Source: a phage. Taken from it: a stretch of 52,976 bases of DNA. The stretch lies in the sequence record PZ049337.1. One strand, 5' to 3'. Positions 1-52,976 of this stretch are shown piece by piece. Made by a program: the position numbers and the translations under genes. The notes beneath the pieces are model-generated. The model ran no database searches, was not told the origin of the DNA, and was given only the letters and a program-made list of their open reading frames with translations. Numbering within the stretch: position 1 is the stretch's first letter; each line of letters opens with the position of its first letter.

Positions 1-665
1 ATAAGCAATTGATGCAGGAAGAATTTAGGGCCATTACCTTTAACTTCTTTCTTCTTCGACTTGCCATTGTCCTTGATGATTAATTTGAGTTCACCATAAT
101 CTTTAGGGATTACGATTTTCTCACCAATACCCTGGGTTTCACGTTCCCATTGGTAATGTTTGATTACTGGACCAACACCACCGTTCTGCCCGATTTGTCG
201 CAAGTCTTTGTCCAGCGACGCAATCCAGACTTCATCATATGTGCAAGGACCAATACGCTTGAGGCTCTTAATCTCATTACGTTTACCCATTGTTGCTTCG
301 TATTCATGACGAGCGAATACAGCCAGAAGGTCATCTGCTTCCAGACCTTTCATCCACATTCCGTTCCATGCAACCATGAGATGTGCTTTCGCATTCTTAA
401 GGTTTTCTGGACGCCATACGGTATCACGGTTGCCCTTGTAGTCAGGAGCAAAGACATGTCTCATAGTTTCAGACGGGGATACAAAACTCATAATCTCCGT
501 GGCGCCAGAACGCTTGGCAAGGAACTCCATCTTTGAGTCTATGGACATTTGAATCTTGGCGAAGTTTATATCTCCTGGCTCTTTCCCATATTCTTCTGCC
601 GCGCAGTGGGAAAATGCAATCATATCTGCATCAACGAGAAGCAGGACGCGCTTCTTACTTACCAT
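1..665 (-). CDS. 5'-3' exonuclease / flap endonuclease (T7 gp6-like); C-terminus runs off the window start
   Basis: Minus-strand frame open from ATG at 665 to the window edge (absent from ORF track because truncated). Hand translation MVSKKRVLLLVDADMIAFSH...PDYKGNRD...EADDLLA shows FEN/PIN-type acidic motifs. Sits in the replication module. Confidence 0.55.
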   Translation of the reverse strand, partial: MVSKKRVLLLVDADMIAFSHCAAEEYGKEPGDINFAKIQMSIDSKMEFLAKRSGATEIMSFVSPSETMRHVFAPDYKGNRDTVWRPENLKNAKAHLMVAWNGMWMKGLEADDLLAVFARHEYEATMGKRNEIKSLKRIGPCTYDEVWIASLDKDLRQIGQNGGVGPVIKHYQWERETQGIGEKIVIPKDYGELKLIIKDNGKSKKKEVKGNGPKFFLHQLL

Positions 666-1083
666 TAAGTCCTTCTCCATTCTTGGTGTGCCACTGCTTG
701 TGGTGGAAGTTGCACAACCACCTTACATCCAGAGGCTTGGAATAGTCGTCGTGGTGAGCTACTGAATTAGTATCTCCACAACATTCGCAAGCACCTTTTA
801 CAAGTCTGTGCTCTCTAAGAGCTATTTGGACTGCAACATGTGCTGCACGTTTTATTGGGTTTGAGTTTCTGTACAAAGAAGTTTGCTCTCGAACTTTGTC
901 GATATTAGCTTTCTTATACTTACGGTTTGCTCGAAGTTTGGCCTCTGGGTTCTTGCTTATGCTGCTGTTGTTTTGTTTGTTTACACAAAACTTGCAGCTT
1001 GCTCGATGCCCATCTTTACCCAACTTCCATTTATAGAATTCAGATAAAGGCTTTGGTGTTTTACATGAACTACAAACTTTCAT
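655..1083 (-). CDS. HNH endonuclease with N-terminal zinc-finger (homing-endonuclease-like)
   Basis: CxxC...CxxC cysteines plus AHHDDYSKPLDVRWLCNFHHKQWH HNH core; paralog of ORF 4243..4632. Confidence 0.6.
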   Translation of the reverse strand: MKVCSSCKTPKPLSEFYKWKLGKDGHRASCKFCVNKQNNSSISKNPEAKLRANRKYKKANIDKVREQTSLYRNSNPIKRAAHVAVQIALREHRLVKGACECCGDTNSVAHHDDYSKPLDVRWLCNFHHKQWHTKNGEGLNGK

Positions 1084-1124
1084 TTGAATTCCAAATTAAA
1101 GGCTCCCGAAGGAGCCAATTATGA

Positions 1125-1991
1125 TTAAAAGGGCATACCTGTGCCGCCAGCAGCACCACCTTCAGCTTCACGCTGTGCTTTCGCAGCAGCCTGTGCTTCC
1201 AGTTCAGCTTTCATAGCTGCATCAACTTCTTCATCAGAAGCCTGATTCGGTACAGCACCAGCATCGGCAGGTTTGCCACCTAACAGAGCAGACAGCTTGG
1301 TCTTGTAGAAATCAACACCGGAAGTAATACGGTTCTTGATTGCATACGGAGATTCGCCACCAGGCAGCTTGTTGAATACTTCCAGGTCTGGTTCAGACAT
1401 GTCGAAGAAGACAGTCGGGTTCACCAGAGCTTTGGCTTCTTTCTTCTCTTTGGACTTCATTGGAGAGAAGGTAGCAACCTTGTTCGCAACCTGACCAGCA
1501 TTCTTGCCGGACTGCTTGGTATATTGAACAATGCCAACAACCAGAGGTTCGGTCAACCAATCTGGTAGGTTCTTGGCAGGATGGCCCTGAATACCTTGTT
1601 CCAGGTTAGGTTTAACTTCCAGAGCATCAATCGCTTTAGCGAATTTGTAGATGTGGGAGTTGTCACCCATGAAGCCATCGGCATTGTAGGTAAACTCAAA
1701 GTCAAACCAACGTGGCTTGTCTTCAAGATTCTTCGCCATCATGATGCCGTCATCTTCGTCTGGGTCTTGAACCATGACCATTTTACCTTCACTGTCAACT
1801 TCTTTCATGTACTCGTCGAGCAGTTCGAAAGTCACCAGAAGTTTCAGGGACGGAGTAGGATATTTAGCAGAACCCGGCTGTAAGCCCAGGTCGATAATAC
1901 GGCAAACACGAGCAGGATAACCCCCCGCTTCCAGTAATGGTGCAGCAGAAGGAGTCTTGTTCGAGGCCAGGGTAGGAGCAGCAAATGCCAT
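1125..1991 (-). CDS. hypothetical protein, possible gp2.5-like ssDNA-binding/annealing protein
   Basis: 288 aa; ATG at 1991 with AGG Shine-Dalgarno; acidic/Ala-rich C-terminal tail ending GMPF; located between polymerase and exonuclease. Function is inferred from position and tail only. Confidence 0.4.
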   Translation of the reverse strand: MAFAAPTLASNKTPSAAPLLEAGGYPARVCRIIDLGLQPGSAKYPTPSLKLLVTFELLDEYMKEVDSEGKMVMVQDPDEDDGIMMAKNLEDKPRWFDFEFTYNADGFMGDNSHIYKFAKAIDALEVKPNLEQGIQGHPAKNLPDWLTEPLVVGIVQYTKQSGKNAGQVANKVATFSPMKSKEKKEAKALVNPTVFFDMSEPDLEVFNKLPGGESPYAIKNRITSGVDFYKTKLSALLGGKPADAGAVPNQASDEEVDAAMKAELEAQAAAKAQREAEGGAAGGTGMPF

Positions 1992-2022
1992 TTTGAGTAC
2001 CTTTAAATTTCAGTTTTGGGAG

Positions 2023-2295
2023 TTAATCAACTTGCAACATTGCAAGCTGGAAGTCATATCCAACTAATACTTCGGACAGCTCTTCAATTGAAGTCGTTGC
2101 CGAGATTAAAGTTTGGAGGTTTTTGAATGTCTCATCGTTAAATGCTTGAGACTGTGTGTCGGACGAATAGAATACTTTGTCCTTAATCTTTTCAAGGAAC
2201 GCCATTACGGCGTCTTTTGCGAGAACTTCGGAATCAGTAGCAAACATATGATGCTCTAACTCCTGCATATCGAAAATAGAATATACAATTTTCAT
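2023..2295 (-). CDS. hypothetical protein (90 aa)
   Basis: Minus-strand ORF packed between DNA polymerase and the 288-aa gene; no recognisable motif. Confidence 0.45.
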   Translation of the reverse strand: MKIVYSIFDMQELEHHMFATDSEVLAKDAVMAFLEKIKDKVFYSSDTQSQAFNDETFKNLQTLISATTSIEELSEVLVGYDFQLAMLQVD

Positions 2296-4250
2296 TAGTG
2301 AATCTCTGCGTAGTTATCACCGAACTGTACATCACATGCACAATCACGGTTAAGTTTAAGTTCTTTGTTGGTTCGGTCCATTGCCTCATTAAGTAAGTCT
2401 GTCCACAAATCACGGAAACCTTTCTTAACTTGGAGAATCAATTCATCATGGAATTGTCCAGACAGAAGCGGGTCACAGCCCCAACGTTCGTTACAAATTG
2501 CAATAATGTTATTACACCAAATATCAAACACATATGCGCCAGTACCCTGACACAATGTGGAGAAGCGGTCTTTCTCTGTACGCAATGAATACCAGAATTT
2601 GTTTACTGGATTCTGTTGCCACATCTGACCATCAACTGTGATAACTTTAGTGTTAGCAGCAATTTCTTTGATAGACCAGTTCAAGTCCCAATATGCTTTA
2701 TGCAGTCGTGCAGCAGTATTCTGGTCGCAACCAGCAGAACGGGCTACAGTTGGTACACCAGCACCATACTGACAAGCATAGTTTGTGGTCTTAAACATTG
2801 GACGTTGTTTACACTTCTTAATTCCGTCCTTATGGTCCTGAGATTCTTGTTCGGTGATAAATCCACCAATTACGCCGATTGCAAGGTGAGCATCATAGTC
2901 TGGTGCCAACTGCTTCTTAACGTATTCAGGGTCATACATCCACTGGAAGTGGTGCTTACAGCGGTCTTCCAGTGAACACAAGTCAGAGCCTAACTGCTCG
3001 TAGTCTTCGCGCCACGCTTCCAACATTGAACGAAGCTCTTCACCGCCAAATACGCGAATAGAAGGGAGGTTAACAAGTTCGCGGTGTTTAAGACGTAAAG
3101 TATTGGTAAGACCACCGCATCTTGCAGTAAGGAATCCATCTTCATCGACGTCGCGAAGGAAGCCATTAACAACAGACAGACGGTGTTTATACACGCCCAT
3201 ACCAATAAGGTGTTGAATACCGGAGTCGGGGTTTCTTTCTGCCAGCTTATGCAAGCTCGGACAGATTTCAGGATTTCCATCTTCATCCTTCACAGTGATT
3301 TGCGGAATCTGGCGAGTTTCACCTGTTTCCTTGTTACGGTCAAACTTAAAGGTTTCCGGTTCCCAACCTAGGCTGAACAACCAATCTTTGATTTGAACAT
3401 GTGAACCAGCATTAGGCTTCTTATAACCTTTAAGAACCTTGATAGCCAGGTCTGGGTCTTTCCAGTCCAAACCGTTTGCATCACAAATAGCCTTCCACTT
3501 AATTCCAGTGGCAGACAGTTGCCCGTTCATTTTGTGGCATTTAGTTGGACGGGTTTTGATAACATATTCCGGAACACGCGGCATTGATGCTTCCAATGCG
3601 TCCGTCTTCTCTTTAATCATTGGTTCCAGCTTGGCCTTAAACGCCAATGCCTTCTCAATGTTCAGCTTCCAGCGAGTACGTTGTTGAATAACTTGTTGAC
3701 GAGCTTTTGTCATCAGGTATTCAACGAAGCGTTTAACTTCGCTAGGAGATTTATAAATCTTCAAGAGTTGGATGTATTGCTGTTCCCACAGCTTCAACTG
3801 AATCTTGCAGTCTTCCATCACACGATGGTTGTACTCTTCTTGAGTTTGATTTTCCCAATCTTCAATGACTGGTTTTGGCACACCAAACTCTTCGCCGTAA
3901 CCTTCTAAGCCGTGCTTAACACGACGAGGTTGCAGATACCAACTGATAAACAAAGTATCAATTAGTGTACATTTTGAAACGTCGTAGCCCAGGAACCTCA
4001 GTGCCTCAAAGTCGAAGGTTGCGCCATTGTGAGTACAAAATGTTGGACCAGTATCTAGGAAGTCCTGAATAGCCTTTCTTTCAGTCCATTCAAACACCTT
4101 CTCTTCACGAGAAACAACATCAATGATTCCCATGTTGTGCAAGCGCGGTGCTTCTTGCTTCTTCATTTGGTCCAGTAAGCCAGTGGTTTCAATATCCATA
4201 GCATACATATTGGAGTAAGGATACAACATTTCAGGCTCCGAACTATTCAA
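2295..4250 (-). CDS. DNA polymerase, family A, with 3'-5' exonuclease domain
   Basis: Exo I motif DIETTGL near N-terminus; Pol A motif B RPMFKTTNYACQYG (R-x3-K-x7-YG); motif C FHDEL. Confidence 0.8.
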   Translation of the reverse strand: MNSSEPEMLYPYSNMYAMDIETTGLLDQMKKQEAPRLHNMGIIDVVSREEKVFEWTERKAIQDFLDTGPTFCTHNGATFDFEALRFLGYDVSKCTLIDTLFISWYLQPRRVKHGLEGYGEEFGVPKPVIEDWENQTQEEYNHRVMEDCKIQLKLWEQQYIQLLKIYKSPSEVKRFVEYLMTKARQQVIQQRTRWKLNIEKALAFKAKLEPMIKEKTDALEASMPRVPEYVIKTRPTKCHKMNGQLSATGIKWKAICDANGLDWKDPDLAIKVLKGYKKPNAGSHVQIKDWLFSLGWEPETFKFDRNKETGETRQIPQITVKDEDGNPEICPSLHKLAERNPDSGIQHLIGMGVYKHRLSVVNGFLRDVDEDGFLTARCGGLTNTLRLKHRELVNLPSIRVFGGEELRSMLEAWREDYEQLGSDLCSLEDRCKHHFQWMYDPEYVKKQLAPDYDAHLAIGVIGGFITEQESQDHKDGIKKCKQRPMFKTTNYACQYGAGVPTVARSAGCDQNTAARLHKAYWDLNWSIKEIAANTKVITVDGQMWQQNPVNKFWYSLRTEKDRFSTLCQGTGAYVFDIWCNNIIAICNERWGCDPLLSGQFHDELILQVKKGFRDLWTDLLNEAMDRTNKELKLNRDCACDVQFGDNYAEIH

Positions 4251-4632
4251 TAGGTGTATTATTCATATGCCACAGGGTGTGACATTCTTTGCAAAGCCAA
4301 CGAACAACCTTTGGCTTATTGTAGTCGTCGTGATGTGCCTCAAGTTTCTTATCTTGGCAACATCCCATACAACGTGCAGGAGGAATCATCCCACGTACCG
4401 CGACTCTGGCAGCACGCTTCTTAGGATTTAACTCTGCATGTTTCTTAGACCTTGCCTTATTGAGTTCCCGCTCTCGTCCGATATTACGAACAGGCTTCTC
4501 TGGTAATGGTGCAGATTTGTACTCTGCGCGATACTTCAATTTCTTGCAAAGCTTACACCAAGATGAACTCTTGTGAAAGTTTGCTTCATCTTGAGGTACT
4601 TTGCACTTAGAACAAATTTTCATCATTTCCAA
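4243..4632 (-). CDS. HNH endonuclease with N-terminal zinc-finger
   Basis: CSKCK...CKLCK zinc knuckles and EAHHDDYNKPKVVRWLCKECHTLWH; overlaps the DNA polymerase start by 8 nt; paralog of 655..1083. Confidence 0.6.
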   Translation of the reverse strand: MEMMKICSKCKVPQDEANFHKSSSWCKLCKKLKYRAEYKSAPLPEKPVRNIGRERELNKARSKKHAELNPKKRAARVAVRGMIPPARCMGCCQDKKLEAHHDDYNKPKVVRWLCKECHTLWHMNNTPIE

Positions 4633-4687
4633 CTATTGTAAAGTGAGGTCTACGCTGGTGGGCGAACCATGCAGCGTAGAAGCTCTG

Positions 4688-6454
4688 TTATTGATGCGGA
4701 CCGTTCTTCTTAGTAAGTTGAACAATCTCTTTGGTTTCGAACAAGGAGTCGTCCCAAGAACGTTGAATGATTCGACCAGAGTCTGTGTCATAGTACGTCT
4801 TGAAGCCCTCTGTTTTACCACTCTTACGAGCTTTGATGGAACGAATAATAGAACAGTTTGGGTCTACTGCCTGACTATTACGCTCAAAACCAAACATACC
4901 ATGAGAATATTTAGCAGCAGCACGAGAGCCAGTAAAGTCTGACTTCTTAATACGTCCACCATCTTCATGAGGTCGCTGACCTTTTGCCACAGGGTTAAGG
5001 TGTGACAAGATATTAACATGGAACTGATATTGGTCTGCCAGCTTGGTAATGTCTGCATACAGCTTACCTAAGAAGTCGTTCTTCTCTGAGGCAGAAATCC
5101 CTTCTGATAAGTAGGTTAAGTTATCAAGAACAAACATATCAATGTCTGGACCAATCTGACGAAGAATCGTCTTTAACCCATCCCAAGTTTCATAAGGGTC
5201 TTCTCCAGCTTGCTTGCGGTCCCAAATCTCCATGTTACGAAGCATCTTCGCAGCAGTTTGACGGAACTTAGCTTCATCATATCGAGGGTCTTCACGAGTA
5301 AACGCGGGTTCCCAATATGGCAAGTTGTCGTTAAGGCCAGCCATTCGGCGTAATGTTTCCGCAGGAGTTTCCTCCATGTATGCAGTAAACACTCCCCAAT
5401 CATGCTGAACAATGTTGTGATGCACAATCTGTCGAGACAGTGTAGTCTTACCACCACCTTCTGCACCACCGATTGAGATAACTTCGGCACGACGTTGACC
5501 GAACATTAAGTCAGTCAGTTTGGGCCAAGGGTAGTCCACACCCTGTTCAACTTCGTCATCAAGCTCTTCCATAAGAAGTTCTTTGTTGACAAGTGCTGTA
5601 GGTAGAGGACGGGCAGCACGGAACACAACAGCAGATTGAGTAGCTTTAAGCAAGCCACGTTTCAAACAGTCGTTGGCATCGTTGGCAGGAAGTGTGGCAA
5701 TCATTGCACCAGGCAACAATCGACACGCTTCTTTTGCAGCTTTACGACCAGGTTCATCATCATCAAATACGATAACAACCTGCTCCCAACGTTGCTTAAT
5801 TTCTTCTGCAACTGGTGACAAACATTTGTGTACGGAATCACTTCCATCACTCAAACTAATTACAGCAAAATCCAAATCTTCATATGCACCACCACGGTTC
5901 ATAGTCTTGAGGATTTGACGCAATGCGATACAGTCTTCTTCACCTTCAGTGATGAACAATGTCTTACCGCCAATTGCTTTTGCAGCCAACCAATTGTAGG
6001 GTTCGTTGCCTTGAGTATCACCAACAGACCACATAACTTTCTTGTTCAGAAGTTTAATCTTCCAACGAACAAGTTTACCATTTTTGGTGTAGCCATGCGC
6101 CAAAGCATTTGGAGTCTTGCCATCAAACTCTGAATACAGAAGTCGGACACCAGCAGCTTTCCAAAATTCTGGTTCAATGCTGCGATGGTCTAAATCAAAC
6201 GGAGGACACGAGGTTACTTCGTCAATTTCTTCCTGAATTTCTTCTGGAGTCTTGACCTTAATTTCCGGAATATTCTCCGGATTATTGCCGTACGGATTCG
6301 GAACGAGAACGCCACATGCAAAGCAGTAACCAGAGAAGTTCTTATTACCAGCTTCATCGACATTCAACCAAACCTGTAAAGACTTGCCAGATGTGGATTT
6401 ACAGTCTGGTACATCGTGCTTAATCTTGGCAACACATTGCTTAACGTTCATCAT
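4688..6454 (-). CDS. bifunctional DNA primase/helicase (T7 gp4-like)
   Basis: N-terminal Cys4 zinc ribbon (CKSTSG...CFACG), central TOPRIM-like acidic region, Walker A GGAEGGGKTT of DnaB-type helicase. Confidence 0.8.
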   Translation of the reverse strand: MMNVKQCVAKIKHDVPDCKSTSGKSLQVWLNVDEAGNKNFSGYCFACGVLVPNPYGNNPENIPEIKVKTPEEIQEEIDEVTSCPPFDLDHRSIEPEFWKAAGVRLLYSEFDGKTPNALAHGYTKNGKLVRWKIKLLNKKVMWSVGDTQGNEPYNWLAAKAIGGKTLFITEGEEDCIALRQILKTMNRGGAYEDLDFAVISLSDGSDSVHKCLSPVAEEIKQRWEQVVIVFDDDEPGRKAAKEACRLLPGAMIATLPANDANDCLKRGLLKATQSAVVFRAARPLPTALVNKELLMEELDDEVEQGVDYPWPKLTDLMFGQRRAEVISIGGAEGGGKTTLSRQIVHHNIVQHDWGVFTAYMEETPAETLRRMAGLNDNLPYWEPAFTREDPRYDEAKFRQTAAKMLRNMEIWDRKQAGEDPYETWDGLKTILRQIGPDIDMFVLDNLTYLSEGISASEKNDFLGKLYADITKLADQYQFHVNILSHLNPVAKGQRPHEDGGRIKKSDFTGSRAAAKYSHGMFGFERNSQAVDPNCSIIRSIKARKSGKTEGFKTYYDTDSGRIIQRSWDDSLFETKEIVQLTKKNGPHQ

Positions 6455-7105
6455 TTATTCCTGTTTAATGAGTGCCTCCCAGCAAACAGGAAACAACTCT
6501 GACATAATTTTATTAACTTCTTCTGCAAACAAACGTGCCTCATATTGGGCGTGCTCTGTAGAGCGTTGCTTGTACATATTAGCCCAGCCCAGTAAAGAGC
6601 CAGTCCAAATCCATGTAGTCATCATGGATTGTGGCAACACCATTCGGGCTTGCTCTGGAGCAATCCCCAAACCAATTAACGTTTCATACTCTGCAATGCA
6701 AGCCTTGTTGTGGATTTCCATGCGATAGTGAATATCGTCAGCAAAATCCTGTGGCAATGGTTGTGCAGTCTGAGTCATCAACTTTTCAGGACGACCAAAC
6801 ACCACATCAGGTACAAAGCATTCAATTTCGATTGCTTCGCCATCTTTGTAACGACGGCTAACTTCGTTCCAACGAAAGCCCACCTGGTGCTTACCCAGCT
6901 GCCGCGCAATAAAGATTGGTGCTGTACAACGTAGTGTTACATACGCGTGGGCAAAAGGTGTATTGTGCTTATGCTTTGCGAGAAATTCAATCAGCTTCTC
7001 GTCGCGCAATGTCATCTCGTGGGACTCTGCACCATAAGAGGCTCGTGCAGCATTAACAGTTGTGAGGTCGCTGCCCATGTGGTCAACGAGTGTTGCAGTA
7101 ATCAT
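6455..7105 (-). CDS. thyX: flavin-dependent thymidylate synthase ThyX-like
   Basis: 216 aa; MGSDLTTVNAARASY...HNTPFAHAYVTL...APIFIARQLGKHQVGFRWNEVSRRY aligns with the ThyX signature region (from memory), but canonical RHR is KHQ here. Confidence 0.65.
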   Translation of the reverse strand: MITATLVDHMGSDLTTVNAARASYGAESHEMTLRDEKLIEFLAKHKHNTPFAHAYVTLRCTAPIFIARQLGKHQVGFRWNEVSRRYKDGEAIEIECFVPDVVFGRPEKLMTQTAQPLPQDFADDIHYRMEIHNKACIAEYETLIGLGIAPEQARMVLPQSMMTTWIWTGSLLGWANMYKQRSTEHAQYEARLFAEEVNKIMSELFPVCWEALIKQE

Positions 7106-7161
7106 TTGCTCTCCGGTTCATATGGTGGGAGATTAATTAGCTCCGCACCATAACAATGGTA

Positions 7162-7383
7162 TTATTTTAATGACGCCTGTAAAGACGCATTTAGTACACA
7201 ACGCTTCTCATATTCGCGATGGTTGTACGTGTTTGTCAGTGCTTCCGCAGCTTCTATTGACAAGATTGCAAAACCACCAAAGGCATTGCGAACTTCTTCA
7301 ATATCCATGTGCAGGACTTCACTTGTGATTTGGTTGGCTATTACGGCCTTATAAATCTCTTCGGCAATTTCAGCAGTTTTCAT
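7162..7383 (-). CDS. hypothetical protein (73 aa)
   Basis: Minus-strand ORF directly upstream of thyX; no motif recognised. Confidence 0.4.
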   Translation of the reverse strand: MKTAEIAEEIYKAVIANQITSEVLHMDIEEVRNAFGGFAILSIEAAEALTNTYNHREYEKRCVLNASLQASLK

Positions 7384-7794
7384 GTTTCTCTCCAGTTAAA
7401 ATTTAAGTAAGTGCCCTGACGTGGACTATTACGAACATTACAATACATTGGCTTAAATGATGTTTCCACTGCGGCCAAGACACTTATTAAATTTGATTCG
7501 AACCGCCCAAGTGAATCAGCCTTGTTTATGGGGACCATCGGGGAAAAGTATAAACCCGCTTAATGCTCGCATCATGTTTGAACATTAAGAACCCTTGACT
7601 TGCATATTTCATGTGAATAGGGGCATAGTCTATGTTTAATAGCTAACACCGGACAAGGAGGATTCCAGCTTAGAGCCTGAACTCAGTTCCCGACACATCA
7701 CAATCAGCGCAACTAAGCCGTATCGCTACGGTATGCCAGACGCTAACTTGAGCCTTTTGTACAGAGGCATAACTGTTTGGAAAGTGGCGGGCAC

Positions 7795-7863
7795 GTGACT
7801 GACATTTTGCACATTATGGAAGACGTTTTGCAACACATCTCCTAGTGACTGACATTTGCACTA
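7795..7863. repeat. direct repeat pair GTGACTGACATT(T)TGCAC
   Basis: Two near-identical 19-nt copies at 7795-7813 and 7845-7863 inside an ORF-free block. Confidence 0.5.
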
Positions 7864-7961
7864 GCCCATTGATTTGGTGGATTCGGTGAACCCTACGTTC
7901 ACAATTACACAGTCGGCCTCGGATGCTTCATCCCTATCCCATCGTGCAGGTTTCATTAACT

Positions 7962-8168
7962 CTACGAATCCATTGATTCTTTGTCAGGTTCTGACAGCAA
8001 ATTGCGGAGGAATGTATCCTCAGCGTTATAAAGAAATGCGTAGTAGAGTTGTTTAGCCTTGTTCCGGCTACATCCAAGAACTTGCATAATTTCTACATAC
8101 TGATACTGACGCACTCTATTATTAATGATTGCGTTACGAATGATTGCACGAATGCTAATTTTGTCCAT
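7962..8168 (-). CDS. hypothetical small protein, possible helix-turn-helix regulator
   Basis: 68 aa, basic; segment VRQYQYVEIMQVLGCSRNKAKQLYYAF resembles an HTH; flanked by ORF-free sequence. Confidence 0.3.
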   Translation of the reverse strand: MDKISIRAIIRNAIINNRVRQYQYVEIMQVLGCSRNKAKQLYYAFLYNAEDTFLRNLLSEPDKESMDS

Positions 8169-8594
8169 AGAAGACTACCTTATGTGATTGAGGTTGCGGC
8201 CTTTACGCGGCCAACGTGCCATTAATGCTGGCAAGACAGAGCTAACGTTCTCAAGCACTTTTGTCTAGGTCTGTTCCCGGCCACTGTTCTAGGAAGTGAC
8301 TACCTGAACTTTCTCGCGTTCAATACGAGGCAGCAATTTCAATTGTTATGCCCAGAGCAACTTGCAGGTTTGTTTGAGTTGGAGTCCTGCTTCCAAACGC
8401 ATGGAATTACACCACCAATACTACGAAGTAGCTAGAGTCTCGTTATTTAAAGTCGCGCACTCCCTCGACTGTGATATACGTGTGTTTAAAGTCCCGTACC
8501 GGACTGCCAAATGAAATGCGATGGCGAGCATTTGTTTGGCTGTCGTCACCTTGGTCAGTCTTTTACACCACCAACTAGCTAGGCCATGTTCAAC

Positions 8595-8804
8595 TCACTG
8601 TCGGGTAAGTTGAGAACACTTTTGTGCCCACGTTTCGTTGTGGACTAAAATCTGTGTTTTGGTTTCGCGTGATAAGATTTTAACTTCTGCAACATCCAAA
8701 TAGATTGGTTGTGCAATTAAGCAATAATCACTTACGAACCCACTTTGAGAGCAACTCACTATCGACATTGCTATCAGAACTGCTAGACACTTCTTTCTGA
8801 ACAT
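8595..8804 (-). CDS. outer-membrane lipoprotein, o-spanin (Rz1)-like
   Basis: Lipoprotein signal MFRKKCLAVLIAMSIVS|C with lipobox IVSC; start embedded out of frame in the 3' end of ORF 8728..8964. Confidence 0.45.
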   Translation of the reverse strand: MFRKKCLAVLIAMSIVSCSQSGFVSDYCLIAQPIYLDVAEVKILSRETKTQILVHNETWAQKCSQLTRQ

Positions 8805-8964
8805 GCGATTTAATCTCGATAGATTCTTTTAATGAATCCAGTTGCTTCTCTTTGGCTTCCTGACGCTCCTCGGCTTTGCCTGAGCTTTTGCCTTTGAGGA
8901 ACACTGCAATGAGAATGCCCAATGCAGTCAAGACGCCAAGAAATATTGACTTAAGCTGTTGCAT
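8728..8964 (-). CDS. inner-membrane spanin (Rz)-like protein
   Basis: 78 aa; N-terminal transmembrane helix IFLGVLTALGILIAVFL followed by charged coiled-coil-like segment; overlaps the lipoprotein ORF. Confidence 0.45.
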   Translation of the reverse strand: MQQLKSIFLGVLTALGILIAVFLKGKSSGKAEERQEAKEKQLDSLKESIEIKSHVQKEVSSSSDSNVDSELLSKWVRK

Positions 8965-8972
8965 GAATCACC

Positions 8973-9113
8973 TTAGATGGCGCACGCACCACTTGAACAG
9001 TCGTTATCGCCAGCACCAGGAACGATTGCTTCTTCGTCCTGCTTCTTCTTGAGTTCTTCAATTGCTTCTTCGGCAGCACCGAAGTCCAAATTGTCTAGTG
9101 CATCAATGTCCAT
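8973..9113 (-). CDS. small acidic protein (46 aa)
   Basis: Below the ORF-track cutoff; hand-translated MDIDALDNLDFGAAEEAIEELKKKQDEEAIVPGAGDNDCSSGACAI; GGAG Shine-Dalgarno 6 nt upstream of ATG at 9113. Confidence 0.3.
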   Translation of the reverse strand: MDIDALDNLDFGAAEEAIEELKKKQDEEAIVPGAGDNDCSSGACAI

Positions 9114-9140
9114 GAGGACTCCATGTTATTGTTGAAAGTG

Positions 9141-9235
9141 GGTGGACGAGGTTGGATTCGAACCAACGACACATCTGTCGAACAGATTGCTCTACCTGAC
9201 TAAGCTCTGGAGCAGACCTTCTGAGCTACTCGTCC
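9141..9235 (-). tRNA. tRNA-like gene with expanded D-arm; possible tRNA-Arg(UCG), isotype very uncertain
   Basis: Minus-strand read GGACGAG-TA-GCTCAG...GGTAGAGC...ATCTGTTCGACAGAT...GTTGG-TTCGAAT-CCAAC-CTCGTCC-A: perfect 7-bp acceptor stem, canonical T-arm, classic D-arm halves, but about 22 extra nt inside the D-loop; CCA not encoded. Confidence 0.4.
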
Positions 9236-10393
9236 AAAATTGGGTGGGTTTTGGTAACGCAGGTTTTCCCGAACTGCGAGGCTTGTAGAATCTGTGAGTC
9301 ATCTACTGTGTTTTGACATAACGTGGGATTGATGGTCCCGACTCACTTCATCTCAGGTACAAGGCACTACTTTGCGAGTGCAAGCAGGTGTTGAACCCAA
9401 GTACCAACAGGCAACCTGATTTAATCTACCTTTGTAGATACCATCGGTTATGAGCAGTTTATTTCCATGCTCAGGGCAACTCACTTTAGGGTGAATTAGG
9501 TTACGCAGTGCAGCTTCGAAGTCGCTGCCACAGGTTTGAGATTCCTGTGTGGAGGGAAATCCAGAGGAGCACTTCCCCAAGGAGTTACGTTTCAAATTGG
9601 CATAGCTTCTCACACTAAGCCAATTGAAGACATTCCAGTGTGCTCGTCCGTCCTCTAGAAATATCCAACTGCATAATTAAGTTTGTACTCTGTCACATCT
9701 CCACGCGCACTGGAAGACTTAAGCCTGCATTGCATCGCAGAATACAAATTAATTATTGCTCCGATTTATTAATCACATCTCGAAGCCACAATGCGCCAAA
9801 TTTGGTTACATGGGATTGGAAGACCACGGAGAGAACTTAAATTTAATTAAGCTGCAACTCGCATTTCAGAATCATTTGCATTTATTTTAAATGAATAAAA
9901 CAGTCGCAATAACTTCAGGCAGTTTAGACCCGTCGTAAGACTCAGAAAACTACTTCAATATGGACTCTGGCATTCAACCAGACTCGACTACTTTTCAAGG
10001 CACTACCCTCTACTTTTTCATCACCCGTACTGGATATACTTTCACTGGTGCCCTTCCGCAAAGATTTCTTAAAGCGTTTCCAGGATGTTTCGCGGTAGTG
10101 AATCGCTACTACTTCCAGGGTCTCCACCAATACTTTCTAGTGAGCACGTCCTTCCAGCTAATTGTCTTCTCTTATCGGAGAAGGGTTCGTCCATTGCACA
10201 TCCATATTGAAATAACTTCAATGAACACTCTTGTCTGGGCCATGAGCTTGGGCATCGGCCTACCTCCCAACTCTAATCACAAGAATGCTCATTGAAGCCC
10301 ACTCACTCTGGAATGGGTTCAAGGCAGCACCGGAAAACTTCCAGTGCATGCCAGATCGATTTAGCTTAGTCTCTCAAGTTTGCCATCGGCAAC

Positions 10394-10732
10394 TTAGAAT
10401 ACCGGAGCTTCTTCAACAGCAGCTTCGGCAGCTTCTTCAACAACTGCGTCAGCAACTTTAGCTTCTTTCGGGGTATCGAACTTAGTACGCTCAACTTCCG
10501 GCTCACCAGCTTCAACCCACGGCAGATAGAATGCCAGGAACTGCTCGACGGTGTTCTTCTGCATGGAGCGAGAACGGTCGATAGCGCCAACGGTGTTCAG
10601 GTACGCTTCGGCAGCTTTCTCAATTTTAGCACCGTTTTCCAGTTTGAAGTCATGTGCATTACACTCTGCTTCGGTCAGGAACAGGGAACCATCGTTAGCT
10701 TCGTACTGAGTTACGGTTACAATCTTAGCCAT
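10394..10732 (-). CDS. hypothetical acidic protein with C-terminal ...EEAPVF tail
   Basis: Track ORF 10394..10816; I prefer ATG at 10732 (MAKIVTV...) with AGG Shine-Dalgarno, because the recurring 17-nt motif lies in the upstream extension. Confidence 0.5.
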   Translation of the reverse strand: MAKIVTVTQYEANDGSLFLTEAECNAHDFKLENGAKIEKAAEAYLNTVGAIDRSRSMQKNTVEQFLAFYLPWVEAGEPEVERTKFDTPKEAKVADAVVEEAAEAAVEEAPVF

Positions 10733-10810
10733 TTGTATATACCTTATATTGAATAGTTTTTGCACGCCACGGTGACGCGACTTAGATAAAATTAAAGAGC
10801 CTTTCTCTTT

Positions 10811-10827
10811 CCACATCCAATTAATGT
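10811..10827 (-). promoter_or_regulatory. copy of recurring 17-nt motif (minus strand ACATTAATTGGATGTGG)
   Basis: About 80 nt upstream of ATG 10732. Confidence 0.35.
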
Positions 10828-10856
10828 GTCAGGACTGCTCTGATTTAACAAACAAC

Positions 10857-11531
10857 TCAATACATATTGAATCGTTCGATTGTTTTGATTACCAAATCCT
10901 TTGTCTCAGCGACAGTGAGTTCAGTGATGATTGATTCGTCATAACCCTCAATCTGGATTGCTACAAAACGCCCAACACCTGTTACGGTAAGTCGGTTGGT
11001 TCTGTCACGAACAACTACACCAGCTTCTTGCGCGACTGCTCGCAACAATTTCCAGCGTAAAGTTCGGTTTGGTACAGTAAAGCCCTTTGTCAAGAACAAC
11101 TCTTTCATGAGTTCTCCAAGGCAAACAGCTTCAATGTTTTTTCCTCTTCCAACTAATTCTTGCAACAGGCACAGCGTCAACATTTCTAAATTGTTGAAGT
11201 GACCAGCGCGCTCCAAATTAAAGAACTCTGGAGGAACAGTTGAACGAGATTTAACAGCTTGCTTATATGCACGTTCTTCTTCCTGTGCAGCAAGCATTAG
11301 CATCTCTGGCTTAATGTATTTCATAGCAGAGAAGCCAGCGCGTGTGGCTTTAATTATGCGACAAGCCTCTTTCATCTTGTAGCGTTGCCACTCACCGCGC
11401 TTCGATTCTGGATTAAAATGGACCCACATAATGATAACATCTTCCTTGGCAAGATAGACGGCATCATTATCATTGAGCCATTGCTTGCACGTTGATAGTG
11501 CAATCTCTTTGTCATCATCATGATAAGACAT
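10857..11531 (-). CDS. hypothetical protein (about 224 aa)
   Basis: Track ORF 10857..11588; ATG at 11531 (MSYHDDD...) has AGG Shine-Dalgarno and sits 1 nt after the upstream stop. Confidence 0.45.
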   Translation of the reverse strand: MSYHDDDKEIALSTCKQWLNDNDAVYLAKEDVIIMWVHFNPESKRGEWQRYKMKEACRIIKATRAGFSAMKYIKPEMLMLAAQEEERAYKQAVKSRSTVPPEFFNLERAGHFNNLEMLTLCLLQELVGRGKNIEAVCLGELMKELFLTKGFTVPNRTLRWKLLRAVAQEAGVVVRDRTNRLTVTGVGRFVAIQIEGYDESIITELTVAETKDLVIKTIERFNMY

Positions 11532-11532
11532 T

Positions 11533-11823
11533 TTAGTGGCCTTGTAGGATACGTTTGTTCGCAGTTTCTGCGTCGATTCCCAAATCAACTAATGTAACCA
11601 AGCACTGCGAAATCCGCTCTTGCGCAGCTTTCTCCAGAATTTGGTATTTTTCGTCGTTAACGCCTAACACATTCTTGGCATGAATGAGTGTAGCCATTAG
11701 GCCATGACCCAAAGCAACAGCTTGCATTGCCTGGAGTTCGAAGTTGATTGTGATGCCAGCAAGTTCGTGCTCTTTCTGGATAATCTCAATCAACTCTTCT
11801 TTGGATTTGTCTTGTAAGTTCAA
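11533..11823 (-). CDS. hypothetical protein (96 aa)
   Basis: Minus-strand ORF, 4-nt overlap with the upstream gene. Confidence 0.45.
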   Translation of the reverse strand: MNLQDKSKEELIEIIQKEHELAGITINFELQAMQAVALGHGLMATLIHAKNVLGVNDEKYQILEKAAQERISQCLVTLVDLGIDAETANKRILQGH

Positions 11824-12140
11824 AATGGGACTCCGTAAATTGGTTGGTTAGTTGTCCACTCGCGAGTTGCGATTTGCATGGACTTGTTTGGGCCGTGGTA
11901 GAAGTATTTCTTGACTTCCTCAAGTGTGTATTTAGCACTGCTTTCGAGAATATCTTTGAAAGTGTGCTTCCAGAACCCATCTTTCTCCGAAATTCCTACG
12001 GTAAAGTCGTTGGTGCCGTTGTACCACCAACGTCCACCAACCAGGACGAAGTGGATTGTTTCTTCCCCATCTTCCCCACTTAGAACAGACGTTAGTACAT
12101 TTCTTAATGTCAAAACTTTAGCAGAATGCTTGCGAATCAT
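11820..12140 (-). CDS. hypothetical protein (106 aa) ending ...GVPF
   Basis: ATG at 12140 with GGAGAG Shine-Dalgarno; C-terminal VPF tip. Confidence 0.5.
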   Translation of the reverse strand: MIRKHSAKVLTLRNVLTSVLSGEDGEETIHFVLVGGRWWYNGTNDFTVGISEKDGFWKHTFKDILESSAKYTLEEVKKYFYHGPNKSMQIATREWTTNQPIYGVPF

Positions 12141-12783
12141 AGGAACTCTCCAATTTTCGATTCAGTGTTTGTGACTTCTCTCTTCTCATCTTTTGGCCTC
12201 ATGAAACAGGCCACAGGGTTGCGAAAATAGCCCTATTTTAGGACTATAGCCAACCGTTTGTGTCAATTCTGGATAACTGCATTGGTGAAGGGTTACTCTC
12301 GTTAGGGTGCGATACGCTAATCACATGAGTGTCGTCGCCTTGCGGCTCAGGCGTGTCACAAAGGCTTTGCAACCCTTCCCAATACATTCACCCAAATCCC
12401 AGCGTTGGCGTAGCTGGTGGCTTGGTTTTGTGCGGATTATGCCACTCTAAGCCCTGTTTGTCCGACTTCCTCGGAGCACCAGCGGCTTGTGGCACAAACC
12501 TATTTTCGAATGACTAACATAAGCATGAGGCACAACCCTCTAATTATTCAGCCCTAACAGCTTGCTTATTTAGTACCAATTCATCCCAATACATCGACCT
12601 ATAACAAGTGAATAGCGTTTCTGCGAAGAAGTATTCTGGCCCTTTGGCCTATGTTAAAAGATAAGTGTATTTGATGGAAACATTCCATCGAAAATAACTT
12701 TGTAGAATGAGTCGAACATTCTCACACGTCTAGCGGCCGCAACGGTCTACCGAGTTACAAAGTTATTATCTGATGTTGTTTCT

Positions 12784-12800
12784 TCAATTCCAACTAATGT
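12784..12800 (-). promoter_or_regulatory. copy of recurring 17-nt motif (minus strand ACATTAGTTGGAATTGA)
   Basis: In ORF-free region 12150-13010. Confidence 0.3.
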
Positions 12801-12864
12801 TTCAGAATTATTCCAATATTCCAAACAAAAAGAATAATAAGAATAAATTAAAATAAATGAAGAA

Positions 12865-12900
12865 AGTGCTTGACACCCATTTGGCGATAAGTGTATAATG
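12865..12900 (+). promoter_or_regulatory. sigma70-type promoter on the plus (antisense) strand
   Basis: TTGACA (12870-12875), 18-nt spacer ending TG, TATAAT (12894-12899): consensus -35, extended -10; points opposite to all genes. Confidence 0.4.
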
Positions 12901-12924
12901 CATTTCTTCCCTAAGAGGTCAGAA

Positions 12925-12941
12925 TCAAATCCCACTAATGC
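12925..12941 (-). promoter_or_regulatory. copy of recurring motif, degenerate (minus strand GCATTAGTGGGATTTGA)
   Basis: Adjacent to hairpin 12949-12995. Confidence 0.25.
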
Positions 12942-13011
12942 TTCAGACGAAGTGCCGAAGGCCAATGCGAGTACAAAACCCGCTTGGCACTTCGAAGAAA
13001 CCCGCCTGGAA

Positions 13012-13248
13012 CTATAGTGCTTTCCAATCTGAATCAAACAGTTTCTTTGGTCTTGAATAAATTATCGAATTAATTCCCAAGAAAGTATGATTTCCATACT
13101 TCTTAACTTCCTGGTAAGCAAAACCATCTACCCAATCTCCGGAGTGGGTTTTAATCTTTGTAGCAAACAGGATTCGATAGTAGTGGCCGCGTGGCTGGTG
13201 GAAGAGTATATCTTCTGGCTTGATTGAGCTAATATTTAAATCACGCAT
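13012..13248 (-). CDS. hypothetical protein (78 aa)
   Basis: Minus-strand ORF, tightly packed early-gene block. Confidence 0.4.
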   Translation of the reverse strand: MRDLNISSIKPEDILFHQPRGHYYRILFATKIKTHSGDWVDGFAYQEVKKYGNHTFLGINSIIYSRPKKLFDSDWKAL

Positions 13249-13789
13249 TTAAGAACAATACTCCTTCGGAGAAGATGTAGTCGCTTCCATAATCTTTTGC
13301 AACTGCATCCCAATCAATGTATGGACGAAGATGGTCTGGAACTTCTATCCCATCATAGTTTTTGAAGTAGTCTGCAATTGAGTCGCAACGAGTGATGAAC
13401 ATGTCATTCAAATCATTCACAGTGAAAATATCAATCTCACCACTACGGAATGCAGCAAGAATTACAAACAAATCAGTGTCATTTAAAAGTTCATTGAATT
13501 TGTCATACTTGCGTAGGCTGAACAGGCCATCAACAAAGCAAACTTCCGTAACATCCTCATCTCTTGATTCGAGAATGTCGTAAGTCCCTGTTTCTGGGTA
13601 CTCGATACCATATTCTTCGTGTAAATATTCTGACATGTTGAAGTCATAGAGCCGCCACGCCAGACCATCAATCCAAGCATCTTCATGCTCGGAATTGTTT
13701 TCGCCTGTGTAGAAACGAACCAATAAGGTTTCATCTCTACGCCAGGACTTAAGCTGTGATACTGCTTGAGTAATGTTATCGTTTTGCAT
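13241..13789 (-). CDS. ArdA-like antirestriction protein (DNA mimic)
   Basis: 182 aa, strongly acidic; C-terminal PYIDWDAVAKDYGSDYIFSEGVLF resembles my recollection of the ArdA C-terminal motif (YIDYQAYGRDL...GIFEI). Confidence 0.45.
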   Translation of the reverse strand: MQNDNITQAVSQLKSWRRDETLLVRFYTGENNSEHEDAWIDGLAWRLYDFNMSEYLHEEYGIEYPETGTYDILESRDEDVTEVCFVDGLFSLRKYDKFNELLNDTDLFVILAAFRSGEIDIFTVNDLNDMFITRCDSIADYFKNYDGIEVPDHLRPYIDWDAVAKDYGSDYIFSEGVLFLNA

Positions 13790-14066
13790 TTAGTTTCTCC
13801 CAAGTGCCTCTCAATTCTGTGTCCAGAATCTTAAGTTGATTGATTCGCTCATTTCCACCTTTGATAAGTGCACTGAGGATAGCAACCTTCTCGTTGTAAC
13901 TGACAGTGTAGACTACATCGTCAAGTTCCATAGTGTACTGCATCTTCTTTTCATCACCTACGTTAATTGATAGGTGCTGGTGGAGAATATTCTCTGCACG
14001 GATGGTTCTTGACTCTAGTGCATTCAACTCTCTTGGAATATCTTCGTAATTCATCGGATGCTCCAT
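13776..14066 (-). CDS. hypothetical protein (96 aa)
   Basis: Minus-strand ORF. Confidence 0.4.
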   Translation of the reverse strand: MEHPMNYEDIPRELNALESRTIRAENILHQHLSINVGDEKKMQYTMELDDVVYTVSYNEKVAILSALIKGGNERINQLKILDTELRGTWEKLNAKR

Positions 14067-14074
14067 TGATGAAG

Positions 14075-14470
14075 TTATGCTGGAAGTTCGAAGTGTGGTG
14101 CGTCTAGGAATTTAGCCCATTTCACCGGCTTAGTGAATGAACGCTCCCATGTTCCGCCCCAACGAATGACAATTCCAAGCTCTTCTGCGGCTTTGAACAT
14201 GTGTTCAGCTACAATTTGGAATCGTTCGAGGTCATTCCAGTCAATTGGATATGGTGCAATGTCCAAAGCGTTGCCTGACATGTGTCGGCTAACTGAAACT
14301 TTGGTTGCACCCTGTTTTAACAGCTCTTGTTGACGTTCATAAGAGCGTAAACCTTCCAAAACAGTTACATCAAAAGGCATGGTTTCACATGCCCGTTTGA
14401 AAACTGCAACTAATGAAGGATTTACTCCCTTAAGTCGGTCTAAAGAACGCTGACCGAGCTTAACATTCAT
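14075..14470 (-). CDS. peptidoglycan L-alanyl-D-glutamate peptidase, M15 family (T5-type endolysin)
   Basis: 131 aa; SRHMSGNALDIAPY...IDWNDLERF...ELGIVIRWGGTW...DAPHFE gives the H-x6-D...H zinc-binding pattern; no signal peptide. Confidence 0.7.
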   Translation of the reverse strand: MNVKLGQRSLDRLKGVNPSLVAVFKRACETMPFDVTVLEGLRSYERQQELLKQGATKVSVSRHMSGNALDIAPYPIDWNDLERFQIVAEHMFKAAEELGIVIRWGGTWERSFTKPVKWAKFLDAPHFELPA

Positions 14471-14745
14471 TATTTACCCTTTAATGCGTCGTTTAAGGTG
14501 TTGTTTAACAACGTGTTGAGGTTATTAAGCTCGTCAAATGCTACCTGAGCTTTGTTAACTTCGTCAACAAGCAATGCCCGAAGGACTGCATGCTCAACAA
14601 GCACCCATCCGTCGATACAGTCGATGAAAACTTTGACTTTATCAACTGGAGCGTTTAAATCAAAGGCTGACAAGTCGGATTTGGCATTGTCCAACTTACC
14701 TTTTGCCTTGCTTAGTTCAACTGGAACTTGGTCTATCGAAATCAT
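14470..14745 (-). CDS. hypothetical protein (91 aa)
   Basis: Minus-strand ORF. Confidence 0.4.
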   Translation of the reverse strand: MISIDQVPVELSKAKGKLDNAKSDLSAFDLNAPVDKVKVFIDCIDGWVLVEHAVLRALLVDEVNKAQVAFDELNNLNTLLNNTLNDALKGK

Positions 14746-14975
14746 TGAAATTTATTCCCACTAGGGTGAATGGTTAATTTGAAAGGCACTAATTCTTTAT
14801 TGATTGAGGTTGTTCCAAGAACTGTTGCCTCAAACAGCATAGATTTAGCTGTTTCCTTACCAACACGTTCCAAGTATTTTACAACTCGGTCGTGAATTAC
14901 TGCCCAATGGCGATATTCGCAATCGGATTCCAGCAGGTATTGAACTCCATCAATGATAAATTCGGTTGAAGTCAT
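14742..14975 (-). CDS. hypothetical protein (77 aa)
   Basis: Minus-strand ORF. Confidence 0.4.
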   Translation of the reverse strand: MTSTEFIIDGVQYLLESDCEYRHWAVIHDRVVKYLERVGKETAKSMLFEATVLGTTSINKELVPFKLTIHPSGNKFQ

Positions 14976-15331
14976 TTCTTCTCCGTACAGCTGGTGGATA
15001 AAACAGGATAGTTTGCTTTGAGGAAATCTCCATCACGGAAAATCTGAAGTACAAGTTTGTCTTCATGATTTATAAACAGTGCAGCAAACCTGCTATCTTT
15101 AATGTTGTAAAACAAAACTGTTGCAGGATTTGGTTCATCGCTTGGAACCTCCATCCAAACACCAGCTTCAGGAATTATTGACGCAATCAGAGGTTGGCTG
15201 TCTCCAATATTATCAATTACAAGAGCATACGCTCCGCATTTGAAGTTCTTTGTTGACGCTTTGGACTCAAAGCTGAAGAACGCCAAAACAATTAATGCTA
15301 AAGTATAAATGATGATGTACTTAAGTTTCAT
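14972..15331 (-). CDS. secreted/periplasmic hypothetical protein
   Basis: N-terminal signal-peptide-like MKLKYIIIYTLALIVLAFFSFESKAS. Confidence 0.45.
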   Translation of the reverse strand: MKLKYIIIYTLALIVLAFFSFESKASTKNFKCGAYALVIDNIGDSQPLIASIIPEAGVWMEVPSDEPNPATVLFYNIKDSRFAALFINHEDKLVLQIFRDGDFLKANYPVLSTSCTEKK

Positions 15332-15383
15332 AATTCCTCCAATAATTAATCGAGGCCACTCGAAGTGGAATGGCCTCTGTTAA

Positions 15384-16088
15384 TTACAGCTTCTTGATAA
15401 GCTCTGCGGATTTGCTTGCAGCAACTTTCATTTCATCGCGTGCGGCTTTGGTGATTGATGCCTTATCCACGCGAATGTTACAGTTGCCGATTGCAATCTT
15501 GCCATCTTCTGTTGGTGCAAGTTGCTGTAAGTCGAGCATTTGCTCCAGCTTTTGCAGAAGAATACGTTGTGCTTCGATTGCATTTTGAATATTTAAAGTT
15601 TCCATTACTGCTCTTACCTTTCTTGAATAAGTTTCAAATAATGATAGGCGCACTTGCAAACCTTTTACGCCATCACAGTCAAAATTGACTTTGTTGAATG
15701 GTGAATTTGGATGCTTATATACATTTGTAACAGTTTTCCAATTACCCTTATGCAAGATAACATCACCAACTTCCACATCAGCGCCTTTAACATCCTCTTC
15801 ATCTGAGAATGGTTTCACTGCTTCACCATAAGGGAGAAACACTGGTGTTATCTGTGTGCTGAATGTCGCTGTTGGAGTCCCCAAAGCTGGTGGCCTGTCG
15901 AGCACTTTGACTATGCGGCCAAATTCAAAATTGTAGTACCCACCAGAATATTGCAACTGAACTGCATCACTAAACCGGAGGATGTTTTCAATCCGGTATT
16001 CCCTGTTGCCGTAAACCAATACATCACCAGGCTTTACCAAATTGGCAGGTATTTCGACAAATTTAGTTCCCATTATGGTATTCCTCAC
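15384..16088 (-). CDS. hypothetical protein (about 230 aa)
   Basis: Largest early-region ORF; no motif recognised. Confidence 0.45.
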   Translation of the reverse strand: MRNTIMGTKFVEIPANLVKPGDVLVYGNREYRIENILRFSDAVQLQYSGGYYNFEFGRIVKVLDRPPALGTPTATFSTQITPVFLPYGEAVKPFSDEEDVKGADVEVGDVILHKGNWKTVTNVYKHPNSPFNKVNFDCDGVKGLQVRLSLFETYSRKVRAVMETLNIQNAIEAQRILLQKLEQMLDLQQLAPTEDGKIAIGNCNIRVDKASITKAARDEMKVAASKSAELIKKL

Positions 16089-16197
16089 GCATTGCTGAAC
16101 AGTGCTTACACACCCAAAAGGTTACATAATCGTTTTCATGTGAAATTTCCCAATTATGTAGCCCTATAAAACATAAAATTTTCATAGGGCATCCCAA

Positions 16198-16551
16198 TTA
16201 GAATGGAATATCGTCGTCGAAGTCTTTCGGCTCGTTCGGATTGTAATTGCTCTGCTGTTGCTGAGCAGAAGGTTGCTGACGTTGCTGTCGCTGTTGAGCA
16301 GCGGCTTGAGGTTGAGCTTTGGCTTTAGCTTTCTCTTCACGCTTACGCATCATTTCATCAACCTGTTCTTGGGTCATGATGGTCAATGCAAGTGAGGTAA
16401 ATTCATTACCATTTGCTTGCTTGTTCCAGCCAGATACCCAATACCAGATTCCGTCAACGTTAATACGTCCACGAACGTCGGGATGTTTTGGGTCTTTCTT
16501 GAAGCCATTGGAACCGATGATGCCAGTGTTTACGTCTGAATATTGTGCCAT
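16198..16551 (-). CDS. small protein carrying a host-SSB-like C-terminal tip (DFDDDIPF)
   Basis: 117 aa; ATG at 16551 with Shine-Dalgarno; Gln/Ala-rich linker then NEPKDFDDDIPF, matching the E. coli SSB tip as I recall it; N-terminal domain about 70 aa, too short for a canonical OB fold. Confidence 0.55.
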   Translation of the reverse strand: MAQYSDVNTGIIGSNGFKKDPKHPDVRGRINVDGIWYWVSGWNKQANGNEFTSLALTIMTQEQVDEMMRKREEKAKAKAQPQAAAQQRQQRQQPSAQQQQSNYNPNEPKDFDDDIPF

Positions 16552-16623
16552 GATTAAGATTCTCTTAAGTTAATTACAGTTTAAGTTTCAGTGACATTGC
16601 TAACCACGGAATAGCTTTGTCTC

Positions 16624-16640
16624 TCACATCCAACTAATGT
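16624..16640 (-). promoter_or_regulatory. copy of recurring 17-nt motif (minus strand ACATTAGTTGGATGTGA)
   Basis: 73 nt upstream of ATG 16551; identical 17-mer at 20704-20720. Confidence 0.4.
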
Positions 16641-16680
16641 TGAATTAATCAGGAACACTCAATGAATGCTCCTTGTTAAT

Positions 16681-16968
16681 TTACATCGACTTGGAAATAG
16701 GAATCGGGTCAATGTTTGATTCAGGTTTATACCAGCTTACTTCACCAGAATCTTTCACAAGCTCCCACAAATTGGAGAATGTACGATAGAGTAGAACTTT
16801 GTTATCATCAATAACGACAAAACCCAAAGGAGATTGAATATACGCACCCAATGTACCACTGTTTCGAGGAACTCCGTCACCACGACCTGCGACGATTTTG
16901 TACTTCTTGCCTTTGGTGAAGCTGGAATTAGTTTCACCAACATATTTAACGATTGAATTCTTGTTCAT
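16681..16968 (-). CDS. hypothetical protein (95 aa)
   Basis: Minus-strand ORF. Confidence 0.4.
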   Translation of the reverse strand: MNKNSIVKYVGETNSSFTKGKKYKIVAGRGDGVPRNSGTLGAYIQSPLGFVVIDDNKVLLYRTFSNLWELVKDSGEVSWYKPESNIDPIPISKSM

Positions 16969-17198
16969 TGCTTTAGTTTCTCCAAAGCGGATAATACGGA
17001 ATCACCAGAACCACTAATTACAAGCGTTTCCCCTGGAAGATTGTAGGATATATAAGAGAACGTCCATTTTACAACAGTTCTCTGATATGAGGAGCTGTAT
17101 TTATCAGACAGCTCTATATCTTGCCTTGCATCGTTTAGTAAGAACTCCTGCCCATCAATAGTCAGTTGCTTAAACATTTCGATATGACTCTTACCCAC
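16965..17198 (-). CDS. hypothetical protein (77 aa)
   Basis: Minus-strand ORF. Confidence 0.4.
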   Translation of the reverse strand: MGKSHIEMFKQLTIDGQEFLLNDARQDIELSDKYSSSYQRTVVKWTFSYISYNLPGETLVISGSGDSVLSALEKLKQ

Positions 17199-17481
17199 GC
17201 TTCACCTTCTCCCATTTAGATAAACCACCCTCAAGACTGAATACGCGGTTACAACCAGATTCATCTTTAATGACGAATTGAGTTCCGGTTAACTGAACTG
17301 GCTCAAGTGCACCAAACAACACTTTAGGTTTTGACAAGCTGGTGGCAAGAACTTTGTATGCTTTGCTTGGGCAAATGTCAAAAGCAAAGTCACGAGTGTA
17401 AACTAAGTCACCAACCTTCAAATATGCTGGTAACAAGCGACCTGTGGCTGGGTCACGTTGTAAACGAGTACGTTGTTTCAT
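17191..17481 (-). CDS. hypothetical protein (96 aa)
   Basis: Minus-strand ORF. Confidence 0.4.
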   Translation of the reverse strand: MKQRTRLQRDPATGRLLPAYLKVGDLVYTRDFAFDICPSKAYKVLATSLSKPKVLFGALEPVQLTGTQFVIKDESGCNRVFSLEGGLSKWEKVKRG

Positions 17482-17544
17482 AAATGCTCCAAGTTAATTA
17501 ATAATATTCAGCAACCACTCTCATTATGAGAATGGTTGAGGAAA

Positions 17545-17796
17545 TTATTTAACTTCTTCCCAGGACCAGACACTGCCTTTTAGCGGAACGCTTTCACCAG
17601 CATTCCAGTAAGGTTTTCCATCAACATCCTTGTGGTCACTATCTTTCAAAAGGTTTATGCGAGCTTCCACACCGTATTCTCGCTGAACATGTACAAGTTC
17701 TCCCTCAAGCACGACACCAACCTGCGGAGAATACTCCCCAGAAGATGTTGATTTTACACATTTAAACTTTGTCATTGTAATACACCTTGTTCGCAA
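17545..17796 (-). CDS. hypothetical protein (83 aa), tandem paralog of 17772..17999
   Basis: Shares N-terminal M(T)KFKCV.S...VG...EGE.V pattern with the neighbour. Confidence 0.4.
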   Translation of the reverse strand: MRTRCITMTKFKCVKSTSSGEYSPQVGVVLEGELVHVQREYGVEARINLLKDSDHKDVDGKPYWNAGESVPLKGSVWSWEEVK

Positions 17797-17999
17797 ATAT
17801 CTGCAAACTCTGCACGATGGTCACGCTGCCATGTCCAGAATGCACCATTCATAGGAACAACAGCGCCTTTACGAAATGCTGGAGAAATACTCTCAGCAGA
17901 TTTGGTAACTTTAAATTCTAAAGGTGAAACAGCTTCACCCTCGATGATTAGGCCAACTGGGACGTAGTCTTTGTTGGAAGCAACACATTTAAATTTCAT
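17772..17999 (-). CDS. hypothetical protein (75 aa), tandem paralog of 17545..17796
   Basis: MKFKCVASNKDYVPVGLIIEGEAV... Confidence 0.4.
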   Translation of the reverse strand: MKFKCVASNKDYVPVGLIIEGEAVSPLEFKVTKSAESISPAFRKGAVVPMNGAFWTWQRDHRAEFADICEQGVLQ

Positions 18000-18001
18000 G
18001 G

Positions 18002-18184
18002 TTATCCTCTTGGTGGAATATTTCCACTATTATCTATAAGTTTACCGCGATAAATATTTAAACCACAATCTGCACAGAATGCGTTATCCAGAACTACGGG
18101 ACCATACATTCCCACAGCTTCATGAGCCACATGGTCTACATTATTGCTGCCACACTTTGGGCAAACAACATCATCCTCATTCAT
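18002..18184 (-). CDS. zinc-ribbon small protein
   Basis: CPKCGS...CADCG double CxxC. Confidence 0.4.
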   Translation of the reverse strand: MNEDDVVCPKCGSNNVDHVAHEAVGMYGPVVLDNAFCADCGLNIYRGKLIDNSGNIPPRG

Positions 18185-18488
18185 GGTATAAAACTCCCAA
18201 TTCAGATTCTAATTTAAATTCACGGAAGAAATCCATTGTTACAAATCGGACTTTACCTTCGTCATCAACTACGTTACAGGAAATGTCGGAGTGGACCATC
18301 CTGCCTAGCTTCAGAGCAACTTCTGAAAGATTCGCTTCGCCAGTCCCTGAGATTACACGGTAGATGCGATACGGTGTAAAGCCGCTTAAAGAGTTATTAC
18401 GGCTTGGGACAATCATCATGCCTGTTCTAGTAGCCATAATAACTCCAATATTAAAAGTACATGAATGCGCCAATAGTAAGTAGCACAA
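18177..18488 (-). CDS. hypothetical protein (103 aa)
   Basis: Minus-strand ORF. Confidence 0.4.
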   Translation of the reverse strand: MCYLLLAHSCTFNIGVIMATRTGMMIVPSRNNSLSGFTPYRIYRVISGTGEANLSEVALKLGRMVHSDISCNVVDDEGKVRFVTMDFFREFKLESELGVLYHE

Positions 18489-18709
18489 GTGGAAACATCA
18501 GAATGCAGAATACTAATTTCTTAACAATGTCCATTATTTCACCAGGAAGTAGAGAACAATAGCAACACCAACACATGCAATGATTGTTGGCATATAATTA
18601 TCAATTTTACGATATTGACGTTCGACTGGCTTCTTGCCTTTAATAGCATCCATCAATTCTTGATGATTAATCTGCTGCATGAATGTGTTAAATTGCTGGT
18701 CGTTCATTA

Positions 18710-18958
18710 TCACATACCTTTGTAGGACATAAAGTTGTTAATCAAACTGTCCATGATTCGGTCAGTCATAACATCTTTATTGAATTGTCTTTTTGTGATT
18801 TCGATGCCGAAATCGTTTTTAACTTCCTTAACTACATCACTTACTGGAAGGTGTATCCAATTATTAAAGTTGACAACAAGACGCTCCTGGATGAACTCAA
18901 TCTTTTCTTCATAAGAGGCCAACTCGATTAAGTCAGCCTTCAATTTAAACTGTGTCAT
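18710..18958 (-). CDS. hypothetical protein (82 aa)
   Basis: Minus-strand ORF. Confidence 0.4.
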   Translation of the reverse strand: MTQFKLKADLIELASYEEKIEFIQERLVVNFNNWIHLPVSDVVKEVKNDFGIEITKRQFNKDVMTDRIMDSLINNFMSYKGM

Positions 18959-19143
18959 TTAGCCTCCAGAATTTGGCTTAATGAACTGAACACGATTTCC
19001 TCATGTTCATCAGGTGTACATGCGTTGATGTATTCAAAGTCATACCCAACAAACTTCTCCGCCCACTCCTGTAAACGAAGTAAAGAATTGAAGTACAAAC
19101 GTTGCTCTACGCCATTTAACTTAAAGTAGACGATGAAGTCCAT
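18955..19143 (-). CDS. hypothetical protein (62 aa)
   Basis: Minus-strand ORF. Confidence 0.35.
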   Translation of the reverse strand: MDFIVYFKLNGVEQRLYFNSLLRLQEWAEKFVGYDFEYINACTPDEHEEIVFSSLSQILEAK

Positions 19144-19145
19144 GA

Positions 19146-19448
19146 TTAACCTCTTACTTTCAGGAAATCTGGATGTGCGGCAGTTGCCACAACTTTGTGA
19201 TGTTTGTCATTCTGGATTGCTTGCCAAACATATTCAGGATATGCGGCATTATTCCACACCAGCTTGTTTTCGTAAATTGATGTATAAGATATTAAGTCTG
19301 CCAACATTATTGCTCTGGTTTTAGTATTAACCAAAGCATGAGAAACAACACCATCACGATTGATATATTGATACAGTGCGTAATCCATTTCAGAATCCTT
19401 TAGTGTACCCAACAGTTTTGCGCAGAATGATTTCATCATTTGAATCAT
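19146..19448 (-). CDS. hypothetical protein (100 aa)
   Basis: Minus-strand ORF. Confidence 0.4.
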   Translation of the reverse strand: MIQMMKSFCAKLLGTLKDSEMDYALYQYINRDGVVSHALVNTKTRAIMLADLISYTSIYENKLVWNNAAYPEYVWQAIQNDKHHKVVATAAHPDFLKVRG

Positions 19449-19638
19449 CTGGCTCTAATTCGATTTCAATATTGACAACAATATTGTCACTAAAAGTACA
19501 TGCCTTACTTGAATCAAAGAACTTTACAGCATTATACTTATCTGACTCATTTACTTTAACCCACTTCACAGAACGAACAGTAAAGATTTGTCCATCTTGC
19601 AGGTCTTTAAAGTAAGCCGCTTTAGTAACAGTATCCAT
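19390..19638 (-). CDS. hypothetical protein (82 aa), first gene after the 1.1-kb repeat region
   Basis: Minus-strand ORF; start may be downstream of the listed one. Confidence 0.4.
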   Translation of the reverse strand: MDTVTKAAYFKDLQDGQIFTVRSVKWVKVNESDKYNAVKFFDSSKACTFSDNIVVNIEIELEPDDSNDEIILRKTVGYTKGF

Positions 19639-19832
19639 TTTATTCTCCTAAGTTAAAAGAAAACTCCCGTCATAACGATTGTGGAGGTCTTGTGTTACCT
19701 TAATCCACCTTAAAGAATCAGGGAGTATGTGACACAACAAGTGCCGAAAACTACAATGATTAGCTTGGAGACATAATCTCTCTAAAATCTGTCACACAAT
19801 TTCAGCAGAATTTACAGAGATTTGGTCTTATT

Positions 19833-19849
19833 CACATGCAACTAATGAT
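19833..19849 (-). promoter_or_regulatory. copy of recurring motif (minus strand TCATTAGTTGCATGTGA)
   Basis: 195 nt upstream of gene start 19638. Confidence 0.3.
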
Positions 19850-20039
19850 AAATGAACATGCTTAATTGCAACCAATTCATCTGCCAAATAGACGAATTTA
19901 GTCACAATCAAACATGCATCATTAATTACAGGTTTACTCCCACCTTGAATGTATTTGGCACATTAAGATTGGAGCAAGCAGGTACGGAAAACCGACCATG
20001 TACAGCATAATAAAACTAATTAAATAAAGGGTTTTATCC

Positions 20040-20312
20040 CAATATTGTCACAATATTTACATGCGATGATAAAGCCTTCGCTTGGCTGGAAGCCAGTATT
20101 CATGCGGGTTGCAAGAATATTGGGTGAATATTGATACATTTATTACATGCGAAATTGGCACAAATATTGTTACAAAATTAACATGCCGGATTGGTAGACA
20201 ATTGTATCTTCGAGGTGATTAGTCCTCTAACAATTCTGCCACATTCTAACATGCCAATTTGTAGCAATATTTACATGCCATACTGTGACGCAATTGTCAC
20301 AATATTTGTTGC
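20040..20312. repeat. iteron-like array of about 25-nt direct repeats (AATATTGnnACAnnATTTACATGC)
   Basis: Copies at 20040-20065, 20126-20151, 20162-20187, 20231-20255, 20256-20279, partial 20291-20312; further isolated ACATGC boxes across 19835-20660. Confidence 0.55.
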
Positions 20313-20703
20313 TCAAAATCGGGGCGGGCTACGGGATTAGTTTCGCGGCTTTGCTCCGACTCTTCTCTTCTTTCGAATTCTGATTGAAAGAAAGAAGCAT
20401 GTCCAAAAGTTCCAATATTACCAAAGTTATCTCCCGGCTTGTGGGTGGGCCTTTATAATAGGAGATGTGGCTCAATTGTCGCTAATAGACATGCTATAGG
20501 TGAAGAACAGTTTCGAATAATATTCCTACTTCACACATGGTTGCTGGAACTTTGTCCGGCCAAAGACAGGGAGTTCAATGATTGCCACATCATTACAACA
20601 CTGTATGTTTAGTTGACATGCTGAAATGTTTCTAGAATGATTTCAACATGACATGCGGAAACCCACGAACAACGTGAGTAATACTTCTCCGTATTCTGTT
20701 ACT

Positions 20704-20720
20704 TCACATCCAACTAATGT
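20704..20720 (-). promoter_or_regulatory. copy of recurring 17-nt motif (identical to 16624-16640)
   Basis: Exact 17-mer TCACATCCAACTAATGT on plus strand. Confidence 0.35.
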
Positions 20721-20794
20721 TACAGATGGCTACAATATTGAAGCCAGCTCTAAGATTAATTGAAACAAGAAAAGGGAGCCGAAGCTCCCAAATA

Positions 20795-21031
20795 TCAGAA
20801 CGGTATCTCTGTATCAAAGTATCCAGAATTGTGTAAGAATGCGTGCAATAATACATGCGACTCTTGTTTATATTCTGCTAACAACTCTAAGAAGTCTTTA
20901 GTCTCATTCACTGTGGGACGAGATAAGTTGCTCATGTCACAGGTGTGGTGAGGATTGAAACAGTTTTCGATTTGATTGATTTGTTGAGTATTCATTGTAG
21001 TCTCCAATTTGTTATAGTCATCCTTGACCAA
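20795..21031 (-). CDS. hypothetical protein (78 aa) ending ...FDTEIPF
   Basis: Immediately downstream of the RNA polymerase gene; SSB-tip-like C-terminus. Confidence 0.45.
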   Translation of the reverse strand: MVKDDYNKLETTMNTQQINQIENCFNPHHTCDMSNLSRPTVNETKDFLELLAEYKQESHVLLHAFLHNSGYFDTEIPF

Positions 21032-21041
21032 TTAATCCTAA

Positions 21042-22982
21042 TTATTGACAGAAGTAGTAAGCGTGTTCGCTCATCAGAAGCTCTTCAGTTACGATATTCT
21101 CATGATACATCTGAATGCCACCGAGTTGCTTAGACAGATTCTCGAATTGATTGTTGGTTACGAAGATTTCAACATATGCTGCACGAATAACTTCCATCAT
21201 ACGTGGAGCATCAGCTAAGCAGCAACGGAAACAGTCATGGATTGAAGTGAAACCACGAAGACCAGCTTCTTTAGCCTTAACTGCAACAGTACGAGCAACC
21301 AACGCGTCAATACCTTGAATGTAGTTAACAACGAAGGTACGCTTGAACTCTTCTTTAGTTGGGTTGGACTCACGAATGGTCCAAGGCTTATTCTCCTGAA
21401 TCTGACCAAAGATAACACGAGTTTGAGAGTCAACACGAATGCTGAATGCCTCACAGATTTCACGAGATGGGAAGCAAGGCTTCATTACAACCTGACCATC
21501 AGTGTGCTTATAGGTGATGTACTCTTTGTTGAGTTCAACACAACGAGCAAATGCAGCATCAGCAGCTTTCTCAATGAACATGTTAATCTTAGCACCCAAT
21601 GCGTTATGGATTGCTTCTACACACAGTTCAGCAAATGCCTCAGCTTTCTCCATAGGAATCTGAAGAGATGCAGTCATGTAGGAGATAAAGTCAGAAGAAC
21701 CAGTTAATGCTGCTTTACCACCACCATATTGGATAGCCATGTATGGAGTTTTGATAAACTTACGACCAGCTTTCGGATTCAAGAATTCATCCATAATTTC
21801 AGGAGATGGTTTCATTGAAGAACGGTCTAATAACTTTAACAGTTCACGAAGAGATAACTGGTATGGGTCAGATGCTTTAGTCTCAGAATCAACCAGACCT
21901 GTTGCACGAGCCATCTCCATGTTACCAGCAATGAATGCCAGATATTGAGTACCAGAACATTTAGCATCTAAGCCAAAGCCTACACGAGAATCACACTCAC
22001 CTGTAGTCTCAAACTTGAACCAATCCAGAGCCAGACGAACATAAGTGAATGGCTTAGAAGGACGTTCAGCTTTAGGCATGTTCATCATGCGAGCAAGTGA
22101 ACCAGCTGGATTCTGAGCAACATAGGTCAAACGTTTAGCACTGCACCATTCACCACCAGAAATATCTTCCAGCTCAGCCATGAACATGTTGTATGCAATG
22201 GTAGTAGAACCATCTTCGTTAAACTTCTTAACGATGTTCTCAACATTGTGAGAATACAGGCAACGAGCAAAGTCAGATGATTGTGGGTTAGGACCAGCAC
22301 ATGCTACATGATACAGGCGACCACGGTTATCAGCAAAGTAGTCAGAATAGAGTGTATCCTGAGTCATCATTGCTACAGCATTGTTCCAAACATGGAGTTC
22401 AGTCTGGATTGCTTCTGGCATCTGCAAACCACCGTAGGTACGTTGTTCAATCATGGACTGAATGATGCGAACCATTTCAGTCTCCACATGGTACTCAGTA
22501 TCTTGCAGGAATTCGATTGCAGCTTTCAGAGTCTTGGATGGCTTAACTTTGCCACCTTTAACGAAAGGCTTGCGACGAGATTCAGATGTAACACGCTCAG
22601 TGAATGGCACTGCTGTGTCTTTGGTTGTAACCAGCTCAACCCATGTATCAGTTTGTTGGAATGACTTGTCTTCGTTCATGGTGATGAAGCCAAAGTGTTT
22701 AGCTAAACCAATGAGGTTGATAGCTGGGTCAACATAGTGCATTGATTTCAAGTCGTTGTTATAGCGGTTGGCATCAGCAATAGAAGAAGAAGCCAGTTCA
22801 ACCATTGCAATGGCTGGGACAACATCATCACGAGTGAATGACGTCATCATCTTGAAGATTGCAAGAGCAGCAATAGCACAGGTCTGAGGCTGCATATAGT
22901 TCTGTTTCTCTTTGGCACGATATACCAGAGCCGTGATAGCAGGGACAACGGATTTGATAGTTTGAGTGGTGATAGTAGTCAT
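21042..22982 (-). CDS. single-subunit DNA-directed RNA polymerase (T7-like), N-terminally short (646 aa)
   Basis: DNRGRLYHV...NPQ matches T7 DWRGRVYAV...NPQ; CSGTQY versus T7 CSGIQH; motif B RKFIKTPYMAIQYG (R-x3-K-x3-M-x3-YG); motif C IHDCF; GGAG Shine-Dalgarno before ATG 22982. T7 comparisons are from memory. Confidence 0.8.
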   Translation of the reverse strand: MTTITTQTIKSVVPAITALVYRAKEKQNYMQPQTCAIAALAIFKMMTSFTRDDVVPAIAMVELASSSIADANRYNNDLKSMHYVDPAINLIGLAKHFGFITMNEDKSFQQTDTWVELVTTKDTAVPFTERVTSESRRKPFVKGGKVKPSKTLKAAIEFLQDTEYHVETEMVRIIQSMIEQRTYGGLQMPEAIQTELHVWNNAVAMMTQDTLYSDYFADNRGRLYHVACAGPNPQSSDFARCLYSHNVENIVKKFNEDGSTTIAYNMFMAELEDISGGEWCSAKRLTYVAQNPAGSLARMMNMPKAERPSKPFTYVRLALDWFKFETTGECDSRVGFGLDAKCSGTQYLAFIAGNMEMARATGLVDSETKASDPYQLSLRELLKLLDRSSMKPSPEIMDEFLNPKAGRKFIKTPYMAIQYGGGKAALTGSSDFISYMTASLQIPMEKAEAFAELCVEAIHNALGAKINMFIEKAADAAFARCVELNKEYITYKHTDGQVVMKPCFPSREICEAFSIRVDSQTRVIFGQIQENKPWTIRESNPTKEEFKRTFVVNYIQGIDALVARTVAVKAKEAGLRGFTSIHDCFRCCLADAPRMMEVIRAAYVEIFVTNNQFENLSKQLGGIQMYHENIVTEELLMSEHAYYFCQ

Positions 22983-23049
22983 TTGTAAGTCTCCAAGATT
23001 GTGTATGATTTAACTGAAACGGATTATAATAGCGTAGCCATTACACAAT

Positions 23050-23066
23050 TCACTTCCAACTAATAT
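23050..23066 (-). promoter_or_regulatory. copy of recurring 17-nt motif (minus strand ATATTAGTTGGAAGTGA)
   Basis: 68 nt upstream of the RNA polymerase ATG; a TATAAT-like hexamer lies about 25 nt downstream of it. Confidence 0.35.
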
Positions 23067-23170
23067 CACAAACCTGTGCCATTGTTAGCACAGCACGGAG
23101 ACTTTGACCTTGACTCATAAGCGAAGCGCCTAACTTGGTGTTATCATTAAGCCGATAGGCTGTAGAAAAA

Positions 23171-23229
23171 GTTGGGGTAGGGACCGTATTTTAAGTCCGA
23201 TAGGACGTTGGGCTTCCCCTCCCCGCGAC
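23171..23229 (-). terminator. possible intrinsic terminator after the late/nrdB transcription unit
   Basis: Minus strand GGGGAGGGG...CCCTACCCC stem (one mismatch, one G-U) followed by AACTTTTTC; loop is long, so uncertain. Confidence 0.3.
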
Positions 23230-23242
23230 CTCAAAAATAAAA

Positions 23243-23470
23243 ATTAATATTGCCACAATTCGAGTCTCATTAATATTGAAACAATTTGAGTCTCATTAAT
23301 TTTGTAGCAATATTAAAATAAAAAAAAATTATAAAAAAAAAATTATTTCATAGTCAGACAACTGTTCGAAAAAATTTCGGCGAGATACAGCTGACCGACC
23401 ATGTACCATTTGGTTTTGAACTTTACGCATTCCTAATATTACTCTTAATATTGTAGCAATATTGGGAATA
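23243..23470. repeat. AT-rich repeat region (24-nt direct repeat, A-tracts, TGTAGCAATATT boxes)
   Basis: CACAATTCGAGTCTCATTAATATT (23254-23277) and AACAATTTGAGTCTCATTAATTTT (23280-23303); poly-A runs 23318-23345; TGTAGCAATATT at 23298 and 23452, related to the 20040-20312 array. Confidence 0.5.
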
Positions 23471-23552
23471 AATAAATATTTAATTTACTTGTTTTATTCT
23501 AGCTCAAAGAGAAACGACGCTAACGCATCGAATCTCTTCTCACATATAATCG

Positions 23553-24671
23553 TTAAAGCTCAAATCCGCCCAGAGCATTGGTGTCAACTTCGGAGTCAAT
23601 CTGCCCGACAAGGTACGAACTAATCTCCGTTTCTTGTGGAGCAACCTGTACAGCATCCGAGTTCAGCCATGCGTTAATCCAAGGAATCGGGTTAGTTGCA
23701 CCTTTGAATGGGGCATCTAATCCAACTGCTTGCATACGAATATTCGTAATATATTCCACATATCCGCACAGAATTTGCTTGTTTAAGCCAATCATGGAGC
23801 CATCTTTGAACAAATAATCGGCCCAATCTTTCTCTTGTTGGGCAGCATCTTCGAACAATTTCTGGCATTCTTCACGACATTCTTGAGCAATTTCTCCCAT
23901 TTCTGGGTCATCTTTACCACTCGCAAGAATATTCAACATGTGCTGAGTTCCGGTCAAATGGAGTGCTTCATCTCGTGCAATCAGTCGAATAATCTTGGCA
24001 TTTCCTTCCATTAACTTGCGTTCAGCGAAGGCAAATGAGCAAGCAAAACTAACATAAAAGCGGATTGCTTCTAGTGCATTGATAGACATGAGGCATAAAT
24101 AGAGCTTCTTCTTCAACTCACGCAGACTAATTTCGTGACCAGCATGGTTCCCTTCTCCGAACAACTGCCATAATGCAGTGAGTTGTTGAAGTTCGTCATA
24201 ATACTGGGAGATGCCAATTGCTCGTGCTTTGATATGTTCGTTAGTTACGATTTCATCAAAGATAATGCTTGGGTCTGTAACGATGTTTCGAATAATGTGG
24301 GTGTAAGAACGTGAATGGATAGTCTCAGAGAAAGACCAAGTTTCAATCCAAGTTTCAAGCTCAGGAATGCTCACGATTGGAAGCAAAACTGTGTTAGGTC
24401 CACGTCCCTGAATGGAGTCCAGAAGGATTTGATAGCGCAAATTACTGGTGAAAATGTGCTGCTCATTTGGTGGGAGCTTCTGGTAATCAATACGGTCTTG
24501 TGAAACATCTACCTCCTCCGGTCGCCAGAAGAATGACAATTGTTTCTCAATCAACTTCTCGAATATGCCATACTTCTGTTGGTCATAGCGAGCAACGTTG
24601 ACGTTCTGACCAAAGAACATTGGTTCTAATAGTTGGTTATTCTTGGTTTGTGAAAAGGTAGTGTAAGACAT
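23553..24671 (-). CDS. nrdB: ribonucleotide reductase class Ia small subunit
   Basis: 372 aa; N-terminus [34 protein letters not shown]... closely resembles E. coli NrdB as I recall it; [17 protein letters not shown] (radical Tyr) and RDEALH iron ligands present. Confidence 0.9.
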
Positions 24672-24673
24672 TA

Positions 24674-25234
24674 TTATTTATTTCCTAAATACTTATAAAA
24701 TTTATGTCCACCACAGGCTCCTCTTCCAACAACTCTTTTGAAATTACATTTCTCTGTAGCTGTGCAGAAGTGGGTGGCATCGGTTACATCTGGAGCATCC
24801 AACAATGCGAAGTTAATTGCTACATTCATGGTGTCCCAAACCTGTTTTGATTCAGTCTTCCAATTTGTTTTAACTATATTCTTCCATTGAGCATTCTTCT
24901 TCTTTGCTTCTCTTGTCCAAGCAAACTGGTTGCGTTGATATACTACATCGCAAACGGTGTTAGCGAATGGCTTCCCGAATTTGATTCGATTACGGACGAC
25001 ATTAGCTACCAGAATCTTTCCATGCTTGCTTTCTCCACGAGCCTCAAACCAAATTACTTTGGCATAGCATTCTATATCTTTGCGTTGAGAAATAGATAGT
25101 TTCGGATTTCCATTTAAATAAGATTGACTTGCAAATTCTGTAATAGTGGCGTTCACTGCCCCAGCCGAAGCTGGGACATTTGCGTGAAACAGACTCACCA
25201 ACAGAAATGCAAGAACTTGTGCTGAGGGCATCAT
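24674..25234 (-). CDS. secreted SleB-like cell-wall hydrolase (candidate endolysin)
   Basis: N-terminal signal/SAR-like [26 protein letters not shown]; [24 protein letters not shown] resembles Hydrolase_2/SleB; adjacent to holin. Confidence 0.55.
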
Positions 25235-25249
25235 AGTTCCTTGTTTGCA

Positions 25250-25591
25250 TTATTTGGCCTTCTTAAACCAATTGAGTGGGTTGAGTTGTTTGATTGCAGC
25301 AGTGAAGCAATCTCGAATTGTGGTAATGATTAGGTTAGCCCCAATCAAACCAATCACCATTGCGGCGATTGTGGCATAGCGCGGTTCATTTTTGAATATG
25401 TCTACGAAGCCTGGGAGGGAGAAAACGAACGTACCAATAACCACACAAAGCAGGGCATCAAAAATAGCTTTCAGCAAGCCTTCCTTTTCATATGCCCCAC
25501 GAATGAGTGCAGTCAATCCAGCAAGAAGTCCATGCAGGACTCCATACTGGTGCATTGCTTCCCATACCATCTGGAAAGTTTGTCTATCCAT
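25250..25591 (-). CDS. holin (three predicted transmembrane helices)
   Basis: 113 aa; hydrophobic segments YGVLHGLLAGLTALI, LLCVVIGTFVFSLPGFV, ATIAAMVIGLIGANLIITTI; charged C-terminus; next to the hydrolase. Confidence 0.6.
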   Translation of the reverse strand: MDRQTFQMVWEAMHQYGVLHGLLAGLTALIRGAYEKEGLLKAIFDALLCVVIGTFVFSLPGFVDIFKNEPRYATIAAMVIGLIGANLIITTIRDCFTAAIKQLNPLNWFKKAK

Positions 25592-26133
25592 TAGATTTCA
25601 TTCCAGTCAATTACTTCGGTTAAGTCGAGTTGAGAAAGTTTGATACGCTTCTTCTTAAGTTCAATCAACATTTCGTTGTCAGACTTCTTAGCCATACCAA
25701 GCTCAGCCACGTCAGTGAGAATACCGATTTCTTCGGACAGTGGTGCAAGTTTCTTCTTACGCATAAACTCGTTATATTTCACACGGTTTTCTTTATGCTC
25801 AACAAACTTCTCACCATCAAACTTCCAGAAGTGTCTGTTTTCTTCAACACCATCTGGTAGGGCATCCAATTCAACTATGTTTCCACCTAGCGGCGTAGCC
25901 ACAGTGTCACCAGGTCCAAAGTCGATATGACGAATAGAGCCATCATTCTCATACACGACCTTGGCAGTTCCATCTTTAAGACCCTTTCGAATCTTATACC
26001 AGCATGTTCCATTCTCATCACAACCGAAGAGAATCTTGTGCTCGTCCCTGAGCACTTGCTGTTTTTCAGTTAGGTCTGTGTTCTCAACAAACCTTTTATA
26101 GTTACACAGAATAGCAGTCATACCATTCTCCAT
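25591..26133 (-). CDS. hypothetical protein, possible tail-fibre assembly/accessory protein
   Basis: 180 aa, downstream of the three fibre genes; assignment by position only. Confidence 0.3.
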   Translation of the reverse strand: MENGMTAILCNYKRFVENTDLTEKQQVLRDEHKILFGCDENGTCWYKIRKGLKDGTAKVVYENDGSIRHIDFGPGDTVATPLGGNIVELDALPDGVEENRHFWKFDGEKFVEHKENRVKYNEFMRKKKLAPLSEEIGILTDVAELGMAKKSDNEMLIELKKKRIKLSQLDLTEVIDWNEI

Positions 26134-27454
26134 TCACATATTTCTGCAATTTACGACGACCAATGTAGTCGATAATTTCGTCAGCAGTTTGGTTGACTAC
26201 AGCGGTGATTACCCAACCAGATTCATCTCGATACCCATAGCCATGCCATGTGGTAGTCTCTTGGTAAGACCCTAAACGAATGTCCCTCAGGAATGAGGAG
26301 TTGGCCCAATTCTCTCGTGCAAATCGGAAAGGGCCACCGTTGCCAGTGTAATCAATGTTGCCGTCATTCTGGAATACCCATCTGTGTACATTACCATCAT
26401 CACCTCGGCGAGAGATTACAGGATTTGAGAAGTCGGATGTTTTGGAGTAAGCGCCAAAGGAAATCCAAGTACCATACCCATAACCAGCCGTAGTTGTGTT
26501 AAGTGTTAAAATAGGGACCCAAGCATCTGGACCAACCTCACAATTATAAACACCGTATGGAACAGTGCCGTCTGCTTCCTGACCCCAACCCCGACCCCAA
26601 GTCAATCCACGATAATGCCCTTCTAAGAACAGCTTGAAGTCTGTGCCAGTACCACGTATGGCAAGTTGGTTGTGGCCCTCTGCGATAAGACGTGCAGTAT
26701 AATCCAAACCAGAGTTAGCATGGTGGAAGTCGATGTATGGAATATTGTTATACAACTCTATTGCACCAACTTCTGTGGTGCGGTCACGCTGATTCACTCG
26801 CGCAAGCTCTTTCCAACTGACCCAGTTCTGAGAGGCATCCAGTGTACGACTGCGAACCCAAACGTTACCGTAGATTGATGTGTAGCGTTGTTGAACACCA
26901 TATGCAGTCGGGAGAACTTCCAGTGTACCAGCATGTGATGCTGGATAGCCACCAGCAGAGCCAGCAACAGCATCAGACTCTTGGTAGTAAACACCAACAT
27001 CTGACGCACCTGTAAGCAGGTTAATGTTGAAGTTTGAGGCATTTTTGCAAGTCATCACAGCATGTGCTGTATACGACCTGCCGCCAGATGGACCTTGCGA
27101 GTAGTACATAATTGGCGGCCGTGCTGCCTGACTATGTGATACCAAGATTGACGCATTGCTGATATCAGACACGCCAAGAACAGTAATGATTACATACGCA
27201 CCGCTTACAGAAGAGAGGTCCCACTTCTGTAACTCTGGAGGAACGTTGACAGCAGAGTTCATCTCAACATACAGAACCTCACCATTTACAAAAGTGTAGG
27301 TATTGAAGTTGAAGTTTCTTACAAATGCTGTGGTTGGAATCTGGGCATTCTTTTGTCCAACAGTGATTACTTCACCACGAGCAGTACCTGCATTTAAGAA
27401 TGCAGCAGACTTTAAGGCGGCAACTAAGCCGCCAAATGACCAACCTTTAGCCAT
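26102..27454 (-). CDS. tail fibre / receptor-binding protein (third fibre gene)
   Basis: 450 aa, Gly/Ser/Thr/Tyr-rich, in the fibre block; unrelated to the two upstream fibres. Confidence 0.45.
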   Translation of the reverse strand: MAKGWSFGGLVAALKSAAFLNAGTARGEVITVGQKNAQIPTTAFVRNFNFNTYTFVNGEVLYVEMNSAVNVPPELQKWDLSSVSGAYVIITVLGVSDISNASILVSHSQAARPPIMYYSQGPSGGRSYTAHAVMTCKNASNFNINLLTGASDVGVYYQESDAVAGSAGGYPASHAGTLEVLPTAYGVQQRYTSIYGNVWVRSRTLDASQNWVSWKELARVNQRDRTTEVGAIELYNNIPYIDFHHANSGLDYTARLIAEGHNQLAIRGTGTDFKLFLEGHYRGLTWGRGWGQEADGTVPYGVYNCEVGPDAWVPILTLNTTTAGYGYGTWISFGAYSKTSDFSNPVISRRGDDGNVHRWVFQNDGNIDYTGNGGPFRFARENWANSSFLRDIRLGSYQETTTWHGYGYRDESGWVITAVVNQTADEIIDYIGRRKLQKYVNGEWYDCYSV

Positions 27455-27463
27455 TACATTACC

Positions 27464-28855
27464 TTATAAAGTGGATATTTGGTTTGGAGTCATTTTGAAA
27501 TCCCAAACTCGGAAGTTGCGAACCGCATAGTTTCTTGATGTTGGATAGAAGTGAATCTGCGGATACCTGCCAACACATGCAGCAGCAACGTTCTGTGATG
27601 TATCCGCTGCCACACGCACACCATCAACATAGATTTCAAGGCCAGCGGTCGTGCTTAATGTTGCAGCTATACGATACCACTTATTAACCTGCCTAGGAAG
27701 GATGTAGTAAATCCAGTCAGAACCAGCAGCAGAGCTTCGGACAACACTGAGTTGTCCTTTGTTCTTCAAAAAGAGGTCTATGTTCTCGCCACCAACACCA
27801 TTAAGCGAGAAGTAGATGCCAACACTATCGTCGCTATCTGGTGCACGAGGTGTGTTAGAAAGAACATCAACACAGATTGTGCAATCCGTAAATCCGTACC
27901 CATTACCTTCGTACAAAGTTTCTCGAACATCCTGGCCAGCAGTTCTGTACAGAGCACCACCATAAGCATTGTTAAAATACAAATTGTCGGAGGCGTTAAT
28001 TGCACCCTTACCGTAGTAAATATTAAAGTCACCAATCAGATGCTGACAGAAGTTTGGTTCTGGTACTGAATACTTAGGTTCTTCACGAGCCTTAACTTCT
28101 GCGAATGTTGCATCAGTAATGATTCGAGAGTTGGTGTTTGTTGAAGCCTTGCCAACAACTGGAACACCACTGGCATCCAGACCAATACGTGTATCACCAG
28201 ACTGCATGTAGAAGCCAGCAGGACCGAATGACAACTTTGTGGTTCCACTTGCATCAAACAACATACCTTGCTGGAATGTAACAGGTCCGGTATAAGTGCC
28301 GCCAGCTACAGGAACAGCACCTGCCTGGGCAGCAGTTACTTTATGTGGATTGTTTCGGTCGTTGGCGTGACTTGCAACAAGGGCATTATATTGAGCAATC
28401 AACGAATCAATTTGTGCTTTGTTGTATGCACCAATCGTGTTGGCTGTTAGTCTGTGCGGGTTAGAAGTAACATCTGCAATGTGTGCAGAAATCTTACTAA
28501 CAATATCGTCGTAGTCATAACGAGATACTTGAATCGCACTTGCAGCCCACTGCCCTAAGTTCTGACTAGGGCGTAGGGTACGACTAGGGGAGCCAACAGT
28601 TGCAACATAAACAGTTCGAGTTGCATCATCCCACACAAGGGAACCAAGTCCGTACTGAACATCAGTTCCCCATTCGAAGACACCACGCTCAGCTAATGCC
28701 AGAAGAGTAGTGTCAACCTTATATTGCAAGTAGTTAAGAACCTGGAAGGTTGGGATTTCTGCAATCCACCCTTGAAGATACTTAGCATCCCCAGGGTCAC
28801 GCCGTAAGTTGGCGTTGTTCGAAGTCCAGACTCTATTAAGTTTTGGTCTTAACAT
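27464..28855 (-). CDS. tail fibre protein (paralog of 28855..30054)
   Basis: 463 aa; shares N-terminal domain, NPHK(V/D)T, GGTYTGPVTF and C-terminal NQIS(T/M)L with its neighbour. Confidence 0.55.
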   Translation of the reverse strand: MLRPKLNRVWTSNNANLRRDPGDAKYLQGWIAEIPTFQVLNYLQYKVDTTLLALAERGVFEWGTDVQYGLGSLVWDDATRTVYVATVGSPSRTLRPSQNLGQWAASAIQVSRYDYDDIVSKISAHIADVTSNPHRLTANTIGAYNKAQIDSLIAQYNALVASHANDRNNPHKVTAAQAGAVPVAGGTYTGPVTFQQGMLFDASGTTKLSFGPAGFYMQSGDTRIGLDASGVPVVGKASTNTNSRIITDATFAEVKAREEPKYSVPEPNFCQHLIGDFNIYYGKGAINASDNLYFNNAYGGALYRTAGQDVRETLYEGNGYGFTDCTICVDVLSNTPRAPDSDDSVGIYFSLNGVGGENIDLFLKNKGQLSVVRSSAAGSDWIYYILPRQVNKWYRIAATLSTTAGLEIYVDGVRVAADTSQNVAAACVGRYPQIHFYPTSRNYAVRNFRVWDFKMTPNQISTL

Positions 28856-30054
28856 TATCGTCTCGCAAGCATAGAGATTTGGTTGGCAGAAAGCCTCGGA
28901 TATACGGCAAAGAATCTTAGAGCCATAACAGTCTTGTCTGCAAATAAGTTATTATCAATGTAGTCTTTCAAATCGAGTCCGTCAGGAAAGTTGAAAGAAT
29001 CCCCATTGGCAGTTCGCATGACCACGTCAACTTCATCGGTAGTAACCACAACAACCACAGTAGTAGGTATGTTCAGAATCGGACCAAAGAATTTCAACCC
29101 ATTGTTGGAGATTTTAAATCCACCATACCAAAACTCTGGGTCAATGGTTGTCTCGACAGTCCATAAACCAACAGACTCTGCGTCATTAATATCTTCATGG
29201 AAGTTGGCACGGAGCATTGGAACAGGAAGTGCAAACTGATTGCCATACTTAATGTTGAAGTTGTTATAGTTTGCTTCTGTAATGATTTCAAAAGCACCAG
29301 CAGAGTTGATGAACCACGCGTGTCCACCACTGTCTACACCTATTGCAGTGGTTCCATTGACCAACTCAAATACACCAGTCGAATCATTTCGATGTGCATA
29401 TTGTGAAACACCGCTACCAGCATATGCTTCTTCGATGAAAGTTATTGGCCCTGTGAAAGTTCCGCCAAATGTTGGAAGTGTTCCGAGTTGTTTCGGAATT
29501 ACCCTGTGAACAGATGCACCAGTTCTGGAGATATGATACGGGATTGTTGTAACTCGTTCGTCACTGGCGAACCTGTCATACACATAATCTTGAAGGTATG
29601 TCCCATCAACAATTGTGTCTACAGTATCTTTGTGTGGGTTCTGTTCTGCCATGTGGGCATTGAACGTGTTCTTGAGATATTGGACCTTTTCATTATACTG
29701 AGCAAGGTTGGTCTCAAGAACTTCTTGCCATCCACTTCCAGAAGTTGAAGGATTTATATTCCCAGGAATCTCTTCCCGCTTCTGATAAATCTTACCATCA
29801 ACTAATGCAAAAGCGCCAAGCGAATATGTTACAGTGTCGCACCATTGAAGTATTCCACCAAGCAACATCTCTCGAATCTTGACGTCAGTGATTTGAGTTA
29901 AGAAGTTCTGCCACTGTTCAGGAGGCTTTTCAGCCTCCCAACCAACAGTGGCATATCGGTCTGGAGTATAGGATGGTGCAGTTGTATCCAAGTCGGGGTC
30001 AAGTGCTTTGCCATCCTGCGCCCAATATTCTGGGTAATTCAAACGATTTGTCAT
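28855..30054 (-). CDS. tail fibre protein (paralog of 27464..28855)
   Basis: 399 aa; shared motifs NPHKDT, FGGTFTGPITF, C-terminal NQISML. Confidence 0.55.
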   Translation of the reverse strand: MTNRLNYPEYWAQDGKALDPDLDTTAPSYTPDRYATVGWEAEKPPEQWQNFLTQITDVKIREMLLGGILQWCDTVTYSLGAFALVDGKIYQKREEIPGNINPSTSGSGWQEVLETNLAQYNEKVQYLKNTFNAHMAEQNPHKDTVDTIVDGTYLQDYVYDRFASDERVTTIPYHISRTGASVHRVIPKQLGTLPTFGGTFTGPITFIEEAYAGSGVSQYAHRNDSTGVFELVNGTTAIGVDSGGHAWFINSAGAFEIITEANYNNFNIKYGNQFALPVPMLRANFHEDINDAESVGLWTVETTIDPEFWYGGFKISNNGLKFFGPILNIPTTVVVVVTTDEVDVVMRTANGDSFNFPDGLDLKDYIDNNLFADKTVMALRFFAVYPRLSANQISMLARR

Positions 30055-30695
30055 TGGTTCTCCGGTGGATAAACTTTAGAGACATATGGAAGTTCAATAG
30101 CACCACCATTGTCCGAAAGAGTTATGGAGATGCCAACAGGCTTAAAGTCTGGCAGCATGTAAGCTAACAAGACTTTCTCAGCAACTGACAATGTGTTATG
30201 TACTTGGTATTGTAGTGTCTGGAATCCTTCAACAATTTCAAGATTCAAGTTACGGCCAAGAACAAGGTCTACATAAACAATCAGTTCTTCGATTGTACAT
30301 CTTCCGACAATCTTACGAATACGGGCACGTATCGCATCTTTAAGCTGAGTGTCGGTACGAACAAAGTCACCAGAGTCTCGGTCGCCATCTGACTTCAAGA
30401 CACCACCAACGCCAGGATTATTATCATCTCCAGCAGGGAATGCACTTGGGTCAGAATAGAAGCCGAAGTACCCAAGTGGTGCAGCACCATAGATAGTACG
30501 GCTGGCACCAATGAGATATGCAATATCATCAACCATGACGCCGAATGAATCAGCAAGGTAGCGATATTTAACAGACTCTTCTTGAGCATTTTGGACGAGC
30601 TTTAACTCGTCCAAGAAAATCTGGATATATGCCCGTAAGTTTGGAGAATCGCTATACTGCATTAGCAGCATATCTAAACCAGATTTACCAGCCAT
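30051..30695 (-). CDS. baseplate protein (P2 gpI / Mu gp48-like by position)
   Basis: 214 aa directly after the J-like gene. Confidence 0.45.
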   Translation of the reverse strand: MAGKSGLDMLLMQYSDSPNLRAYIQIFLDELKLVQNAQEESVKYRYLADSFGVMVDDIAYLIGASRTIYGAAPLGYFGFYSDPSAFPAGDDNNPGVGGVLKSDGDRDSGDFVRTDTQLKDAIRARIRKIVGRCTIEELIVYVDLVLGRNLNLEIVEGFQTLQYQVHNTLSVAEKVLLAYMLPDFKPVGISITLSDNGGAIELPYVSKVYPPENQ

Positions 30696-30703
30696 GATTA
30701 ACC

Positions 30704-31858
30704 TTATAGTGTTTCAGTGAAAATTACAGATGCAGTTGTAGCTTCCGCTTTCTTATCAATGTCCAGTTCGATTGTAGCAATGCCAGTAGGACTTGCAGAA
30801 GTACCAATGAACAATGAATCAACCTGAACACCATTAGTGGCATCCATGATAGGCTTGAAACACTCTGACCAGATAACAGAATCACCTGGGTTCAGGGAGT
30901 TGATATAATCCATCATAGCCGTTTGCAACTGGCGTGCAGCATCGTTGGAACTAATGTTAGAACCAGGACGACGCTTGAATTTACCAGTTACATAAATGAT
31001 TTCATCTTTTGGGCGGCTAAACTTAACTTCGTGTGGATAACCTTTACTGTCATAAATAGACACAGATGTAGTCCCATGAGTTGGGACACCGCCCGTTTTG
31101 GAAGAGTAGATTCGACGAGCAATTTCGTCTTCTGTTCCACCCTCTACGACAACAAAGACTGTGCCCGAAGGCTGAGTCCCAATAGGAGCGCCGGTATCAT
31201 TATCACGAATACGAAGGTAAGATAGATTAAGGTCAGCGAGTGCAGCGTAAATAGCTTCAACAAAGGCCGAGCCGCTGTGTGCAGTAGTCCTGTCACGGCG
31301 AGTACGAAGTGCTGGGTCAGACTCATAATCCACACCTGTTTGACCAATCTCTGGGTTGTTAACTGATTCCCAACCTGCGACTGGTGTATTGATTTTATTA
31401 ACAGTGTTGGCAGCAATATAATATTCACCAGTTTCTGTGGCTACTGCCGTAACAGTTCCTGGAATAATGCAGTCATATTGCGTCTTGAAATCCATTGTTC
31501 CATCACTGACAATAGAGCCAGCAGGAACAAGAGTGCCAGCCTGACCAGCACAACGGACACCAACACGAGAAGGCCAGTTGACCAATCGTTTAGTGAAGGT
31601 CAGTTCACAGATGTTGTCCAGACCAATCTTCTGCATTGCACCAGGACGATAGGCATTGAATACCATTTCAGCCTGTTGCCAGCACTTAGAGATTTCTTCT
31701 GAAATGATTCCAATAACCTGGCCATCTGGGCCTTCTGGACTAATGTCAAAGTTGGCACCAAACACGCTAAGGAATCTGCTATTAATGTGCGACACGATTT
31801 CTTGAACAGGCTTCTGTACGAACCCGTTTTCAGTCACGCCATACTGGATTGTTGCCAT
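30704..31858 (-). CDS. baseplate J-like protein (Mu gp47 / P2 gpJ family)
   Basis: 384 aa, position between W-like and I-like genes. Confidence 0.55.
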   Translation of the reverse strand: MATIQYGVTENGFVQKPVQEIVSHINSRFLSVFGANFDISPEGPDGQVIGIISEEISKCWQQAEMVFNAYRPGAMQKIGLDNICELTFTKRLVNWPSRVGVRCAGQAGTLVPAGSIVSDGTMDFKTQYDCIIPGTVTAVATETGEYYIAANTVNKINTPVAGWESVNNPEIGQTGVDYESDPALRTRRDRTTAHSGSAFVEAIYAALADLNLSYLRIRDNDTGAPIGTQPSGTVFVVVEGGTEDEIARRIYSSKTGGVPTHGTTSVSIYDSKGYPHEVKFSRPKDEIIYVTGKFKRRPGSNISSNDAARQLQTAMMDYINSLNPGDSVIWSECFKPIMDATNGVQVDSLFIGTSASPTGIATIELDIDKKAEATTASVIFTETL

Positions 31859-32205
31859 GTTAAGTAATCCTCAAGATTCCCGTAATCGGAGATAGCAATG
31901 AAAGAAACTCTCACTTCACGCTCACGGAAATCAGCATCAATGTTTATGGAGATAAGTTGTTGAACACCAGGAGTGCTTCGAATGATGTTGGCGATAGCCG
32001 CCTCAATGTCAGCAGTTCGAACAGTTTTAGTGAAGATTCCTTCAAACCAAGGAAGGCCAGTGGTCGGGTCATGTTTCCATTCTCCGAACACCGTCAGTAA
32101 TCTGCACTTAACTATTTGAGCAACTTCTTCTGCACCACCAACCCTGGTTGCACCACGACCAATAATAATATCGTGGTTAGAATCTAATAATAAGTTTCCA
32201 GCCAT
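31834..32205 (-). CDS. baseplate wedge protein (gp25 / GPW-like)
   Basis: 123 aa, position between spike and J. Confidence 0.45.
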   Translation of the reverse strand: MAGNLLLDSNHDIIIGRGATRVGGAEEVAQIVKCRLLTVFGEWKHDPTTGLPWFEGIFTKTVRTADIEAAIANIIRSTPGVQQLISINIDADFREREVRVSFIAISDYGNLEDYLTWQQSSMA

Positions 32206-32996
32206 TATTTCATCGGCCCTACATCGCCGCCTTCTGGGTTAGTGTGGGTGTGTTCGTTAACCGTGACTCCGTTAATGGTGAACGTACCTTGTTGAACCAT
32301 GTCGCCTGTGATTGCCATAGTTCCACCACTGCCTCCGGATACTGACATTCCACCGAGGACTGTGAGTGATTTGGTAACTGTTGTGTCGCCATCCAGAAGG
32401 ATTTGCGGCGAGATAACAGACGCTTTCTCTGTCGCTTCAATTACTATCTCCGAATCTTTCGTGATTGTAATCTTTGCAGCACCAGTGATAAGTTCTACCT
32501 TTCCGTCACCATGAAGAGTCAGACGTTGGTCACGACTTGCATTTCGGAGTTCAGTAACTCCGGCATTAAATCCTGGTATTGCACCTGGAATTGGCTGTGT
32601 CCCAATAATGCACACAGCAGAGTTGTGAGAGAACAACTGACTGAATGCTGGGGCAGGTCTTCCGCCAATCATGCCAGCAGAGTCTTTATTCTCTGCCAGC
32701 CAATGTTCGATTCCTCGTTGTGCAAAATGGACATAGCAAGGAGTACCATCTGGAACTGGATGTGTTAAACTCCAGCCACCACCCTGAATGAATTGTACGG
32801 GAACATTTCTGAGCCGCTTCTTCTTCTCCAGGGTGTAGGCATTGGTGTAGCCTGTGAATAGGTTTTCGATTGCAAGCTGTACCTCACATGTTTGAGTTAC
32901 AGCATCGAAGTTATAAATATGGCCTGGGTATCCTGTGTTAACAGTTGCAGACTTTACATCGTTGTTATGACTCGCCACGTTCAAGCACACTCGCAT
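32205..32996 (-). CDS. baseplate central spike (gpV / Mu gp45-like)
   Basis: 263 aa; C-terminal Gly-rich beta-like repeats ending HTHTNPEGGDVGPMK. Confidence 0.45.
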   Translation of the reverse strand: MRVCLNVASHNNDVKSATVNTGYPGHIYNFDAVTQTCEVQLAIENLFTGYTNAYTLEKKKRLRNVPVQFIQGGGWSLTHPVPDGTPCYVHFAQRGIEHWLAENKDSAGMIGGRPAPAFSQLFSHNSAVCIIGTQPIPGAIPGFNAGVTELRNASRDQRLTLHGDGKVELITGAAKITITKDSEIVIEATEKASVISPQILLDGDTTVTKSLTVLGGMSVSGGSGGTMAITGDMVQQGTFTINGVTVNEHTHTNPEGGDVGPMK

Positions 32997-33327
32997 CTAC
33001 AATGAAGAGGAACATTTGTCGCCAAGTGTAAACCTCTTCTCCTGGGCTTACAGTATTTGTAACGTACATGTTAGGCAGTGGTGTACTGTATTGTTTAAGA
33101 ATATCAATACCACCACGAATTGGGATTCCGTAAATCTTTTCAGATGCACCCCAAGCAAGGTCAAACATGTAACAGTTTAAATACTCGTTTAAATACAATG
33201 CAGACATTTTGACTGTGATTCCACGAAACTCAAAAGATACATCCTTTGAAATATCATATGGAACAGTCTTCACATATCCTGGAGGGAGTAGTGATAATAT
33301 TTCTTGCAGTGCTTGTTGTTCTGTCAT
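32965..33327 (-). CDS. hypothetical baseplate-module protein
   Basis: 120 aa within the baseplate cluster. Confidence 0.4.
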   Translation of the reverse strand: MTEQQALQEILSLLPPGYVKTVPYDISKDVSFEFRGITVKMSALYLNEYLNCYMFDLAWGASEKIYGIPIRGGIDILKQYSTPLPNMYVTNTVSPGEEVYTWRQMFLFIVDASVLERGES

Positions 33328-34226
33328 TTGAACAGCCTTCCTTTAACCGAGGACAGTGGTGAATCAAGCTTGGCTAACTTATCTTTCAAAGTTCCAAGTT
33401 GACTTACAGCAGTTGCACCAACAGCACCCAATCCAGGAAGAGAAATGCCAGCACCACCAAGAGCACCTATTCCAGCACTCTGTGCAATCTTTGCAAACTC
33501 TGAATAGTCTGTCATTGATTGCATTGCTTTTCGAGCTTCAATTGCGAGCGTATCTTCTCCGATAACTTGCAACTCTTCGACTGTGATTTCAACAGCCAAT
33601 ATTGCAGAAGTCATCTTGTCGGTTTTGGTTCGAATGCCTGTAACCACGCAATTCAAATAAGGCCCAACAATTGTGGAAATGTACAGCTTGGTTCCGTTTG
33701 CCCGAAAGCCATTAAACAATTCATAGGTAGATTGGATTCGGTTGCTTGTTTCGAACGCAGAAGCAACAGCACCAGCGGCAGAGCCTAAGATTGGTATGAT
33801 TGGGTTATTAAAGATTGCACCAGTTGCAACAGACAACCCTTGTACTGAGGCAGTCCACATGGCAGAGTTCTGCATGTTGGAAGCAACAGCAGTTAACTTA
33901 AGGACTCTGTTATGCTTGATGATGTGGTCACTGACTAAGAAGCCAGAGCTTACAGGGAACTTAGTAACTGTAGACTGCGCATCATGCTCTTCACTAACCA
34001 TTGCATCAAACTTGAAAGAGTTAAAACTCTCCGGTGCATCTGTGGTGACAAGTGATTCCATTGCCTTGGCTATTCCACCAAAGGCTTTGCCAAATAACCC
34101 TTCATCTTCCTTCTGTGCAACTGGCCCATTAGACCACATAATTACGGACGGGTTGTGTCCATAACTAAAAGCCTTTGTTAGCGTGGAGATTCCATCGCCC
34201 AACAAACTTGTATCAATTAATGCCAT
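33324..34226 (-). CDS. tail/baseplate protein (Mu gpP/hub-like by position)
   Basis: 300 aa in baseplate cluster. Confidence 0.4.
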   Translation of the reverse strand: MALIDTSLLGDGISTLTKAFSYGHNPSVIMWSNGPVAQKEDEGLFGKAFGGIAKAMESLVTTDAPESFNSFKFDAMVSEEHDAQSTVTKFPVSSGFLVSDHIIKHNRVLKLTAVASNMQNSAMWTASVQGLSVATGAIFNNPIIPILGSAAGAVASAFETSNRIQSTYELFNGFRANGTKLYISTIVGPYLNCVVTGIRTKTDKMTSAILAVEITVEELQVIGEDTLAIEARKAMQSMTDYSEFAKIAQSAGIGALGGAGISLPGLGAVGATAVSQLGTLKDKLAKLDSPLSSVKGRLFK

Positions 34227-35332
34227 TAGAAAGACTCCATCGCCATTCCACTGTTTAAATACATTTGCTGCCAGGCAGCTTCTTTACCACCCATAGCAGT
34301 ATTGCCACCAAGCATTGCTGTGATGGTAGTCTGGAAGACAGTTTCATGGGTTGAGCCATGATGAACAACTTCTGTAATGAAGTATTTATCTTCCATAGCC
34401 CAGCGGAATACACTTTGGTCAGTGTTAAGAACAACACCCTTTCCTGTAACAGACGTTACACCATTTGCAAGCAGTTGCTCTCCCAACAATGGAGACACAT
34501 CAAGAATCATCCCTGGTTGATAACTTGCATTCAGGAATGTATTCAATGAATATGTTGCAATGCCAGCAATCGGGTTGCCTATAACTTGGTTGGCATCCAG
34601 CTTGATTGGTTCACGGTCTTTCGACATTCTGTCTACGGCATCTTTATTCCCGTAGGTATCTGGGAAGATTTGAATCTCACCAGTGGTTACAGAGAACAGA
34701 AGGTTGTATTCACCAAGGAGGGTTCTGAACTCTTCCAAGAATGTGTCATGAAATACACGACCAAGTTTAAGAACAGATTTGAAAACAGATTCATCAACAC
34801 CAAAAGAAGAAATGGTTGAGAACCCATAGTCAGCACACATTGAACGAATCGCATCCTCAAGAGTTGCACCATTTGGAATGTCATTCATTTGAGTGAATTC
34901 GGTTGATGCACCATACGCTTTGGAAATGCAAAACAGTTGTGTTACATGTTCTGGTGGACGTCTGAATCCAACTGCGTTTGTAACTATGCCAGAAAAGATT
35001 GTTGGGAGCTTAGGACCAATTTCAATCCTTACTTCTGAATCCGCCTGTTCTGGACTTTGGTACTTACTATGACCAGCGCTGACTCCACGCTCGTCTTCGA
35101 AATATCCTGCACGAATTTCAATATACATATCACCATAGGTTTTGTCTTGAAGGAACTTCACTTCATCAACACCAAGGTTGTATAGAGTAATGTCGGCAGT
35201 GTCAGCAGGCCAACCAACAGTTGACCGGATGGTGAAATCAATCTTGTGTGCTTTAAACACAGACTTTGTTTCAGGGTCATCCTTACGAGAGACAACTATC
35301 TCTATACCACGCATCCACGGCATGTTATACAC
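34226..35332 (-). CDS. tail protein immediately after the tape measure gene (Mu gp43-like position)
   Basis: 368 aa; assignment by position. Confidence 0.4.
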   Translation of the reverse strand: MYNMPWMRGIEIVVSRKDDPETKSVFKAHKIDFTIRSTVGWPADTADITLYNLGVDEVKFLQDKTYGDMYIEIRAGYFEDERGVSAGHSKYQSPEQADSEVRIEIGPKLPTIFSGIVTNAVGFRRPPEHVTQLFCISKAYGASTEFTQMNDIPNGATLEDAIRSMCADYGFSTISSFGVDESVFKSVLKLGRVFHDTFLEEFRTLLGEYNLLFSVTTGEIQIFPDTYGNKDAVDRMSKDREPIKLDANQVIGNPIAGIATYSLNTFLNASYQPGMILDVSPLLGEQLLANGVTSVTGKGVVLNTDQSVFRWAMEDKYFITEVVHHGSTHETVFQTTITAMLGGNTAMGGKEAAWQQMYLNSGMAMESF

Positions 35333-35346
35333 CTATTGAAATTAAT

Positions 35347-35363
35347 ACATGTTCAACTAATAT
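35347..35363 (-). promoter_or_regulatory. copy of recurring motif, degenerate (minus strand ATATTAGTTGAACATGT)
   Basis: 15 nt upstream of gene start 35332, just after a hairpin. Confidence 0.3.
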
Positions 35364-35367
35364 TAAA

Positions 35368-35398
35368 GAGGAATGCCGAGACGAATCCCGGCACTTTC
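35368..35398 (-). terminator. possible partial intrinsic terminator after the tape measure gene
   Basis: Minus strand TGCCGGG-ATTCGT-CTCGGCA hairpin followed by TTCCTCTTT, directly after the stop at 35399. Confidence 0.3.
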
Positions 35399-38300
35399 TT
35401 ATCTACGTTCCATTGCACCATTACCCATGTTGATTGTTTGGGTAACAGTTTGACCGTTCGGAGTTGACACGGTTGCAGACGCTTGCTTGTTGTTCACAGT
35501 AGCTTTGACTTCAACGTTAACTACAGTAGCCTGTGTCTGACCATAAGATAGTCCATTTCTGGTGAAGCCGGTTGCACCTTCTGCAATAGAATCGCCCTGA
35601 GAAGCCCATTCGCGGTACTTCTTGACGCGGTTCTGTGCCTGTAGAGGAACAGCATTGAGCCAGTCGGTTCCGTGTTTGTTGATAGCATCATCAACAGTTC
35701 CAGCACCATCCGTATACGCCGCCATAGCCTTCTCAGCGTCACCATTATAACGCTTGAGCATTGCATCATAGTAGTCACGACCAACGCGAGCACGTTCTTC
35801 CAGTGAGTTATCACGGGCAGGTTTAACGCCGAATCCTGGGTCACGGGAAGTTGAATCAAGAACCTGCATACGACCTTTGGCACCAGTCGGAGATGTAACC
35901 ACCGAACCATCTGCGTTCAAATCGCGGTTCCCTGACTCTTCTCCTGCGATAAAGTCGTAAACATTACGTGCTGCATCGGCTGCACCGTTGGAGGTCATAC
36001 GCATCACTCTGGCTGCGTCACCGCCTGCCTCAATAAAGGTGCTGCCGTATGAGATTGCAGCTTGCGGAACAGCGTAACCAGGCAATACCCCAGCACGCTC
36101 CGTCTGCGCAATTCCTAGCTGTGCAACGCCTTCGGCATAGTTTGAGTCAGCCCCACGCTGAACGTTCGCCTCAGCCTCGCCCATGCTGTATTCTGTGCGG
36201 TCATAGGCACGAGCCATACCGTCCAGTCCAGCCATTTGCATAGCACCAGCGATACGCGCCTGACTCCAGCCTCGTTCCTGACCACGTTCGCGCATTACCC
36301 GCGCTAAGGCTACAGGGTCGCCCTGTGCCTGCCTAATGTCGCCAATGGTGATAAGACCACGGGTTCCCTGAACAATGCTCACAGCGCCGCTGGGGTCGCC
36401 ATTTAGGAGGGTGTTATAGGCACTATGTGTGGTTTGATTCAGTCGGCTGGCTTGCTGGGAATTAAGTCCTAACATCTCCATGCCCTGAGTCATGGAAGAG
36501 TATTCGTTAGGGTTATTTACACCAGCATCTAACGAGTTTCCGTAGAAGTCATTCAGACCTTCCAGAGCTTCGTTGCCAATTTGGGTAGCACCAATAGCCA
36601 TACCAGCGACACGACCCCACGGAGTCATCATCATGGCATTCATTGCACCAGTGGATAAAGAGCCAATACTGCCGCCAGCTACGCCAGCAGCTAATGCCCC
36701 ACCCATACGACCGAAGTCATCACCAAAACTGCCACCAGCTTGCCACCCACGACGTCCACCACCGCCACCAGAACCACCACCGCTAATACCATAGCTACTA
36801 GCATCAATGTTGTCCCAGAAGCCGCCTGAGCGCCCACCGTCGCCACCACCGAAATCTGCATCCTGACCACGGAGCTTGTTCTCTTCCTGTGCTGCGAGGA
36901 TACCTTTCTTAACTGACACAGCCATCAGGTCATTGCCAGTTGTGCTATCAGCGCCCACAGCAGAGGCTGTAGCAGCACCAATTCCAGCATCGGTACGGTT
37001 TCTTAAGAACGGGTCATCATCAGTGCCAGCAGCAGCACTGTATCTTGCCATTCCACGCTTGCCAGCCGTGTATCCTTCGCCTTCCCTGTGGTCACGAGTC
37101 TGGTATCCCCAGATGCCACCACCAGACATAACTTCACGAGTTGCATTAATAAGGTCTTTGCCTTCAAGGTCAGAGCTTTCCATAAACTCACGACCAGCAT
37201 TCATGCGTGCTTGTGAAGATGCAATCTTATTCTTGTTACGTTCGAACCACGTTGGGTCAGCATCAACCCACTGGCTACGAGATTCTTCGCCAACAGTTTG
37301 AGTAAATAGGGTACGACTACGACCACTCAAATGCATACCAAGTTGCATCTGGTCCATGTAGTTCGGAGTAGATTCCAAATCTTTAAAGTCGTTTGGAGCC
37401 TTATGTTCCCACAGAGCATCATCACCAATTAATCCATCTGGCGAGTACATCATGCCAGGATAGTTATCGTTAGTGATTGCACCAGTTTCTGTTATCTCAA
37501 CCCCATACTTCTCGCCAACTCTCGGCCTGGCCCATGCCTCTAATCTGTGACCACGCTCAAAGTTCTCACGCGCTCGTGGAGAATCCTTTCTTACTGTGAG
37601 GCCAATCTTCTCGCCCATTGTATGTATTGGACTATTATTGGTTGCGGGGTTGTGGCCCAGATAATCACCAATAGTAGAGCCAGTAATATCGTACTGCTTA
37701 CGAAAATCAAGCCACTCCTGCGTACCTTGTTCGAGCGCATTGTGGTATTTAACCGAACTAGGCTGTCCAGCACCAGCACTATCGAGATTTGCAATAGCAA
37801 TAGCTTCTCTTCTATCCCTTGCAGAATTCCAACTTGTCGGTTCATTCAGATTTGCCGTAAACTCTCTGGATGTACTAAGTTCAGTAGGTCCAGTATTTCT
37901 TAAACGTTCAGCAGGGTCGAAAGTTCTGCTTACTTCTGCTTCATTATATTGGTGGGCATTCTCAAGTACACCACGAATAGATGCACCAGAGTAACGAGGG
38001 TCATCACCAATATCTTTCTTGAGGTTGTCATAACCAGAACGAGCATCTGCAAGGTCTATATAACGAGATGCAGAATCAAGAATTAAATCTCGGTCAGAAG
38101 ATTGAGTGCGATAAGCATTCATCCCTCGTTCTGAGCCACCAGCATATACCTGAGCAGCAGATTTAACTACGCCAGATACATCTTGATATAAAGATTTACT
38201 TGCATCAGACCAACCTGGAGAGCCAGATAGTGATGCAGATAAAGAGTATTCAGCCTTAATGCCAGAACCCATAGAGCCTAGAGGTAGGCCAGATGCGTTA

Positions 38301-39088
38301 AGAGGTTGGCGAGGATGTTGAATATCACCAACAATAGACTCGGAACCAAGTTGAGGAAGAGAATCCATGTATGAAACTCTTGGCCCCGACTTATTACCTA
38401 CATTCATTGCAGATACGGCAGCAACTTCACGGAAGTTTTGCGGCAATTCTGATTCTAAACGTTTGGCTACACGATAAACATCTCGTGCATAGCGGTCTGG
38501 GTCGTCATATTGTTGACGGTCAACATACATATGAGCTAGGTAGCCCATAGATTTGGCAATATCTCCACGGTTTGTGGAATATTCACCCATAATATCGCCA
38601 GTGTAATGCCCAGGAAGTTCCGGCATTATATCTTGATGACCTGCCAGCGTATCACGCATGTACGCATTAAGCATTCCCCAATGGCCTTCTGGCTTGTTTG
38701 TGTTTGCTTTAGGCATGTGCATCCACACATCATCGGTGGATACACCTAATTTCTCCATGTAGGCATGAACAGCTTCTACATGGTGACTTGGACCGTTCAT
38801 TGCAGCATGGAATGTTTCAGTCAGCCCAGCACCAGAAATCATCTGTGCAATGTGAGCTGAATCTGAAATCATGTCGGAAGTACCATAAGAGATGCCATCA
38901 TCTTCTGTGTAGGTTTCTTCCATAAGCTGTGAATTTGTTTCCATCCAACCAGAGGCAGCACTTGATTCAAGTTGCTGTGCCATATCTCGTTTGCGCATAC
39001 CTGGATTGAATGACAGACCATATTGAGCGCCTAAGCCAATCAATTCGGCTTCGGACATTCTCATCAAATCTTTTATGTTATTAGCCAT
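35399..39088 (-). CDS. tail tape measure protein with lytic transglycosylase (SLT) domain
   Basis: 1229 aa; long Gly-rich tract; SLT-like AGEESGNRDLNADGSVVTSPTGAKGRMQV and following YYDAMLKRYNG...AYTDGAG. Confidence 0.75.
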   Translation of the reverse strand: MANNIKDLMRMSEAELIGLGAQYGLSFNPGMRKRDMAQQLESSAASGWMETNSQLMEETYTEDDGISYGTSDMISDSAHIAQMISGAGLTETFHAAMNGPSHHVEAVHAYMEKLGVSTDDVWMHMPKANTNKPEGHWGMLNAYMRDTLAGHQDIMPELPGHYTGDIMGEYSTNRGDIAKSMGYLAHMYVDRQQYDDPDRYARDVYRVAKRLESELPQNFREVAAVSAMNVGNKSGPRVSYMDSLPQLGSESIVGDIQHPRQPLNASGLPLGSMGSGIKAEYSLSASLSGSPGWSDASKSLYQDVSGVVKSAAQVYAGGSERGMNAYRTQSSDRDLILDSASRYIDLADARSGYDNLKKDIGDDPRYSGASIRGVLENAHQYNEAEVSRTFDPAERLRNTGPTELSTSREFTANLNEPTSWNSARDRREAIAIANLDSAGAGQPSSVKYHNALEQGTQEWLDFRKQYDITGSTIGDYLGHNPATNNSPIHTMGEKIGLTVRKDSPRARENFERGHRLEAWARPRVGEKYGVEITETGAITNDNYPGMMYSPDGLIGDDALWEHKAPNDFKDLESTPNYMDQMQLGMHLSGRSRTLFTQTVGEESRSQWVDADPTWFERNKNKIASSQARMNAGREFMESSDLEGKDLINATREVMSGGGIWGYQTRDHREGEGYTAGKRGMARYSAAAGTDDDPFLRNRTDAGIGAATASAVGADSTTGNDLMAVSVKKGILAAQEENKLRGQDADFGGGDGGRSGGFWDNIDASSYGISGGGSGGGGGRRGWQAGGSFGDDFGRMGGALAAGVAGGSIGSLSTGAMNAMMMTPWGRVAGMAIGATQIGNEALEGLNDFYGNSLDAGVNNPNEYSSMTQGMEMLGLNSQQASRLNQTTHSAYNTLLNGDPSGAVSIVQGTRGLITIGDIRQAQGDPVALARVMRERGQERGWSQARIAGAMQMAGLDGMARAYDRTEYSMGEAEANVQRGADSNYAEGVAQLGIAQTERAGVLPGYAVPQAAISYGSTFIEAGGDAARVMRMTSNGAADAARNVYDFIAGEESGNRDLNADGSVVTSPTGAKGRMQVLDSTSRDPGFGVKPARDNSLEERARVGRDYYDAMLKRYNGDAEKAMAAYTDGAGTVDDAINKHGTDWLNAVPLQAQNRVKKYREWASQGDSIAEGATGFTRNGLSYGQTQATVVNVEVKATVNNKQASATVSTPNGQTVTQTINMGNGAMERR

Positions 39089-39359
39089 TGTCTTCTTCTT
39101 TAGGTTTTAATTCGTTACGCAAATCGAGTATTGCGTGGAAGGTCAACAAATCCATAATAGAGTAGGTCCCATCTTGTAACTCTTTAAGAGAACAGAGTGA
39201 ACTGTCCTCTATTACAGGACGGTGCAAGAAGTATTTTATTTCCGGGAACTTTGCAGTTAAATCGTTTCCGGACTCGAATTCTTCTGCTCGGCCATCTTGG
39301 ATGCTTCCACCGCCTCCAATCGTCTGCGTTCGTTGAGTTCGAGCCCTTGCTTGAAAAAA
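39081..39359 (-). CDS. -1 frameshift extension of the tail assembly chaperone (G-T type)
   Basis: Slippery heptamer T_TTT_TTC at 39353-39359 (codons D119-F120-F121); the -1 frame is closed by TGA immediately before it and then open for 92 codons to a TAA overlapping the tape measure ATG. Confidence 0.5.
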   Translation of the reverse strand, partial: FFQARARTQRTQTIGGGGSIQDGRAEEFESGNDLTAKFPEIKYFLHRPVIEDSSLCSLKELQDGTYSIMDLLTFHAILDLRNELKPKEEDNG

Positions 39360-39715
39360 TCAAGGAAGTTCGATTCCAAAACAAATGCAAACACATGGTG
39401 CATGAGCATCAAGTTGCCGTTGTATTTCATTTGCATAGTGCGTGGAGTAACTTCGACACCATCAATGGTTGCCATGCACACTACACGTTTAATTAATTCT
39501 GTTACTTCGTTACTCGTCCCACCTTGCTGCATTAAATAAATAATGTCTGCAAAGTTATATTTATTCTCAACGAACGGGAAGATTGAAGTTCCGAGTTTCT
39601 GAACAAGCTCGACTTGAAGGTCAAGAGCTTGGCTGGCACCCAATTGACGAGTACCAACCAAGACAACATCACCAGAGTCGGCTTGTAACTCGCGTTGACG
39701 AAGTTCACAAGCCAT
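39257..39715 (-). CDS. tail assembly chaperone
   Basis: 152 aa between tube and tape measure; contains the slippery site. Confidence 0.55.
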   Translation of the reverse strand: MACELRQRELQADSGDVVLVGTRQLGASQALDLQVELVQKLGTSIFPFVENKYNFADIIYLMQQGGTSNEVTELIKRVVCMATIDGVEVTPRTMQMKYNGNLMLMHHVFAFVLESNFLDFFKQGLELNERRRLEAVEASKMAEQKNSSPETI

Positions 39716-39730
39716 GCTCTTACCTTAATG

Positions 39731-40186
39731 TTATACGCCGATTTCTGGATACTGACCAGTTACGATGGTGAGGCGCTCTACAAAGATAGCCCACATGTTG
39801 GATGTAAAGGTTACACCACGAACAATAGCAGGCTGTTGTAGGATTGCACCGTTAACACCGTTAACCAGAACGTCACCCATCTTATCCACCAACTGAATCT
39901 GCAAAGGTTCCCACAGAGATTTGTTACCAGACAGGCCAGTTGCACGAGTAAGCTGTGCACGTTGATACAGAATTTCGTTCCAGTCTGCCGTTTGCAGCAG
40001 GGGGAAAGTAATAACCCCCGACTGGTCAGCAGTGGTTGCTACAGCAAGTTTACCGTAAGCATCCATTACAGGAACATGTTGTGGCACGTTGTAGCGTGCC
40101 GTAATTACAGATTGCCCTGCCTGAAAACCGTCTACACGAGCACCGTCAATCAGGAGGTCTGTATTATAAAACGAATATTGCTTCAC
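39731..40186 (-). CDS. tail tube protein
   Basis: 151 aa immediately downstream of the sheath gene. Confidence 0.55.
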   Translation of the reverse strand: MKQYSFYNTDLLIDGARVDGFQAGQSVITARYNVPQHVPVMDAYGKLAVATTADQSGVITFPLLQTADWNEILYQRAQLTRATGLSGNKSLWEPLQIQLVDKMGDVLVNGVNGAILQQPAIVRGVTFTSNMWAIFVERLTIVTGQYPEIGV

Positions 40187-40195
40187 TGTTCACCC

Positions 40196-41644
40196 TTACT
40201 GAATGAAGTTGCCAGAGATTACAGCACCCTGGATTGCACCGGAACCGATAGCAATAAAGGAAGTACCTTCCCAAATACGTTCACCCTTCTGCGACTGCAA
40301 GAGTTCTAACGGGGTGGAGATAACTTTGTAGCCTTCTGGGTAGAAGACGCCTTCGTTATCGTAGCCAGGGGCAATGAGGCCGTTAGTCTTGGCGAGTTCG
40401 AGCGCCAGGGTTACTTGTTGGTTAACCATCGCTACACCAGTGTCCGTCCAAGGAATCTTAGTATTGGAGGTGTAGAACAAGTTGAACACATTCAGTCGAA
40501 CTTTCTGGGTAAGCCATTCAACACCCTGTACGGAGTCGAACCATGTGCCATCAGCCATACGACCGTTGTAGAACATCACGTTGCCAGCAACAGAAATGAA
40601 TGCGTTACCACCACAAGAAAGCAGTGCACTTAACTGGCCAGAAGACAGGTCAGCAGTGGAAATACCTGGACCTTTCTTGTATGCCAGAATAAGAACAGAG
40701 TTTGCAACGTTAAAGTTGACAGTTGATGCACGACCCAGGATAGAAATTTCCGGATATTCGTCACCATTTGCAGAAGCATCGTAAACACACAGAGTGTTAC
40801 GCAGGTTCTGGTTCTTAGCACGACGGAAGCTGTTATCAGTACCGTTGATAAGAATGTTCTTGTCGTTATCGCCCCAGCCAAATACTTTGCTGGATGCTTC
40901 ACACCACTTCGCCACAGACATTTGGTTGTCTACTGGAGCAGACTTGCCACGATACTTGCGGTCAAGACCTACATAGAAGAAGTTAAATGGGGCATCTACA
41001 ATAGCAGCCAGGTCAGAGGAAATAGACAACTCGTTCTTGCCACCAACAATGACTGCACTGTCGGAAGATTGCAGCTTCAACACTTCCCCAACTTTACCAC
41101 CAACGTTGCTGATAGTTGCGTTAGCGCCAGTTGCAGAAGTAGTCAGCTTAAACTTGCCAGCATCTTGAGTAACAGTTACGCCAGCACCAGCAGAAGACAG
41201 TGCAGTAGTTACCAGAGTTGCAACTTCTTCAAAGTCTCCAGCAGAGGAGAAGTTAATCGGGTCAGTGACATACTGAACACCACTAACACTCAGCTGTAGG
41301 GTTGCAGCAGTTTCCAGCTTAATCGTTGACAGTACACCAGCAGATGCAGCAGTGACAGTGGCAGGAGTTGCTGGAGTCATTGTATCATTCTTGATAGCGC
41401 CGACCAGGAAAGTCTTCGGAGTTGGCTTCTGCGAGTACCAAGTGGTAGCAGCTTTAGCAATCTCACCACCAGGGAAGTCTGCAAGAACTTCTTTCAAGCT
41501 GGTGTAAGAGCGAACCGGATATACATCAACGGTTGGTACAAACTCTTTGCTCAGGAAGAGCAACGGCCCAAAACCATCAGTCGCAATGGCGTTCGGGGAG
41601 ATTGCGATATCAACCTGAACTAAGTCAGAAATTGGGATTGACAT
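40196..41644 (-). CDS. contractile tail sheath protein
   Basis: 482 aa, Ala/Thr/Ser-rich; sheath-tube-chaperone-tape measure order. Confidence 0.65.
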   Translation of the reverse strand: MSIPISDLVQVDIAISPNAIATDGFGPLLFLSKEFVPTVDVYPVRSYTSLKEVLADFPGGEIAKAATTWYSQKPTPKTFLVGAIKNDTMTPATPATVTAASAGVLSTIKLETAATLQLSVSGVQYVTDPINFSSAGDFEEVATLVTTALSSAGAGVTVTQDAGKFKLTTSATGANATISNVGGKVGEVLKLQSSDSAVIVGGKNELSISSDLAAIVDAPFNFFYVGLDRKYRGKSAPVDNQMSVAKWCEASSKVFGWGDNDKNILINGTDNSFRRAKNQNLRNTLCVYDASANGDEYPEISILGRASTVNFNVANSVLILAYKKGPGISTADLSSGQLSALLSCGGNAFISVAGNVMFYNGRMADGTWFDSVQGVEWLTQKVRLNVFNLFYTSNTKIPWTDTGVAMVNQQVTLALELAKTNGLIAPGYDNEGVFYPEGYKVISTPLELLQSQKGERIWEGTSFIAIGSGAIQGAVISGNFIQ

Positions 41645-41646
41645 TA

Positions 41647-42165
41647 TTAAACCTTTTTGGTTGTGATAAGTGTATTACCATCATAGAAGTTGCCACCAAC
41701 ATATGCGCCAGACATGACTCCGACAGGACTCAAATCTTCACGAATGATATTGAATTGCATTTTAACCGCTTGGCGAACTTCCCAATTGGTTTCCATTTGT
41801 ATGGTGGCAAGATTTAAAGGTTCTTTACCAAGAGCAGCAAACTTTTCCTGCTTCAATTTGGCTTGAACATCGGGACGGTAAAACGAATTATCAAACTTGA
41901 TAAATTCATCACCCTCACGAGAAAACATTATTGCAAATGTCAGAATACGAACACCACGAGTACGGAATACCTCTTCGCCATTAATGGTTACTATCCTGTT
42001 CTCGTCAAAGCCTGGGTTGGTGCTTGATAAACATTTGATTGCAGCATACTCACCATGGGGTCGGGGAGCGTTAATCTGCATGTTGTAGGTAAACTTTGGA
42101 ATACCTACACACACATCTACAATCTCTTTCATGGATTGTAGTTCTTCGAGTCGAATATCCATCAC
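41647..42165 (-). CDS. tail completion / sheath-initiation protein (by position)
   Basis: 172 aa directly upstream of sheath. Confidence 0.35.
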   Translation of the reverse strand: MMDIRLEELQSMKEIVDVCVGIPKFTYNMQINAPRPHGEYAAIKCLSSTNPGFDENRIVTINGEEVFRTRGVRILTFAIMFSREGDEFIKFDNSFYRPDVQAKLKQEKFAALGKEPLNLATIQMETNWEVRQAVKMQFNIIREDLSPVGVMSGAYVGGNFYDGNTLITTKKV

Positions 42166-42578
42166 TTCTCCAATACGCGAGCGGCAATTACAGAGAAGAA
42201 TCCGGCATCTTCATAGTCGTTTATTGCTATAACTTTATACTGAATGCCATAAACAGTGATGATTGATTTCATCGGCATCTCAGTACGACTATGAATCTTC
42301 ATGAATGATGGTTGACGCTCTCCAACATCCGTTGCTTTAAGCTGTTGACCAGCTACACCCGAATCCCTGTCTCCATATGCAATGGGAGTACAGCGGAACT
42401 TCTTCGGGGGTTCCCAAGAGTCTTCCACCCAATTATTAAGATTGTCATAATGACCTTCTACATATACTGCAAGGGTAGGACGACTAGTGGTTGTGTATTT
42501 GTTGAAAGCTAAGCGTTGATTAATCAAAACTGGGACCCAGGACTTACCCTCGGCCCAGCAAATGCCATGCGCCGCCAT
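42162..42578 (-). CDS. head-tail connector / neck protein (by position)
   Basis: 138 aa in connector block. Confidence 0.35.
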   Translation of the reverse strand: MAAHGICWAEGKSWVPVLINQRLAFNKYTTTSRPTLAVYVEGHYDNLNNWVEDSWEPPKKFRCTPIAYGDRDSGVAGQQLKATDVGERQPSFMKIHSRTEMPMKSIITVYGIQYKVIAINDYEDAGFFSVIAARVLEK

Positions 42579-42913
42579 TGCAAATAACGTTGACCGTACA
42601 CGGTTGACATGAAATCAGCTTCGATATATGGAATAGTCGAAATGATTCGGTCGCTAAACTCTACCTGCACATCGTCCACATCGGTACGACTTACAGGCAT
42701 AGCTGGCATTGCGGCATCACCAGGCATTATGTCATCAATTGTTGAAGACCAATGCGCGACAAGTGATGCCATAGCTGGGTCATAAAACCCACACCAACGC
42801 GATTCGATTGTACCCATAACAAGTTTTGCATCTTCAACTAAGATATCAAAACGGCCTTGGGTCATGTCAGCCATAGCCGGATAACGTTTCACCAAATCGG
42901 TCAGTGTAATCAT
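42524..42913 (-). CDS. head-tail adaptor protein (by position)
   Basis: 129 aa in connector block. Confidence 0.35.
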   Translation of the reverse strand: MITLTDLVKRYPAMADMTQGRFDILVEDAKLVMGTIESRWCGFYDPAMASLVAHWSSTIDDIMPGDAAMPAMPVSRTDVDDVQVEFSDRIISTIPYIEADFMSTVYGQRYLQWRRMAFAGPRVSPGSQF

Positions 42914-43353
42914 TATGCCAACTTATCGTAGAGAGCCAGTTTAACGTCTTCCGGCATACCCTTAATATCAATACCATTCTTAGTCAGAATAGCATCAATG
43001 TCAGGCATACCAACTTTCACACGTTCAACAATGGTAAGAGAACCAGCTTTGATTGCTTCTTTAACCAGGTTGACTTTGCGAGTTTTACCAGTGCTGTAAT
43101 ACTCCTTGATAACCAGAGCTTCTTTACCAGTCTTAACAGAAGCACCGATATTCTCGTCATCAAGTTGAACCACTTCTTCGCGCAGTTCTTCAACTTCCGT
43201 CATGGACTCTGTAAGGGACTTGTAAACTTCGTCATCAATTTCTACAGTTGCGCCACCAGGAATGTGAACAAAGTCTAGTTCAGATTTGCCAGACTTCCCT
43301 TTCTTATAGAAGAAGAATTGAAGGTTGCGGGATTCGTTGTTCTTAATCTGCAT
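42913..43353 (-). CDS. hypothetical structural protein downstream of the capsid gene
   Basis: 146 aa. Confidence 0.35.
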   Translation of the reverse strand: MQIKNNESRNLQFFFYKKGKSGKSELDFVHIPGGATVEIDDEVYKSLTESMTEVEELREEVVQLDDENIGASVKTGKEALVIKEYYSTGKTRKVNLVKEAIKAGSLTIVERVKVGMPDIDAILTKNGIDIKGMPEDVKLALYDKLA

Positions 43354-43400
43354 TACTATTTCTCTTAAGTTGTGGGCGAGAATAGTCCCGCCCTGTTTTA

Positions 43401-44408
43401 TTAGATGCCGGAGTTGATGGAGATTGCTGCCGGATACATCACCTGGAAGCCGGCGAAACGACCACGGCCAGGTACTTCATAAATCAGGCCATGAAGCTGT
43501 ACTGGTTGCCAGGTCAGTGGCAGAGGCTCACGCAGACGGAAGGTACGGTTGCCCATTGCATTGCGGCAAACAACAACGAAGCAATCAGAGCCAGAATTGC
43601 CATGACCTTTGATTGCGTTCAGACCCTTGATTTTATCGCGGGAGTTGATGAACTGGTTGTTGTCAATGAAGAACTGACCAATCGTCTTATCAGACTGCTC
43701 AGAACGTGCAGTGTTGAAGATGTACTGCTCATGCTCAACAGGCATCCAGATTTCATCAGGGCGCATGATTTTCAGAGTAGAGGCATACATTGCAGACACA
43801 GCAGCAGTCAGGTCGGCAATAACTTCGGTCGGAGTCTTCTCGGCCCACTTGGTAGACTTGCCAGCACCCTGAGCAACAGTTGCTTTGGTAATGTCTGGGT
43901 TTTCGAAGAAGCCAACAAAGCCGTTAGCTTTATCACCGTACCATGCAGCAGAGTTGACATACTGCTCGTAACCACGGATAGCAGCATTTGCTTTACGGGT
44001 TTCCAGCGGGAGGCCAGTAACAGCAGCAGACGCTACTTCATCAATGTCGTAATCGAATGCAGTACCAACTGATTTAACAGGGATGCTGTATTCTTTGCCA
44101 GAAATGCTGGACTTCGGAAGGTCGGTTGCACGGGCGTTAATCACCTGAGCTTTACCAACATGGTTGTAAGAACGGTAGGTCAGGGTGTTTACGCCAGCGC
44201 CGCCAGTGGTGTCCACGCCGAAAGCAGCACGCGCTTCCAGTTCAGGGTACAGGGTGTCGTAAGTTTGAGCTTCAATGAACTCAAGCTGACGTTGAAAGAA
44301 CACTGCGTCGTCGTCATTCAAAACAACGGTGCCAGAGTCCTGGATACGGGTGATGGCATCATTCAGTTCAAATTCAGAACCGTCGGCCAGTTTAATCATC
44401 TTTGGCAT
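43401..44408 (-). CDS. major capsid protein
   Basis: 335 aa after protease/scaffold and a small structural protein; assignment by size and gene order. Confidence 0.6.
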   Translation of the reverse strand: MPKMIKLADGSEFELNDAITRIQDSGTVVLNDDDAVFFQRQLEFIEAQTYDTLYPELEARAAFGVDTTGGAGVNTLTYRSYNHVGKAQVINARATDLPKSSISGKEYSIPVKSVGTAFDYDIDEVASAAVTGLPLETRKANAAIRGYEQYVNSAAWYGDKANGFVGFFENPDITKATVAQGAGKSTKWAEKTPTEVIADLTAAVSAMYASTLKIMRPDEIWMPVEHEQYIFNTARSEQSDKTIGQFFIDNNQFINSRDKIKGLNAIKGHGNSGSDCFVVVCRNAMGNRTFRLREPLPLTWQPVQLHGLIYEVPGRGRFAGFQVMYPAAISINSGI

Positions 44409-44572
44409 TAAATTTATTCCATTAGGCGCAGATTATTCTACGCCAATTAAACTTAAGGGTGCGTAATGGTGATTGCTTTAGTAGCAGTTACACCAGATGC
44501 AGTCTTATGTAAACAGTTTATCAACAGTCACAGCCGCCGCTACCGCAGTAACGGTCGGTGCTGGAGGTGGCG

Positions 44573-45046
44573 TTACGACTTTGGGACTACGTTAATCATG
44601 ACTGGGACAACATCACCAGCGGAAGCCGGATAACGCAGGGCAGTCAGGTTGGTTGCCTTAGTATACCCAGAACCAACGCCACCAAATTCACCTTTAGGGG
44701 ATACGCCAATGTTCTTGTCGGTGATTGCGGTTTTCAGTTTGACCATGATTGGGCCAGACAGCATAACACCCAGAGGCCAGCCAGCTTTAATTGCAACAGT
44801 GCCGTCACCAGGACGAGTTGCGGATTCGATGTTAATCTGGCGCATAGTGATGCCCAGAACAGTACCGTCGACACCAATACCAGGCTTAACCTGATTGGAA
44901 GCAGTACCCTGAACAACAGCTAAACCAAAGTTAGCCATTTCAGTTTCAGCATTGAAAGTCAGGCGCTGAGAGTTGGTGGTAGCCAGGCCATATTGCTCGC
45001 CCGCATATGCTTCACCAGTATTAATAGACCAATCTTGCTTTGGCAT
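44573..45046 (-). CDS. head structural/decoration-like protein
   Basis: 157 aa Gly/Thr-rich, between scaffold and capsid genes. Confidence 0.4.
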   Translation of the reverse strand: MPKQDWSINTGEAYAGEQYGLATTNSQRLTFNAETEMANFGLAVVQGTASNQVKPGIGVDGTVLGITMRQINIESATRPGDGTVAIKAGWPLGVMLSGPIMVKLKTAITDKNIGVSPKGEFGGVGSGYTKATNLTALRYPASAGDVVPVMINVVPKS

Positions 45047-45055
45047 TGTCTTACC

Positions 45056-46006
45056 TTATAAAGAGTTGAAGCGTTCTAAACGACGTTTGTTAGCTTCTTC
45101 GGAAATAGAAACTTTAGGCTTACGAGCTTCTGAATCTTTCTTAGCAGTGAATTGCATAGATTGGTTCAGGGCATCACCCAAAGTAATGGAATCACAATCT
45201 TCAAGTGCTGCATCGAAACGAGCGGAGATATAATCTTCACTCTTATCGCTGAAATCCTTGTCATGCAATTTATTAACTACAGCCAACTTAACTTCTGAAT
45301 CGGACTTGCCGGAGAAATCAAGACTGGAGAACTCGTCGCCAAGACGGGCCACATCAATGAGCAATGCTGTACGAGCAACAACACGTTTGTCTACCTCAGC
45401 CTGAATGGCTTCATCGGATAGTCGTGCAGTTTCTGCATCAGCAAGTTTCTGCTCAAGGGTGGTAATCTTGTCGAGCGCTGCATCACGCTCTGCTTCAACA
45501 ACATCAAAGGTTGCTTTATCAACAATGGAAATCTCTTCACCAGAGTCACCAATGCGAGTAGTCTGAGCACGACCACGAACAACAATTGCAGCATGGTTAG
45601 GGATAATACGAACTTTGTCGAAGTCTGCATCAGCATCTTCTGCAACAGCCAGTTCGGCATTATGGCCCAGAGAGATTTGGTCAACGCCAGAATCAACTAA
45701 TCGAATGGCTTGCTCGTCATTCAAAACGATTGATGCAGCCAAGAAAGAGCCGTCTGCAATTGGACGACCTTCGATAAACCCTTTCTGGAGTTCTTTGTTG
45801 TTCTTGATATTGACGTCATCTTTTGGATGACCGATAGTAACCGGAATTGAGCGACAACCTTCAATGGTTGCTTCATCAAATAATACTTCCGGCTTGGTGC
45901 GAACACGGCAAATAGATTCTGGGTCCAGATGTTTTGCAATGTCACCAAGTTCTTTCGCTTTGTACAGCATAATGCCAGTACGAGCGATGGTGCATTCTGC
46001 AATCAT
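45056..46006 (-). CDS. prohead protease / scaffolding protein
   Basis: Track ORF 45056..46297 overlaps the portal by about 200 nt; I prefer ATG at 46006 (MIAECTIARTG...). Acidic coiled-coil C-terminal half suggests scaffold. Start and function uncertain. Confidence 0.45.
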   Translation of the reverse strand: MIAECTIARTGIMLYKAKELGDIAKHLDPESICRVRTKPEVLFDEATIEGCRSIPVTIGHPKDDVNIKNNKELQKGFIEGRPIADGSFLAASIVLNDEQAIRLVDSGVDQISLGHNAELAVAEDADADFDKVRIIPNHAAIVVRGRAQTTRIGDSGEEISIVDKATFDVVEAERDAALDKITTLEQKLADAETARLSDEAIQAEVDKRVVARTALLIDVARLGDEFSSLDFSGKSDSEVKLAVVNKLHDKDFSDKSEDYISARFDAALEDCDSITLGDALNQSMQFTAKKDSEARKPKVSISEEANKRRLERFNSL

Positions 46007-46088
46007 TTCGCCAGAGTCACGTAAACGACGGGTCGTCAGAGTAGCCTTGTCGGTTAACAAAACTACTTCATTCACGGTATCTTCGTCG

Positions 46089-47408
46089 TTAAGCTGAACC
46101 AGGTTTTGGTTTTGCTTCACTTGCGTTACCCTTTTGGATGTTAGGAGGTTTAGGATTCGGCTTACCGAGGTCACAAGTTCCGAACACGCCCGAATGGAAC
46201 ATGACTTCGTTTGCAACTTGTGTGGTAATAGTTCCGTTGTTAACCAGCAGGTCAACAGCGAATGCCAAATCTTTAGCTCGCTTCGCTTTCTCAACATTGG
46301 ATTCAGGGAAGATATCTAACCATTCATAGTCATATTCTTCAATGCCAAAGTGCGCTTGGACAATCTTGTCTACCACATCTAAACGAGGGTCGAACACAGA
46401 AGTCTGCAAGCCAGTCAACAAGTCGATATAGTTTACGAGGTCAGATTCGCCCGTAGCATTCATACCGTCTGGAGATGCAGAAAGGAAACGTGTAGCCGGA
46501 ATACCAACTGCGGCAGCAACTATCTTCAAATATTCCCAAATCAAATCTTTCACACCAGATAGTGCAATTGACTTGGTATCATACTTCTCAGTGTTATCGA
46601 GAATTAAGACGTTGTAAATGCTTTTAGCCAGCTTCATCAGTTTGAAACGCTTCATCACAGCAGCTTCACCTTCCGGTGATGTAAGCAGGGATTGTAAGCC
46701 TTCCACAGTTACCACATCAATAGTGGCTTCCTGTGCTAAACTGGCAGCAGCAGCAGCGGTTGTATAAAATTGGTCAATCGTTTTCAGCAGTGGAATAAGT
46801 ACCGAATCAGAATACCACATGTTACGTTGGAATTCGAACAGTGGCAGTTCAGTACCCTCGAACCGAAGGAAACGAGTGTAGTGGATATAGCCGGGATACC
46901 CCGCCAAAGTGTAAAACTCTGGCAAACCGTAGTGAGGACTCAAAGGGTCCAGCACCATAGTTCCTGCGGCAAATAAGCGTGAGCGGTCAATAACTCTCAT
47001 GGATTTAATACATCCAGTCTTCAAGTTATCCAGTCGCAATGGTGTATCAAGTTTGCCCGTACCTTTCAGGTCGAGCAGAACAAATGAAGTGCCATACAAT
47101 CTGGCCCATTGATATGCCTCACGGAACAGCTTGCGAATACGAAGTTTCTTATCCGCCTTGCGTCCCTCTTCACTATCAATATGCCGCCACTTACGCGTCA
47201 TATCTTGAGGAATGACGGTACACACTTTCTGTGCAACCCAGTCCTCACGGAAGCGGTTCATAAGTTCGCGATAGTTCGCGTTCTTGTTTGAGAAAGTCCA
47301 CTGGTTAAAAGTAGACTTATCTGCTTGACCGCCTAACCCCGTTACAAGGTTTTCTAACCCATCTGCAACTTTAACAGAGAGATTGTTTTTCTTCTTCTTG
47401 GAAGTCAT
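46089..47408 (-). CDS. portal protein
   Basis: 439 aa between terminase and protease/scaffold. Confidence 0.65.
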   Translation of the reverse strand: MTSKKKKNNLSVKVADGLENLVTGLGGQADKSTFNQWTFSNKNANYRELMNRFREDWVAQKVCTVIPQDMTRKWRHIDSEEGRKADKKLRIRKLFREAYQWARLYGTSFVLLDLKGTGKLDTPLRLDNLKTGCIKSMRVIDRSRLFAAGTMVLDPLSPHYGLPEFYTLAGYPGYIHYTRFLRFEGTELPLFEFQRNMWYSDSVLIPLLKTIDQFYTTAAAAASLAQEATIDVVTVEGLQSLLTSPEGEAAVMKRFKLMKLAKSIYNVLILDNTEKYDTKSIALSGVKDLIWEYLKIVAAAVGIPATRFLSASPDGMNATGESDLVNYIDLLTGLQTSVFDPRLDVVDKIVQAHFGIEEYDYEWLDIFPESNVEKAKRAKDLAFAVDLLVNNGTITTQVANEVMFHSGVFGTCDLGKPNPKPPNIQKGNASEAKPKPGSA

Positions 47409-47620
47409 TATTTCTTCCTTAGAATAGTTCCATTACCCTTAACAATTTGAATGTTGTCGGAGGTGTGGAGTCGCAGATTTGACTCGTGCTTTAACTTAAC
47501 ACAGTCGCTCTCTGTGGTAGAAACTGCCTCAATCACACATAAAATGTTTCCTTCCAAATCTTGAATCTGGAAGGAGTTGTTCTTGCGTGAGCGGGCATCT
47601 AATCGAGTGATTACCGCCAT
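47408..47620 (-). CDS. hypothetical small protein (about 70 aa)
   Basis: ATG at 47620 is 1 nt after the terminase stop; upstream part of track ORF 47408..47770 overlaps terminase. Confidence 0.35.
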   Translation of the reverse strand: MAVITRLDARSRKNNSFQIQDLEGNILCVIEAVSTTESDCVKLKHESNLRLHTSDNIQIVKGNGTILRKK

Positions 47621-47621
47621 A

Positions 47622-49640
47622 TTACATCCATGCCGAGTAGTTGGCACTTGGGCCGGAGAATTCGATTGCAACCATATCTGAAACGTTATCGACACAATCG
47701 TCGTGTCCAGTACCACTACCCAAAGAAGTGAATCCAAGTATTTCACGTCTAACGTGGTCAATGTGTTCATGACCAGCAGGGAAGAATATCCTCTTTTGGG
47801 AGAAATATGGGATTGCGTTAAGGAATCGAGTTACCTTGTCATTACCATTAATCCCATCACGAGGTAATGGTAAAACTCGGACACTCCCATCTCTGATAAA
47901 TTGTTGGTTCAAGAATTGCCCAGCAGACTTGTCTTCCATGTACAGTGCACGAGGAATACAACCTACACACTTCAAGTCCAACCTGTTGCATTTGTTCCAG
48001 AAGTCGATAATAGCAGTCTTGAGTTCTGGAGTTTCAAACTTACCAAGCATAATATCTAAACAATAAACATCACGCTCTTTAGTCACGCCCCAATGCTTAA
48101 GGACCGAATAATCAGAATAGGACTTGGCAGTTGATGCTGTATCCGCTGTAATAAAACTTCTGACTACGCGACTTCTGTCGAAAACGTCTGGTTCATACTC
48201 TTGCCACCAATCTTCTTTGATAAGGCCGTGGCCTTGTGCAGATGGGTCGCCAGCATACTGTGAATTGTATGTGTATGGGTTAGACTCTTTCATTGCCTCC
48301 AGAGATTCTAAACTCTTACGTGAAGGCCATAATGCAGACTTCTCTTCCTTCCTGTTCAAATTATACAGAATGGGAATAGCATGAGTGTAGTTCTGCTTCT
48401 TGATTAGTTTATCATACCATTCAGCACTCCCAACACCTTTCTCAATAATCGCTGGGATATTGAGATAATGGTATTTGTCAGAAGAGCCACCACGGAGTAT
48501 GTAACCAACTAAATCCTGGTCATGAACTCGCTGCATGATGATAACCATTGGAGTACGAGAGCACTTAATTTGGTTTCCACGGGAATCGGTTATGCACCCA
48601 TCATTGGCAAGACGTGACATAAAGGTGTTATCAAATCGGTCGTTGATTTCTGCTCGAACTGTATCCGAGTAGGCATCTTTTGGTTTGATAACGTCATCCA
48701 CCACAAAACAGCCGGAGTAGTTTGCGACAAGAAGTCCAGCACCTTTACCAGTTAGCTTACCACCAGTAGGTACTGCGTGCATAACTCCAGCTTTGGTCGT
48801 ACCCCAGCGTTCAAGTGAACGTTTGTTAGGGTCGATTCTCACCTTCGGGAATATGCGTTGGAACAGCGGGTCCAACATTACTGCACGGATGTAACCACTA
48901 GATTCCAATACAACGTCTTCTGCATAGGAGGTGATAATGTTGTGGCTAGATTCATTGTGGCAAAATGAATACAGTGGCAGTGCAATACTCATAAGCTGGG
49001 TCTTAGAGTGTCGTGGTGGAATGGTCACTATTAAGCGGTCAATCTCACCGTCAACAACCTTCTGGCCAACACTGAATATTACATCGTGAAAGTCTTGTGC
49101 TTGAAATGGAAATCCCATCTGAATATGGAACTGCCATTTACCAAAGGCTTCGAAACTTTTCATCAAGATTTTGCGAACACGTTCTGCAACCTTGGCAGGG
49201 ATTACAGTTGGGTCCACGTTATGTGGGTCATGCAGAATCTTGTCTACAAGTTCGTCGGTGTTATCATGCTCAGAGTTTGGCTCCTCCAATGTGGAACCTG
49301 CAATACGGTCAGTAACACCTGCTTGAATACCTTTCTTCAACTCATCTGCATAGGCAGTCGAGTCTTTCTTGTCGCCAGAGCGAAGACGCTCAAGTTGTGC
49401 TCTGAAAACGGAACGCAATACAGCATCGTTTTCCAGACCCTGGCCTTCTAACTCTGCTTGAATTTGTTCTTCATAGCTGTCAACTATTGCAGTGTTTTCT
49501 GAAATATATCGACGGAGCAATGGCAAAGATAGAATACAGAATCTTTCTCTTGAGACTTTTAATACGTCACCGTAGTGTTTGGCAAGATACGAGGCTACTG
49601 TATCATTAAACTCCGGTCCGAGGTCATCAGTCTTTGACAT
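47622..49640 (-). CDS. terminase large subunit
   Basis: ATPase region (TIPPRHSKT, Walker-B-like FVVDDV) and C-terminal nuclease-like GHDDCVDNVSD; ATG 49640 preferred over the listed GTG start at 49667. Confidence 0.75.
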   Translation of the reverse strand: MSKTDDLGPEFNDTVASYLAKHYGDVLKVSRERFCILSLPLLRRYISENTAIVDSYEEQIQAELEGQGLENDAVLRSVFRAQLERLRSGDKKDSTAYADELKKGIQAGVTDRIAGSTLEEPNSEHDNTDELVDKILHDPHNVDPTVIPAKVAERVRKILMKSFEAFGKWQFHIQMGFPFQAQDFHDVIFSVGQKVVDGEIDRLIVTIPPRHSKTQLMSIALPLYSFCHNESSHNIITSYAEDVVLESSGYIRAVMLDPLFQRIFPKVRIDPNKRSLERWGTTKAGVMHAVPTGGKLTGKGAGLLVANYSGCFVVDDVIKPKDAYSDTVRAEINDRFDNTFMSRLANDGCITDSRGNQIKCSRTPMVIIMQRVHDQDLVGYILRGGSSDKYHYLNIPAIIEKGVGSAEWYDKLIKKQNYTHAIPILYNLNRKEEKSALWPSRKSLESLEAMKESNPYTYNSQYAGDPSAQGHGLIKEDWWQEYEPDVFDRSRVVRSFITADTASTAKSYSDYSVLKHWGVTKERDVYCLDIMLGKFETPELKTAIIDFWNKCNRLDLKCVGCIPRALYMEDKSAGQFLNQQFIRDGSVRVLPLPRDGINGNDKVTRFLNAIPYFSQKRIFFPAGHEHIDHVRREILGFTSLGSGTGHDDCVDNVSDMVAIEFSGPSANYSAWM

Positions 49641-49659
49641 TGATTCGTTCTCTTTGTTT

Positions 49660-49845
49660 TTAATCACAATCCACTAATGGCTGAGTTTGCACAGGATTGA
49701 TGCGAATGATGTTGCCCAAACTAGAATCAGCTTTTAAAATCAGTCGATTTAGTGGCATGAATGAATCACAGATAGGACATTGTTGGGTGATGAAATCATC
49801 CTCTGCCACCTCATAATGGCAGTTAGGACATTGTATTGTGCGCAT
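49660..49845 (-). CDS. zinc-ribbon small protein
   Basis: CPNCH...CPICD double CxxC; directly upstream of terminase. Confidence 0.4.
   Translation of the reverse strand: MRTIQCPNCHYEVAEDDFITQQCPICDSFMPLNRLILKADSSLGNIIRINPVQTQPLVDCD
49664..49680 (-). promoter_or_regulatory. copy of recurring motif (minus strand CCATTAGTGGATTGTGA)
   Basis: 24 nt upstream of terminase ATG 49640. Confidence 0.3.
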
Positions 49846-49900
49846 AAGCGACTCCGAATAAGATAGGAGGCCAGATAGCCTCCCTAATTACGCGTGTCGC

Positions 49901-50230
49901 TTAATATTTAATATCGCTCCAGGCCATATCTTTATAGAAATCTTCAAGATATGCTTGGGTAGAACCAACAACCACCACAATCTTAAATGGCAGTATCAGC
50001 GGCTTAACAGCCGACATTAAATCTTCGCGCCCACGCTTGATACGTTCGACGTTCTTGATTGTGTTTTCACCACGAGGGAGCATGAAAACGATAACATCCG
50101 CACCTGTTTCATTACGAACTGCAAGTGCACGGGTGAGATAAGTACCACCGCCAGTTGAAGTGACGGTGGATTTCAAATATGCAAACTTGACTTTGCGGTT
50201 ATTTACAACAACAGGTGAGGACAGTTTCAT
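49901..50230 (-). CDS. hypothetical protein (109 aa)
   Basis: Minus-strand ORF between dUTPase and terminase; no motif recognised. Confidence 0.4.
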   Translation of the reverse strand: MKLSSPVVVNNRKVKFAYLKSTVTSTGGGTYLTRALAVRNETGADVIVFMLPRGENTIKNVERIKRGREDLMSAVKPLILPFKIVVVVGSTQAYLEDFYKDMAWSDIKY

Positions 50231-50260
50231 TTCAGATAGGTTCCAATTAGTTACTAATTA

Positions 50261-50713
50261 CTAAACTCGTCCAGTTGAACCAAGCCCGCCTTCACCACGA
50301 ACAGTGGAATTTAAGTGGTCAACTTCAACGAAATGGTGTTGAGTAGCTTTACTAACTTGCACCTGACAAACACGTTCGCCTGGTTGAATAACAAAGGCTG
50401 TGTCCGAGTCGTTGTGCAGCTTAACCATAAGATTACCGCGATAGTCGGAATCCAGAATGCCTGTGCAGTTTGCAAGGCGAATACCAGACTTAAAGCCGTG
50501 ACCAGAACGGCTATGCACTTTGAGTTCGTATCCAATTGGTACTTCGAACTGGAGGCCAGTATCGACAACAACAGAAGAGCCGGGATTGATAACAACAGTG
50601 GTATCGGATACAGTACAAACATCAGCAGCAGCAGCGCCAGCTGTAGCGTACACAGGTAATTTCGCATTAGGATGTACTCGTTTAACTGCAACAACTTGGG
50701 TAATACAAGACAT
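50261..50713 (-). CDS. dut: dUTP diphosphatase
   Basis: All dUTPase motifs: YATAGAAAADV, HSRSGHG, GILDSDYRGNLMV, IQPGERVCQV, RGEGGLGSTGR. Confidence 0.85.
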   Translation of the reverse strand: MSCITQVVAVKRVHPNAKLPVYATAGAAAADVCTVSDTTVVINPGSSVVVDTGLQFEVPIGYELKVHSRSGHGFKSGIRLANCTGILDSDYRGNLMVKLHNDSDTAFVIQPGERVCQVQVSKATQHHFVEVDHLNSTVRGEGGLGSTGRV

Positions 50714-50715
50714 GA

Positions 50716-51342
50716 TTATTTCTCTACTTGATAAGTTACGCGTTCAATCCAGTTGAACACTTTAAATACGGAATCATCCACCTTACCATCAATTAGATGT
50801 TCATCCACTGTTACGCGGGTAGGTGTATTTGGGAGGTTGATGTATCTGCGAGAATCGCCCGTGAAATCAAAACCATCACGATGCAAACGCACAATGATGA
50901 CGAAATCATAAGCAGACTCAACGGCAACGACTTCATCGCCAAAACCGCCATCGGGATAAATGACATTAACAACGCCACCCATACGCCCCGCGAGTTCTTT
51001 AACACGAGCAGCTTCAACCTTACCGAAGTAGTCTTGTCCGTGGCGAGGTTTATACACGTCTTCGCTAACGTGAATAAGAGCCTGACGAGGTGTTCTGCCA
51101 CCAAGACCTGCAAGGGAGATAGAGTCTTTGAGGTCACGGTCCGAAGCGTAGTGAATAAACTTGTCCACATCAACTTGAAAGTGTTTGGCAGTATGCTCAT
51201 ACAGTGCATCCTTAAACTGGTGTTTAATGAATTTGCGCTTACCAAGAAAGTATGATTCCTCGGCAGCAACAATCTTATTTACGATGGTGTCTTTACCGCA
51301 GCCTGGAGGTCCGTTGAGAATAACAGCTAGTCGCTTAATCAA
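50716..51342 (-). CDS. P-loop nucleotide kinase, putative dNMP/dTMP kinase
   Basis: Walker A GPPGCGKDT near N-terminus; probable TTG start at 51342 with GAGGAA Shine-Dalgarno, overlapping the ligase stop. Confidence 0.5.
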   Translation of the reverse strand: MIKRLAVILNGPPGCGKDTIVNKIVAAEESYFLGKRKFIKHQFKDALYEHTAKHFQVDVDKFIHYASDRDLKDSISLAGLGGRTPRQALIHVSEDVYKPRHGQDYFGKVEAARVKELAGRMGGVVNVIYPDGGFGDEVVAVESAYDFVIIVRLHRDGFDFTGDSRRYINLPNTPTRVTVDEHLIDGKVDDSVFKVFNWIERVTYQVEK

Positions 51343-52090
51343 AACTTTCCTCACTTTTGTCTGCACGTAAACGAACGAGTGACGGGAACCGGAACTTACC
51401 AGCTTCTGTCTTCTCACGATATCGAACTTGCATAATCGAACCAATTAGCTCGTGGCGATGTTCCCACAACCACTTACGAATCAACGGGTTAGATTCTGGA
51501 ACGCCGTGGTCTGCCAGACAATCTTTCACCATTGAGCCAGCACTGCCGTAGTTCGAGGAAATAGAACCACACATACCTTTGAGAGCACCAGTACCTTCTT
51601 TCATACCAGTAATCTTCACATCGGCATATTTGTATGGTACAATCTTCCACCACTTACTTTTTGCATCACGGACAATGATACCTTCATGACCAAGCGCCAG
51701 ATATTTATCCATCAATGCCTTAAGGTTTTCATTGCTTGGGTCTTTGCACCAGCCGATGTACAAGCGTGGGTCAACAGCACCATCACTCAACTCATACACA
51801 TTGTCCTGGGTTAGAGGGATGCTTGGCGGGTCAATACGTCCGAGGATGCTAGAAGTCTCATTCCAACTATTACGGAATATCTCAGCATCTCTGAACTGTA
51901 AGTGGTCCAAATGAGGTAGGGGTTTGGAATTACGACTCCAGACACTACCTGATTTATTACGGATAGCTCGAATTCCGTCAATCTTGATGAAGAGTTCACA
52001 GCGCCCTTTGATTCGGCAGTCTGGGTCTTCCCAATCATGTGCGTGAGCCTTTGTGTATCTTGTACCATCATCGAGGAGCTTAATAGACAT
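51335..52090 (-). CDS. ATP-dependent ligase of the nucleotidyltransferase superfamily, probably a minimal DNA ligase
   Basis: 251 aa; motif I FIKIDGIRA (KxDGxR), motif IV-like EGIIVRD. Confidence 0.55.
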   Translation of the reverse strand: MSIKLLDDGTRYTKAHAHDWEDPDCRIKGRCELFIKIDGIRAIRNKSGSVWSRNSKPLPHLDHLQFRDAEIFRNSWNETSSILGRIDPPSIPLTQDNVYELSDGAVDPRLYIGWCKDPSNENLKALMDKYLALGHEGIIVRDAKSKWWKIVPYKYADVKITGMKEGTGALKGMCGSISSNYGSAGSMVKDCLADHGVPESNPLIRKWLWEHRHELIGSIMQVRYREKTEAGKFRFPSLVRLRADKSEESFD

Positions 52091-52604
52091 TAAGATTCTT
52101 TCTCAGGTATTCTCGAACAGCATTCTTGCGTCCGATTTTGGTTTTAGGAACTGGCCCTATTTTAGCAAGATTGCACTTGGCAACTTGCTCTTCGTCAGAT
52201 AATTTGGCAAATGCAATACACTTCTTCTCAATGACTGCATCACGTCGTGATACACCATATCGTTCCATGTATGTGATAATGCCGTGACAATCTTTACACA
52301 GCAATTCCAAATCTTCTGGCTGAACCAGTAGAAGGTTGTCCACAAAGCGGTGCAGGTCTTCCAACTTAAGGAGGCCACCAACTTGAACTTTGTGGTTTAC
52401 TTCAATATCTTTGAGCTTATACAACTTCTTGCAATGGTAACACTGAATGTGGAAGATTGGTTTCTTTGAGTCACCGACCTTCAATGCAATGCGTCGAGAT
52501 TGTATCAGCGCGAGTTTGCTTGGGTGTTTAGACCAAACACTTCGAATAGCAGATTGGAGCCAAGATACAAACTTGGCTTCCGTTCCACAATAACCGTAAG
52601 CCAT
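52080..52604 (-). CDS. HNH endonuclease
   Basis: CYHCKK...EVNHKV...GG...LLCKDCHG pattern. Confidence 0.5.
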   Translation of the reverse strand: MAYGYCGTEAKFVSWLQSAIRSVWSKHPSKLALIQSRRIALKVGDSKKPIFHIQCYHCKKLYKLKDIEVNHKVQVGGLLKLEDLHRFVDNLLLVQPEDLELLCKDCHGIITYMERYGVSRRDAVIEKKCIAFAKLSDEEQVAKCNLAKIGPVPKTKIGRKNAVREYLRKNLNVY

Positions 52605-52615
52605 TTCAACTCCAA

Positions 52616-52976
52616 TTATTTCTGGAGGTACTCTTCTTGAGTGAGGATACGATTCTCTTTAAGGTCAAAGTATTCGTTAATGTTCTTGTAATGCCACAAG
52701 CGAACACAATTTCCCTTTTCAACTTGATGGTGCATGTAAACAAGACGACCCACTTTGAGCAGTTCCTGTTCCCAACCATCTCCGAAGCGCATAATAAATG
52801 CACCAATAACTTTCTTCAAACCTTCTGCATAGGAGGTTGTGCCGTCCAGCATCTCGAATGAAGCAACTGCACCAACGCCATCACGACGGAAATAAGTTTC
52901 TCCGGCTTTGGCACCAGTTTTATAAATCTTTTCTTCAAGAACTCCGCAACCCATAACGTTATCCGTTGAGTCGCCA
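52616..52976 (-). CDS. hypothetical protein, probably N-terminally truncated by the window end
   Basis: Track ORF 52616..52954; frame stays open upstream of ATG 52954 to the window edge. Confidence 0.35.
   Translation of the reverse strand, partial: GDSTDNVMGCGVLEEKIYKTGAKAGETYFRRDGVGAVASFEMLDGTTSYAEGLKKVIGAFIMRFGDGWEQELLKVGRLVYMHHQVEKGNCVRLWHYKNINEYFDLKENRILTQEEYLQK

Follow-up and report, generated by a model that had tools for sequence, protein, structure and literature searches.

The window, that is, the whole stretch of DNA that was analyzed (52,976 bases), is a whole phiEcoM-GJ1-like genome, belonging to the genus Carltongylesvirus of the subfamily Cleopatravirinae, family Chaseviridae. 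Its segment 12100-13300 matched 47 phage records at 88-93% identity, including those of phiEcoM-GJ1 (GJ1 hereafter), ST32, Mangalitsa and several Yersinia phages. The phages of this genus and family are contractile-tailed and have a T7-like single-subunit RNA polymerase. According to the ICTV profile, Chaseviridae genomes are linear and carry terminal repeats of about 3 kb, and the promoters for their phage polymerase have not yet been identified. The minus strand carries every annotated gene in the relatives and every long open reading frame (ORF) with a family match in the window, and is referred to below as the sense strand.

The region studied here follows two of these genes, one ArdA-like and one encoding a 78-aa protein (Table 1). 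The ArdA-like gene was assigned from its phrog match, while its Pfam ArdA match, at 18.1 bits, was under the cut-off of 27. In sense order, the stop codon of the 78-aa gene is followed by an imperfect hairpin, by P4, which is a copy of a 23-nt motif, and by a sigma70-type promoter in antisense orientation (12899-12870). Beyond the promoter lie an A/T-rich repeat array (12866-12807) and P5, a second copy of the 23-nt motif.

Table 1. Coordinates in the window of the control region and of the genes and signals discussed with it.
Feature	Position	Strand	Remarks
RNA polymerase gene	22982-21042	-	646 aa
Intrinsic terminator after the polymerase gene	20789-20774	-	
Candidate phage-promoter motif beyond that terminator	20726-20709	-	
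ArdA-like anti-restriction gene	13241-13789	-	phrog_14321, E = 1e-53
78-aa gene	13012-13248	-	phrog_2652; last gene before the control region; antisense RNA would cover it first
Imperfect hairpin past the 78-aa stop codon	12948-12995		Small GCC-GAA-GGC core
P4, 23-nt candidate phage-polymerase promoter	12925-12947	-	Sense TCTGAAGCATTAGTGGGATTTGA; repeat family D1
Predicted antisense transcription start	12905-12907	+	About 7 nt past the -10 hexamer, from general sigma70 geometry
-10 hexamer TATAAT	12894-12899	+	6/6 consensus
18-nt spacer CCCATTTGGCGATAAGTG	12876-12893	+	3' end TG
Spacer hairpin (sense RNA only)	12873-12894	-	8 bp, ACACUUAU/AUGGGUGU; two G.U pairs, 6-nt loop
-35 hexamer TTGACA	12870-12875	+	6/6 consensus
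A/T-rich stretch directly upstream of -35	12833-12869	+	UP-element-like; presumed role
Inverted GAATAA copies	12833-12848		Form an array with TATTCCAA x2 between P5 and -35
Tandem TATTCCAA x2	12809-12824		Repeat family D4
P5, second copy of the 23-nt motif	12784-12806	-	141 bp downstream of P4, sense direction

The first-pass annotation had described a textbook host promoter at this locus, with a spacer ending in TG, that points against every gene in the window and toward the ArdA-like and neighboring genes. Both the promoter and its orientation were confirmed, the promoter lying on the plus strand and facing the 78-aa and ArdA-like genes. Sigma70 promoters have spacers of 16-18 bp, with 17 bp being optimal, and the element has the composition of such a promoter, with full consensus in both hexamers and a spacer of 18 bp. 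A scan of both strands identified it as the only 12/12 sigma70 match in the genome, and there was one 11/12 match; the number of 12/12 matches expected from base composition was 0.015 per spacer length. Extended -10 promoters have the form TGnTATAAT, with the TG at -15/-14. The TG of this promoter directly abuts the -10 hexamer (TGTATAAT) and so lies outside the canonical extended register, and the scanner scored the TG as 'no'. Within the A/T-rich stretch upstream of the -35 hexamer, AAGAAAGTG at 12860-12868 resembles the UP-element proximal subsite AAAAAARNR. A/T-rich DNA was also present upstream of -35 in PP101, Faunus, phiA050 and 4HA13, with no conservation of its sequence.

None of the sense-strand host promoters that we found upstream of the polymerase gene matches it in strength or conservation. 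The antisense promoter is not annotated in the GenBank records of GJ1 or SA91KD; the single host promoter annotated in the GJ1 record is upstream of the polymerase gene. In the literature searched, we found no mention of it and no transcript maps for the Chaseviridae.

To assess conservation within the genus, we aligned 21 Carltongylesvirus copies of 12783-13060. The -35 and -10 hexamers were invariant in all 21, and variation within the promoter was confined to a few spacer positions and one 1-nt deletion; a 17-nt spacer was found in one Carltongylesvirus only, PYps23T. The promoter is located in the best-conserved non-coding block of its stretch (12783-12932), for which the mean pairwise identity among the Carltongylesviruses was 0.92-0.98, compared to 0.68-0.95 (mostly 0.80-0.90) in the coding DNA beside the control region. 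The protein encoded by the neighboring 78-aa gene, at 60-92% identity in the genus, was far less conserved than the adjacent non-coding block. Together, these values indicated that the non-coding block is under stronger constraint than the neighboring genes.

Several other causes of this conservation were considered and rejected. A 31-aa minus-strand ORF (12808-12903) has its ATG only in the window, the relatives having AGG, and is frameshifted by 1-nt indels in relatives. Among plus-strand ORFs, 12938-13060 has frameshifts or stops in about half of the relatives, and 13392-13583 has lost its start codon or gained stops in several. A third plus-strand ORF, 13087-13227, is open in 20 of the 21 copies. 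Its frame is the exact codon complement of that of the 78-aa gene, its DNA is not unusually conserved and its ATG or GTG start is the complement of a His codon; we therefore treated it as a shadow ORF. Searches for tRNA, tmRNA and Rfam families gave no match. The start of the flopper record lies at about 12789, and in the TH29 record the region is found at both ends, which prompted the idea that the site might be a genome end or terminal repeat. This was rejected, as the repeat of about 3 kb is at the record start with the polymerase gene, about 10 kb away (4HA13 paper, ICTV profile).

BLAST aligned only 12788-12850 to other genera, and P5 with the adjacent 12807-12850 is the only part for which it gave matches outside the genus; the wider comparison was made by direct reading of the syntenic region in the other genera. 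Five of these lineages, namely Sabourvirus 4HA13, Faunusvirus Faunus, Aeromonas phage phiA050, Suwonvirus PP101 and the metagenome contig L186, had a perfect TTGACA-18-TATAAT in the same place, past the ArdA-like and 78-aa genes, and likewise in antisense orientation. UViG_3300031418 had an 11/12 version in which the -35 hexamer is TGGACA (5/6). The -10 hexamer TATAAT did not vary in any of the lineages examined, Loessnervirus among them. When six lineages were compared without gaps, using the hexamers as the anchor, 11 of the 12 hexamer positions were invariant versus 7 of 113 positions elsewhere (Fisher p = 2e-10), and the mean pairwise identity fell from 0.97 for the hexamers to 0.52 for the spacer and 0.36 for the flanks. 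The length of the spacer was 18 bp here and in six other lineages while its sequence had diverged, with only 5 of 18 positions invariant across lineages, comprising a mid-spacer TTT and the TG at the 3' end. Conservation of the hexamers and their spacing, with divergence of the spacer and flanks, is the pattern expected for a promoter read by the host housekeeping holoenzyme.

In Loessnervirus (Y2, Fifi44 and SSEM1) both hexamers are kept only 8 nt apart, the intervening 8 nt differ among the three phages, and what is left is a weaker TTATTA-18-TATAAT (9/12). Either the strong promoter can therefore be dispensed with, or the hexamers serve some second purpose. Aeromonas phage pAh6-C, which belongs to the other subfamily, lacks the ArdA-like and 78-aa genes and has no antisense match of at least 11/12. 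Likewise, UViG L041 lacks both genes, and no such promoter was found in the approximately 10 kb checked downstream of its polymerase gene. These observations suggest a link between the promoter and the ArdA-like module, based on the two lineages that lack the module. A metagenome search with the 18-mer TTATTCCAATATTCCAAA returned mostly chance matches and one informative contig, L186, and a search of viral contigs for the pattern TGTATAATG-N25-55-ACTAATG gave only unspecific matches.

The spacer has a structural property of its own. Its sense-strand RNA can form a hairpin (p ~0.01 versus spacer shuffles), which the plus strand cannot form in full, the positions of the two G.U pairs being C/A mismatches on that strand. 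Several changes among the relatives preserve the pairing, namely C12878A together with A12889T in PYps23T, C12878T in Mangalitsa and A12890G in seven copies. Stems of 7-8 bp with different loops were also found in 4HA13, Faunus, phiA050 and L186. The stem was absent from PP101 and UViG_3300031418, and in Loessnervirus the stretch is deleted. A12894 is the only base of the -10 hexamer within the hairpin. A dyad operator in the spacer was rejected as an explanation, since the symmetry shifts register from genus to genus, is absent in two and, in this genome, pairs only as sense-strand RNA. Based on these comparisons, two signals appear to be superimposed in this DNA, the antisense promoter and, in most lineages, a hairpin that would form in the sense-strand leader of transcripts starting at P4.

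P4 and P5 are annotated as 'putative phage promoter 4' and 'putative phage promoter 5' in the GJ1 record, and the SA91KD record also annotates both. The genome has eight copies of the core of the 23-nt motif, all of them on the sense strand, and at up to 3 mismatches the motif had 5 matches versus 0.09 expected. This over-representation and strand bias fit a promoter for the phage polymerase. We considered whether antisense host promoters might generally follow phage promoters in this genome. A plus-strand TTGACA-17-AATGAT at 20613 proved to be part of a different conserved motif (TGACATGC repeats) in which the -10 is not conserved, and the idea was rejected.

The ArdA-like and neighboring genes had been referred to as early genes, a description that needs qualification. 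Some 10 kb separate the ArdA-like block from the polymerase gene, and both a strong terminator and phage-type promoter motifs precede the block; its transcription by the phage polymerase is the more likely.

The arrangement of the sigma70 promoter and P4 is compact. With the start set 7 nt past the -10 hexamer, the near edge of P4 was at +20 in this genome, +25 in phiA050 and PP101, and +33 in 4HA13 and Faunus, such that the two elements are face to face at 20-33 bp in five lineages. A host RNA polymerase open complex is usually assumed to span about -55 to +20, and in this genome would extend as far as the edge of P4 that is transcribed first. P4 itself points through the host promoter, so that each transcript started at P4 must cross it.

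The imperfect hairpin between P4 and the 78-aa stop codon had been noted as a strong hairpin downstream of the promoter, and it is real. Its 9-nt arms (12948-12956 and 12986-12994) are 100% complementary, the plus strand folds at -19.9 kcal/mol (z = -4.3), and the structure begins about 42 nt past the predicted start at approximately 12906. The minus-strand fold is the more stable, at -23.8 kcal/mol. On the plus strand the hairpin is followed by GAAGAAACCC, which contains no U-tract and so does not have the form of an intrinsic terminator, and a scanner found no terminator-like site on that strand from the promoter (~12900) to 18000. The SA91KD record annotates the hairpin as a rho-independent terminator of the sense strand. 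The minus-strand tails that follow it, CACUUCGUCU here and CUUUAGUCU in GJ1, are both weak, and the terminator scan did not call the site. In most relatives the outer 5' arm lacks 1 nt and has one base substituted, and the fold is in another register, at about 12955-12995 (window coordinates); in TH29 much of the hairpin sequence has been replaced. The only hairpin feature that recurred across genera was a small G+C stem capped by a UUC loop in the sense strand, just upstream of P4, which was seen again in PP101, Y2 and phiA050. RNAalifold analysis of seven sequences across genera identified no conserved plus-strand pairs. Based on the absence of a plus-strand U-tract and of conserved plus-strand pairs, and on the greater stability of the minus-strand fold, we assigned the hairpin to the sense strand, as a probable 3'-end or terminator structure of the ArdA-like/78-aa unit and not the end of an antisense small RNA.

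Taken together, the comparative data make it very probable that the element is a functional host promoter under selection. What we infer of its activity, start site, transcript length, timing and effect is as follows. Host RNA polymerase would bind the promoter once the DNA enters the cell and would start near 12906, transcribing rightward. The transcript would cross P4, which begins 20-33 bp from the start, then the hairpin, and would continue antisense into the 78-aa and ArdA-like genes. Such an RNA would be non-coding and, as it has no intrinsic terminator, would probably end by Rho action or by collision. The first-pass annotation had proposed an antisense or small regulatory RNA as the product, and of these an antisense RNA is the most likely, the hexamers and spacing being under selection; the proposal of a compact small RNA bounded by the promoter and the hairpin was not supported.

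As to the mode of action, we tentatively favor, at close to but not above even chances, an antisense transcript that would run head-on into P4 and the ArdA-like unit and act by interference or antisense control. In the former case, the host polymerase would interfere head-on with phage polymerase starting at P4; in the latter, the antisense RNA would pair with the 3' end of the ArdA-like transcript. The signal would be early and self-limiting: P4 fires straight through the host promoter, so the accumulating phage polymerase should silence it later in the infection. The position of P5 counts against the interference reading. P5, 141 bp on, would not be blocked by a polymerase at the promoter, and hindering only P4 would leave the downstream genes switched on.

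A more far-reaching possibility, which we regard as doubtful, is that the host promoter and P4 together form a polymerase hand-over switch, or a point at which host-made RNA primes replication. As a switch, host polymerase would transcribe backwards at infection, holding in check P4 and the end of the ArdA-like unit, until the phage polymerase later erased this activity. If true, either version would be a kind of control that has yet to be described in phages encoding an RNA polymerase.

A rival reading takes the block as a replication origin. Synthesis in the opposite direction would then be primed from the host promoter, or made possible by opening of the duplex there, and the TATTCC/GGAATA repeats would bind an initiator. 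The primary origin of T7 consists of tandem phage promoters followed by an A/T-rich region. Two putative phage-promoter motifs 141 bp apart, with an A/T-rich repeat array between them, recall this organization, no other non-coding DNA in the region is as conserved as this block, part of which is also kept between genera, and TATTCC/GGAATA arrays recur in 4HA13, Faunus and phiA050. However, the A/T-rich stretch is upstream of the host promoter, not downstream. In addition, the GC skew, which is uninformative on where synthesis starts, does not switch at the site, the P5 motif and repeats of PP101 are about 300 bp from the promoter, and a position like that of the T7 origin, just past the polymerase gene, is found elsewhere, at about 20.6 kb. 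Nor was the promoter found in the two lineages without the ArdA-like module, an absence that an essential origin should not allow. We consider this reading improbable.

We give similarly little credence to the promoter being simply a binding site for host polymerase, where a tightly held polymerase, slow to escape, would act as a roadblock or insulator at the end of the ArdA-like unit, or where the hundreds of copies made by replication could act as a sink for holoenzyme, which would be the decoy raised in the first-pass annotation. A full consensus is expected, from general knowledge, to favor tight binding, the site comes directly after the putative sense-strand terminator hairpin, and the expected footprint of about -55 to +20 described above would extend to the downstream edge of P4 in this genome. 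In other genera, however, P4 is 5-13 bp further off, and one site per genome makes a weak sink. Promoters that have the consensus and lie next to A/T-rich DNA upstream are as a rule highly productive, and we know of no phage-encoded factor that holds polymerase at such a site, both of which count against this reading.

Conservation of the hexamers for a reason unrelated to sigma70 would be quite improbable. They might belong to a sense-strand RNA element in the P4 leader (GCAUUAUACA, the spacer hairpin and UGUCAAG), or be half-sites for a phage protein. The sense-strand-specific hairpin between the hexamers, with its G.U pairs and pairing-preserving changes, is consistent with such a role, as are the Loessnervirus hexamers, which are kept at an 8-nt distance that is useless for sigma70, and the GCATTA that is common to the phage-promoter core GCATTAG. 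Yet an unrelated element would have to match the sigma70 hexamers at 12/12 with a fixed 18-nt spacing in six lineages, the hairpin excludes most hexamer bases, and PP101 and UViG_3300031418 keep the promoter without the hairpin. Least probable of all is a small regulatory RNA of about 90 nt resembling the oop RNA of lambda, which the stable hairpin downstream of the promoter would suggest, but which is weakened by the missing plus-strand U-tract, the shape of the hairpin varying among close relatives and its replacement in TH29, its sense-strand annotation in SA91KD, the empty RNAalifold and Rfam results, and the fact that an RNA ending at 12995 would stop 17 nt short of the stop codon and so miss the coding sequence ending at 13012.

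A reading as an antisense host promoter has precedents in other phages. The T7 record annotates an 'E. coli promoter A0 (leftward)', TTGACT-17-TAGGCT. Like the promoter described here, A0 is a host-type promoter directed against all genes in a phage with its own single-subunit RNA polymerase, and it adjoins a phage-polymerase promoter, phiOL. It differs in being a weaker match that is about 220 bp from the left genome end, points at the terminus and is divergent from phiOL, whereas the present promoter has the full consensus, is about 10.5 kb inside the genome and faces the phage-promoter motif head-on. To our knowledge, neither A0 nor the present promoter has an established function.

In lambda (Po/oop RNA) and P22 (Psar/sar RNA), host-polymerase promoters directed against the main operon produce non-coding RNAs complementary to a convergent gene or transcript. 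The oop and sar RNAs are short and have defined intrinsic terminators, in contrast to the present case with no plus-strand terminator or conserved RNA structure, and the convergent partner here would be read by the phage polymerase. Coliphage 186 has, as here, two promoters face to face, pR and pL, at which polymerases collide or dislodge one another and the stronger promoter silences the weaker. Both promoters of 186 use the host polymerase, are 62 bp apart and decide lysogeny, while the present pair, in a virulent phage, is separated by 20-33 bp and has as one partner a candidate promoter for a single-subunit polymerase.

Antisense transcription is also known from other phages that encode a polymerase. 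Non-coding antisense RNAs of LUZ100, a T7-like phage, were mapped by ONT-cappable-seq, and antisense RNAs were hypothesized to be regulatory there and in LIT1 and LUZ7 (PMC10134795). The antisense RNA of LUZ100 differs from the one proposed here in that it is located in the structural region, and no family-wide conservation of its promoter was reported. Relative to all of these precedents, the promoter described here stands apart in that it has the full consensus, is conserved across several genera of the subfamily and faces a putative promoter for a polymerase of another class at 20-33 bp.

These analyses draw attention to about 160 bp of conserved control DNA in which automatic annotation places small ORFs that are spurious. 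The Chaseviridae combine a contractile-tailed virion with a T7-like polymerase, and one host-type promoter in these phages now has strong comparative support. If it is active, these phages would use the host polymerase for more than making their own polymerase, and the site would offer a small, easily mutated system for studying the interference of two unrelated polymerases on one template.

The ArdA-like gene, which lies near the antisense promoter, owes its label to a strong PHROG match (1e-53); against the ArdA model of Pfam it scored only 18 bits, short of the cut-off of 27. Several GenBank records name this gene "tail fiber protein", probably a mis-annotation. Opposite the neighboring 78-aa gene is an antisense ORF that is open in nearly all relatives. 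This ORF is probably a shadow ORF, because its frame is the exact codon complement of the 78-aa gene.

In the Loessnervirus phages Y2, Fifi44 and SSEM1 the TTGACA and TATAAT hexamers of the antisense promoter were retained approximately 150–200 nt downstream of the homologue of the 78-aa gene, with a spacing of just 8 nt, 10 bp shorter than in all other lineages. The sequence of these 8 nt varied among the three phages.

No convincing ORF was found in the approximately 640 bases (12141–12780) downstream of P5, a copy of the phage-polymerase promoter motif, and the content of the equivalent stretch differed between relatives. GJ1 has a 133-aa "SbcC-like" ORF there, and in other relatives a repeat of the P5 motif flanks insertions of 100–300 bp. 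Together, this variable content and the motif-flanked insertions suggest a hotspot for the swapping of promoter-flanked cassettes.

Two relatives have record ends in this part of the genome. The TH29 record (MT446403.1) has the equivalent of about 12600–13320 at both ends, and the first base of the flopper record (MN850594.1) corresponds to 12789. Such ends probably reflect how the records were assembled or linearised, not the real termini of the genomes.

Features on the two strands
Feature	Position	Strand	Details
Antisense ORF	13087-13227	+	46 codons; open in 20/21 relatives
ArdA-like gene	13241-13789	-	
Three hairpins in succession	20540-20700	-	leader downstream of phage-promoter motif 20726-20709
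Intrinsic terminator	20774-20789	-	textbook form; GGGAGC-UUCG-GCUCCC then UUUUCUUGUU
Phage RNA polymerase gene	21042-22982	-	646 aa; PHROG profile positions 154-816 aligned
Proposed host promoter upstream of polymerase gene	23357-23328	-	CTGACT-18-TATAAT; only 10/12 match

The three hairpins, which are bracketed by two TGACATGC repeats, were conserved between genera with compensatory changes (for example, AATGAT..ATCATT versus TACGTT..AACGTA, and TTGTCC..GACAG versus TTGAGC..CTCAG). In GJ1, approximately 1.1 kb at the equivalent position carries no annotated gene, and a whole-window Rfam scan at the gathering threshold, which included this region, identified no family. The region looks like a structured leader or non-coding RNA.

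From its profile alignment, the phage RNA polymerase seems to be missing a large part of the N-terminal region found in T7-type enzymes. The terminator lies approximately 250 nt past its gene and immediately ahead of the first phage-promoter motif, a placement which suggests that host polymerase would read little beyond the polymerase gene. Most of the relatives L030–L041 had no host-promoter match of at least 10/12 in their equivalents of 22983–23560. Since the polymerase-gene promoter is imperfect here and mostly unmatched in relatives, no other host-type promoter in the family is as well conserved as the antisense promoter.

Follow-up and report, generated by a model that had tools for sequence, protein, structure and literature searches.

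A divergent, full-length ArdA-family protein encoded next to the endolysin gene region of a phiEcoM-GJ1-like coliphage

Does the strongly acidic protein encoded at positions 13241..13789 of the phage sequence PZ049337.1 belong to the ArdA family of antirestriction proteins, as an earlier note had proposed, and would it act, as the same note assumed, as a DNA mimic against type I restriction early in infection? The window, i.e., the whole stretch of 52,976 nt that was analyzed, corresponds to an entire phiEcoM-GJ1-like genome of ~53 kb (Chaseviridae, Cleopatravirinae, Carltongylesvirus), and the phage is a virulent coliphage of the phiEcoM-GJ1 type. Nearly all genes are located on the minus strand because the genome is permuted and inverted with respect to the reference. 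The DNA-type genes of this genome are ordinary, and an Rfam scan of the whole window at gathering thresholds gave no match. The observations presented below support the interpretation that the product of 13241..13789 is a full-length, though divergent, ArdA-family protein, as a family assignment that rests on profile, fold, essential residues and charge.

The acidic 182-aa ORF at 13241..13789 is real. It is located on the minus strand (no strand had been given for it before) and consists of 182 codons and a TGA stop with an ATG as start codon; the C-terminus that had been quoted for the protein (...PYIDWDAVAKDYGSDYIFSEGVLFLNA) is exact. A Shine-Dalgarno sequence, GGGAGAA, can be read 5 nt 5′ of the ATG (13795..13801, minus strand). 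The strong acidity that had been claimed was also recovered, since the protein contains 39 D+E vs. 14 K+R, carries a net charge of -25 at a pI of 4.10 and is more acidic than the product of any other ORF with 80 aa or more, of which the window has 86. Comparison with two orthologs, those of SA91KD and phiEcoM-GJ1, yielded dN/dS values of 0.12-0.14, a range similar to that of the nearby SSB and endolysin genes. The gene is thus under purifying selection, as expected if its coding function is maintained and the ORF did not arise by chance.

An HMM search against ArdA, which the earlier note had recommended as a check, was carried out with a divided outcome. Pfam ArdA (PF07275) was the top match of the single protein sequence (E 0.0045; residues 33-172 of the protein, positions 40-146 of 155 of the model), yet the score of 18.1 bits lies below the curated Pfam cut-off for this family, which is 27 bits. 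ArdA was also the best Pfam match in all 15 of the 15 family members scanned, with a best E of 8e-7. Ocr gave no match in the Pfam scan at E up to 10 and was absent from the fold matches too, and a scan of the protein against NCBIfam returned nothing relevant. PHROG 14321, labeled "anti-restriction protein", was matched with an E of 1e-53, this PHROG essentially comprising the same orthologs. Since a word-indexed homolog search yielded almost exclusively such close orthologs, the connection to canonical ArdA required an exhaustive search with the family profile. Run against 1.84 billion cluster representatives, it produced 74 matches, and 51 of the 58 profile matches scanned hit Pfam ArdA at E <= 0.001 (best E 1.9e-39, several above 60-100 bits). 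Two relatives of the phage protein exceed the Pfam ArdA cut-off themselves (P0051 with 32.5 bits and P0057 with 30.3 bits).

Alignment of the family profile to 19 canonical ArdAs by hhalign resulted in a probability of 99.2% and an E of 2.8e-19 over residues 67-182, a span that takes in the IPDxLxxYIDW stretch as well as the C-terminal GxxF. The same method applied to the family and one plasmid ArdA sequence was weak, with 7% probability, so that profiles are required on both sides. BLASTP against the functionally validated plasmid ArdA WP_000129958.1 gave a collinear alignment of residues 21-179 at 22% identity. Among PDB sequences, neither phmmer with the protein nor hmmsearch with the 15-member profile found ArdA, and the best matches from these searches (an LPXTG protein and PriL) were discarded as noise. 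This failure is uninformative because even a canonical ArdA that scores 109 bits against Pfam reaches PDB 2W82 at just E 2e-5.

On the level of structure, ArdA was the sole significant PDB fold match of the predicted structure with two methods. According to the model, the elongated three-domain ArdA fold is kept, with a beta-sheet N-domain, a helical bundle and an alpha/beta C-domain; the domain definitions, the motif and the essential residues used here were taken from the work on Tn916 ArdA (PMC2731889). The first 20 residues (13730..13789, minus strand) form an N-terminal extension that precedes the first ArdA strand, has a net charge of 0 and carries a conserved K14/R17/R18 patch. It is missing from Tn916 and plasmid ArdA (the alignment with Tn916 begins at residue 22 and the BLASTP alignment at residue 21) and common to the relatives of ~175-204 aa (P0049-P0063). 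Residues 2-11 are predicted to be helical at the lower confidence that the model has in this extension (pLDDT 65-68). Roberts et al. remarked that ArdA homologs with extensions may be active because monomeric ArdA keeps antirestriction (PMC3906837).

The equivalent of domain 1 comprises residues ~21-76 (13562..13729, minus strand; approximate boundaries), has a charge of -10 and consists in the model of three strands and short helices (E22-27, E35-40, H42-46, H52-60, and E69-75). Residues V6-Y7-I8 of Tn916 ArdA map to L22-L23-V24 of the phage protein, and A22-W23, belonging to the first hairpin, to A38-W39. This N-terminal domain is matched only through its fold and a few residues and was not picked up by hhalign. 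The equivalent of domain 2, residues ~77-127 (13409..13561, minus strand; boundaries again approximate), has a charge of -8 and is modeled as a helical bundle with helices at 78-84, 92-102, and 107-116. The equivalent of domain 3, residues ~128-182 (13244..13408, minus strand), has a charge of -7, and its predicted elements are E131-134, H138-144, H152-157, H160-170, E171-174, and E177-180. In Tn916 ArdA, domain 3 is the dimerization and HsdS-facing domain.

In Tn916 ArdA, the anti-restriction motif covers residues 126-140, the essential residues are Y137, I138, F161, and F91, of which F91 is located at the domain 2/3 interface, an essential VF motif occupies the middle strand of domain 3, and the dimer contacts are made by L127, L134, Y137, D139, and D146 (PMC2731889). 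The resemblance of the C-terminus to the ArdA signature, on which the proposal had been founded, was borne out at this level: residues 146-160 of the phage protein (DGIEVPDHLRPYIDW; 13310..13354, minus strand), the equivalent of the anti-restriction motif and the dimer-interface helix, align with Tn916 residues 126-140 (ALGEVPASLQNYIDY). Identical in both are E129, V130, and P131 (149-151 in the phage protein), L134 (L154), Y137 (Y157), I138 (I158), and D139 (D159), Y140 is replaced by W160, and L127 by G147; outside the motif, D146 corresponds to D166. Across the family, Y157, I158, and D159 show little or no variation. The VF motif has its equivalent in L178-F179 (13253..13258, minus strand), aligning with I160-F161 of Tn916 ArdA, and F179 is invariant in the family alignment and at least 90% conserved in a wider alignment of 59 sequences (A2). 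F91 of Tn916 ArdA falls into a gapped region of the alignment; sequence reading suggests F114 as candidate counterpart. Thus, the dimer H-bond residues Y137, D139, and D146 are conserved together with L134, and the main interface residue L127 is a Gly.

The charge of the protein is in line with the mode of action described for ArdA, which is mimicry of DNA in charge and shape (PMC2731889). Next to the phage protein with -25, Tn916 ArdA has a net charge of -32 and plasmid ArdA of -27, and the three phage domains with -10, -8, and -7 compare to -12, -10, and -9 in Tn916 ArdA. All 59 of the 59 relatives in alignment A2, which share 15-35% identity with the phage protein, are acidic, with net charges of -15 to -37 and a pI <= 4.58. 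Within the close subfamily, only 11 alignment columns contain D/E in at least 80% of the sequences.

The gene lies in a tightly packed block on the minus strand. A 96-aa ORF directly upstream (13776..14066), for which PHROG and Pfam scans remained without match, overlaps the start of the ArdA-family gene with its last 14 nt, and the ATG of a 78-aa ORF downstream (13012..13248; PHROG 2652, function unknown) overlaps its stop codon (ATGcgTGA). Such start/stop overlaps, present here on both sides of the gene, are the usual sign of translational coupling. The endolysin gene (14075..14470, minus strand), encoding an M15 L-alanyl-D-glutamate peptidase (PHROG 465 with E 7.6e-55; Pfam Peptidase_M15_4), sits two genes upstream. 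The order endolysin, ORF of ~89-90 aa, ArdA is kept in relatives with 32-40% identity (L003 and L004); of the relatives that share the N-terminal extension, P0049 and P0051 are encoded in this phage-type gene order.

Upstream of this block, a predicted promoter of the phage RNA polymerase, P3 (16624..16639, minus strand), matches the consensus core CATTAGTTGGATGTGA perfectly. It is equivalent to "phage promoter 3" of phiEcoM-GJ1, from whose annotation the consensus was derived, and no other such promoter lies closer on the upstream side of the ArdA-family gene, the consensus being absent between 12941 and 16623. Across the window, the consensus occurs 10 times vs. 0.62 times expected, with 10 of the 10 matches on the gene strand. 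Sigma70-like sites upstream of the ArdA-family gene did not occur above chance (6 vs. 10.9 expected). From 5′ to 3′, the P3 unit contains the SSB gene, a hairpin, six ORFs including the endolysin, the ArdA-family gene and, as last gene, the 78-aa ORF. The hairpin inside the unit is GC-rich and terminator-like (15352..15377, minus strand) and is positioned between a 234-aa and a 119-aa ORF; the annotation of SA91KD has a terminator at the corresponding position. Transcripts from P3 would have to read through this hairpin to reach the ArdA-family gene. A second, strong hairpin (12944..13008, minus strand; MFE -32.8 kcal/mol, z -4.7, none of 200 shuffles as stable) closely follows the 78-aa ORF and directly precedes the promoter P4, which makes it the likely 3′ end or processing site of the operon; at its position, SA91KD likewise has an annotated terminator.

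In phiEcoM-GJ1, the gene for the T7-like RNA polymerase is the only one behind an annotated sigma70 promoter. Its ortholog in the window (21042..22982) shares 92% identity with the phiEcoM-GJ1 protein, and the ArdA-family gene follows ~7.3 kb downstream of it. The placement of the acidic protein among early genes, as the earlier note had put it, thus holds insofar as the gene belongs to the left-hand block of small genes; it would not hold in the sense of transcription by the host, because the gene is part of a predicted phage-RNA-polymerase promoter unit beside the endolysin. Judged from this context and from the distance of ~7.3 kb past the RNA polymerase gene, the ArdA-family gene probably belongs to the delayed-early or middle class, unlike the immediate-early ocr of T7.

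Considering all of the above, the gene product likely inhibits type I R-M enzymes by competition, in the manner of classical ArdA, for which we infer binding, dimerization and timing. The earlier proposal of a DNA mimic against type I restriction is sustained with respect to the ArdA family by profile, fold, residues and charge, and activity against type I enzymes would follow from family membership. For ArdA proteins, inhibition of type I R-M in vivo and binding to M.EcoKI have been documented (PMC2731889, PMC3906837, PMC7261183); an experiment on any ArdA of the Chaseviridae was not found in the literature. According to this reading, the surface carboxylates of the elongated three-domain protein would take the place of the backbone phosphates of B-form DNA, and after infection the protein would fill the DNA-binding groove of the host type I enzymes, which involves the HsdM2-HsdS core as well as the HsdR contact region. 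Phage DNA without modification would then escape both recognition and cleavage. Its gene would be transcribed from P3 by the T7-like RNA polymerase of the phage, in a translationally coupled block with the endolysin. Given this transcription by the phage enzyme, the protein would be made only after the RNA polymerase and hence later than T7 Ocr.

Such an inhibitor would be useful to the phage since type I sites occur in its genome at about chance frequency. Observed vs. expected numbers were 4 vs. 8.1 for EcoKI, 6 vs. 11.2 for EcoBI, 7 vs. 6.8 for EcoAI, and 16 vs. 9.9 for EcoR124I, and no significant depletion of the sites of these four enzymes was seen across the genome. As the sites are not depleted, the phage DNA is a substrate for all classical E. 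coli type I families. Site avoidance instead of enzyme inhibition, which was considered as well, is ruled out by the same counts.

Some observations count against the inhibitor reading. Predicted expression from a phage-RNA-polymerase promoter beyond an internal hairpin looks late for a protein that has to act before restriction. The Pfam score below the cut-off, the change of L127 to Gly, the unaligned F91, the N-domain left unmatched by hhalign, the lack of a PDB sequence match and the existence of a phage ArdA-like protein with EndoV as its target (PMC13091555) were also counted on this side.

Another assumption, which we regard as doubtful, is that the protein is an ArdA-fold mimic that has been retargeted to another DNA-binding protein of the host (a repair nuclease such as EndoV or AlkA, H-NS, the host RNA polymerase or a further defense system), with type I enzymes not being the main target. 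There are precedents, DNA mimics being known as pleiotropic: the ArdA-like protein gp119 of a Fletchervirus inhibits EndoV (PMC13091555), and ArdA, Ocr, and Arn were reported to affect H-NS-dependent regulation, with Ocr also inhibiting BREX and RNA polymerase (PMC12707154, PMC7261183). The predicted expression from a phage promoter instead of immediately on entry, the conserved N-terminal extension with its basic patch, which is specific to the subfamily, and the Gly at the position of L127 would fit such a change of target. However, unlike gp119, which matches domains 2-3 only, the protein has the complete set of three domains, the entire motif, the VF motif and every essential residue that could be tested. 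For Tn916 ArdA, antirestriction was assigned to domains 1-2 and does not require the dimer, since the monomeric variant L127E retains 80% of this activity (PMC3906837), and ArdA of ColIb-P9 did not inhibit BREX (PMC7261183). The ordinary DNA-type genes and the normal numbers of type I sites in the genome speak against retargeting as well.

A related, more specific proposal, which appears unlikely, is that the Chaseviridae proteins constitute a distinct "long-N" ArdA subfamily of ~180 aa, defined by the N-terminal helix with basic patch and the Gly at the L127 position, the gene of which became fixed in the endolysin block driven by the phage RNA polymerase. Target or timing might then differ, for instance if the protein were a monomeric mimic directed, as gp119, at another defense or repair protein, or if it acted on replicating rather than on entering DNA.

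It is improbable that the protein is a type I inhibitor acting mainly later, by antimodification or by shielding newly replicated DNA, with escape at entry achieved by other means. This assumption would agree with a gene that shares the P3 unit with those for SSB and endolysin and lies outside the host-transcribed RNA polymerase unit, and with the finding that antirestriction and antimodification are separable in the ArdA family; against it stands that L127, the mutation of which abolishes antimodification, is not conserved (both PMC3906837). Also against it, type I enzymes do not cut until they have translocated DNA, so that some time remains, and genes for T7-type RNA polymerases are expressed within minutes, so that transcription from P3 might not come too late. 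Finally, that the protein is decayed or just acidic and has no anti-defense role, its "antirestriction" label having been propagated from a weak similarity in 2008, would agree with the Pfam score below threshold, the inconsistent labels of the orthologs ("tail fiber protein", "replication inhibitor protein", "hypothetical") and the fact that no functional test was found in the literature, but is highly improbable in view of the dN/dS of 0.12-0.14, the synteny and acidity kept down to ~30% identity, a fold that matches ArdA alone, the hhalign probability of 99.2% and the retained essential residues.

The earlier note had named the ORF at 10394..10732 as an example of further acidic early proteins that may be defense antagonists. 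This suggestion did not stand up to analysis. The ORF encodes 112 aa with a net charge of -11, of which -8 are found in the last 40 residues, and is a strongly conserved core gene, with 54-82% identity in 23 aligned homologs and 56-96% across the 88 found, these including proteins of Erwinia and Pectobacterium phages. In the protein, the N-terminal domain is conserved, the Ala/Glu-rich linker varies and the C-terminal Phe is invariant. It was modeled as a helical hairpin with a disordered tail; a fold search with this model gave no significant match. Since its acidity is confined mainly to the disordered tail of a conserved core gene, the protein was rejected as a second DNA mimic. By analogy, its architecture would be closer to that of SSB or T7 gp2.5-type proteins with their acidic tails than to a DNA mimic.

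If the function of the ArdA-family protein holds, the gene helps virulent coliphages to plate across E. coli strains with differing type I R-M systems, which is of relevance as some phages of this group are considered for biocontrol or therapy. Under the same condition, these phages could become visible to DNA-mimic decoy sensors such as Ronin. A database label that has long been propagated is now firmer through evidence from profile, fold, residues and charge, with limited practical value, and the expression context of the phage gene differs from that of both T7 ocr and plasmid ardA.

Among known systems, gp22 of phiEcoM-GJ1 (YP_001595417.1) is a direct ortholog, and others are found in ST32, SA91KD, Mangalitsa, flopper, Bp7, and PYps16N. 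These proteins have 77-97% identity, equal length and an equal position after the endolysin and show no substantive difference; the closest one is encoded by phage TH25 (96.7%). Most of them are already annotated as "(putative) antirestriction protein", with some mislabeled as "tail fiber protein" or "replication inhibitor protein". The annotation as such is already known, as gp22 appears as "putative antirestriction protein" in the genome record of 2008, which most relatives and PHROG follow. With this label on the equivalent gene in related phages since 2008, the call made for the window is correct but ordinary.

Tn916 ArdA (Orf18; PDB 2W82/7BTO/7BTR) shares with the phage protein the elongated three-domain fold, the motif, the VF motif, the dimer H-bond residues and a pI of ~4. 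The two differ in that identity is only ~20%, the phage protein adds the 20-aa N-terminal extension and has a Gly instead of L127, and Tn916 ArdA resides on a conjugative element, whereas the gene studied here resides in a virulent phage, the RNA polymerase of which is predicted to transcribe it. Plasmid ArdA of the ColIb-P9, R64, and pKM101 type (WP_000129958.1) is similar in length and charge and collinear with the phage protein, and for this type both inhibition of EcoKI and activation of the Ronin decoy system have been proven. Its gene, ardA, lies in the plasmid leading region and is expressed as soon as the plasmid enters (PMC12707154), in contrast to the phage gene with its place in a phage-promoter unit. 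The ardA that Silas et al. employed as a "phage" gene was considered as a possible member of this phage group, which it is not, being the plasmid-type WP_000129958.1.

T7 Ocr (gp0.3) is analogous and not homologous: it is an acidic DNA mimic that blocks type I R-M, a role predicted here for the ArdA-family protein, and both phages are virulent and have an RNA polymerase of the T7 type. While ocr is the first gene transcribed by the host RNA polymerase during entry (PMC12707154), the ArdA-family gene is predicted to be transcribed by the phage enzyme. Ocr mimics ~24 bp of DNA, compared to ~42 bp for the ArdA dimer formed head-to-head through domain 3 (PMC2731889), and inhibits BREX, which ArdA did not (PMC7261183). 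Two further systems contain parts of the ArdA architecture. The gp119 protein of Fletchervirus NCTC 12673 is a mimic with ArdA fold that matches domains 2-3 only (PMC13091555), and sArdN/sArdC have about one third of the length of ArdA, whereas the phage protein described here is full-length with three domains. Together, gp119 and sArdN/sArdC show that the ArdA fold is modular and can be retargeted.

The M15 endolysin gene (14075-14470, minus strand) lies among the small genes of the left-hand block, downstream of the predicted phage promoter P3, distant from the structural genes and two genes upstream of the gene for the ArdA-like protein, the predicted antirestriction DNA mimic. The order endolysin, ORF of about 90 aa, ArdA is kept in relatives at only 32-40% identity. 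In several public records, the annotated features underlying the match to the ArdA-like protein do not carry an antirestriction label; they include "tail fiber protein" in MLP1, where one source gives this name to the orthologue itself, and in the Yersinia phages PYps3T, PYps4T, PYps16T and PYps23T, as well as "replication inhibitor protein" in Pel53. The record of the latter, entitled "Staphylococcus phage Pel53", belongs to the phiEcoM-GJ1-like coliphages, and its genus name is probably due to errors of annotation or host labeling.

Acidic products are also encoded elsewhere in the window. The ORF ranking second for acidity (2023-2295, minus strand; 90 aa, net charge -10, pI 4.32) was assigned to PHROG 24945, a family of unknown function, and contains a phage-promoter-like site at 2054-2069. 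The 112-aa product of 10394-10732 (minus strand), which the earlier note had proposed as a possible defence antagonist, is encoded by a core gene of the phage family with a predicted phage promoter immediately upstream (10811-10826). Its N-terminal part forms a conserved helical domain, its acidic linker is rich in Ala and Glu and variable, and the Phe at the C-terminus (PVF/PLF) is invariant; neither a Pfam search nor a structure comparison returned a match. Judged by this layout, the protein may be read as having an acidic-tail architecture like that of SSB or gp2.5.

Another phage-promoter-like site, with two mismatches to the core, was located at 23050-23065 (minus strand) upstream of the gene for the phage RNA polymerase (21042-22982) and is absent from the promoters annotated in phiEcoM-GJ1. 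As a candidate promoter, it could let the polymerase boost its own synthesis. Regarding tRNAs, ARAGORN found none in the whole window, and the Rfam tRNA model scored 27.9 bits at 9151-9206 (minus strand; model positions 9-63 of 71), slightly under the 29-bit threshold. In relatives, the annotation of this region gives a 95-nt tRNA-Arg of atypical form, with the remark "may contain an intron".

Directly after the ArdA operon, the predicted transcription unit behind P3, an intergenic block at 12780-13010 is 97-99% identical among the window phage, phiEcoM-GJ1 and SA91KD, whereas the neighboring genes show dS values of about 0.5-2.4. It harbors a strong hairpin (12944-13008) and two predicted phage promoters in tandem, P4 at 12925-12940 and P5 at 12784-12799, as well as a tract rich in A/T, with GC at 0.25 across 12800-12899; the approximately 640 bp downstream of it (12141-12780) contain no minus-strand ORF of at least 60 aa. 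Within the block, a perfect sigma70 consensus (TTGACA-18 nt-TATAAT, 12/12) was found at 12870-12899 on the plus strand, opposite to all genes and directed towards the ArdA operon. No other sigma70 site in the 53-kb window has at most one mismatch, and phiEcoM-GJ1 and SA91KD retain this one without mismatches. From this candidate promoter, host RNA polymerase could transcribe antisense over the 3′ end of the operon. The layout of the block, with P4 and P5 in tandem and the A/T-rich tract, recalls the T7 primary replication origin, a likeness we offer purely as an idea.

Follow-up and report, generated by a model that had tools for sequence, protein, structure and literature searches.

Phage T5 carries, in one genome, the same two families of small wall hydrolase that are described here. 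Its M15 peptidase (EndoT5, Lys) is encoded beside the holin, and its SleB-like gene lies elsewhere. The tape measure protein of T5, pb2, is also muralytic. The question of which of the two small enzymes lyses the cell has been posed explicitly for T5-like phages (PMC11180984). In the T5-like phage AKFV33, the holin has been described as a larger protein with a single transmembrane domain. A comparable set is found in the Pectobacterium phage CB7 (Vequintavirinae/Certrevirus). In CB7, the SleB-like protein CB7_83 has a signal peptide and overlaps a class II holin candidate, the signal-less T5-type peptidase CB7_190 is encoded elsewhere and the spanins occupy a third site. The SleB-like protein of CB7 has been published as toxic when expressed, and other members of the group swap the M15 enzyme for a lysozyme-like one, so that a peptidase is not the constant partner there.

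Other described systems share parts of this arrangement. SAR endolysins such as P1 Lyz and R21 of phage 21, usually found with pinholins, combine adjacency to a holin gene with a hydrophobic N-terminal export sequence, and their fold is T4-lysozyme-like. The set of phage T7 comprises the class II lysozyme/amidase gp3.5, the late holin gp17.5, the spanins gp18.5/18.7 and an SLT domain on the internal virion protein gp16. The solved SleB/CwlJ enzymes of Bacillus (4FET, 4F55) provide the structural reference for the SleB-like family. The endolysin of Pantoea phage PA1 was considered as an experimental precedent but has no bearing on GJ1-like phages, since PA1 has a 69-kb genome, genes on both strands and an enzyme of the lysozyme type.

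The window analyzed here is a stretch of 52,976 nt (PZ049337.1) that represents the complete genome of a phiEcoM-GJ1-like coliphage (Chaseviridae, Carltongylesvirus). Carltongylesvirus genomes are 87-92% identical to it at the nucleotide level, with every gene on one strand. The phage encodes a single-subunit RNA polymerase, and no tRNA genes were found in the 52,976-nt window. Its enzyme set is already known, as both small enzymes and a muralytic tape measure protein are annotated in phiEcoM-GJ1, ST32, Mangalitsa and other relatives. Since the public records of these relatives label both small enzymes endolysins, the observation is not new. The features discussed below are as follows.

8595..8804, minus strand: predicted o-spanin, 69 aa, with lipoprotein signal MFRKKCLAVLIAMSIVSC (lipobox scan; PHROG 1275 Rz-like spanin, 1.1e-17)
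8728..8964, minus strand: predicted i-spanin, 78 aa, a transmembrane segment at the N-terminus and a charged helical region after it (PHROG 1026 Rz-like spanin, 1.2e-19)
14075..14470, minus strand: M15 (LAS-type, T5-like) L-alanyl-D-glutamate peptidase without signal, complete ORF of 131 aa
24674..25234, minus strand: SleB-like (Hydrolase_2) predicted lytic transglycosylase with N-terminal export signal, complete ORF of 186 aa
25157..25234, minus strand: export signal of the SleB-like protein, aa 1-26, with short hydrophobic core V7-F16
25250..25591, minus strand: class I holin of the lambda S family, three predicted transmembrane segments (Pfam Phage_holin_3_1, 3.2e-9)
35399..39088, minus strand: tape measure protein of 1229 aa, nuclease domain of lambda-Exo/YqaJ type inside and SLT domain at the C-terminus (assigned by position and PHROG 19855)
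35660..35998, minus strand: SLT (family 1 lytic transglycosylase) domain of the tape measure protein, about aa 1031-1143 (Pfam SLT, 8.2e-7; PHROG 1044)
37319..37717, minus strand: YqaJ/lambda-exonuclease-like domain of the tape measure protein, aa 458-590 (Pfam YqaJ, 7.1e-11)

The protein encoded at 14075..14470 scores 36.9 bits with Pfam Peptidase_M15_4 (cutoff 25; 5.6e-9) and matches PHROG 465 "endolysin" (7.6e-55). It also matches the solved L-Ala-D-Glu peptidases 23ri (4.3e-24), 8q2g (1.1e-23), EndoT5 2mxz (1.2e-19) and ChiX, over a range of 4e-24 to 5e-18 (PDB 23ri/8q2g/2mxz/5opz). The zinc ligands of M15C/LAS enzymes are H-x6-D and a C-terminal His, with the catalytic Asp three residues ahead of the latter. 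Both motifs are present, as H63-x6-D70 (H63-MSGNAL-D70) and D123-x-x-H126 (D123-A-P-H126), and the C-terminal one aligns with that of 23ri. Judged by its sequence, the protein belongs with the EndoT5-type M15C/LAS L-alanyl-D-glutamate peptidases, and it is predicted to cut the L-Ala-D-Glu bond in the stem peptide. It is 36-50% identical to the M15 proteins of the T5 group, and 97-99% identical to proteins of phiEcoM-GJ1, Mangalitsa and MLP1 labeled either "endolysin" or "L-alanyl-D-glutamate peptidase." No hydrophobic segment was found along the protein (maximum Kyte-Doolittle average over 15 residues, 0.74). The description of this gene in the sequence-only reading, as T5-type and free of a signal peptide, thus holds.

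The M15 gene sits between ssb and ArdA among small ORFs, and its start overlaps the stop of the small ORF upstream. The placement "among early genes" in the same reading describes position only. A scan of 8000-27500 for sigma-70 promoters and terminators returned 29 promoter-like sites against 42.7 expected from shuffled sequence. As the sites are fewer than in shuffled sequence, the scan does not define expression timing. The ACATTAGTTGGAtGTGAA motif may be a candidate mark of transcription starts for the phage RNA polymerase. The M15 gene is about 11 kb from the holin gene at 25250-25591, so the positions of the two enzyme genes are swapped relative to T5. Adjacency to a holin is a habit of endolysin genes and not a requirement.

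The setting of the M15 gene also invites comparison with T7. The two phages share a single-subunit RNA polymerase, scattered lysis genes, a peptide-side enzyme among DNA-metabolism genes and an SLT domain on a large virion protein. They differ in that the window phage has an M15 enzyme rather than an RNA polymerase-binding Amidase_2, an additional exported SleB-like enzyme, and its SLT domain on a myovirus tape measure protein. A conserved role of the M15 protein as a polymerase regulator like T7 gp3.5 was considered and is unlikely, because sister genera use M15_3 or CHAP in that slot.

The second small enzyme is encoded directly downstream of the holin gene and directly upstream of nrdB. It scores 57.3 bits with Pfam Hydrolase_2 (cutoff 27; 2.6e-15). 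Its AlphaFold model (pLDDT 85.8) retrieved with Foldseek the catalytic domains of SleB 4FET/4F55 alone (probability 1.00, TM 0.72-0.74 on the target); no other solved fold matched at E<=1, the next best having E = 2.4. The E64-A-R-G-E68 motif is invariant in an alignment of 32 homologues, as are, residue by residue, E64, G67, E68, C56 and C95. E64 and E68 align to the ESRGE motif of SleB, the E-x-R-G-E signature that includes the catalytic glutamate. In domain, modeled fold and motif, the protein is therefore a predicted member of the SleB/CwlJ Hydrolase_2 lytic transglycosylases, and it would be expected to share their transglycosylase chemistry. The catalytic-domain fold and the catalytic Glu motif are common to it and the Bacillus enzymes, but identity to Bacillus SleB is just 21-22%. 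The two invariant cysteines of the phage proteins are missing from Bacillus SleB. The N-terminal peptidoglycan-binding domain is in turn missing from the phage protein, which has nothing ahead of the catalytic domain but a signal sequence and a short helix. To our knowledge, the host does not contain muramic-delta-lactam, the substrate determinant of SleB. The "SleB cell wall hydrolase" of the T5 group shares the core C...FE(A/S)RGE...C-x-VVYQ-x-NQF-x-W and also starts with a signal peptide.

The nature of that N-terminus bears on how the enzyme could be controlled. Public records of Mangalitsa, 4HA13 and DE15 label it a "SAR endolysin." A SAR segment is a transmembrane stretch of about 16-22 residues, of weak hydrophobicity and rich in Gly, Ala and Ser, that has no signal peptidase site. 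In the window protein, the hydrophobic stretch covers residues 6-27 (Kyte-Doolittle peak at residues 1-8), and its uninterrupted core, V7-F16, is 10 residues long. Across the homologue alignment (A1), the core has 10-13 residues, and after it comes a conserved A-P-A-S-x-G-A; positions -3 and -1 hold small residues, and a Pro is conserved at -4 or -6. Unlike the Gly/Ala-type segment of SAR endolysins, the core is rich in Leu/Phe/Val, and the Pro and the small-x-small signal peptidase I site come next. More distant homologues carry textbook Sec signal peptides, e.g., MRKLLLLILLLTVVPASAG, and the AlphaFold model contains just a 10-residue, low-confidence helix at this end. A lipoprotein signal was considered and rejected, as the region of the predicted cleavage site contains no Cys.

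Taken as a whole, the N-terminus looks like a cleavable Sec signal and leans away from a SAR anchor; the signal peptide is probably removed. Of the "signal/SAR-like" sequence proposed from the DNA alone, the export signal stands, being predicted here and conserved in homologues, and the SAR anchor is disfavored by the short core, the Pro and the small-x-small site. The likeness to SAR endolysins consists of holin adjacency and a hydrophobic N-terminal export sequence; the folds differ (SleB-like against T4-lysozyme-like), as do the partners, a lambda S-type holin here and usually a pinholin there. Because P1 Lyz can function with a canonical holin too, the lack of a pinholin is not decisive against a SAR mechanism. 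The public "SAR endolysin" label may nonetheless be wrong. This would concern anyone who clones such proteins for use as enzybiotics, since the mature protein would begin at a different residue.

The partner holin of the SleB-like enzyme is a three-transmembrane-domain Phage_holin_3_1 protein and not a pinholin. It matches PHROG 126 holin/anti-holin (4.4e-19), its hydrophobic segments lie at about 16-34, 37-60 and 71-93, and its counterpart in Mangalitsa is annotated "holin class I." The start of its gene overlaps the stop of the tail fibre assembly gene, as read in the junction sequences. Its three-segment, lambda S-type topology sets it apart from the larger, single-segment holin of AKFV33. 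Holins of the lambda S family form large holes that are able to release a soluble cytoplasmic enzyme. The resemblance to CB7 includes this site, where an exported SleB-like protein again stands by a holin candidate, although CB7 belongs to an unrelated lineage with a genome of about 140-150 kb.

At 8595-8964, the o-spanin gene overlaps the 3' end of the i-spanin gene by 77 nt in another frame. The lipobox of the o-spanin is IVSC, and the protein is 51% identical to an "Rz-like spanin" of PM1. A syntenic gene pair is annotated as spanins in Myduc and PM1 and was linked to the window pair by tblastn. From these features, the pair is assigned to the two-component, Rz/Rz1-type overlapped spanins.

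A third muralytic activity is predicted in the tail. The 1229-aa protein lies in a contractile-tail module ordered sheath, tube, chaperone, 1229-aa protein and baseplate hub, flanked by the genes for the chaperone (39257-39715, tail assembly) and the hub (34226-35332). It matches the virion structural proteins of PHROG 19855, and the Mangalitsa counterpart is annotated "tape measure protein." Family 1 SLT domains are defined by a catalytic E-S, G-x-M-Q and A-Y-x-x-G. The corresponding E1051-S, GRMQV and AYTDG were read in the window protein, and the domain scores 29 bits against a Pfam cutoff of 21.3, which confirms the SLT domain noted earlier. This domain is also kept in the tape measure protein of Myduc. 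The internal YqaJ domain matches the exonuclease 3SYY (2.5e-10), with SPDG...EHK aligned to SPDG...EIK, and recurs in the tape measure proteins of Myduc and BUCT696. The tape measure ortholog was abundant in 4HA13 virions, with 64-67% coverage by mass spectrometry; the high-coverage virion list of that study, limited to proteins with at least 50% coverage, contains neither small enzyme but does contain the non-structural ssb protein (PMC9699118).

All domain scores above exceed curated cutoffs, which excludes chance matches. The two small hydrolases belong to different families and lie in different genome modules, and the SleB-like one adjoins a Phage_holin_3_1 gene; on each of these points the sequence-only reading was right. 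That one of them might be catalytically dead was examined in the sequence, and the motifs of both were read intact. The M15 protein, the SleB-like enzyme and the tape-measure SLT domain all look catalytically intact.

The distribution of these genes across Chaseviridae is informative. The SleB-like enzyme was found in 81 phage records at E<=1e-20, a number and host breakdown equal to those of the 81 Cleopatravirinae found with the RNA polymerase. A Hydrolase_2 protein with an N-terminal signal is also present in all five Nefertitivirinae checked (BUCT696, pAh6.2TG, Spp001, MSO-5 and VPs20), and in both sets the gene is always at the end of the late operon. The SleB-like enzyme thus appears to be a family-wide hallmark. 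In the same five Nefertitivirinae, an M15_3 or M15_4-like peptidase gene adjoins the Hydrolase_2 gene in either order. These adjacent M15 types are diverged, and BUCT696 gp68 falls under the Pfam cutoff (23.6 against 25 bits) with its H-x6-D and D-x-x-H motifs still readable. By gene order, the M15 and SleB-like pair is a single predicted lysis cassette in Nefertitivirinae.

In Cleopatravirinae, M15_4 fills the signal-less slot in about 73 of the 81 records. The partner is M15_3 in Myduc (2e-30) and CHAP in PM1 (28.7 bits against a cutoff of 26), each seen in one genome of that type. No M15 was found in PM1 by tblastn over positions 2200-55098, which cover all except the RNA polymerase gene. 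Pahsextavirus contains two different M15 types within the genus. The signal-less partner is swappable, yet of a predicted peptide-stem-cutting type in every genome checked. Endolysin slots typically show non-orthologous replacement of this kind. The 90-kb Proteus phage Privateer was also considered, and no SleB-like gene lies within the 5.5 kb examined beside its M15 endolysin. The adjacency of M15 and SleB-like genes in Nefertitivirinae, together with the filling of one slot by differing peptidase types, suggests a shared role in lysis.

How might these enzymes divide the work? We see an even chance that the phage has one entry enzyme and a two-enzyme lysis system in which both small enzymes act. 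The C-terminal SLT domain of the tape measure protein would travel with the virion and open the wall locally during DNA injection. Late in infection, the SleB-like transglycosylase would be made from the tail-fibre/holin operon and exported by Sec, so that it would already be outside the cytoplasm while the signal-less M15 peptidase builds up inside. Holes formed by the lambda S-type holin would let the M15 enzyme reach the wall and cut stem peptides as the SleB-like enzyme cuts glycan strands, and the overlapping i-/o-spanin pair would then disrupt the outer membrane. In this reconstruction, drawn from sequence, synteny and analogy, we infer the timing of expression, the cleavage of the signal peptide, the enzymatic specificities and the contribution of both enzymes to lysis. 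Several points weigh against it. A cleaved, free periplasmic transglycosylase would need restraint before holin triggering, and no restraining factor was found among the genes identified. In other phages, a holin and a lone SAR-type endolysin encoded next to it make up a complete system, and annotators at the Center for Phage Technology label the SleB-like protein "SAR endolysin" and do not call the M15 protein an endolysin. In T5, the accepted endolysin is the M15 enzyme and the role of the SleB-like protein is not established, so one of the two could be dispensable. The papers on ST32, Mangalitsa, Myduc, Tiny and 4HA13 contain no lysis experiments, and no paper was found that tests which enzyme lyses the cell; the earlier remark that the true endolysin is unclear was apt.

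One alternative has the SleB-like protein as the sole true endolysin, a SAR-type or secreted enzyme controlled by the adjacent holin, with an early or middle M15 protein that is dispensable and acts, for example, in wall remodeling or on cytoplasmic muropeptide precursors. Holin and SleB-like genes are adjacent at the end of the late operon in all Cleopatravirinae, the SleB-like gene is in every family member examined when the M15 type is not, and the CB7 homologue is toxic on expression. The naming in Mangalitsa, 4HA13 and DE15 agrees, the Mangalitsa M15 protein being labeled a peptidase only. We nevertheless regard this reading as unlikely. A wall peptidase always fills the signal-less slot and stands beside the SleB-like gene in Nefertitivirinae, which is hard to explain if it is non-lytic, and the exchange of unrelated folds (M15 and CHAP) speaks for general wall cutting and against a particular non-lytic function. 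The large-hole holin also suits a soluble cytoplasmic enzyme, and the SleB-like N-terminus looks unlike a SAR anchor.

The converse assignment would make the M15 protein the true, holin-released endolysin, as in T5, and the SleB-like protein an accessory periplasmic enzyme that lysis does not require and that might serve, for example, in recycling of the wall, in superinfection effects or in clearing cells faster under some conditions. T5, RB43 and RB49 all have M15 homologues as their accepted endolysins, a lambda S-type holin fits a soluble endolysin, and the MLP1 annotators named the M15 protein alone as endolysin. In T5-like phages, moreover, the SleB-like gene with its signal sequence stays in the early region, a long way from the holin. 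Against this, the Chaseviridae SleB-like gene is in close translational coupling with the holin gene, no other lysis-region gene of the family is as well conserved, and the encoded enzyme keeps an intact catalytic Glu and fold. Some lineages should also have lost a gene that is only accessory, yet it is present in all genomes checked. The probability of this assignment also seems low.

We know of no defense system that is countered by a wall hydrolase. The proposal in the sequence-only reading that one small enzyme is packaged in the virion for entry, or counters a host defense, is very improbable: virion-associated wall hydrolases do occur in many phages and the M15 gene lies near the anti-restriction gene ardA, but the conserved export signal would take the SleB-like protein out of the cytoplasm, where virions assemble, an entry enzyme is already supplied by the tape measure SLT domain, the M15 gene of Nefertitivirinae stands in the lysis cassette away from ardA, the signal-less partner is swapped between genera, and both small enzymes are absent from the 4HA13 list that includes ssb, an absence that is weak evidence given the coverage limit of that list (PMC9699118).

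The two-enzyme reading has a variant that addresses the restraint of the exported enzyme, and that we consider speculative and rather doubtful. Bacillus SleB needs muramic acid residues without a peptide stem. The exported SleB-like enzyme could likewise be pre-positioned and latent, cutting glycan strands only where their stems have already been cleaved or taken away. The holin would first free the cytoplasmic peptide-cutter (M15_4, M15_3 or CHAP, by genus), and peptide cutting would then create the substrate for the transglycosylase waiting in the periplasm.

Phages with several wall hydrolases are commonplace, and the observation by itself matters little. For specialists in lysis, the comparative pattern has modest interest: an exported SleB-like enzyme appears family-wide with a swappable, signal-less peptide-cutter, and the two genes adjoin each other in one subfamily but lie apart in the other. 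It raises a testable question that is common to T5-like and rV5-like phages. Why are two enzymes kept, and what restrains the exported one? If the licensing of the transglycosylase by peptide cutting were true, it would explain how a Gram-negative phage can export an endolysin by an apparently cleavable signal without a SAR tether or premature lysis. It would also explain the presence of a peptide-side partner in every Chaseviridae genome checked and the recurrence of the M15 and SleB-like pairing in T5-like phages and Certrevirus.

The presence of three wall-degrading enzymes, as described in the sequence-only reading, was confirmed in every part by exact open reading frames, domain scores and motifs. 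The finding is real but ordinary, and such enzymes are already annotated in the family. The features discussed are as follows:

8595-8804, minus strand: lipoprotein gene (69 aa) from a lipobox scan, overlapping the end of the 78-aa gene
8728-8964, minus strand: 78-aa gene with an N-terminal transmembrane segment
14075-14470, minus strand: M15 peptidase, exact open reading frame
14972-15331, minus strand: 119-aa protein, signal-peptide-like N-terminus MKLKYIIIYTLALIVLAFFSFESKA
15352-15377, minus strand: strong hairpin ahead of the 119-aa protein gene
23553-24671, minus strand: nrdB (ribonucleotide reductase small subunit), final gene of the late operon
24674-25234, minus strand: SleB-like protein, exact open reading frame
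25250-25591, minus strand: holin
35399-39088: tape measure protein (1229 aa), between the tail assembly chaperone and the baseplate hub
37319-37717, minus strand: YqaJ / lambda-exonuclease-type domain of the tape measure protein (aa 458-590; Pfam 7.1e-11)

All long open reading frames of the window lie on the minus strand. Since its 52,976 bases match the 52-56 kb stated for the family, the window is essentially a whole genome. In a Megablast search with positions 13000-26000, the best of 65 phage records had 87-92% identity. In the direction of transcription, the gene order is RNA polymerase, many small genes, ssb, M15 peptidase, ArdA and spanins, followed by replication genes, packaging, head and tail genes, tail fibres, holin, the SleB-like gene and nrdB. 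The nrdB gene starts two bases past the SleB-like stop codon, and nrdA was not seen in the window; BUCT696 (Nefertitivirinae) encodes both ribonucleotide reductase subunits upstream of the terminase gene. Within the compact run of genes that includes the M15 peptidase gene, and three genes upstream of it, lies the gene of the 119-aa protein, whose sole match is a PHROG of unknown function. The record PP952070.1, "Staphylococcus phage Pel53" (host given as Staphylococcus hyicus), shares ~88% DNA identity with this coliphage group and has its RNA polymerase (92%), M15 peptidase and SleB-like gene; probably either the stated host is an error or the sample was contaminated.

The M15 product exceeds the Pfam cutoff for Peptidase_M15_4, matches PHROG endolysin family 465 very strongly and also matches L-Ala-D-Glu peptidases of solved structure, EndoT5 among them. 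It contains both the H-x6-D and the D-x-x-H motif and lacks a hydrophobic segment. Close relatives' public records label it "endolysin" or "L-alanyl-D-glutamate peptidase". The SleB-like product has a Hydrolase_2 score of 57 bits and keeps the E-A-R-G-E motif, which aligns with the SleB catalytic region; its high-confidence AlphaFold model matches, among solved structures, SleB catalytic domains only. Its labels in relatives are "endolysin", "SAR endolysin", "lytic transglycosylase" and "spore cortex-lytic enzyme". For the M15 peptidase, identity is 99% with the TH23, PYps3T, MLP1 and Mangalitsa enzymes and 81% with that of ST32; for the SleB-like protein, it is 99% with the TH25 and PYps3T proteins and only 73% with those of GJ1, ST32 and Mangalitsa. 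These values indicate independent allele exchange at the two loci, whose mosaic histories within the genus differ.

The SleB-like product starts with a hydrophobic stretch. In an alignment of 32 homologues, this N-terminus has a 10-13-residue hydrophobic core followed by a conserved A-P-A-S-x-G-A, and the more distant homologues bear textbook Sec signals (positive start, Leu-rich core, small-x-small site). The Nefertitivirinae and T5-group proteins likewise bear such signals. In the AlphaFold model, the region is just a 10-residue low-confidence helix. By the usual signal-sequence rules, we lean towards a signal peptide that is cleaved off and away from a SAR anchor rich in Gly/Ala. C56 and C95, invariant in the SleB-like clade and absent from SleB, would fit a putative periplasmic disulfide.

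Neither small enzyme is likely to serve in the virion, as had been suggested for one of them. The SleB-like protein is excluded from packaging by its export signal, because virions assemble in the cytoplasm. The tape measure protein, with readable catalytic motifs in its SLT domain, would supply the entry enzyme; its ortholog is among the most abundant proteins of 4HA13 virions, and both small enzymes are missing from the high-coverage list (PMC9699118). The suggested anti-defence role was set aside, as we are aware of no defence system against which a wall hydrolase would act. The tape measure protein also carries the YqaJ-type domain, with apparently intact PD-(D/E)xK residues (SPDG...EHK aligns to SPDG...EIK of exonuclease 3SYY). 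Myduc and the distant BUCT696 have this domain in their tape measure proteins as well. A virion-delivered nuclease domain in such a protein is unusual, and the titles and abstracts of 14 papers mentioning both terms gave no sign of a prior description.

The gene directly upstream of the SleB-like gene encodes a lambda-S-family holin with three TMDs; a 15-base gap containing AAGGAA separates it from the SleB-like start. The holin has Met at positions 1 and 8 (MDRQTFQM...) and could, like lambda S, be a dual-start holin/antiholin, but the extra N-terminal residues carry no net positive charge. The 69-aa and 78-aa products both match PHROG "Rz-like spanin" families, and syntenic pairs in Myduc and PM1 are annotated as spanins. 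The lysis genes of the window are thus spread over three places; those of T4 and T7 are scattered too.

A strand-specific, conserved motif with the core ACATTAGTTGGAtGTGAA was also found:

5' ends at 23074, 20728, 19856, 16648, 12949, 12808, 11167, 10835, 4647 and 2078, minus strand: motif sites
5' end at 32714, minus strand: weak motif site

The 12-mer (at most 2 mismatches) occurs 14 times, always on the coding strand; the expectation for the two strands together is 5.7. A 32-nt weight matrix gave 11 coding-strand sites and none on the opposite strand of the window, 12/1 in Mangalitsa, 16/0 in Myduc and 6/0 in the PM1 early region, and no site in BUCT696. In the window, the majority of sites lie directly upstream of early, middle and replication-region genes, including the RNA polymerase gene and ssb. 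A literature string search returned nothing phage-related, and the ICTV profile states that Chaseviridae promoters have not been identified. The motif could be a promoter for the phage RNA polymerase of Cleopatravirinae.

An RNA polymerase search recovered 109 Chaseviridae records, comprising 81 Cleopatravirinae (at least 60% identity) and 28 Nefertitivirinae (~33%). The SleB-like protein was found in exactly 81 records (E<=1e-20), whose host breakdown equals that of the 81 Cleopatravirinae. Diverged, signal-bearing Hydrolase_2 proteins are likewise encoded at the late-operon end in five Nefertitivirinae, and each of the five has an M15 peptidase gene directly adjacent to it, in varying order. 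The signal-less enzyme of Cleopatravirinae sits in the ssb/ArdA region and varies in type: M15_4 in ~73 of the 81 records, M15_3 in Myduc and a CHAP-domain protein in PM1, where tblastn found no M15 in positions 2200-55098 (everything except the RNA polymerase gene). Within Pahsextavirus, BUCT696 and pAh6.2TG hold different M15 types at one shared position. A T7-lysozyme-like regulatory role of M15 is unlikely, since other folds replace it in relatives. The pattern, as read from these genomes, is a constant, predicted exported glycan-cutting enzyme with a swappable, predicted cytoplasmic peptide-cutting enzyme. Their genes are adjacent in Nefertitivirinae and apart in Cleopatravirinae. The simplest reading of the pattern is that the two enzymes are partners in lysis.

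Similar pairs occur outside the family. In T5-like phages, the M15 endolysin gene is next to that of the holin, and a SleB-like gene whose product has a signal lies elsewhere; a 2024 paper remarks on this set, leaving open which enzyme is used (PMC11180984). In Pectobacterium phage CB7, the signal-bearing SleB-like protein overlaps a holin candidate and the T5-type peptidase lies elsewhere. A SleB-like "endolysin" follows the tail fibre genes in Stenotrophomonas phage Mendera. The ST32 paper lists both small enzymes as endolysins, and no lysis experiment was found in the literature for any member of the family. The SleB-like enzyme, next to the holin, is unlikely to be the sole endolysin given the recurring peptide-cutting partner, and it is equally doubtful that M15 acts alone as in T5, given the constant SleB-like protein.

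SleB requires peptide-free muramic residues. By analogy, and speculatively, an exported, possibly free transglycosylase might be restrained before holin triggering if it cut only peptidase-processed strands, so that peptidase release via the holin would license it. The presence of a peptide-side partner in every Chaseviridae genome checked fits this idea. Two observations speak against it: the CB7 homologue is reported as toxic when expressed, and other rV5-like phages have lysozyme-type partners.

For lysis by both partners, we give about even odds to the following mechanism as a whole, as predicted from the genes. The tape-measure SLT domain would act at entry. Late in infection, the SleB-like transglycosylase would be exported and the M15 peptidase held in the cytoplasm, until holin triggering lets both wall activities act and the spanins complete the outer-membrane step.

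Follow-up and report, generated by a model that had tools for sequence, protein, structure and literature searches.

[quoted passage not shown] The question is raised by one gene in a phage sequence of 52,976 nucleotides (record PZ049337.1; this whole stretch is referred to here as the window). Our results lead us to lean, with modest confidence, toward a minimal non-OB ssDNA-binding protein that would couple phage ssDNA to the partners that bind the SSB tip. Its binding to ssDNA, its oligomerization and its docking partners are predictions that we infer from the data below. It is plausible, as an earlier note on this DNA proposed, that tip-bearing phage proteins redirect or block the host SSB interactome or are assembled on the phage replisome.

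The window comprises all or nearly all of the genome of a phiEcoM-GJ1-like myophage (Chaseviridae, Carltongylesvirus-like). The region from 15000 to 18000 is 86 to 91% identical to E. coli, Shigella and Yersinia phages of the phiEcoM-GJ1-like group, and every credible gene of the window lies on the minus strand. There, the early/replication genes run from the RNA polymerase through the primase-helicase and the DNA polymerase to a 288-aa protein, an order that matches those of GJ1, Erwinia phage Y2, Pectobacterium phage PM1, Proteus phage Myduc and E. coli phage 4HA13 (Table 1). The counterpart of the 117-aa protein carries an SSB annotation in all Chaseviridae relatives, and the protein is 79 to 92% identical to the relatives' annotated "single-stranded DNA-binding protein." About 75 nt upstream of its start codon lies the putative promoter 3 element, tcaacattagttggatgtga, which is identical in the window and at positions 7044-7063 of GJ1.

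Table 1. Features discussed in the text, in window coordinates unless another record is named
Feature	Position	Strand	Basis or remark
117-aa mini-SSB-like gene	16198..16551	minus	whole ORF with stop; phrog_7364 match
Residues 9-58, four-stranded beta core	16378..16527	minus	AF2 model and conservation
Residues 61-79, alpha helix after the beta core (MTQxEVDxMM...)	16315..16371	minus	AF2 H61-79
Residues 80-105, Q/A/P-rich disordered linker	16237..16314	minus	pLDDT 45-58
Residues 106-117, NEPKDFDDDIPF, SSB C-terminal tip	16201..16236	minus	sequence and 1eqq comparison
20-nt element, phiEcoM-GJ1 "putative phage promoter 3"	16624..16643	minus	GJ1 annotation and sequence identity
Single-subunit RNA polymerase gene	21042..22982	minus	early/replication half begins there
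66-aa early protein ending FDTEIPF	20795..20995	minus	phrog_20790; just downstream of the RNA polymerase gene
106-aa protein ending YGVPF	11820..12140	minus	GVPF conservation
112-aa protein, acidic tail ending EEAPVF	10394..10732	minus	phrog_17419, E=2e-64
gp4-like primase-helicase gene	4688..6454	minus	protein ends ...KKNGPHQ
Family-A, T7-like DNA polymerase gene	2295..4250	minus	
288-aa protein ending GTGMPF	1125..1991	minus	directly downstream of the DNA polymerase gene; phrog_862
99-aa family member, Acinetobacter phage SH-Ab 15497	L010:3492-3791		between DNA polymerase I and an adenylosuccinate-synthetase-like gene

Several other features of this half of the genome were noted in passing. 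Two paralogous small HNH-type endonuclease ORFs on the minus strand (655..1083 and 4243..4632), which have the common motif ...AHHDDY.KP..VRWLC...H..WH, bracket the block formed by the DNA polymerase and 288-aa genes; in related phages, HNH genes are found at varied positions within the same replication module, and in 4HA13, an HNH gene splits the polymerase gene, whose annotation is a join of two pieces. About 1.3 kb of the window (9100..10390) has no convincing minus-strand ORF and corresponds roughly to a GJ1 region annotated with a tRNA-Arg "that may contain an intron"; tRNAs are annotated there in PM1 and Myduc, and an ARAGORN search of positions 7000-13000 of the window found none. By synteny with GJ1, Y2 and 4HA13, the minus-strand ORFs 13241..13789 and 14075..14470 appear to encode an anti-restriction protein and an endolysin, and these two genes sit inside the early block, away from the structural and lysis genes.

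The resemblance to the host SSB is exact where it occurs. The 117-aa protein ends in NEPKDFDDDIPF and the E. coli SSB chain 1eqq in SNEPPMDFDDDIPF, so that the last eight residues, DFDDDIPF, are identical, as the earlier note had stated, and 11 of the 12 final residues match when a one-residue gap is allowed. Residues F111, D112, I115, P116 and F117 are invariant among 25 relatives (42 to 97% identity), the consensus of which ends in EPPMDFDDDIPF, the exact last 12 residues of the host SSB (1eqq), and the tip DFD[DS]DIPF is kept in all six of the Chaseviridae genera compared. In a tblastn search of the 53-kb window, the last ten residues of the 117-aa protein were the only similarity to E. coli SSB, and no E. 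coli-type SSB or gp2.5 homolog was found elsewhere in it. The tip of E. coli SSB binds ExoI, RecQ, PriA, RecO, RecG, chi, DnaG and others. A recent capture of the tail from a host ssb gene was considered and rejected: blastn in "distant" mode gave no match in 5,426 E. coli genomes, and the 117-aa gene has no nucleotide similarity to any of them.

With bacterial SSB and the canonical phage SSBs with a DDDIPF tail, the protein has in common a disordered Q/G/P-rich linker followed by an acidic tip that ends in D-D-D-I-P-F, but it lacks the OB-fold DNA-binding and tetramerization domain of bacterial SSB (Pfam SSB, TIGR00621), which occupies about 110 N-terminal residues in canonical SSBs. In the AF2 model, built from a 25-sequence alignment, the N-terminal part is predicted with a pLDDT of >90 over residues 11-70 and forms four strands (E9-14, E26-32, E35-46 and E49-58), in which G28, W36, W38 and W42 are invariant, and then a helix, while the pLDDT is <60 from residue 80 on and the tail is disordered. 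The linker varies in length and sequence among relatives, and in the profile search it was aligned with the linker of E. coli SSB.

Every method that we used agrees that this N-domain is not a recognizable OB fold, as the earlier note had judged from the sequence. Pfam gave zero matches for the 117-aa protein. When all PDB sequences were searched with phmmer and the family profile, the match to E. coli SSB was confined to the linker and tip, the final ~40 residues (138-178 of 1eqq), and the NCBIfam SSB models matched only residues 42/70-117 at ~21 bits versus cutoffs of 54 to 260 (TIGR00621, 21.5 bits versus 53.95; PRK09010, 21.2 versus 260). In hhalign, the N-domain scored 9.6 against the OB domain of E. 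coli SSB, which equals the background of 100 shuffles (9.9 +/- 2.2; maximum, 18.8), and Foldseek of the AF2 model against the PDB returned nothing significant. The confident OB-fold match that, according to the earlier note, would have made this simply a compact SSB was absent. It is very unlikely, in our estimation, that the protein is such an SSB with a diverged and shortened OB fold that the tools missed, even though OB folds are hard to detect from sequence (PMC4889955), the database name of the protein is SSB, and the OB proteins RPA32 and PriB do appear low in the Foldseek list (E>0.6; probability, 0.08 to 0.23).

The closest fold matches were instead small ssDNA binders of the PC4/Pur-alpha/Whirly type, including that of phage T5 (4bg7), none of them significant. 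MoSub1 was ranked second by Foldseek in the PDB (E=0.28), and the BFVD fold search gave only uncharacterized small phage proteins and one named "SSB." The N-domain profile aligned by hhalign to human PC4, whose sequence was verified against 1pcf, with a probability of 62% and a score of 25.8, placing Y37/W38 of the family on Y88/W89 of PC4. This signal is fragile: the probability drops to 17% against a three-sequence PC4 profile, the comparisons with MoSub1 and with the homolog of the T5-like phage PG07 were at background, albeit in the same register, and none of 89 family members has a Pfam match to PC4 (PF02229). The predicted beta-beta-beta-beta-alpha order (AF2) fits a PC4-like unit. In the Chaseviridae lineage, the modeled N-domain therefore looks like a PC4/Pur-alpha/Whirly-type unit, a resemblance short of established membership in the superfold. 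The T5 PC4 homolog (PDB 4bg7) has been proposed to be the replicative SSB of T5-like phages.

The earlier note's view that the body is too small to be an SSB was not borne out, since the same conserved, aromatic-rich beta domain recurs in a very large family that is labeled SSB (phrog_7364) and whose members occupy the SSB slot in unrelated phages. When 1.84 billion representatives were searched exhaustively with the profile, 2,232 clusters scored at E<=1e-3, of which 164 reached E<=1e-10. Members are 70 to 170 aa long (median, 112 aa among the best 147), and the N-domain consensus of these best 147 is YDNTNrGaLFxNDRKxxDxHPDYxGxxNVxGVxYWxSgWxKxxxxGxxFxSLS. Among the same 147, the tail ends in PF in 110, in acidic-x-[I/V/L]-P-F in 81 and in DDDIPF in 47, counts in which tailed members are favored by a profile that took in the tail; many of the matches scored solely through residues 2-58 have the tip too. 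Ten of the 147 (~7%) have two tandem N-domains of ~60 aa before a single linker and tip, echoing the single- and double-repeat forms of PC4-like domains, and phrog_7364, with its 158 positions, appears to be such a two-domain form. The two-domain representatives include P0088, P0095, P0105, P0127, P0141, P0173 and P0176. The helix at residues 61-79 is not a family constant, since many members, some of them only 70 to 85 aa in total, pass directly from strand 4 to the linker.

The 117-aa protein matches phrog_7364 over residues 1-91 (E=7.6e-42) and phrog_18154 over residues 3-117 (E=5.8e-20), both named "single strand DNA binding protein" in PHROG, which is an annotation and not a tested function; the original annotation of the GJ1 SSB gene cites similarity to two other phage proteins. 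The family lacks a Pfam model. DUF736 (PF05284) gave no match for the 117-aa protein, and it matched 13 of 89 family members weakly, below the gathering level (best E=2.7e-4). Because the curated SSB models see only the tail, the "SSB" names of the family appear to rest on the tail. Our search of the literature on the family, DUF736, the phiEcoM-GJ1 SSB and SSB-Ct mimics found no characterized member and nothing specific.

The genomic context of members in unrelated phages fits an SSB role. In phage C75C1, the gene for a 72-aa member (ending in KEEAPF) comes directly after that for an Erf-like annealing protein, and a DnaB-like helicase is encoded nearby; in Acinetobacter phage SH-Ab 15497, DNA polymerase I is followed by a member of 99 aa (ending in DLDDDLPF). 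Neither phage has another annotated SSB in the stretch examined. In further records, family members overlap "Sak-like" annealing-protein annotations. The pair of polymerase and adenylosuccinate-synthetase-like genes in SH-Ab 15497 resembles the DpoZ/PurZ pair of aminoadenine (Z-genome) phages. A genome scan for family loci gave 14, mostly on Pseudomonadota MAG contigs, which is too few for an analysis of co-variation between the tip and the host SSB. On a Chitinophagaceae MAG contig (L028:4001-4237; Bacteroidota bin), the family member ends in ADDLPF and not in DDIPF, an ending suggestive of a tip that varies with the SSB tip of the host.

What makes the role of the 117-aa protein most uncertain is the 288-aa protein, a plausible second (gp2.5-style) SSB or annealing protein, or even the main SSB. 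Its gene lies just downstream of the polymerase gene and before a 5'-3' exonuclease gene in all related genomes examined, and the protein ends in GMPF, NIPF, NIPF, DMPF, VIPF and GQPF in six genera. The AF2 model (pLDDT, 87.5) has the strand order of an OB fold, b1(23-38), b2(48-65), b3(88-102), alpha(113-120), b4(149-158) and b5(168-176), followed by small helices, a long helix at 253-276 and a disordered tail (pLDDT, <50). In distant homologs (30 to 40% identity) from Vibrio, Pseudomonas, Aeromonas and other phages, the tail is strongly acidic and its last residue is F, Y or W, often preceded by Pro; these features are hallmarks of SSBs of the T7 gp2.5 and DUF669/N4 types. Proteins of the DUF669/N4 SSB group (Kazlauskas et al. 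2016, PMC4889955) carry an acidic tail at the C terminus and are suspected of containing a highly diverged OB fold, and their genomes encode no other known SSB. The 288-aa protein is likewise an uncharacterized phage replication protein but has no DUF669 match itself; one of 45 members of its family matches weakly (E=0.0046), and its PHROG is of unknown function. Its profile matched no chain in the PDB, and three specific homologies were tried by hhalign and rejected: T7 gp2.5 (probability, 0.3%) and, both at background, N4 SSB (gp45) and Bas52_0087.

If the 288-aa protein were the true replicative SSB, the 117-aa protein could be an abundant early tip carrier that titrates or redirects ExoI, RecQ, PriA and others away from the host SSB, its N-domain serving only for oligomerization or binding to another target. 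This would accord with the exact and invariant copy of the host tip (8/8 residues), with the OB-like strand order and gp2.5-style terminal aromatic of the larger candidate SSB, and with the SSB-tip-like ends of other tiny early proteins, such as ...FDTEIPF here and ...DEFDIPF on the 55-aa gp01 of 4HA13. There is also a possible precedent in Bas52_0087 of the Vequintavirus RudolfGeigy, which has an FDDDIPF tip and is needed to trigger DRT10, where the dosage of ExoI modulates triggering and the authors propose tip-mediated competition with ExoI (recent preprint). Like the 117-aa protein, Bas52_0087 joins a non-canonical phage SSB-like body to a host-type FDDDIPF tip, but it is 408 aa long with two predicted OB folds and has no similarity to the 117-aa protein outside the tail; its family, phrog_4477, matches residues 61-117 of the 117-aa protein. 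A pure decoy, however, needs neither an aromatic beta domain conserved in >2,000 clusters nor an SSB-like linker, and the family occupies the SSB slot by annealing proteins, helicases and polymerases, where no other SSB was annotated in the stretch examined. We therefore regard the decoy or hijacker role as unlikely, and a minimal SSB remains our preferred reading.

The tip is not the only terminal Phe in this genome. The four further ORFs ending in Phe that the earlier note had listed are all present on the minus strand with the ends that it described. Pro-Phe ends were found on 4 of 79 non-overlapping minus-strand ORFs, all in the early/replication half, versus 0.115 expected from the PF dipeptide frequency of the proteome (binomial P = 6.3e-6), and Phe ends were found on 8 of the 79 versus 3.2 expected (P = 0.014). 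This enrichment, together with conservation across genera, rules out chance as the cause of the PF ends, and the tip observation is therefore not a chance one. The endings persist even where the remaining tail sequence differs among genera. The acidic tail of the 112-aa protein ends in PVF, PLF, PMF, SVF, AIF or AVF in all six genera. The 106-aa protein, which has no Pfam or PHROG family, keeps GVPF in three of four detectable homologs, those of GJ1, Aeromonas phiA050 (36% identity) and 4HA13 (29% identity). For the ORF 20795..21031, the real start is, judging from the homologs, probably the ATG at 20995, which gives a protein of 66 aa as in these homologs. Among the homologs P0330-P0333, the last ~18 residues exist as two unrelated alleles, ...HAFLHNSGYFDTEIPF (FDTEIPF) and ...SQTFQERWEEEHNGCPF (HNGCPF), and the PF end is common to both. 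In 4HA13, gp01 (L006:194-361) is a 55-aa acidic early protein encoded upstream of the RNA polymerase gene and ends in ...APTDEFDIPF; at the equivalent place in the window (22983..23552), no homolog was found. The conserved ends suggest that several early proteins have a common "terminal Phe" docking mode, and under our preferred reading as well as its rivals, the simplest view of the four other proteins is that they, too, bind a pocket of that kind.

Such a pocket could belong to the phage itself. In T7, gp2.5 and gp4 dock on the T7 DNA polymerase through acidic C-terminal tails whose last residue is Phe, and the replication-module proteins of the window resemble them in their disordered, often acidic tails with an aromatic end. 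All five Phe tails might then dock on the phage's own polymerase or primase-helicase, both of which it encodes in T7-like form (family-A and gp4-like, respectively), the likeness to the host tip being incidental or ancestral; T7 gp2.5 ends in ...EADEDGDF, and the homologs of the 288-aa and 112-aa proteins also have acidic tails with a terminal aromatic residue. The T7 arrangement is nevertheless not reproduced here, because the primase-helicase of the window has no terminal Phe, and most of the window's tails end in Pro-Phe, like the bacterial SSB tip. Furthermore, D-D-D-I-P-F is kept across differing replication modules (DnaB-like helicase and Pol I), which indicates a host-side or generic SSB-Ct receptor, and the 12-residue consensus EPPMDFDDDIPF is the host sequence. 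We find T7-style docking decidedly unlikely. A bolder extension of our reading, which we hold only as a speculative one, is a "terminal Pro-Phe code" in which at least five early/replication proteins plug the pockets for the host SSB C terminus and take over or shut down the SSB interactome, the mini-SSB being a new, widespread non-OB class (>2,000 clusters) with an evolved or captured tail.

In the minimal SSB that we favor, the ~60-aa beta domain, rich in conserved Trp and Tyr, would stand in for the usual OB fold and would probably act as a dimer or higher oligomer; in the Chaseviridae, the helix that follows would complete a PC4/Pur-alpha/Whirly-like beta-beta-beta-beta-alpha unit. Tethered to this domain by the Q/P/A-rich disordered linker, the bacterial-type tip would be displayed by the protein on phage ssDNA as the host's own docking peptide. 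Readers of the SSB-Ct, for which the host ExoI, RecQ, PriA, RecO, RNase HI and Pol III chi and the phage annealing and replisome proteins are candidates, would thereby be recruited to phage DNA, and the host SSB would face competition for these proteins.

Phage SSBs with host-like tips, a PC4-like phage SSB and the SSB label on the 117-aa gene were already known. What is new here is that the putatively DNA-binding body of the protein is not a recognizable OB fold, with the label appearing to rest on the tail; that it belongs to a very large family of tiny proteins that is missing from Pfam and has no characterized member in the literature found; and that a terminal Phe is kept on at least five early/replication proteins in the Chaseviridae lineage. 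If the ~60-aa core binds ssDNA, these proteins, at 70 to 120 aa in whole, would be among the smallest SSB architectures known, and they would represent non-orthologous replacement on a wide scale, with the OB fold exchanged and the bacterial SSB docking peptide retained. Phage annotation would be affected, since "SSB" calls would rest on the tail and not on the DNA-binding domain. The finding would also bear on recombineering and the engineering of SSB compatibility, where annealing proteins read the SSB C terminus; phage annealing proteins are reported to depend on the SSB C-terminal tip (PMC13490951). It would likewise bear on defense systems (DRT10 and Retron-Eco8, for example) in which phage SSBs or the activity of ExoI are sensed. 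Finally, a testable hypothesis of how a lytic phage may compete for the host SSB hub follows from the Phe end conserved on the four other early proteins.

Follow-up and report, generated by a model that had tools for sequence, protein, structure and literature searches.

The stretch of DNA analysed here, called the window throughout (52,976 nt), is the near-complete genome of a Chaseviridae myophage of the genus Carltongylesvirus, subfamily Cleopatravirinae. The assignment to family, subfamily and genus is the classification given in the record of phage flopper. When positions 15000–24000 were compared with GenBank phages by megablast, identities of about 90% were obtained with Shigella phage 2KOFFS and with Escherichia phages Ecp_YSF, Bp10, flopper and MLP1. 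The type phage of the genus, phiEcoM-GJ1 (GJ1), is a different phage from that of the window and is likewise about 90% identical. The minus strand carries all the long ORFs, and Pfam identified among them genes for a single-subunit RNA polymerase, a family A DNA polymerase, a primase/helicase, ThyX, NrdB and a terminase. An earlier note on this DNA had stated that a T7-like RNA polymerase was encoded, and its gene was found at 21042–22982 on the minus strand (gp01, 646 aa; PF00940, E = 4.5e-18). ARAGORN detected no tRNA gene in the window; GJ1, PM1 and Myduc each have one (tRNA-Arg or tRNA-Cys) in the corresponding region.

A perfect copy of the 17-nt motif ACATTAGTTGGATGTGA occupies positions 16624–16640 of the minus strand, 72 nt upstream of the SSB gene (16198–16551). 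The earlier note had reported that this motif recurs upstream of genes and that the copy at 20704–20720 is identical to the one at 16624, and both observations were confirmed. With up to three mismatches allowed, nine copies were found, exclusively on the minus (coding) strand, against an expectation of 0.24 (mean of dinucleotide shuffles), and not one of 100 shuffles reached nine. Two further copies are weak, those at 35347–35363 (15–17 bits, five mismatches to the 17-mer) and 49664–49680 (9–12 bits, four mismatches), and the rest score 24–37 bits. These two, which the note had listed among the near-identical copies, are nevertheless kept at the same sites in relatives. All but two of the positions given in the note were exact; the copies placed at 2053–2069 and 19833–19849 lie at 2054–2070 and 19832–19848. 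A strong copy at 4623–4639 and a divergent one at 11143–11159, the homolog of GJ1 promoter 6, had been overlooked.

Most copies are intergenic (those at 2054 and 11143 lie within coding sequence and the one at 4623 overlaps a start codon), and several stand directly behind terminator-like hairpins. Along the minus strand, the copy ATATTAGTTGGAAGTGA (23050–23066) is separated by 67 nt from the RNAP start codon on its downstream side and by 7 nt from a hairpin with a T-rich tail (23074–23093) on its upstream side. On the other side of the polymerase gene, the perfect copy at 20704–20720 (P1) lies 322 nt past the stop codon and 54 nt downstream of a terminator-like hairpin, GGGAGCTTCGGCTCCC followed by TTTT (20774–20789); P1 itself is followed by the conserved sequence AGTAACAGAATACGGAGAAG and then by an ORF-poor stretch. 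P2, with the sequence TCATTAGTTGCATGTGA (19832–19848), precedes the first small early/middle ORF by 193 nt. Beyond the SSB-upstream copy there is a tandem pair, the upstream member of which (12925–12941) lies behind a hairpin and the downstream member of which reads ACATTAGTTGGAATTGA (12784–12800). Next on this strand are the divergent and doubtful copy GAATTAGTTGGAAGAGG inside a gp28-like ORF (11143–11159) and the copy ACATTAATTGGATGTGG (10811–10827), 45 nt upstream of a gp29-like gene. The copy ACAATAGTTGGAAATGA (4623–4639) is situated between the primase/helicase gene and an HNH-endonuclease-like ORF, the ATG of which falls within the motif; it may have arrived with a mobile endonuclease gene or may be a chance SD-like match. 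This ORF (4243–4632, minus strand, start ATGATGAAAATTTGTTCTAAGTGC..) lies between the primase/helicase and DNA polymerase genes. The copy GTATTAGTTGGATATGA (2054–2070) occupies the 3′ end of a gp38-like ORF, 62 nt upstream of a gp39-like gene. The weaker "late" variant ATATTAGTTGAACATGT (35347–35363) is found directly downstream of a terminator-like hairpin, TGCCGGGATTCGTCTCGGCA followed by a T-rich tail (35374–35393), and ends 14 or about 24 nt before the start codon of the baseplate hub gene; the hairpins that relatives have at this site differ in sequence. The weak variant CCATTAGTGGATTGTGA (49664–49680) precedes the ATG of the terminase gene by 23 nt, and GJ1, 4HA13 and Myduc share it in this position. 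These positions agree with what had been noted before, namely that six copies lie shortly before start codons, including those of the RNAP and terminase genes (they end 14–72 nt before them), and that two, at 23050 and 35347, directly follow hairpins. A 1229-aa virion protein, the homolog of GJ1 gp62, is encoded at 35399–39088 (minus strand) and has a YqaJ-like recombinase/exonuclease domain (residues 458–590) and a C-terminal SLT lytic transglycosylase domain; the GC-richest stretch of the window (36–38 kb, GC 0.51) falls inside this gene.

In relatives the genome is linear, with a direct terminal repeat of about 3 kb, and the window is a circularly permuted form of such a genome. The records of 4HA13, Myduc (ends mapped by PhageTerm), Y2 and PM1, used as references for the left end, all begin ...AATACGGTCCCTAC..., which has its counterpart at about 23193 in the window. 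The physical left end of the genome in the window is probably located there (..CCTATCGGAC|TTAAAATACGGTCCC..), and the direct terminal repeat would extend for about 2.9 kb, from about 23193 to about 20300. Such a left end would place the 23050 copy about 125 nt from the physical end of the DNA, and the 23050 copy, the polymerase gene, the hairpin 20789–20774 and P1 would all be within the repeat. The polymerase gene, since it would lie inside the direct terminal repeat, would be present twice in each virion DNA. The AT-rich, sigma-70-like region at 23250–23460 is outside the repeat and adjoins its right-hand copy, and it is the counterpart of the region in which GJ1 has an annotated sigma-70 promoter.

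The motif is an already known prediction, and its detection here is a re-discovery. The RefSeq record of GJ1 (NC_010106) contains nine regulatory/promoter features, named putative phage promoter 1–9, and these are the motif of the window (for example CGACATTAGTTGGATGTGAA, TATCATTAGTTGCATGTGAA and CAACATTAGTTGGATGTGAG); several of the 20-mers are identical in the two phages or differ by one or two bases. GJ1 promoters 1–9 correspond to the window copies at 20704, 19832, 16624, 12925, 12784, 11143, 10811, 2054 and 35347, in the same gene order. The strand and the sites are also the same: after the RNAP gene, upstream of SSB, the tandem pair, and upstream of the gp29, gp39 and baseplate hub genes. 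The GJ1 annotation omits the RNAP-upstream copy and the terminase variant, although the GJ1 sequence has both. The window has an extra copy, at 4623, and it is without a copy that GJ1 has just after the RNAP stop codon, so that the number of promoter copies varies within the genus. This GJ1 copy, the motif-like GCATTAGTTGTTAATGA at 2639–2655 (19 bits), is 38 nt past the polymerase stop and is absent at 20980–21070 of the window. The weight-matrix search that the earlier note had proposed as a check was run with a matrix that was independent of the window, being built from the nine annotated GJ1 20-mers alone. At a cut-off of at least 12 bits it detected 12 matches on the coding strand of the window (12–30 bits) and none on the antisense strand; in first-order Markov random genomes the mean was 0.55 matches and the maximum four.

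A related proposal exists for phage PP101 of the same family, for which eight consensus promoters of the phage polymerase were hypothesised (Lukianova et al. 2020, PMC6989608), a statement repeated in a review (PMC8472413). As in the window, a consensus for the single-subunit polymerase is spread along a unidirectional genome; the two consensus sequences were compared by description only. The PP101 GenBank record contains no promoter features; the motif of the window is present in PM1, which is closely related to PP101. According to the ICTV profile, promoters of chaseviruses have not been identified, which makes the motif an obvious candidate to test. No promoter analysis was found in the papers on ST32, PYps23T and Tiny, and a full-text search with the string ATTAGTTGG returned unrelated papers only. 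The literature searched, of which the original GJ1 and Y2 papers were not part, contained no experimental support in the form of a TSS map, in vitro transcription or rifampicin experiments, and it contained neither Chaseviridae transcription start sites nor orthogonal-polymerase work. The candidate has been public since the GJ1 annotation, and our analysis therefore adds no new kind of element. What it adds is the conservation at syntenic sites across genera, the extent of the element, the rejection of the sigma-70/MotA and hairpin readings, and the contrast with the sister subfamily.

The comparison with related genomes, also suggested in the earlier note, was carried out with six Cleopatravirinae genomes: the window, GJ1, 4HA13 (Sabourvirus), Y2 (Loessnervirus), PM1 (Suwonvirus) and Myduc (Myducvirus). 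The motif was rediscovered de novo in all six by a seed count restricted to non-coding DNA. This restriction was used since a whole-genome count of 14-mer seeds (three mismatches) was swamped by codon-periodic repeats of the GCTGCTG type. In matrix scans of the five other genomes, the polymerases of which are 66–92% identical to that of the window, the motif occupied shared syntenic sites, so that five genera are covered in all. Close to the polymerase gene, it is found just upstream (or upstream of a small ORF that precedes the gene) in five of the five, and again downstream, where the conserved sequence AGTAACAGAA... comes after it. Elsewhere the shared sites are upstream of SSB (GJ1, 4HA13, Y2, PM1 and Myduc), at the tandem pair that follows the antirestriction-gene cluster and upstream of the gp29 and gp39 homologs, and weak variants are found 23 nt before the terminase ATG and behind the terminator hairpin before the baseplate hub gene. 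When the regions upstream of SSB and downstream of the polymerase gene were aligned with MAFFT, the motif stood out as the main block of invariant columns between diverging flanks, and P1 was the most conserved island of the six-genome alignment of the latter region. Small genus-level preferences were visible, with GGAATTGA in 4HA13 and GTTGAGTGTGA in Myduc. An exact 16-mer was present at 28 loci in IMG/VR, 15 of them related to chaseviruses; the other 13 are unrelated single matches, roughly at chance level by our estimate.

Different results were obtained for the sister subfamily. The two Nefertitivirinae genomes examined, with polymerases 33–35% identical to that of the window, gave only noise-level matches to the motif. 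Vibrio phage VPs20 has another repeated sequence, GCTCGCCCACTAGA, with nine matches within three mismatches (about seven of them close), all on the coding strand and three of them just downstream of its polymerase gene, and this sequence is a candidate promoter of the VPs20 polymerase. No clear recurrent motif was found in Shewanella phage Spp001. A change of motif together with the polymerase may thus be seen in a single clear contrast between the subfamilies, that with VPs20. The VPs20 copies are located at 2317–8237 and at 20996, often with GGGCTCG before them, and TATAAT-like arrays follow the VPs20 polymerase gene.

The extent of the element was determined from an alignment of 65 unique sites of the six Cleopatravirinae genomes. 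The conserved block measures about 21–23 bp, c-T-(G/T)-a-a-ACATTAGTTGGATGTGA-a-(g/t), and reaches from about 4 nt before the 17-mer to 2 nt beyond it. Within the 17-mer, practically no variation is seen at G10 and G16, the loosest positions are 11, 13 and 14, and the approximately 10 nt that follow the block are purine/A-rich. The block is asymmetric and has no dyad. Such length and asymmetry are typical of the promoters of monomeric single-subunit polymerases. Transcription would start at G16/A17, because the invariant G16 stands between loosely conserved bases and a purine-rich run, and because the shortest distance between motif and ATG (about 14–24 nt) leaves room only for a Shine–Dalgarno sequence.

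The enzyme presumed to read the motif is intact. A phmmer search with the polymerase against PDB sequences found no match at E = 1e-3, and a profile comparison with T7 RNAP was therefore needed. In hhalign, a profile of eight chasevirus polymerases matched T7 RNAP with 95% probability, residues 97–642 aligning with T7 residues 234–882. The catalytic T7 residues D537, K631, Y639, H811 and D812 correspond to D339, K411, Y419, H582 and D583, which are invariant in eight of the eight chasevirus enzymes, and the polymerase looks functional. The aligned part is preceded by 96 residues in the window enzyme and by 233 in T7. T7 residues 1–233 include the AT-rich recognition loop, and since only 96 residues precede the aligned part, the region of this loop is without an aligned counterpart; upstream recognition can for that reason not be assumed to be T7-like. 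The segment aligned with the specificity loop (SIRVDSQTRVIFGQ..ENKPWTIRE) is well conserved in Cleopatravirinae and quite different in Nefertitivirinae, and the Myduc enzyme has an insertion in it. In overall length, the polymerase has 646 aa against 883 aa for T7 RNAP; the Nefertitivirinae homologs have 718–781 aa and extra N-terminal sequence.

Between the left end and the start of the polymerase gene, a simple scan found no good sigma-70 promoter in 4HA13 and Myduc, and only weak 9-of-12 candidates in Y2 and PM1. The stretches concerned are 22983–23193 in the window, 1–420 in L003 and 1–215 in L006. A conserved leader, GGCTACGC..AATCCGTTTCA, is present upstream of the polymerase gene in the window, GJ1, 4HA13 and Y2 and partly in PM1 and Myduc.

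The copies of the motif are most probably promoters of the phage single-subunit RNA polymerase, as the earlier note had suggested in the first place. The single orientation, the asymmetric element of about 21–23 bp, its position after hairpins and before gene clusters, its conservation at syntenic sites and its apparent replacement in one member of the sister subfamily (VPs20) all support this reading. From the sequence we infer that the polymerase binds the motif, where it starts and in what order the copies are used. The polymerase gene, in the first ~2 kb of the linear genome, would presumably be transcribed first by the host RNA polymerase. The phage enzyme would then bind the ~21–23-bp duplex, c-T-G/T-a-a-ACATTAGTTGGATGTGA-a-g, as a monomer and in one orientation, the less conserved A/T-rich positions 11–15 would be melted, and RNA synthesis would proceed from or just after the invariant G16 (GA...) into the purine-rich initial sequence. 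The co-directional gene clusters downstream would be transcribed in this way, with hairpin terminators punctuating the units, several of them immediately before the next promoter. Near-consensus copies would serve the early/middle and DNA-metabolism genes, and the weaker variants the late genes for terminase and baseplate hub; the RNAP-upstream copy, in a position like that of T7 phiOL, could provide positive feedback. A counterpoint to this scheme is that the late region of about 28 kb holds only two copies, both weak.

The class II/III promoters of T7, T3, SP6 and K11 (23 bp, -17 to +6) share with the motif the asymmetric duplex element of about 20–23 bp in a single orientation. T7-type promoters resemble it further in their purine-rich start, their place after terminators and the homologous polymerase. 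The layout is parallel as well, since T7 has phiOL near its left end and phi1.1A/B just after gene 1, as the window has the 23050 copy and the copies after the polymerase gene. The upstream ATTAG of the motif resembles, we presume, positions -16 to -12 of the K11 and SP6 promoters. However, the conserved -7 to +1 core of T7, T3 and SP6, CACTATAG, is absent, the window consensus being ...GTTGGATGTGAAG; because this core is missing, the motif does not belong to the T7/T3/SP6 sequence family and is a functional analogue only. The T7 class III promoters are also strong, whereas the late copies of the window are few and weak.

More tentatively, and with the odds in our judgement against it in this full form, the motif could be the cognate promoter of an unusually small, 646-aa polymerase that is without a counterpart of the N-terminal ~230 residues of T7 RNAP, so that the upstream half (ctgaaACATTA) would be read by a different structural solution, and enzyme and ~22-bp promoter would form a compact orthogonal pair. 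The terminal-repeat copies, one at about 125 nt from the end of the genome and two bordering the ORF-poor GCATGT...TGTGACAATATT array, might then serve autoregulation and transcription-activated replication in the manner of T7 phiOL and phi1.1A/B. Motif and polymerase could yield a small orthogonal polymerase–promoter pair, and defining the motif would complete the transcription map of a family used in biocontrol work (Y2, GJ1 and PM1/PP101).

An alternative, which we consider improbable, is that the motif is a box for a phage activator, as the earlier note had suggested with the T4 MotA box as model, or for a sigma-like factor, redirecting the host RNA polymerase in the manner of T4 MotA/AsiA or gp55. 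T4 MotA middle promoters likewise have a recurrent box upstream of phage genes, the TATAAT reported after the 23050 copy is indeed present, 22 nt downstream of it, the 12784 copy can be read as TTGGAA-17-GATAAT, and 20 early/middle ORFs of no known function leave room for an unrecognised factor. MotA promoters, however, have a sigma-70 -10 element at a fixed spacing of about 12 bp, and among the 65 unique sites no -10-like signal at a fixed distance was detected, the information content being at most ~0.2 bits at every position from +20 to +52. In the absence of such a hexamer the architecture of a MotA box with a sigma-70 -10 is unsupported. Because there is no conserved downstream position, the TATAAT of the 23050 copy is an isolated case, and it has no -35 at the proper spacing. 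Of the nine strong copies, a simple sigma-70 scan recognised just one, and sigma-70-like sites were fewer in the region (25) than in shuffles (35). No match to sigma, MotA or AsiA-like families was found in PHROGs among the 20 early/middle ORFs, all the matches being to families of unknown function. If the motif were such a box, the intact dedicated polymerase would be left without a candidate promoter.

It is less probable still that the motif, instead of being a promoter, is bound by a regulator, for instance a repressor or a protein of replication or packaging. A conserved, recurrent and mostly intergenic sequence would suit a regulator, and the ORF-poor, repeat-rich stretch that follows the polymerase gene, a possible origin, is bordered by two of the copies. 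The asymmetric motif nevertheless shows none of the dyad or direct-repeat substructure typical of dimeric binders, and its strict co-orientation and its place before gene clusters throughout the genome fit a promoter better than an origin or a pac site. The least probable reading, to which we give hardly any weight, is an RNA element (a processing site, translational operator or antitermination signal) or an extruded hairpin promoter of the kind used by the N4 virion RNAP, which would suit the constant coding-strand position and the short inverted repeat ACAT...ATGT of the consensus, but nine folded copies had no common structure (z-scores -2.7 to +0.8), just 10 of the 46 unique sites can form all four possible ACAT/ATGT pairs and the changes are uncompensated, the start codon lies anywhere between 14 and more than 190 nt away, a spread that speaks against a translational operator, and Rfam gave no match in the window.

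A second repeat family, unrelated to the promoter motif, was also observed. About 11 copies of GCATGT-N7-8-TGTGACAAT(ATT), all in the same orientation, lie at 19839–20656 (minus strand) in the ORF-poor stretch of about 1.1 kb after the polymerase gene. Four copies of a near-palindrome, AATATTGnnnCAATATT, are located at 23246–23463, upstream of the terminal repeat, and for this palindrome 19 matches were counted against 4.5 expected. Each of the five other Cleopatravirinae genomes has the GCATGT array, and the palindrome was seen in at least GJ1, 4HA13 and Y2. One copy in GJ1 overlaps the annotated sigma-70 promoter. The repeats might be host promoters of the extended -10 type (TGnTACAAT), operator sites or iterons of an origin.
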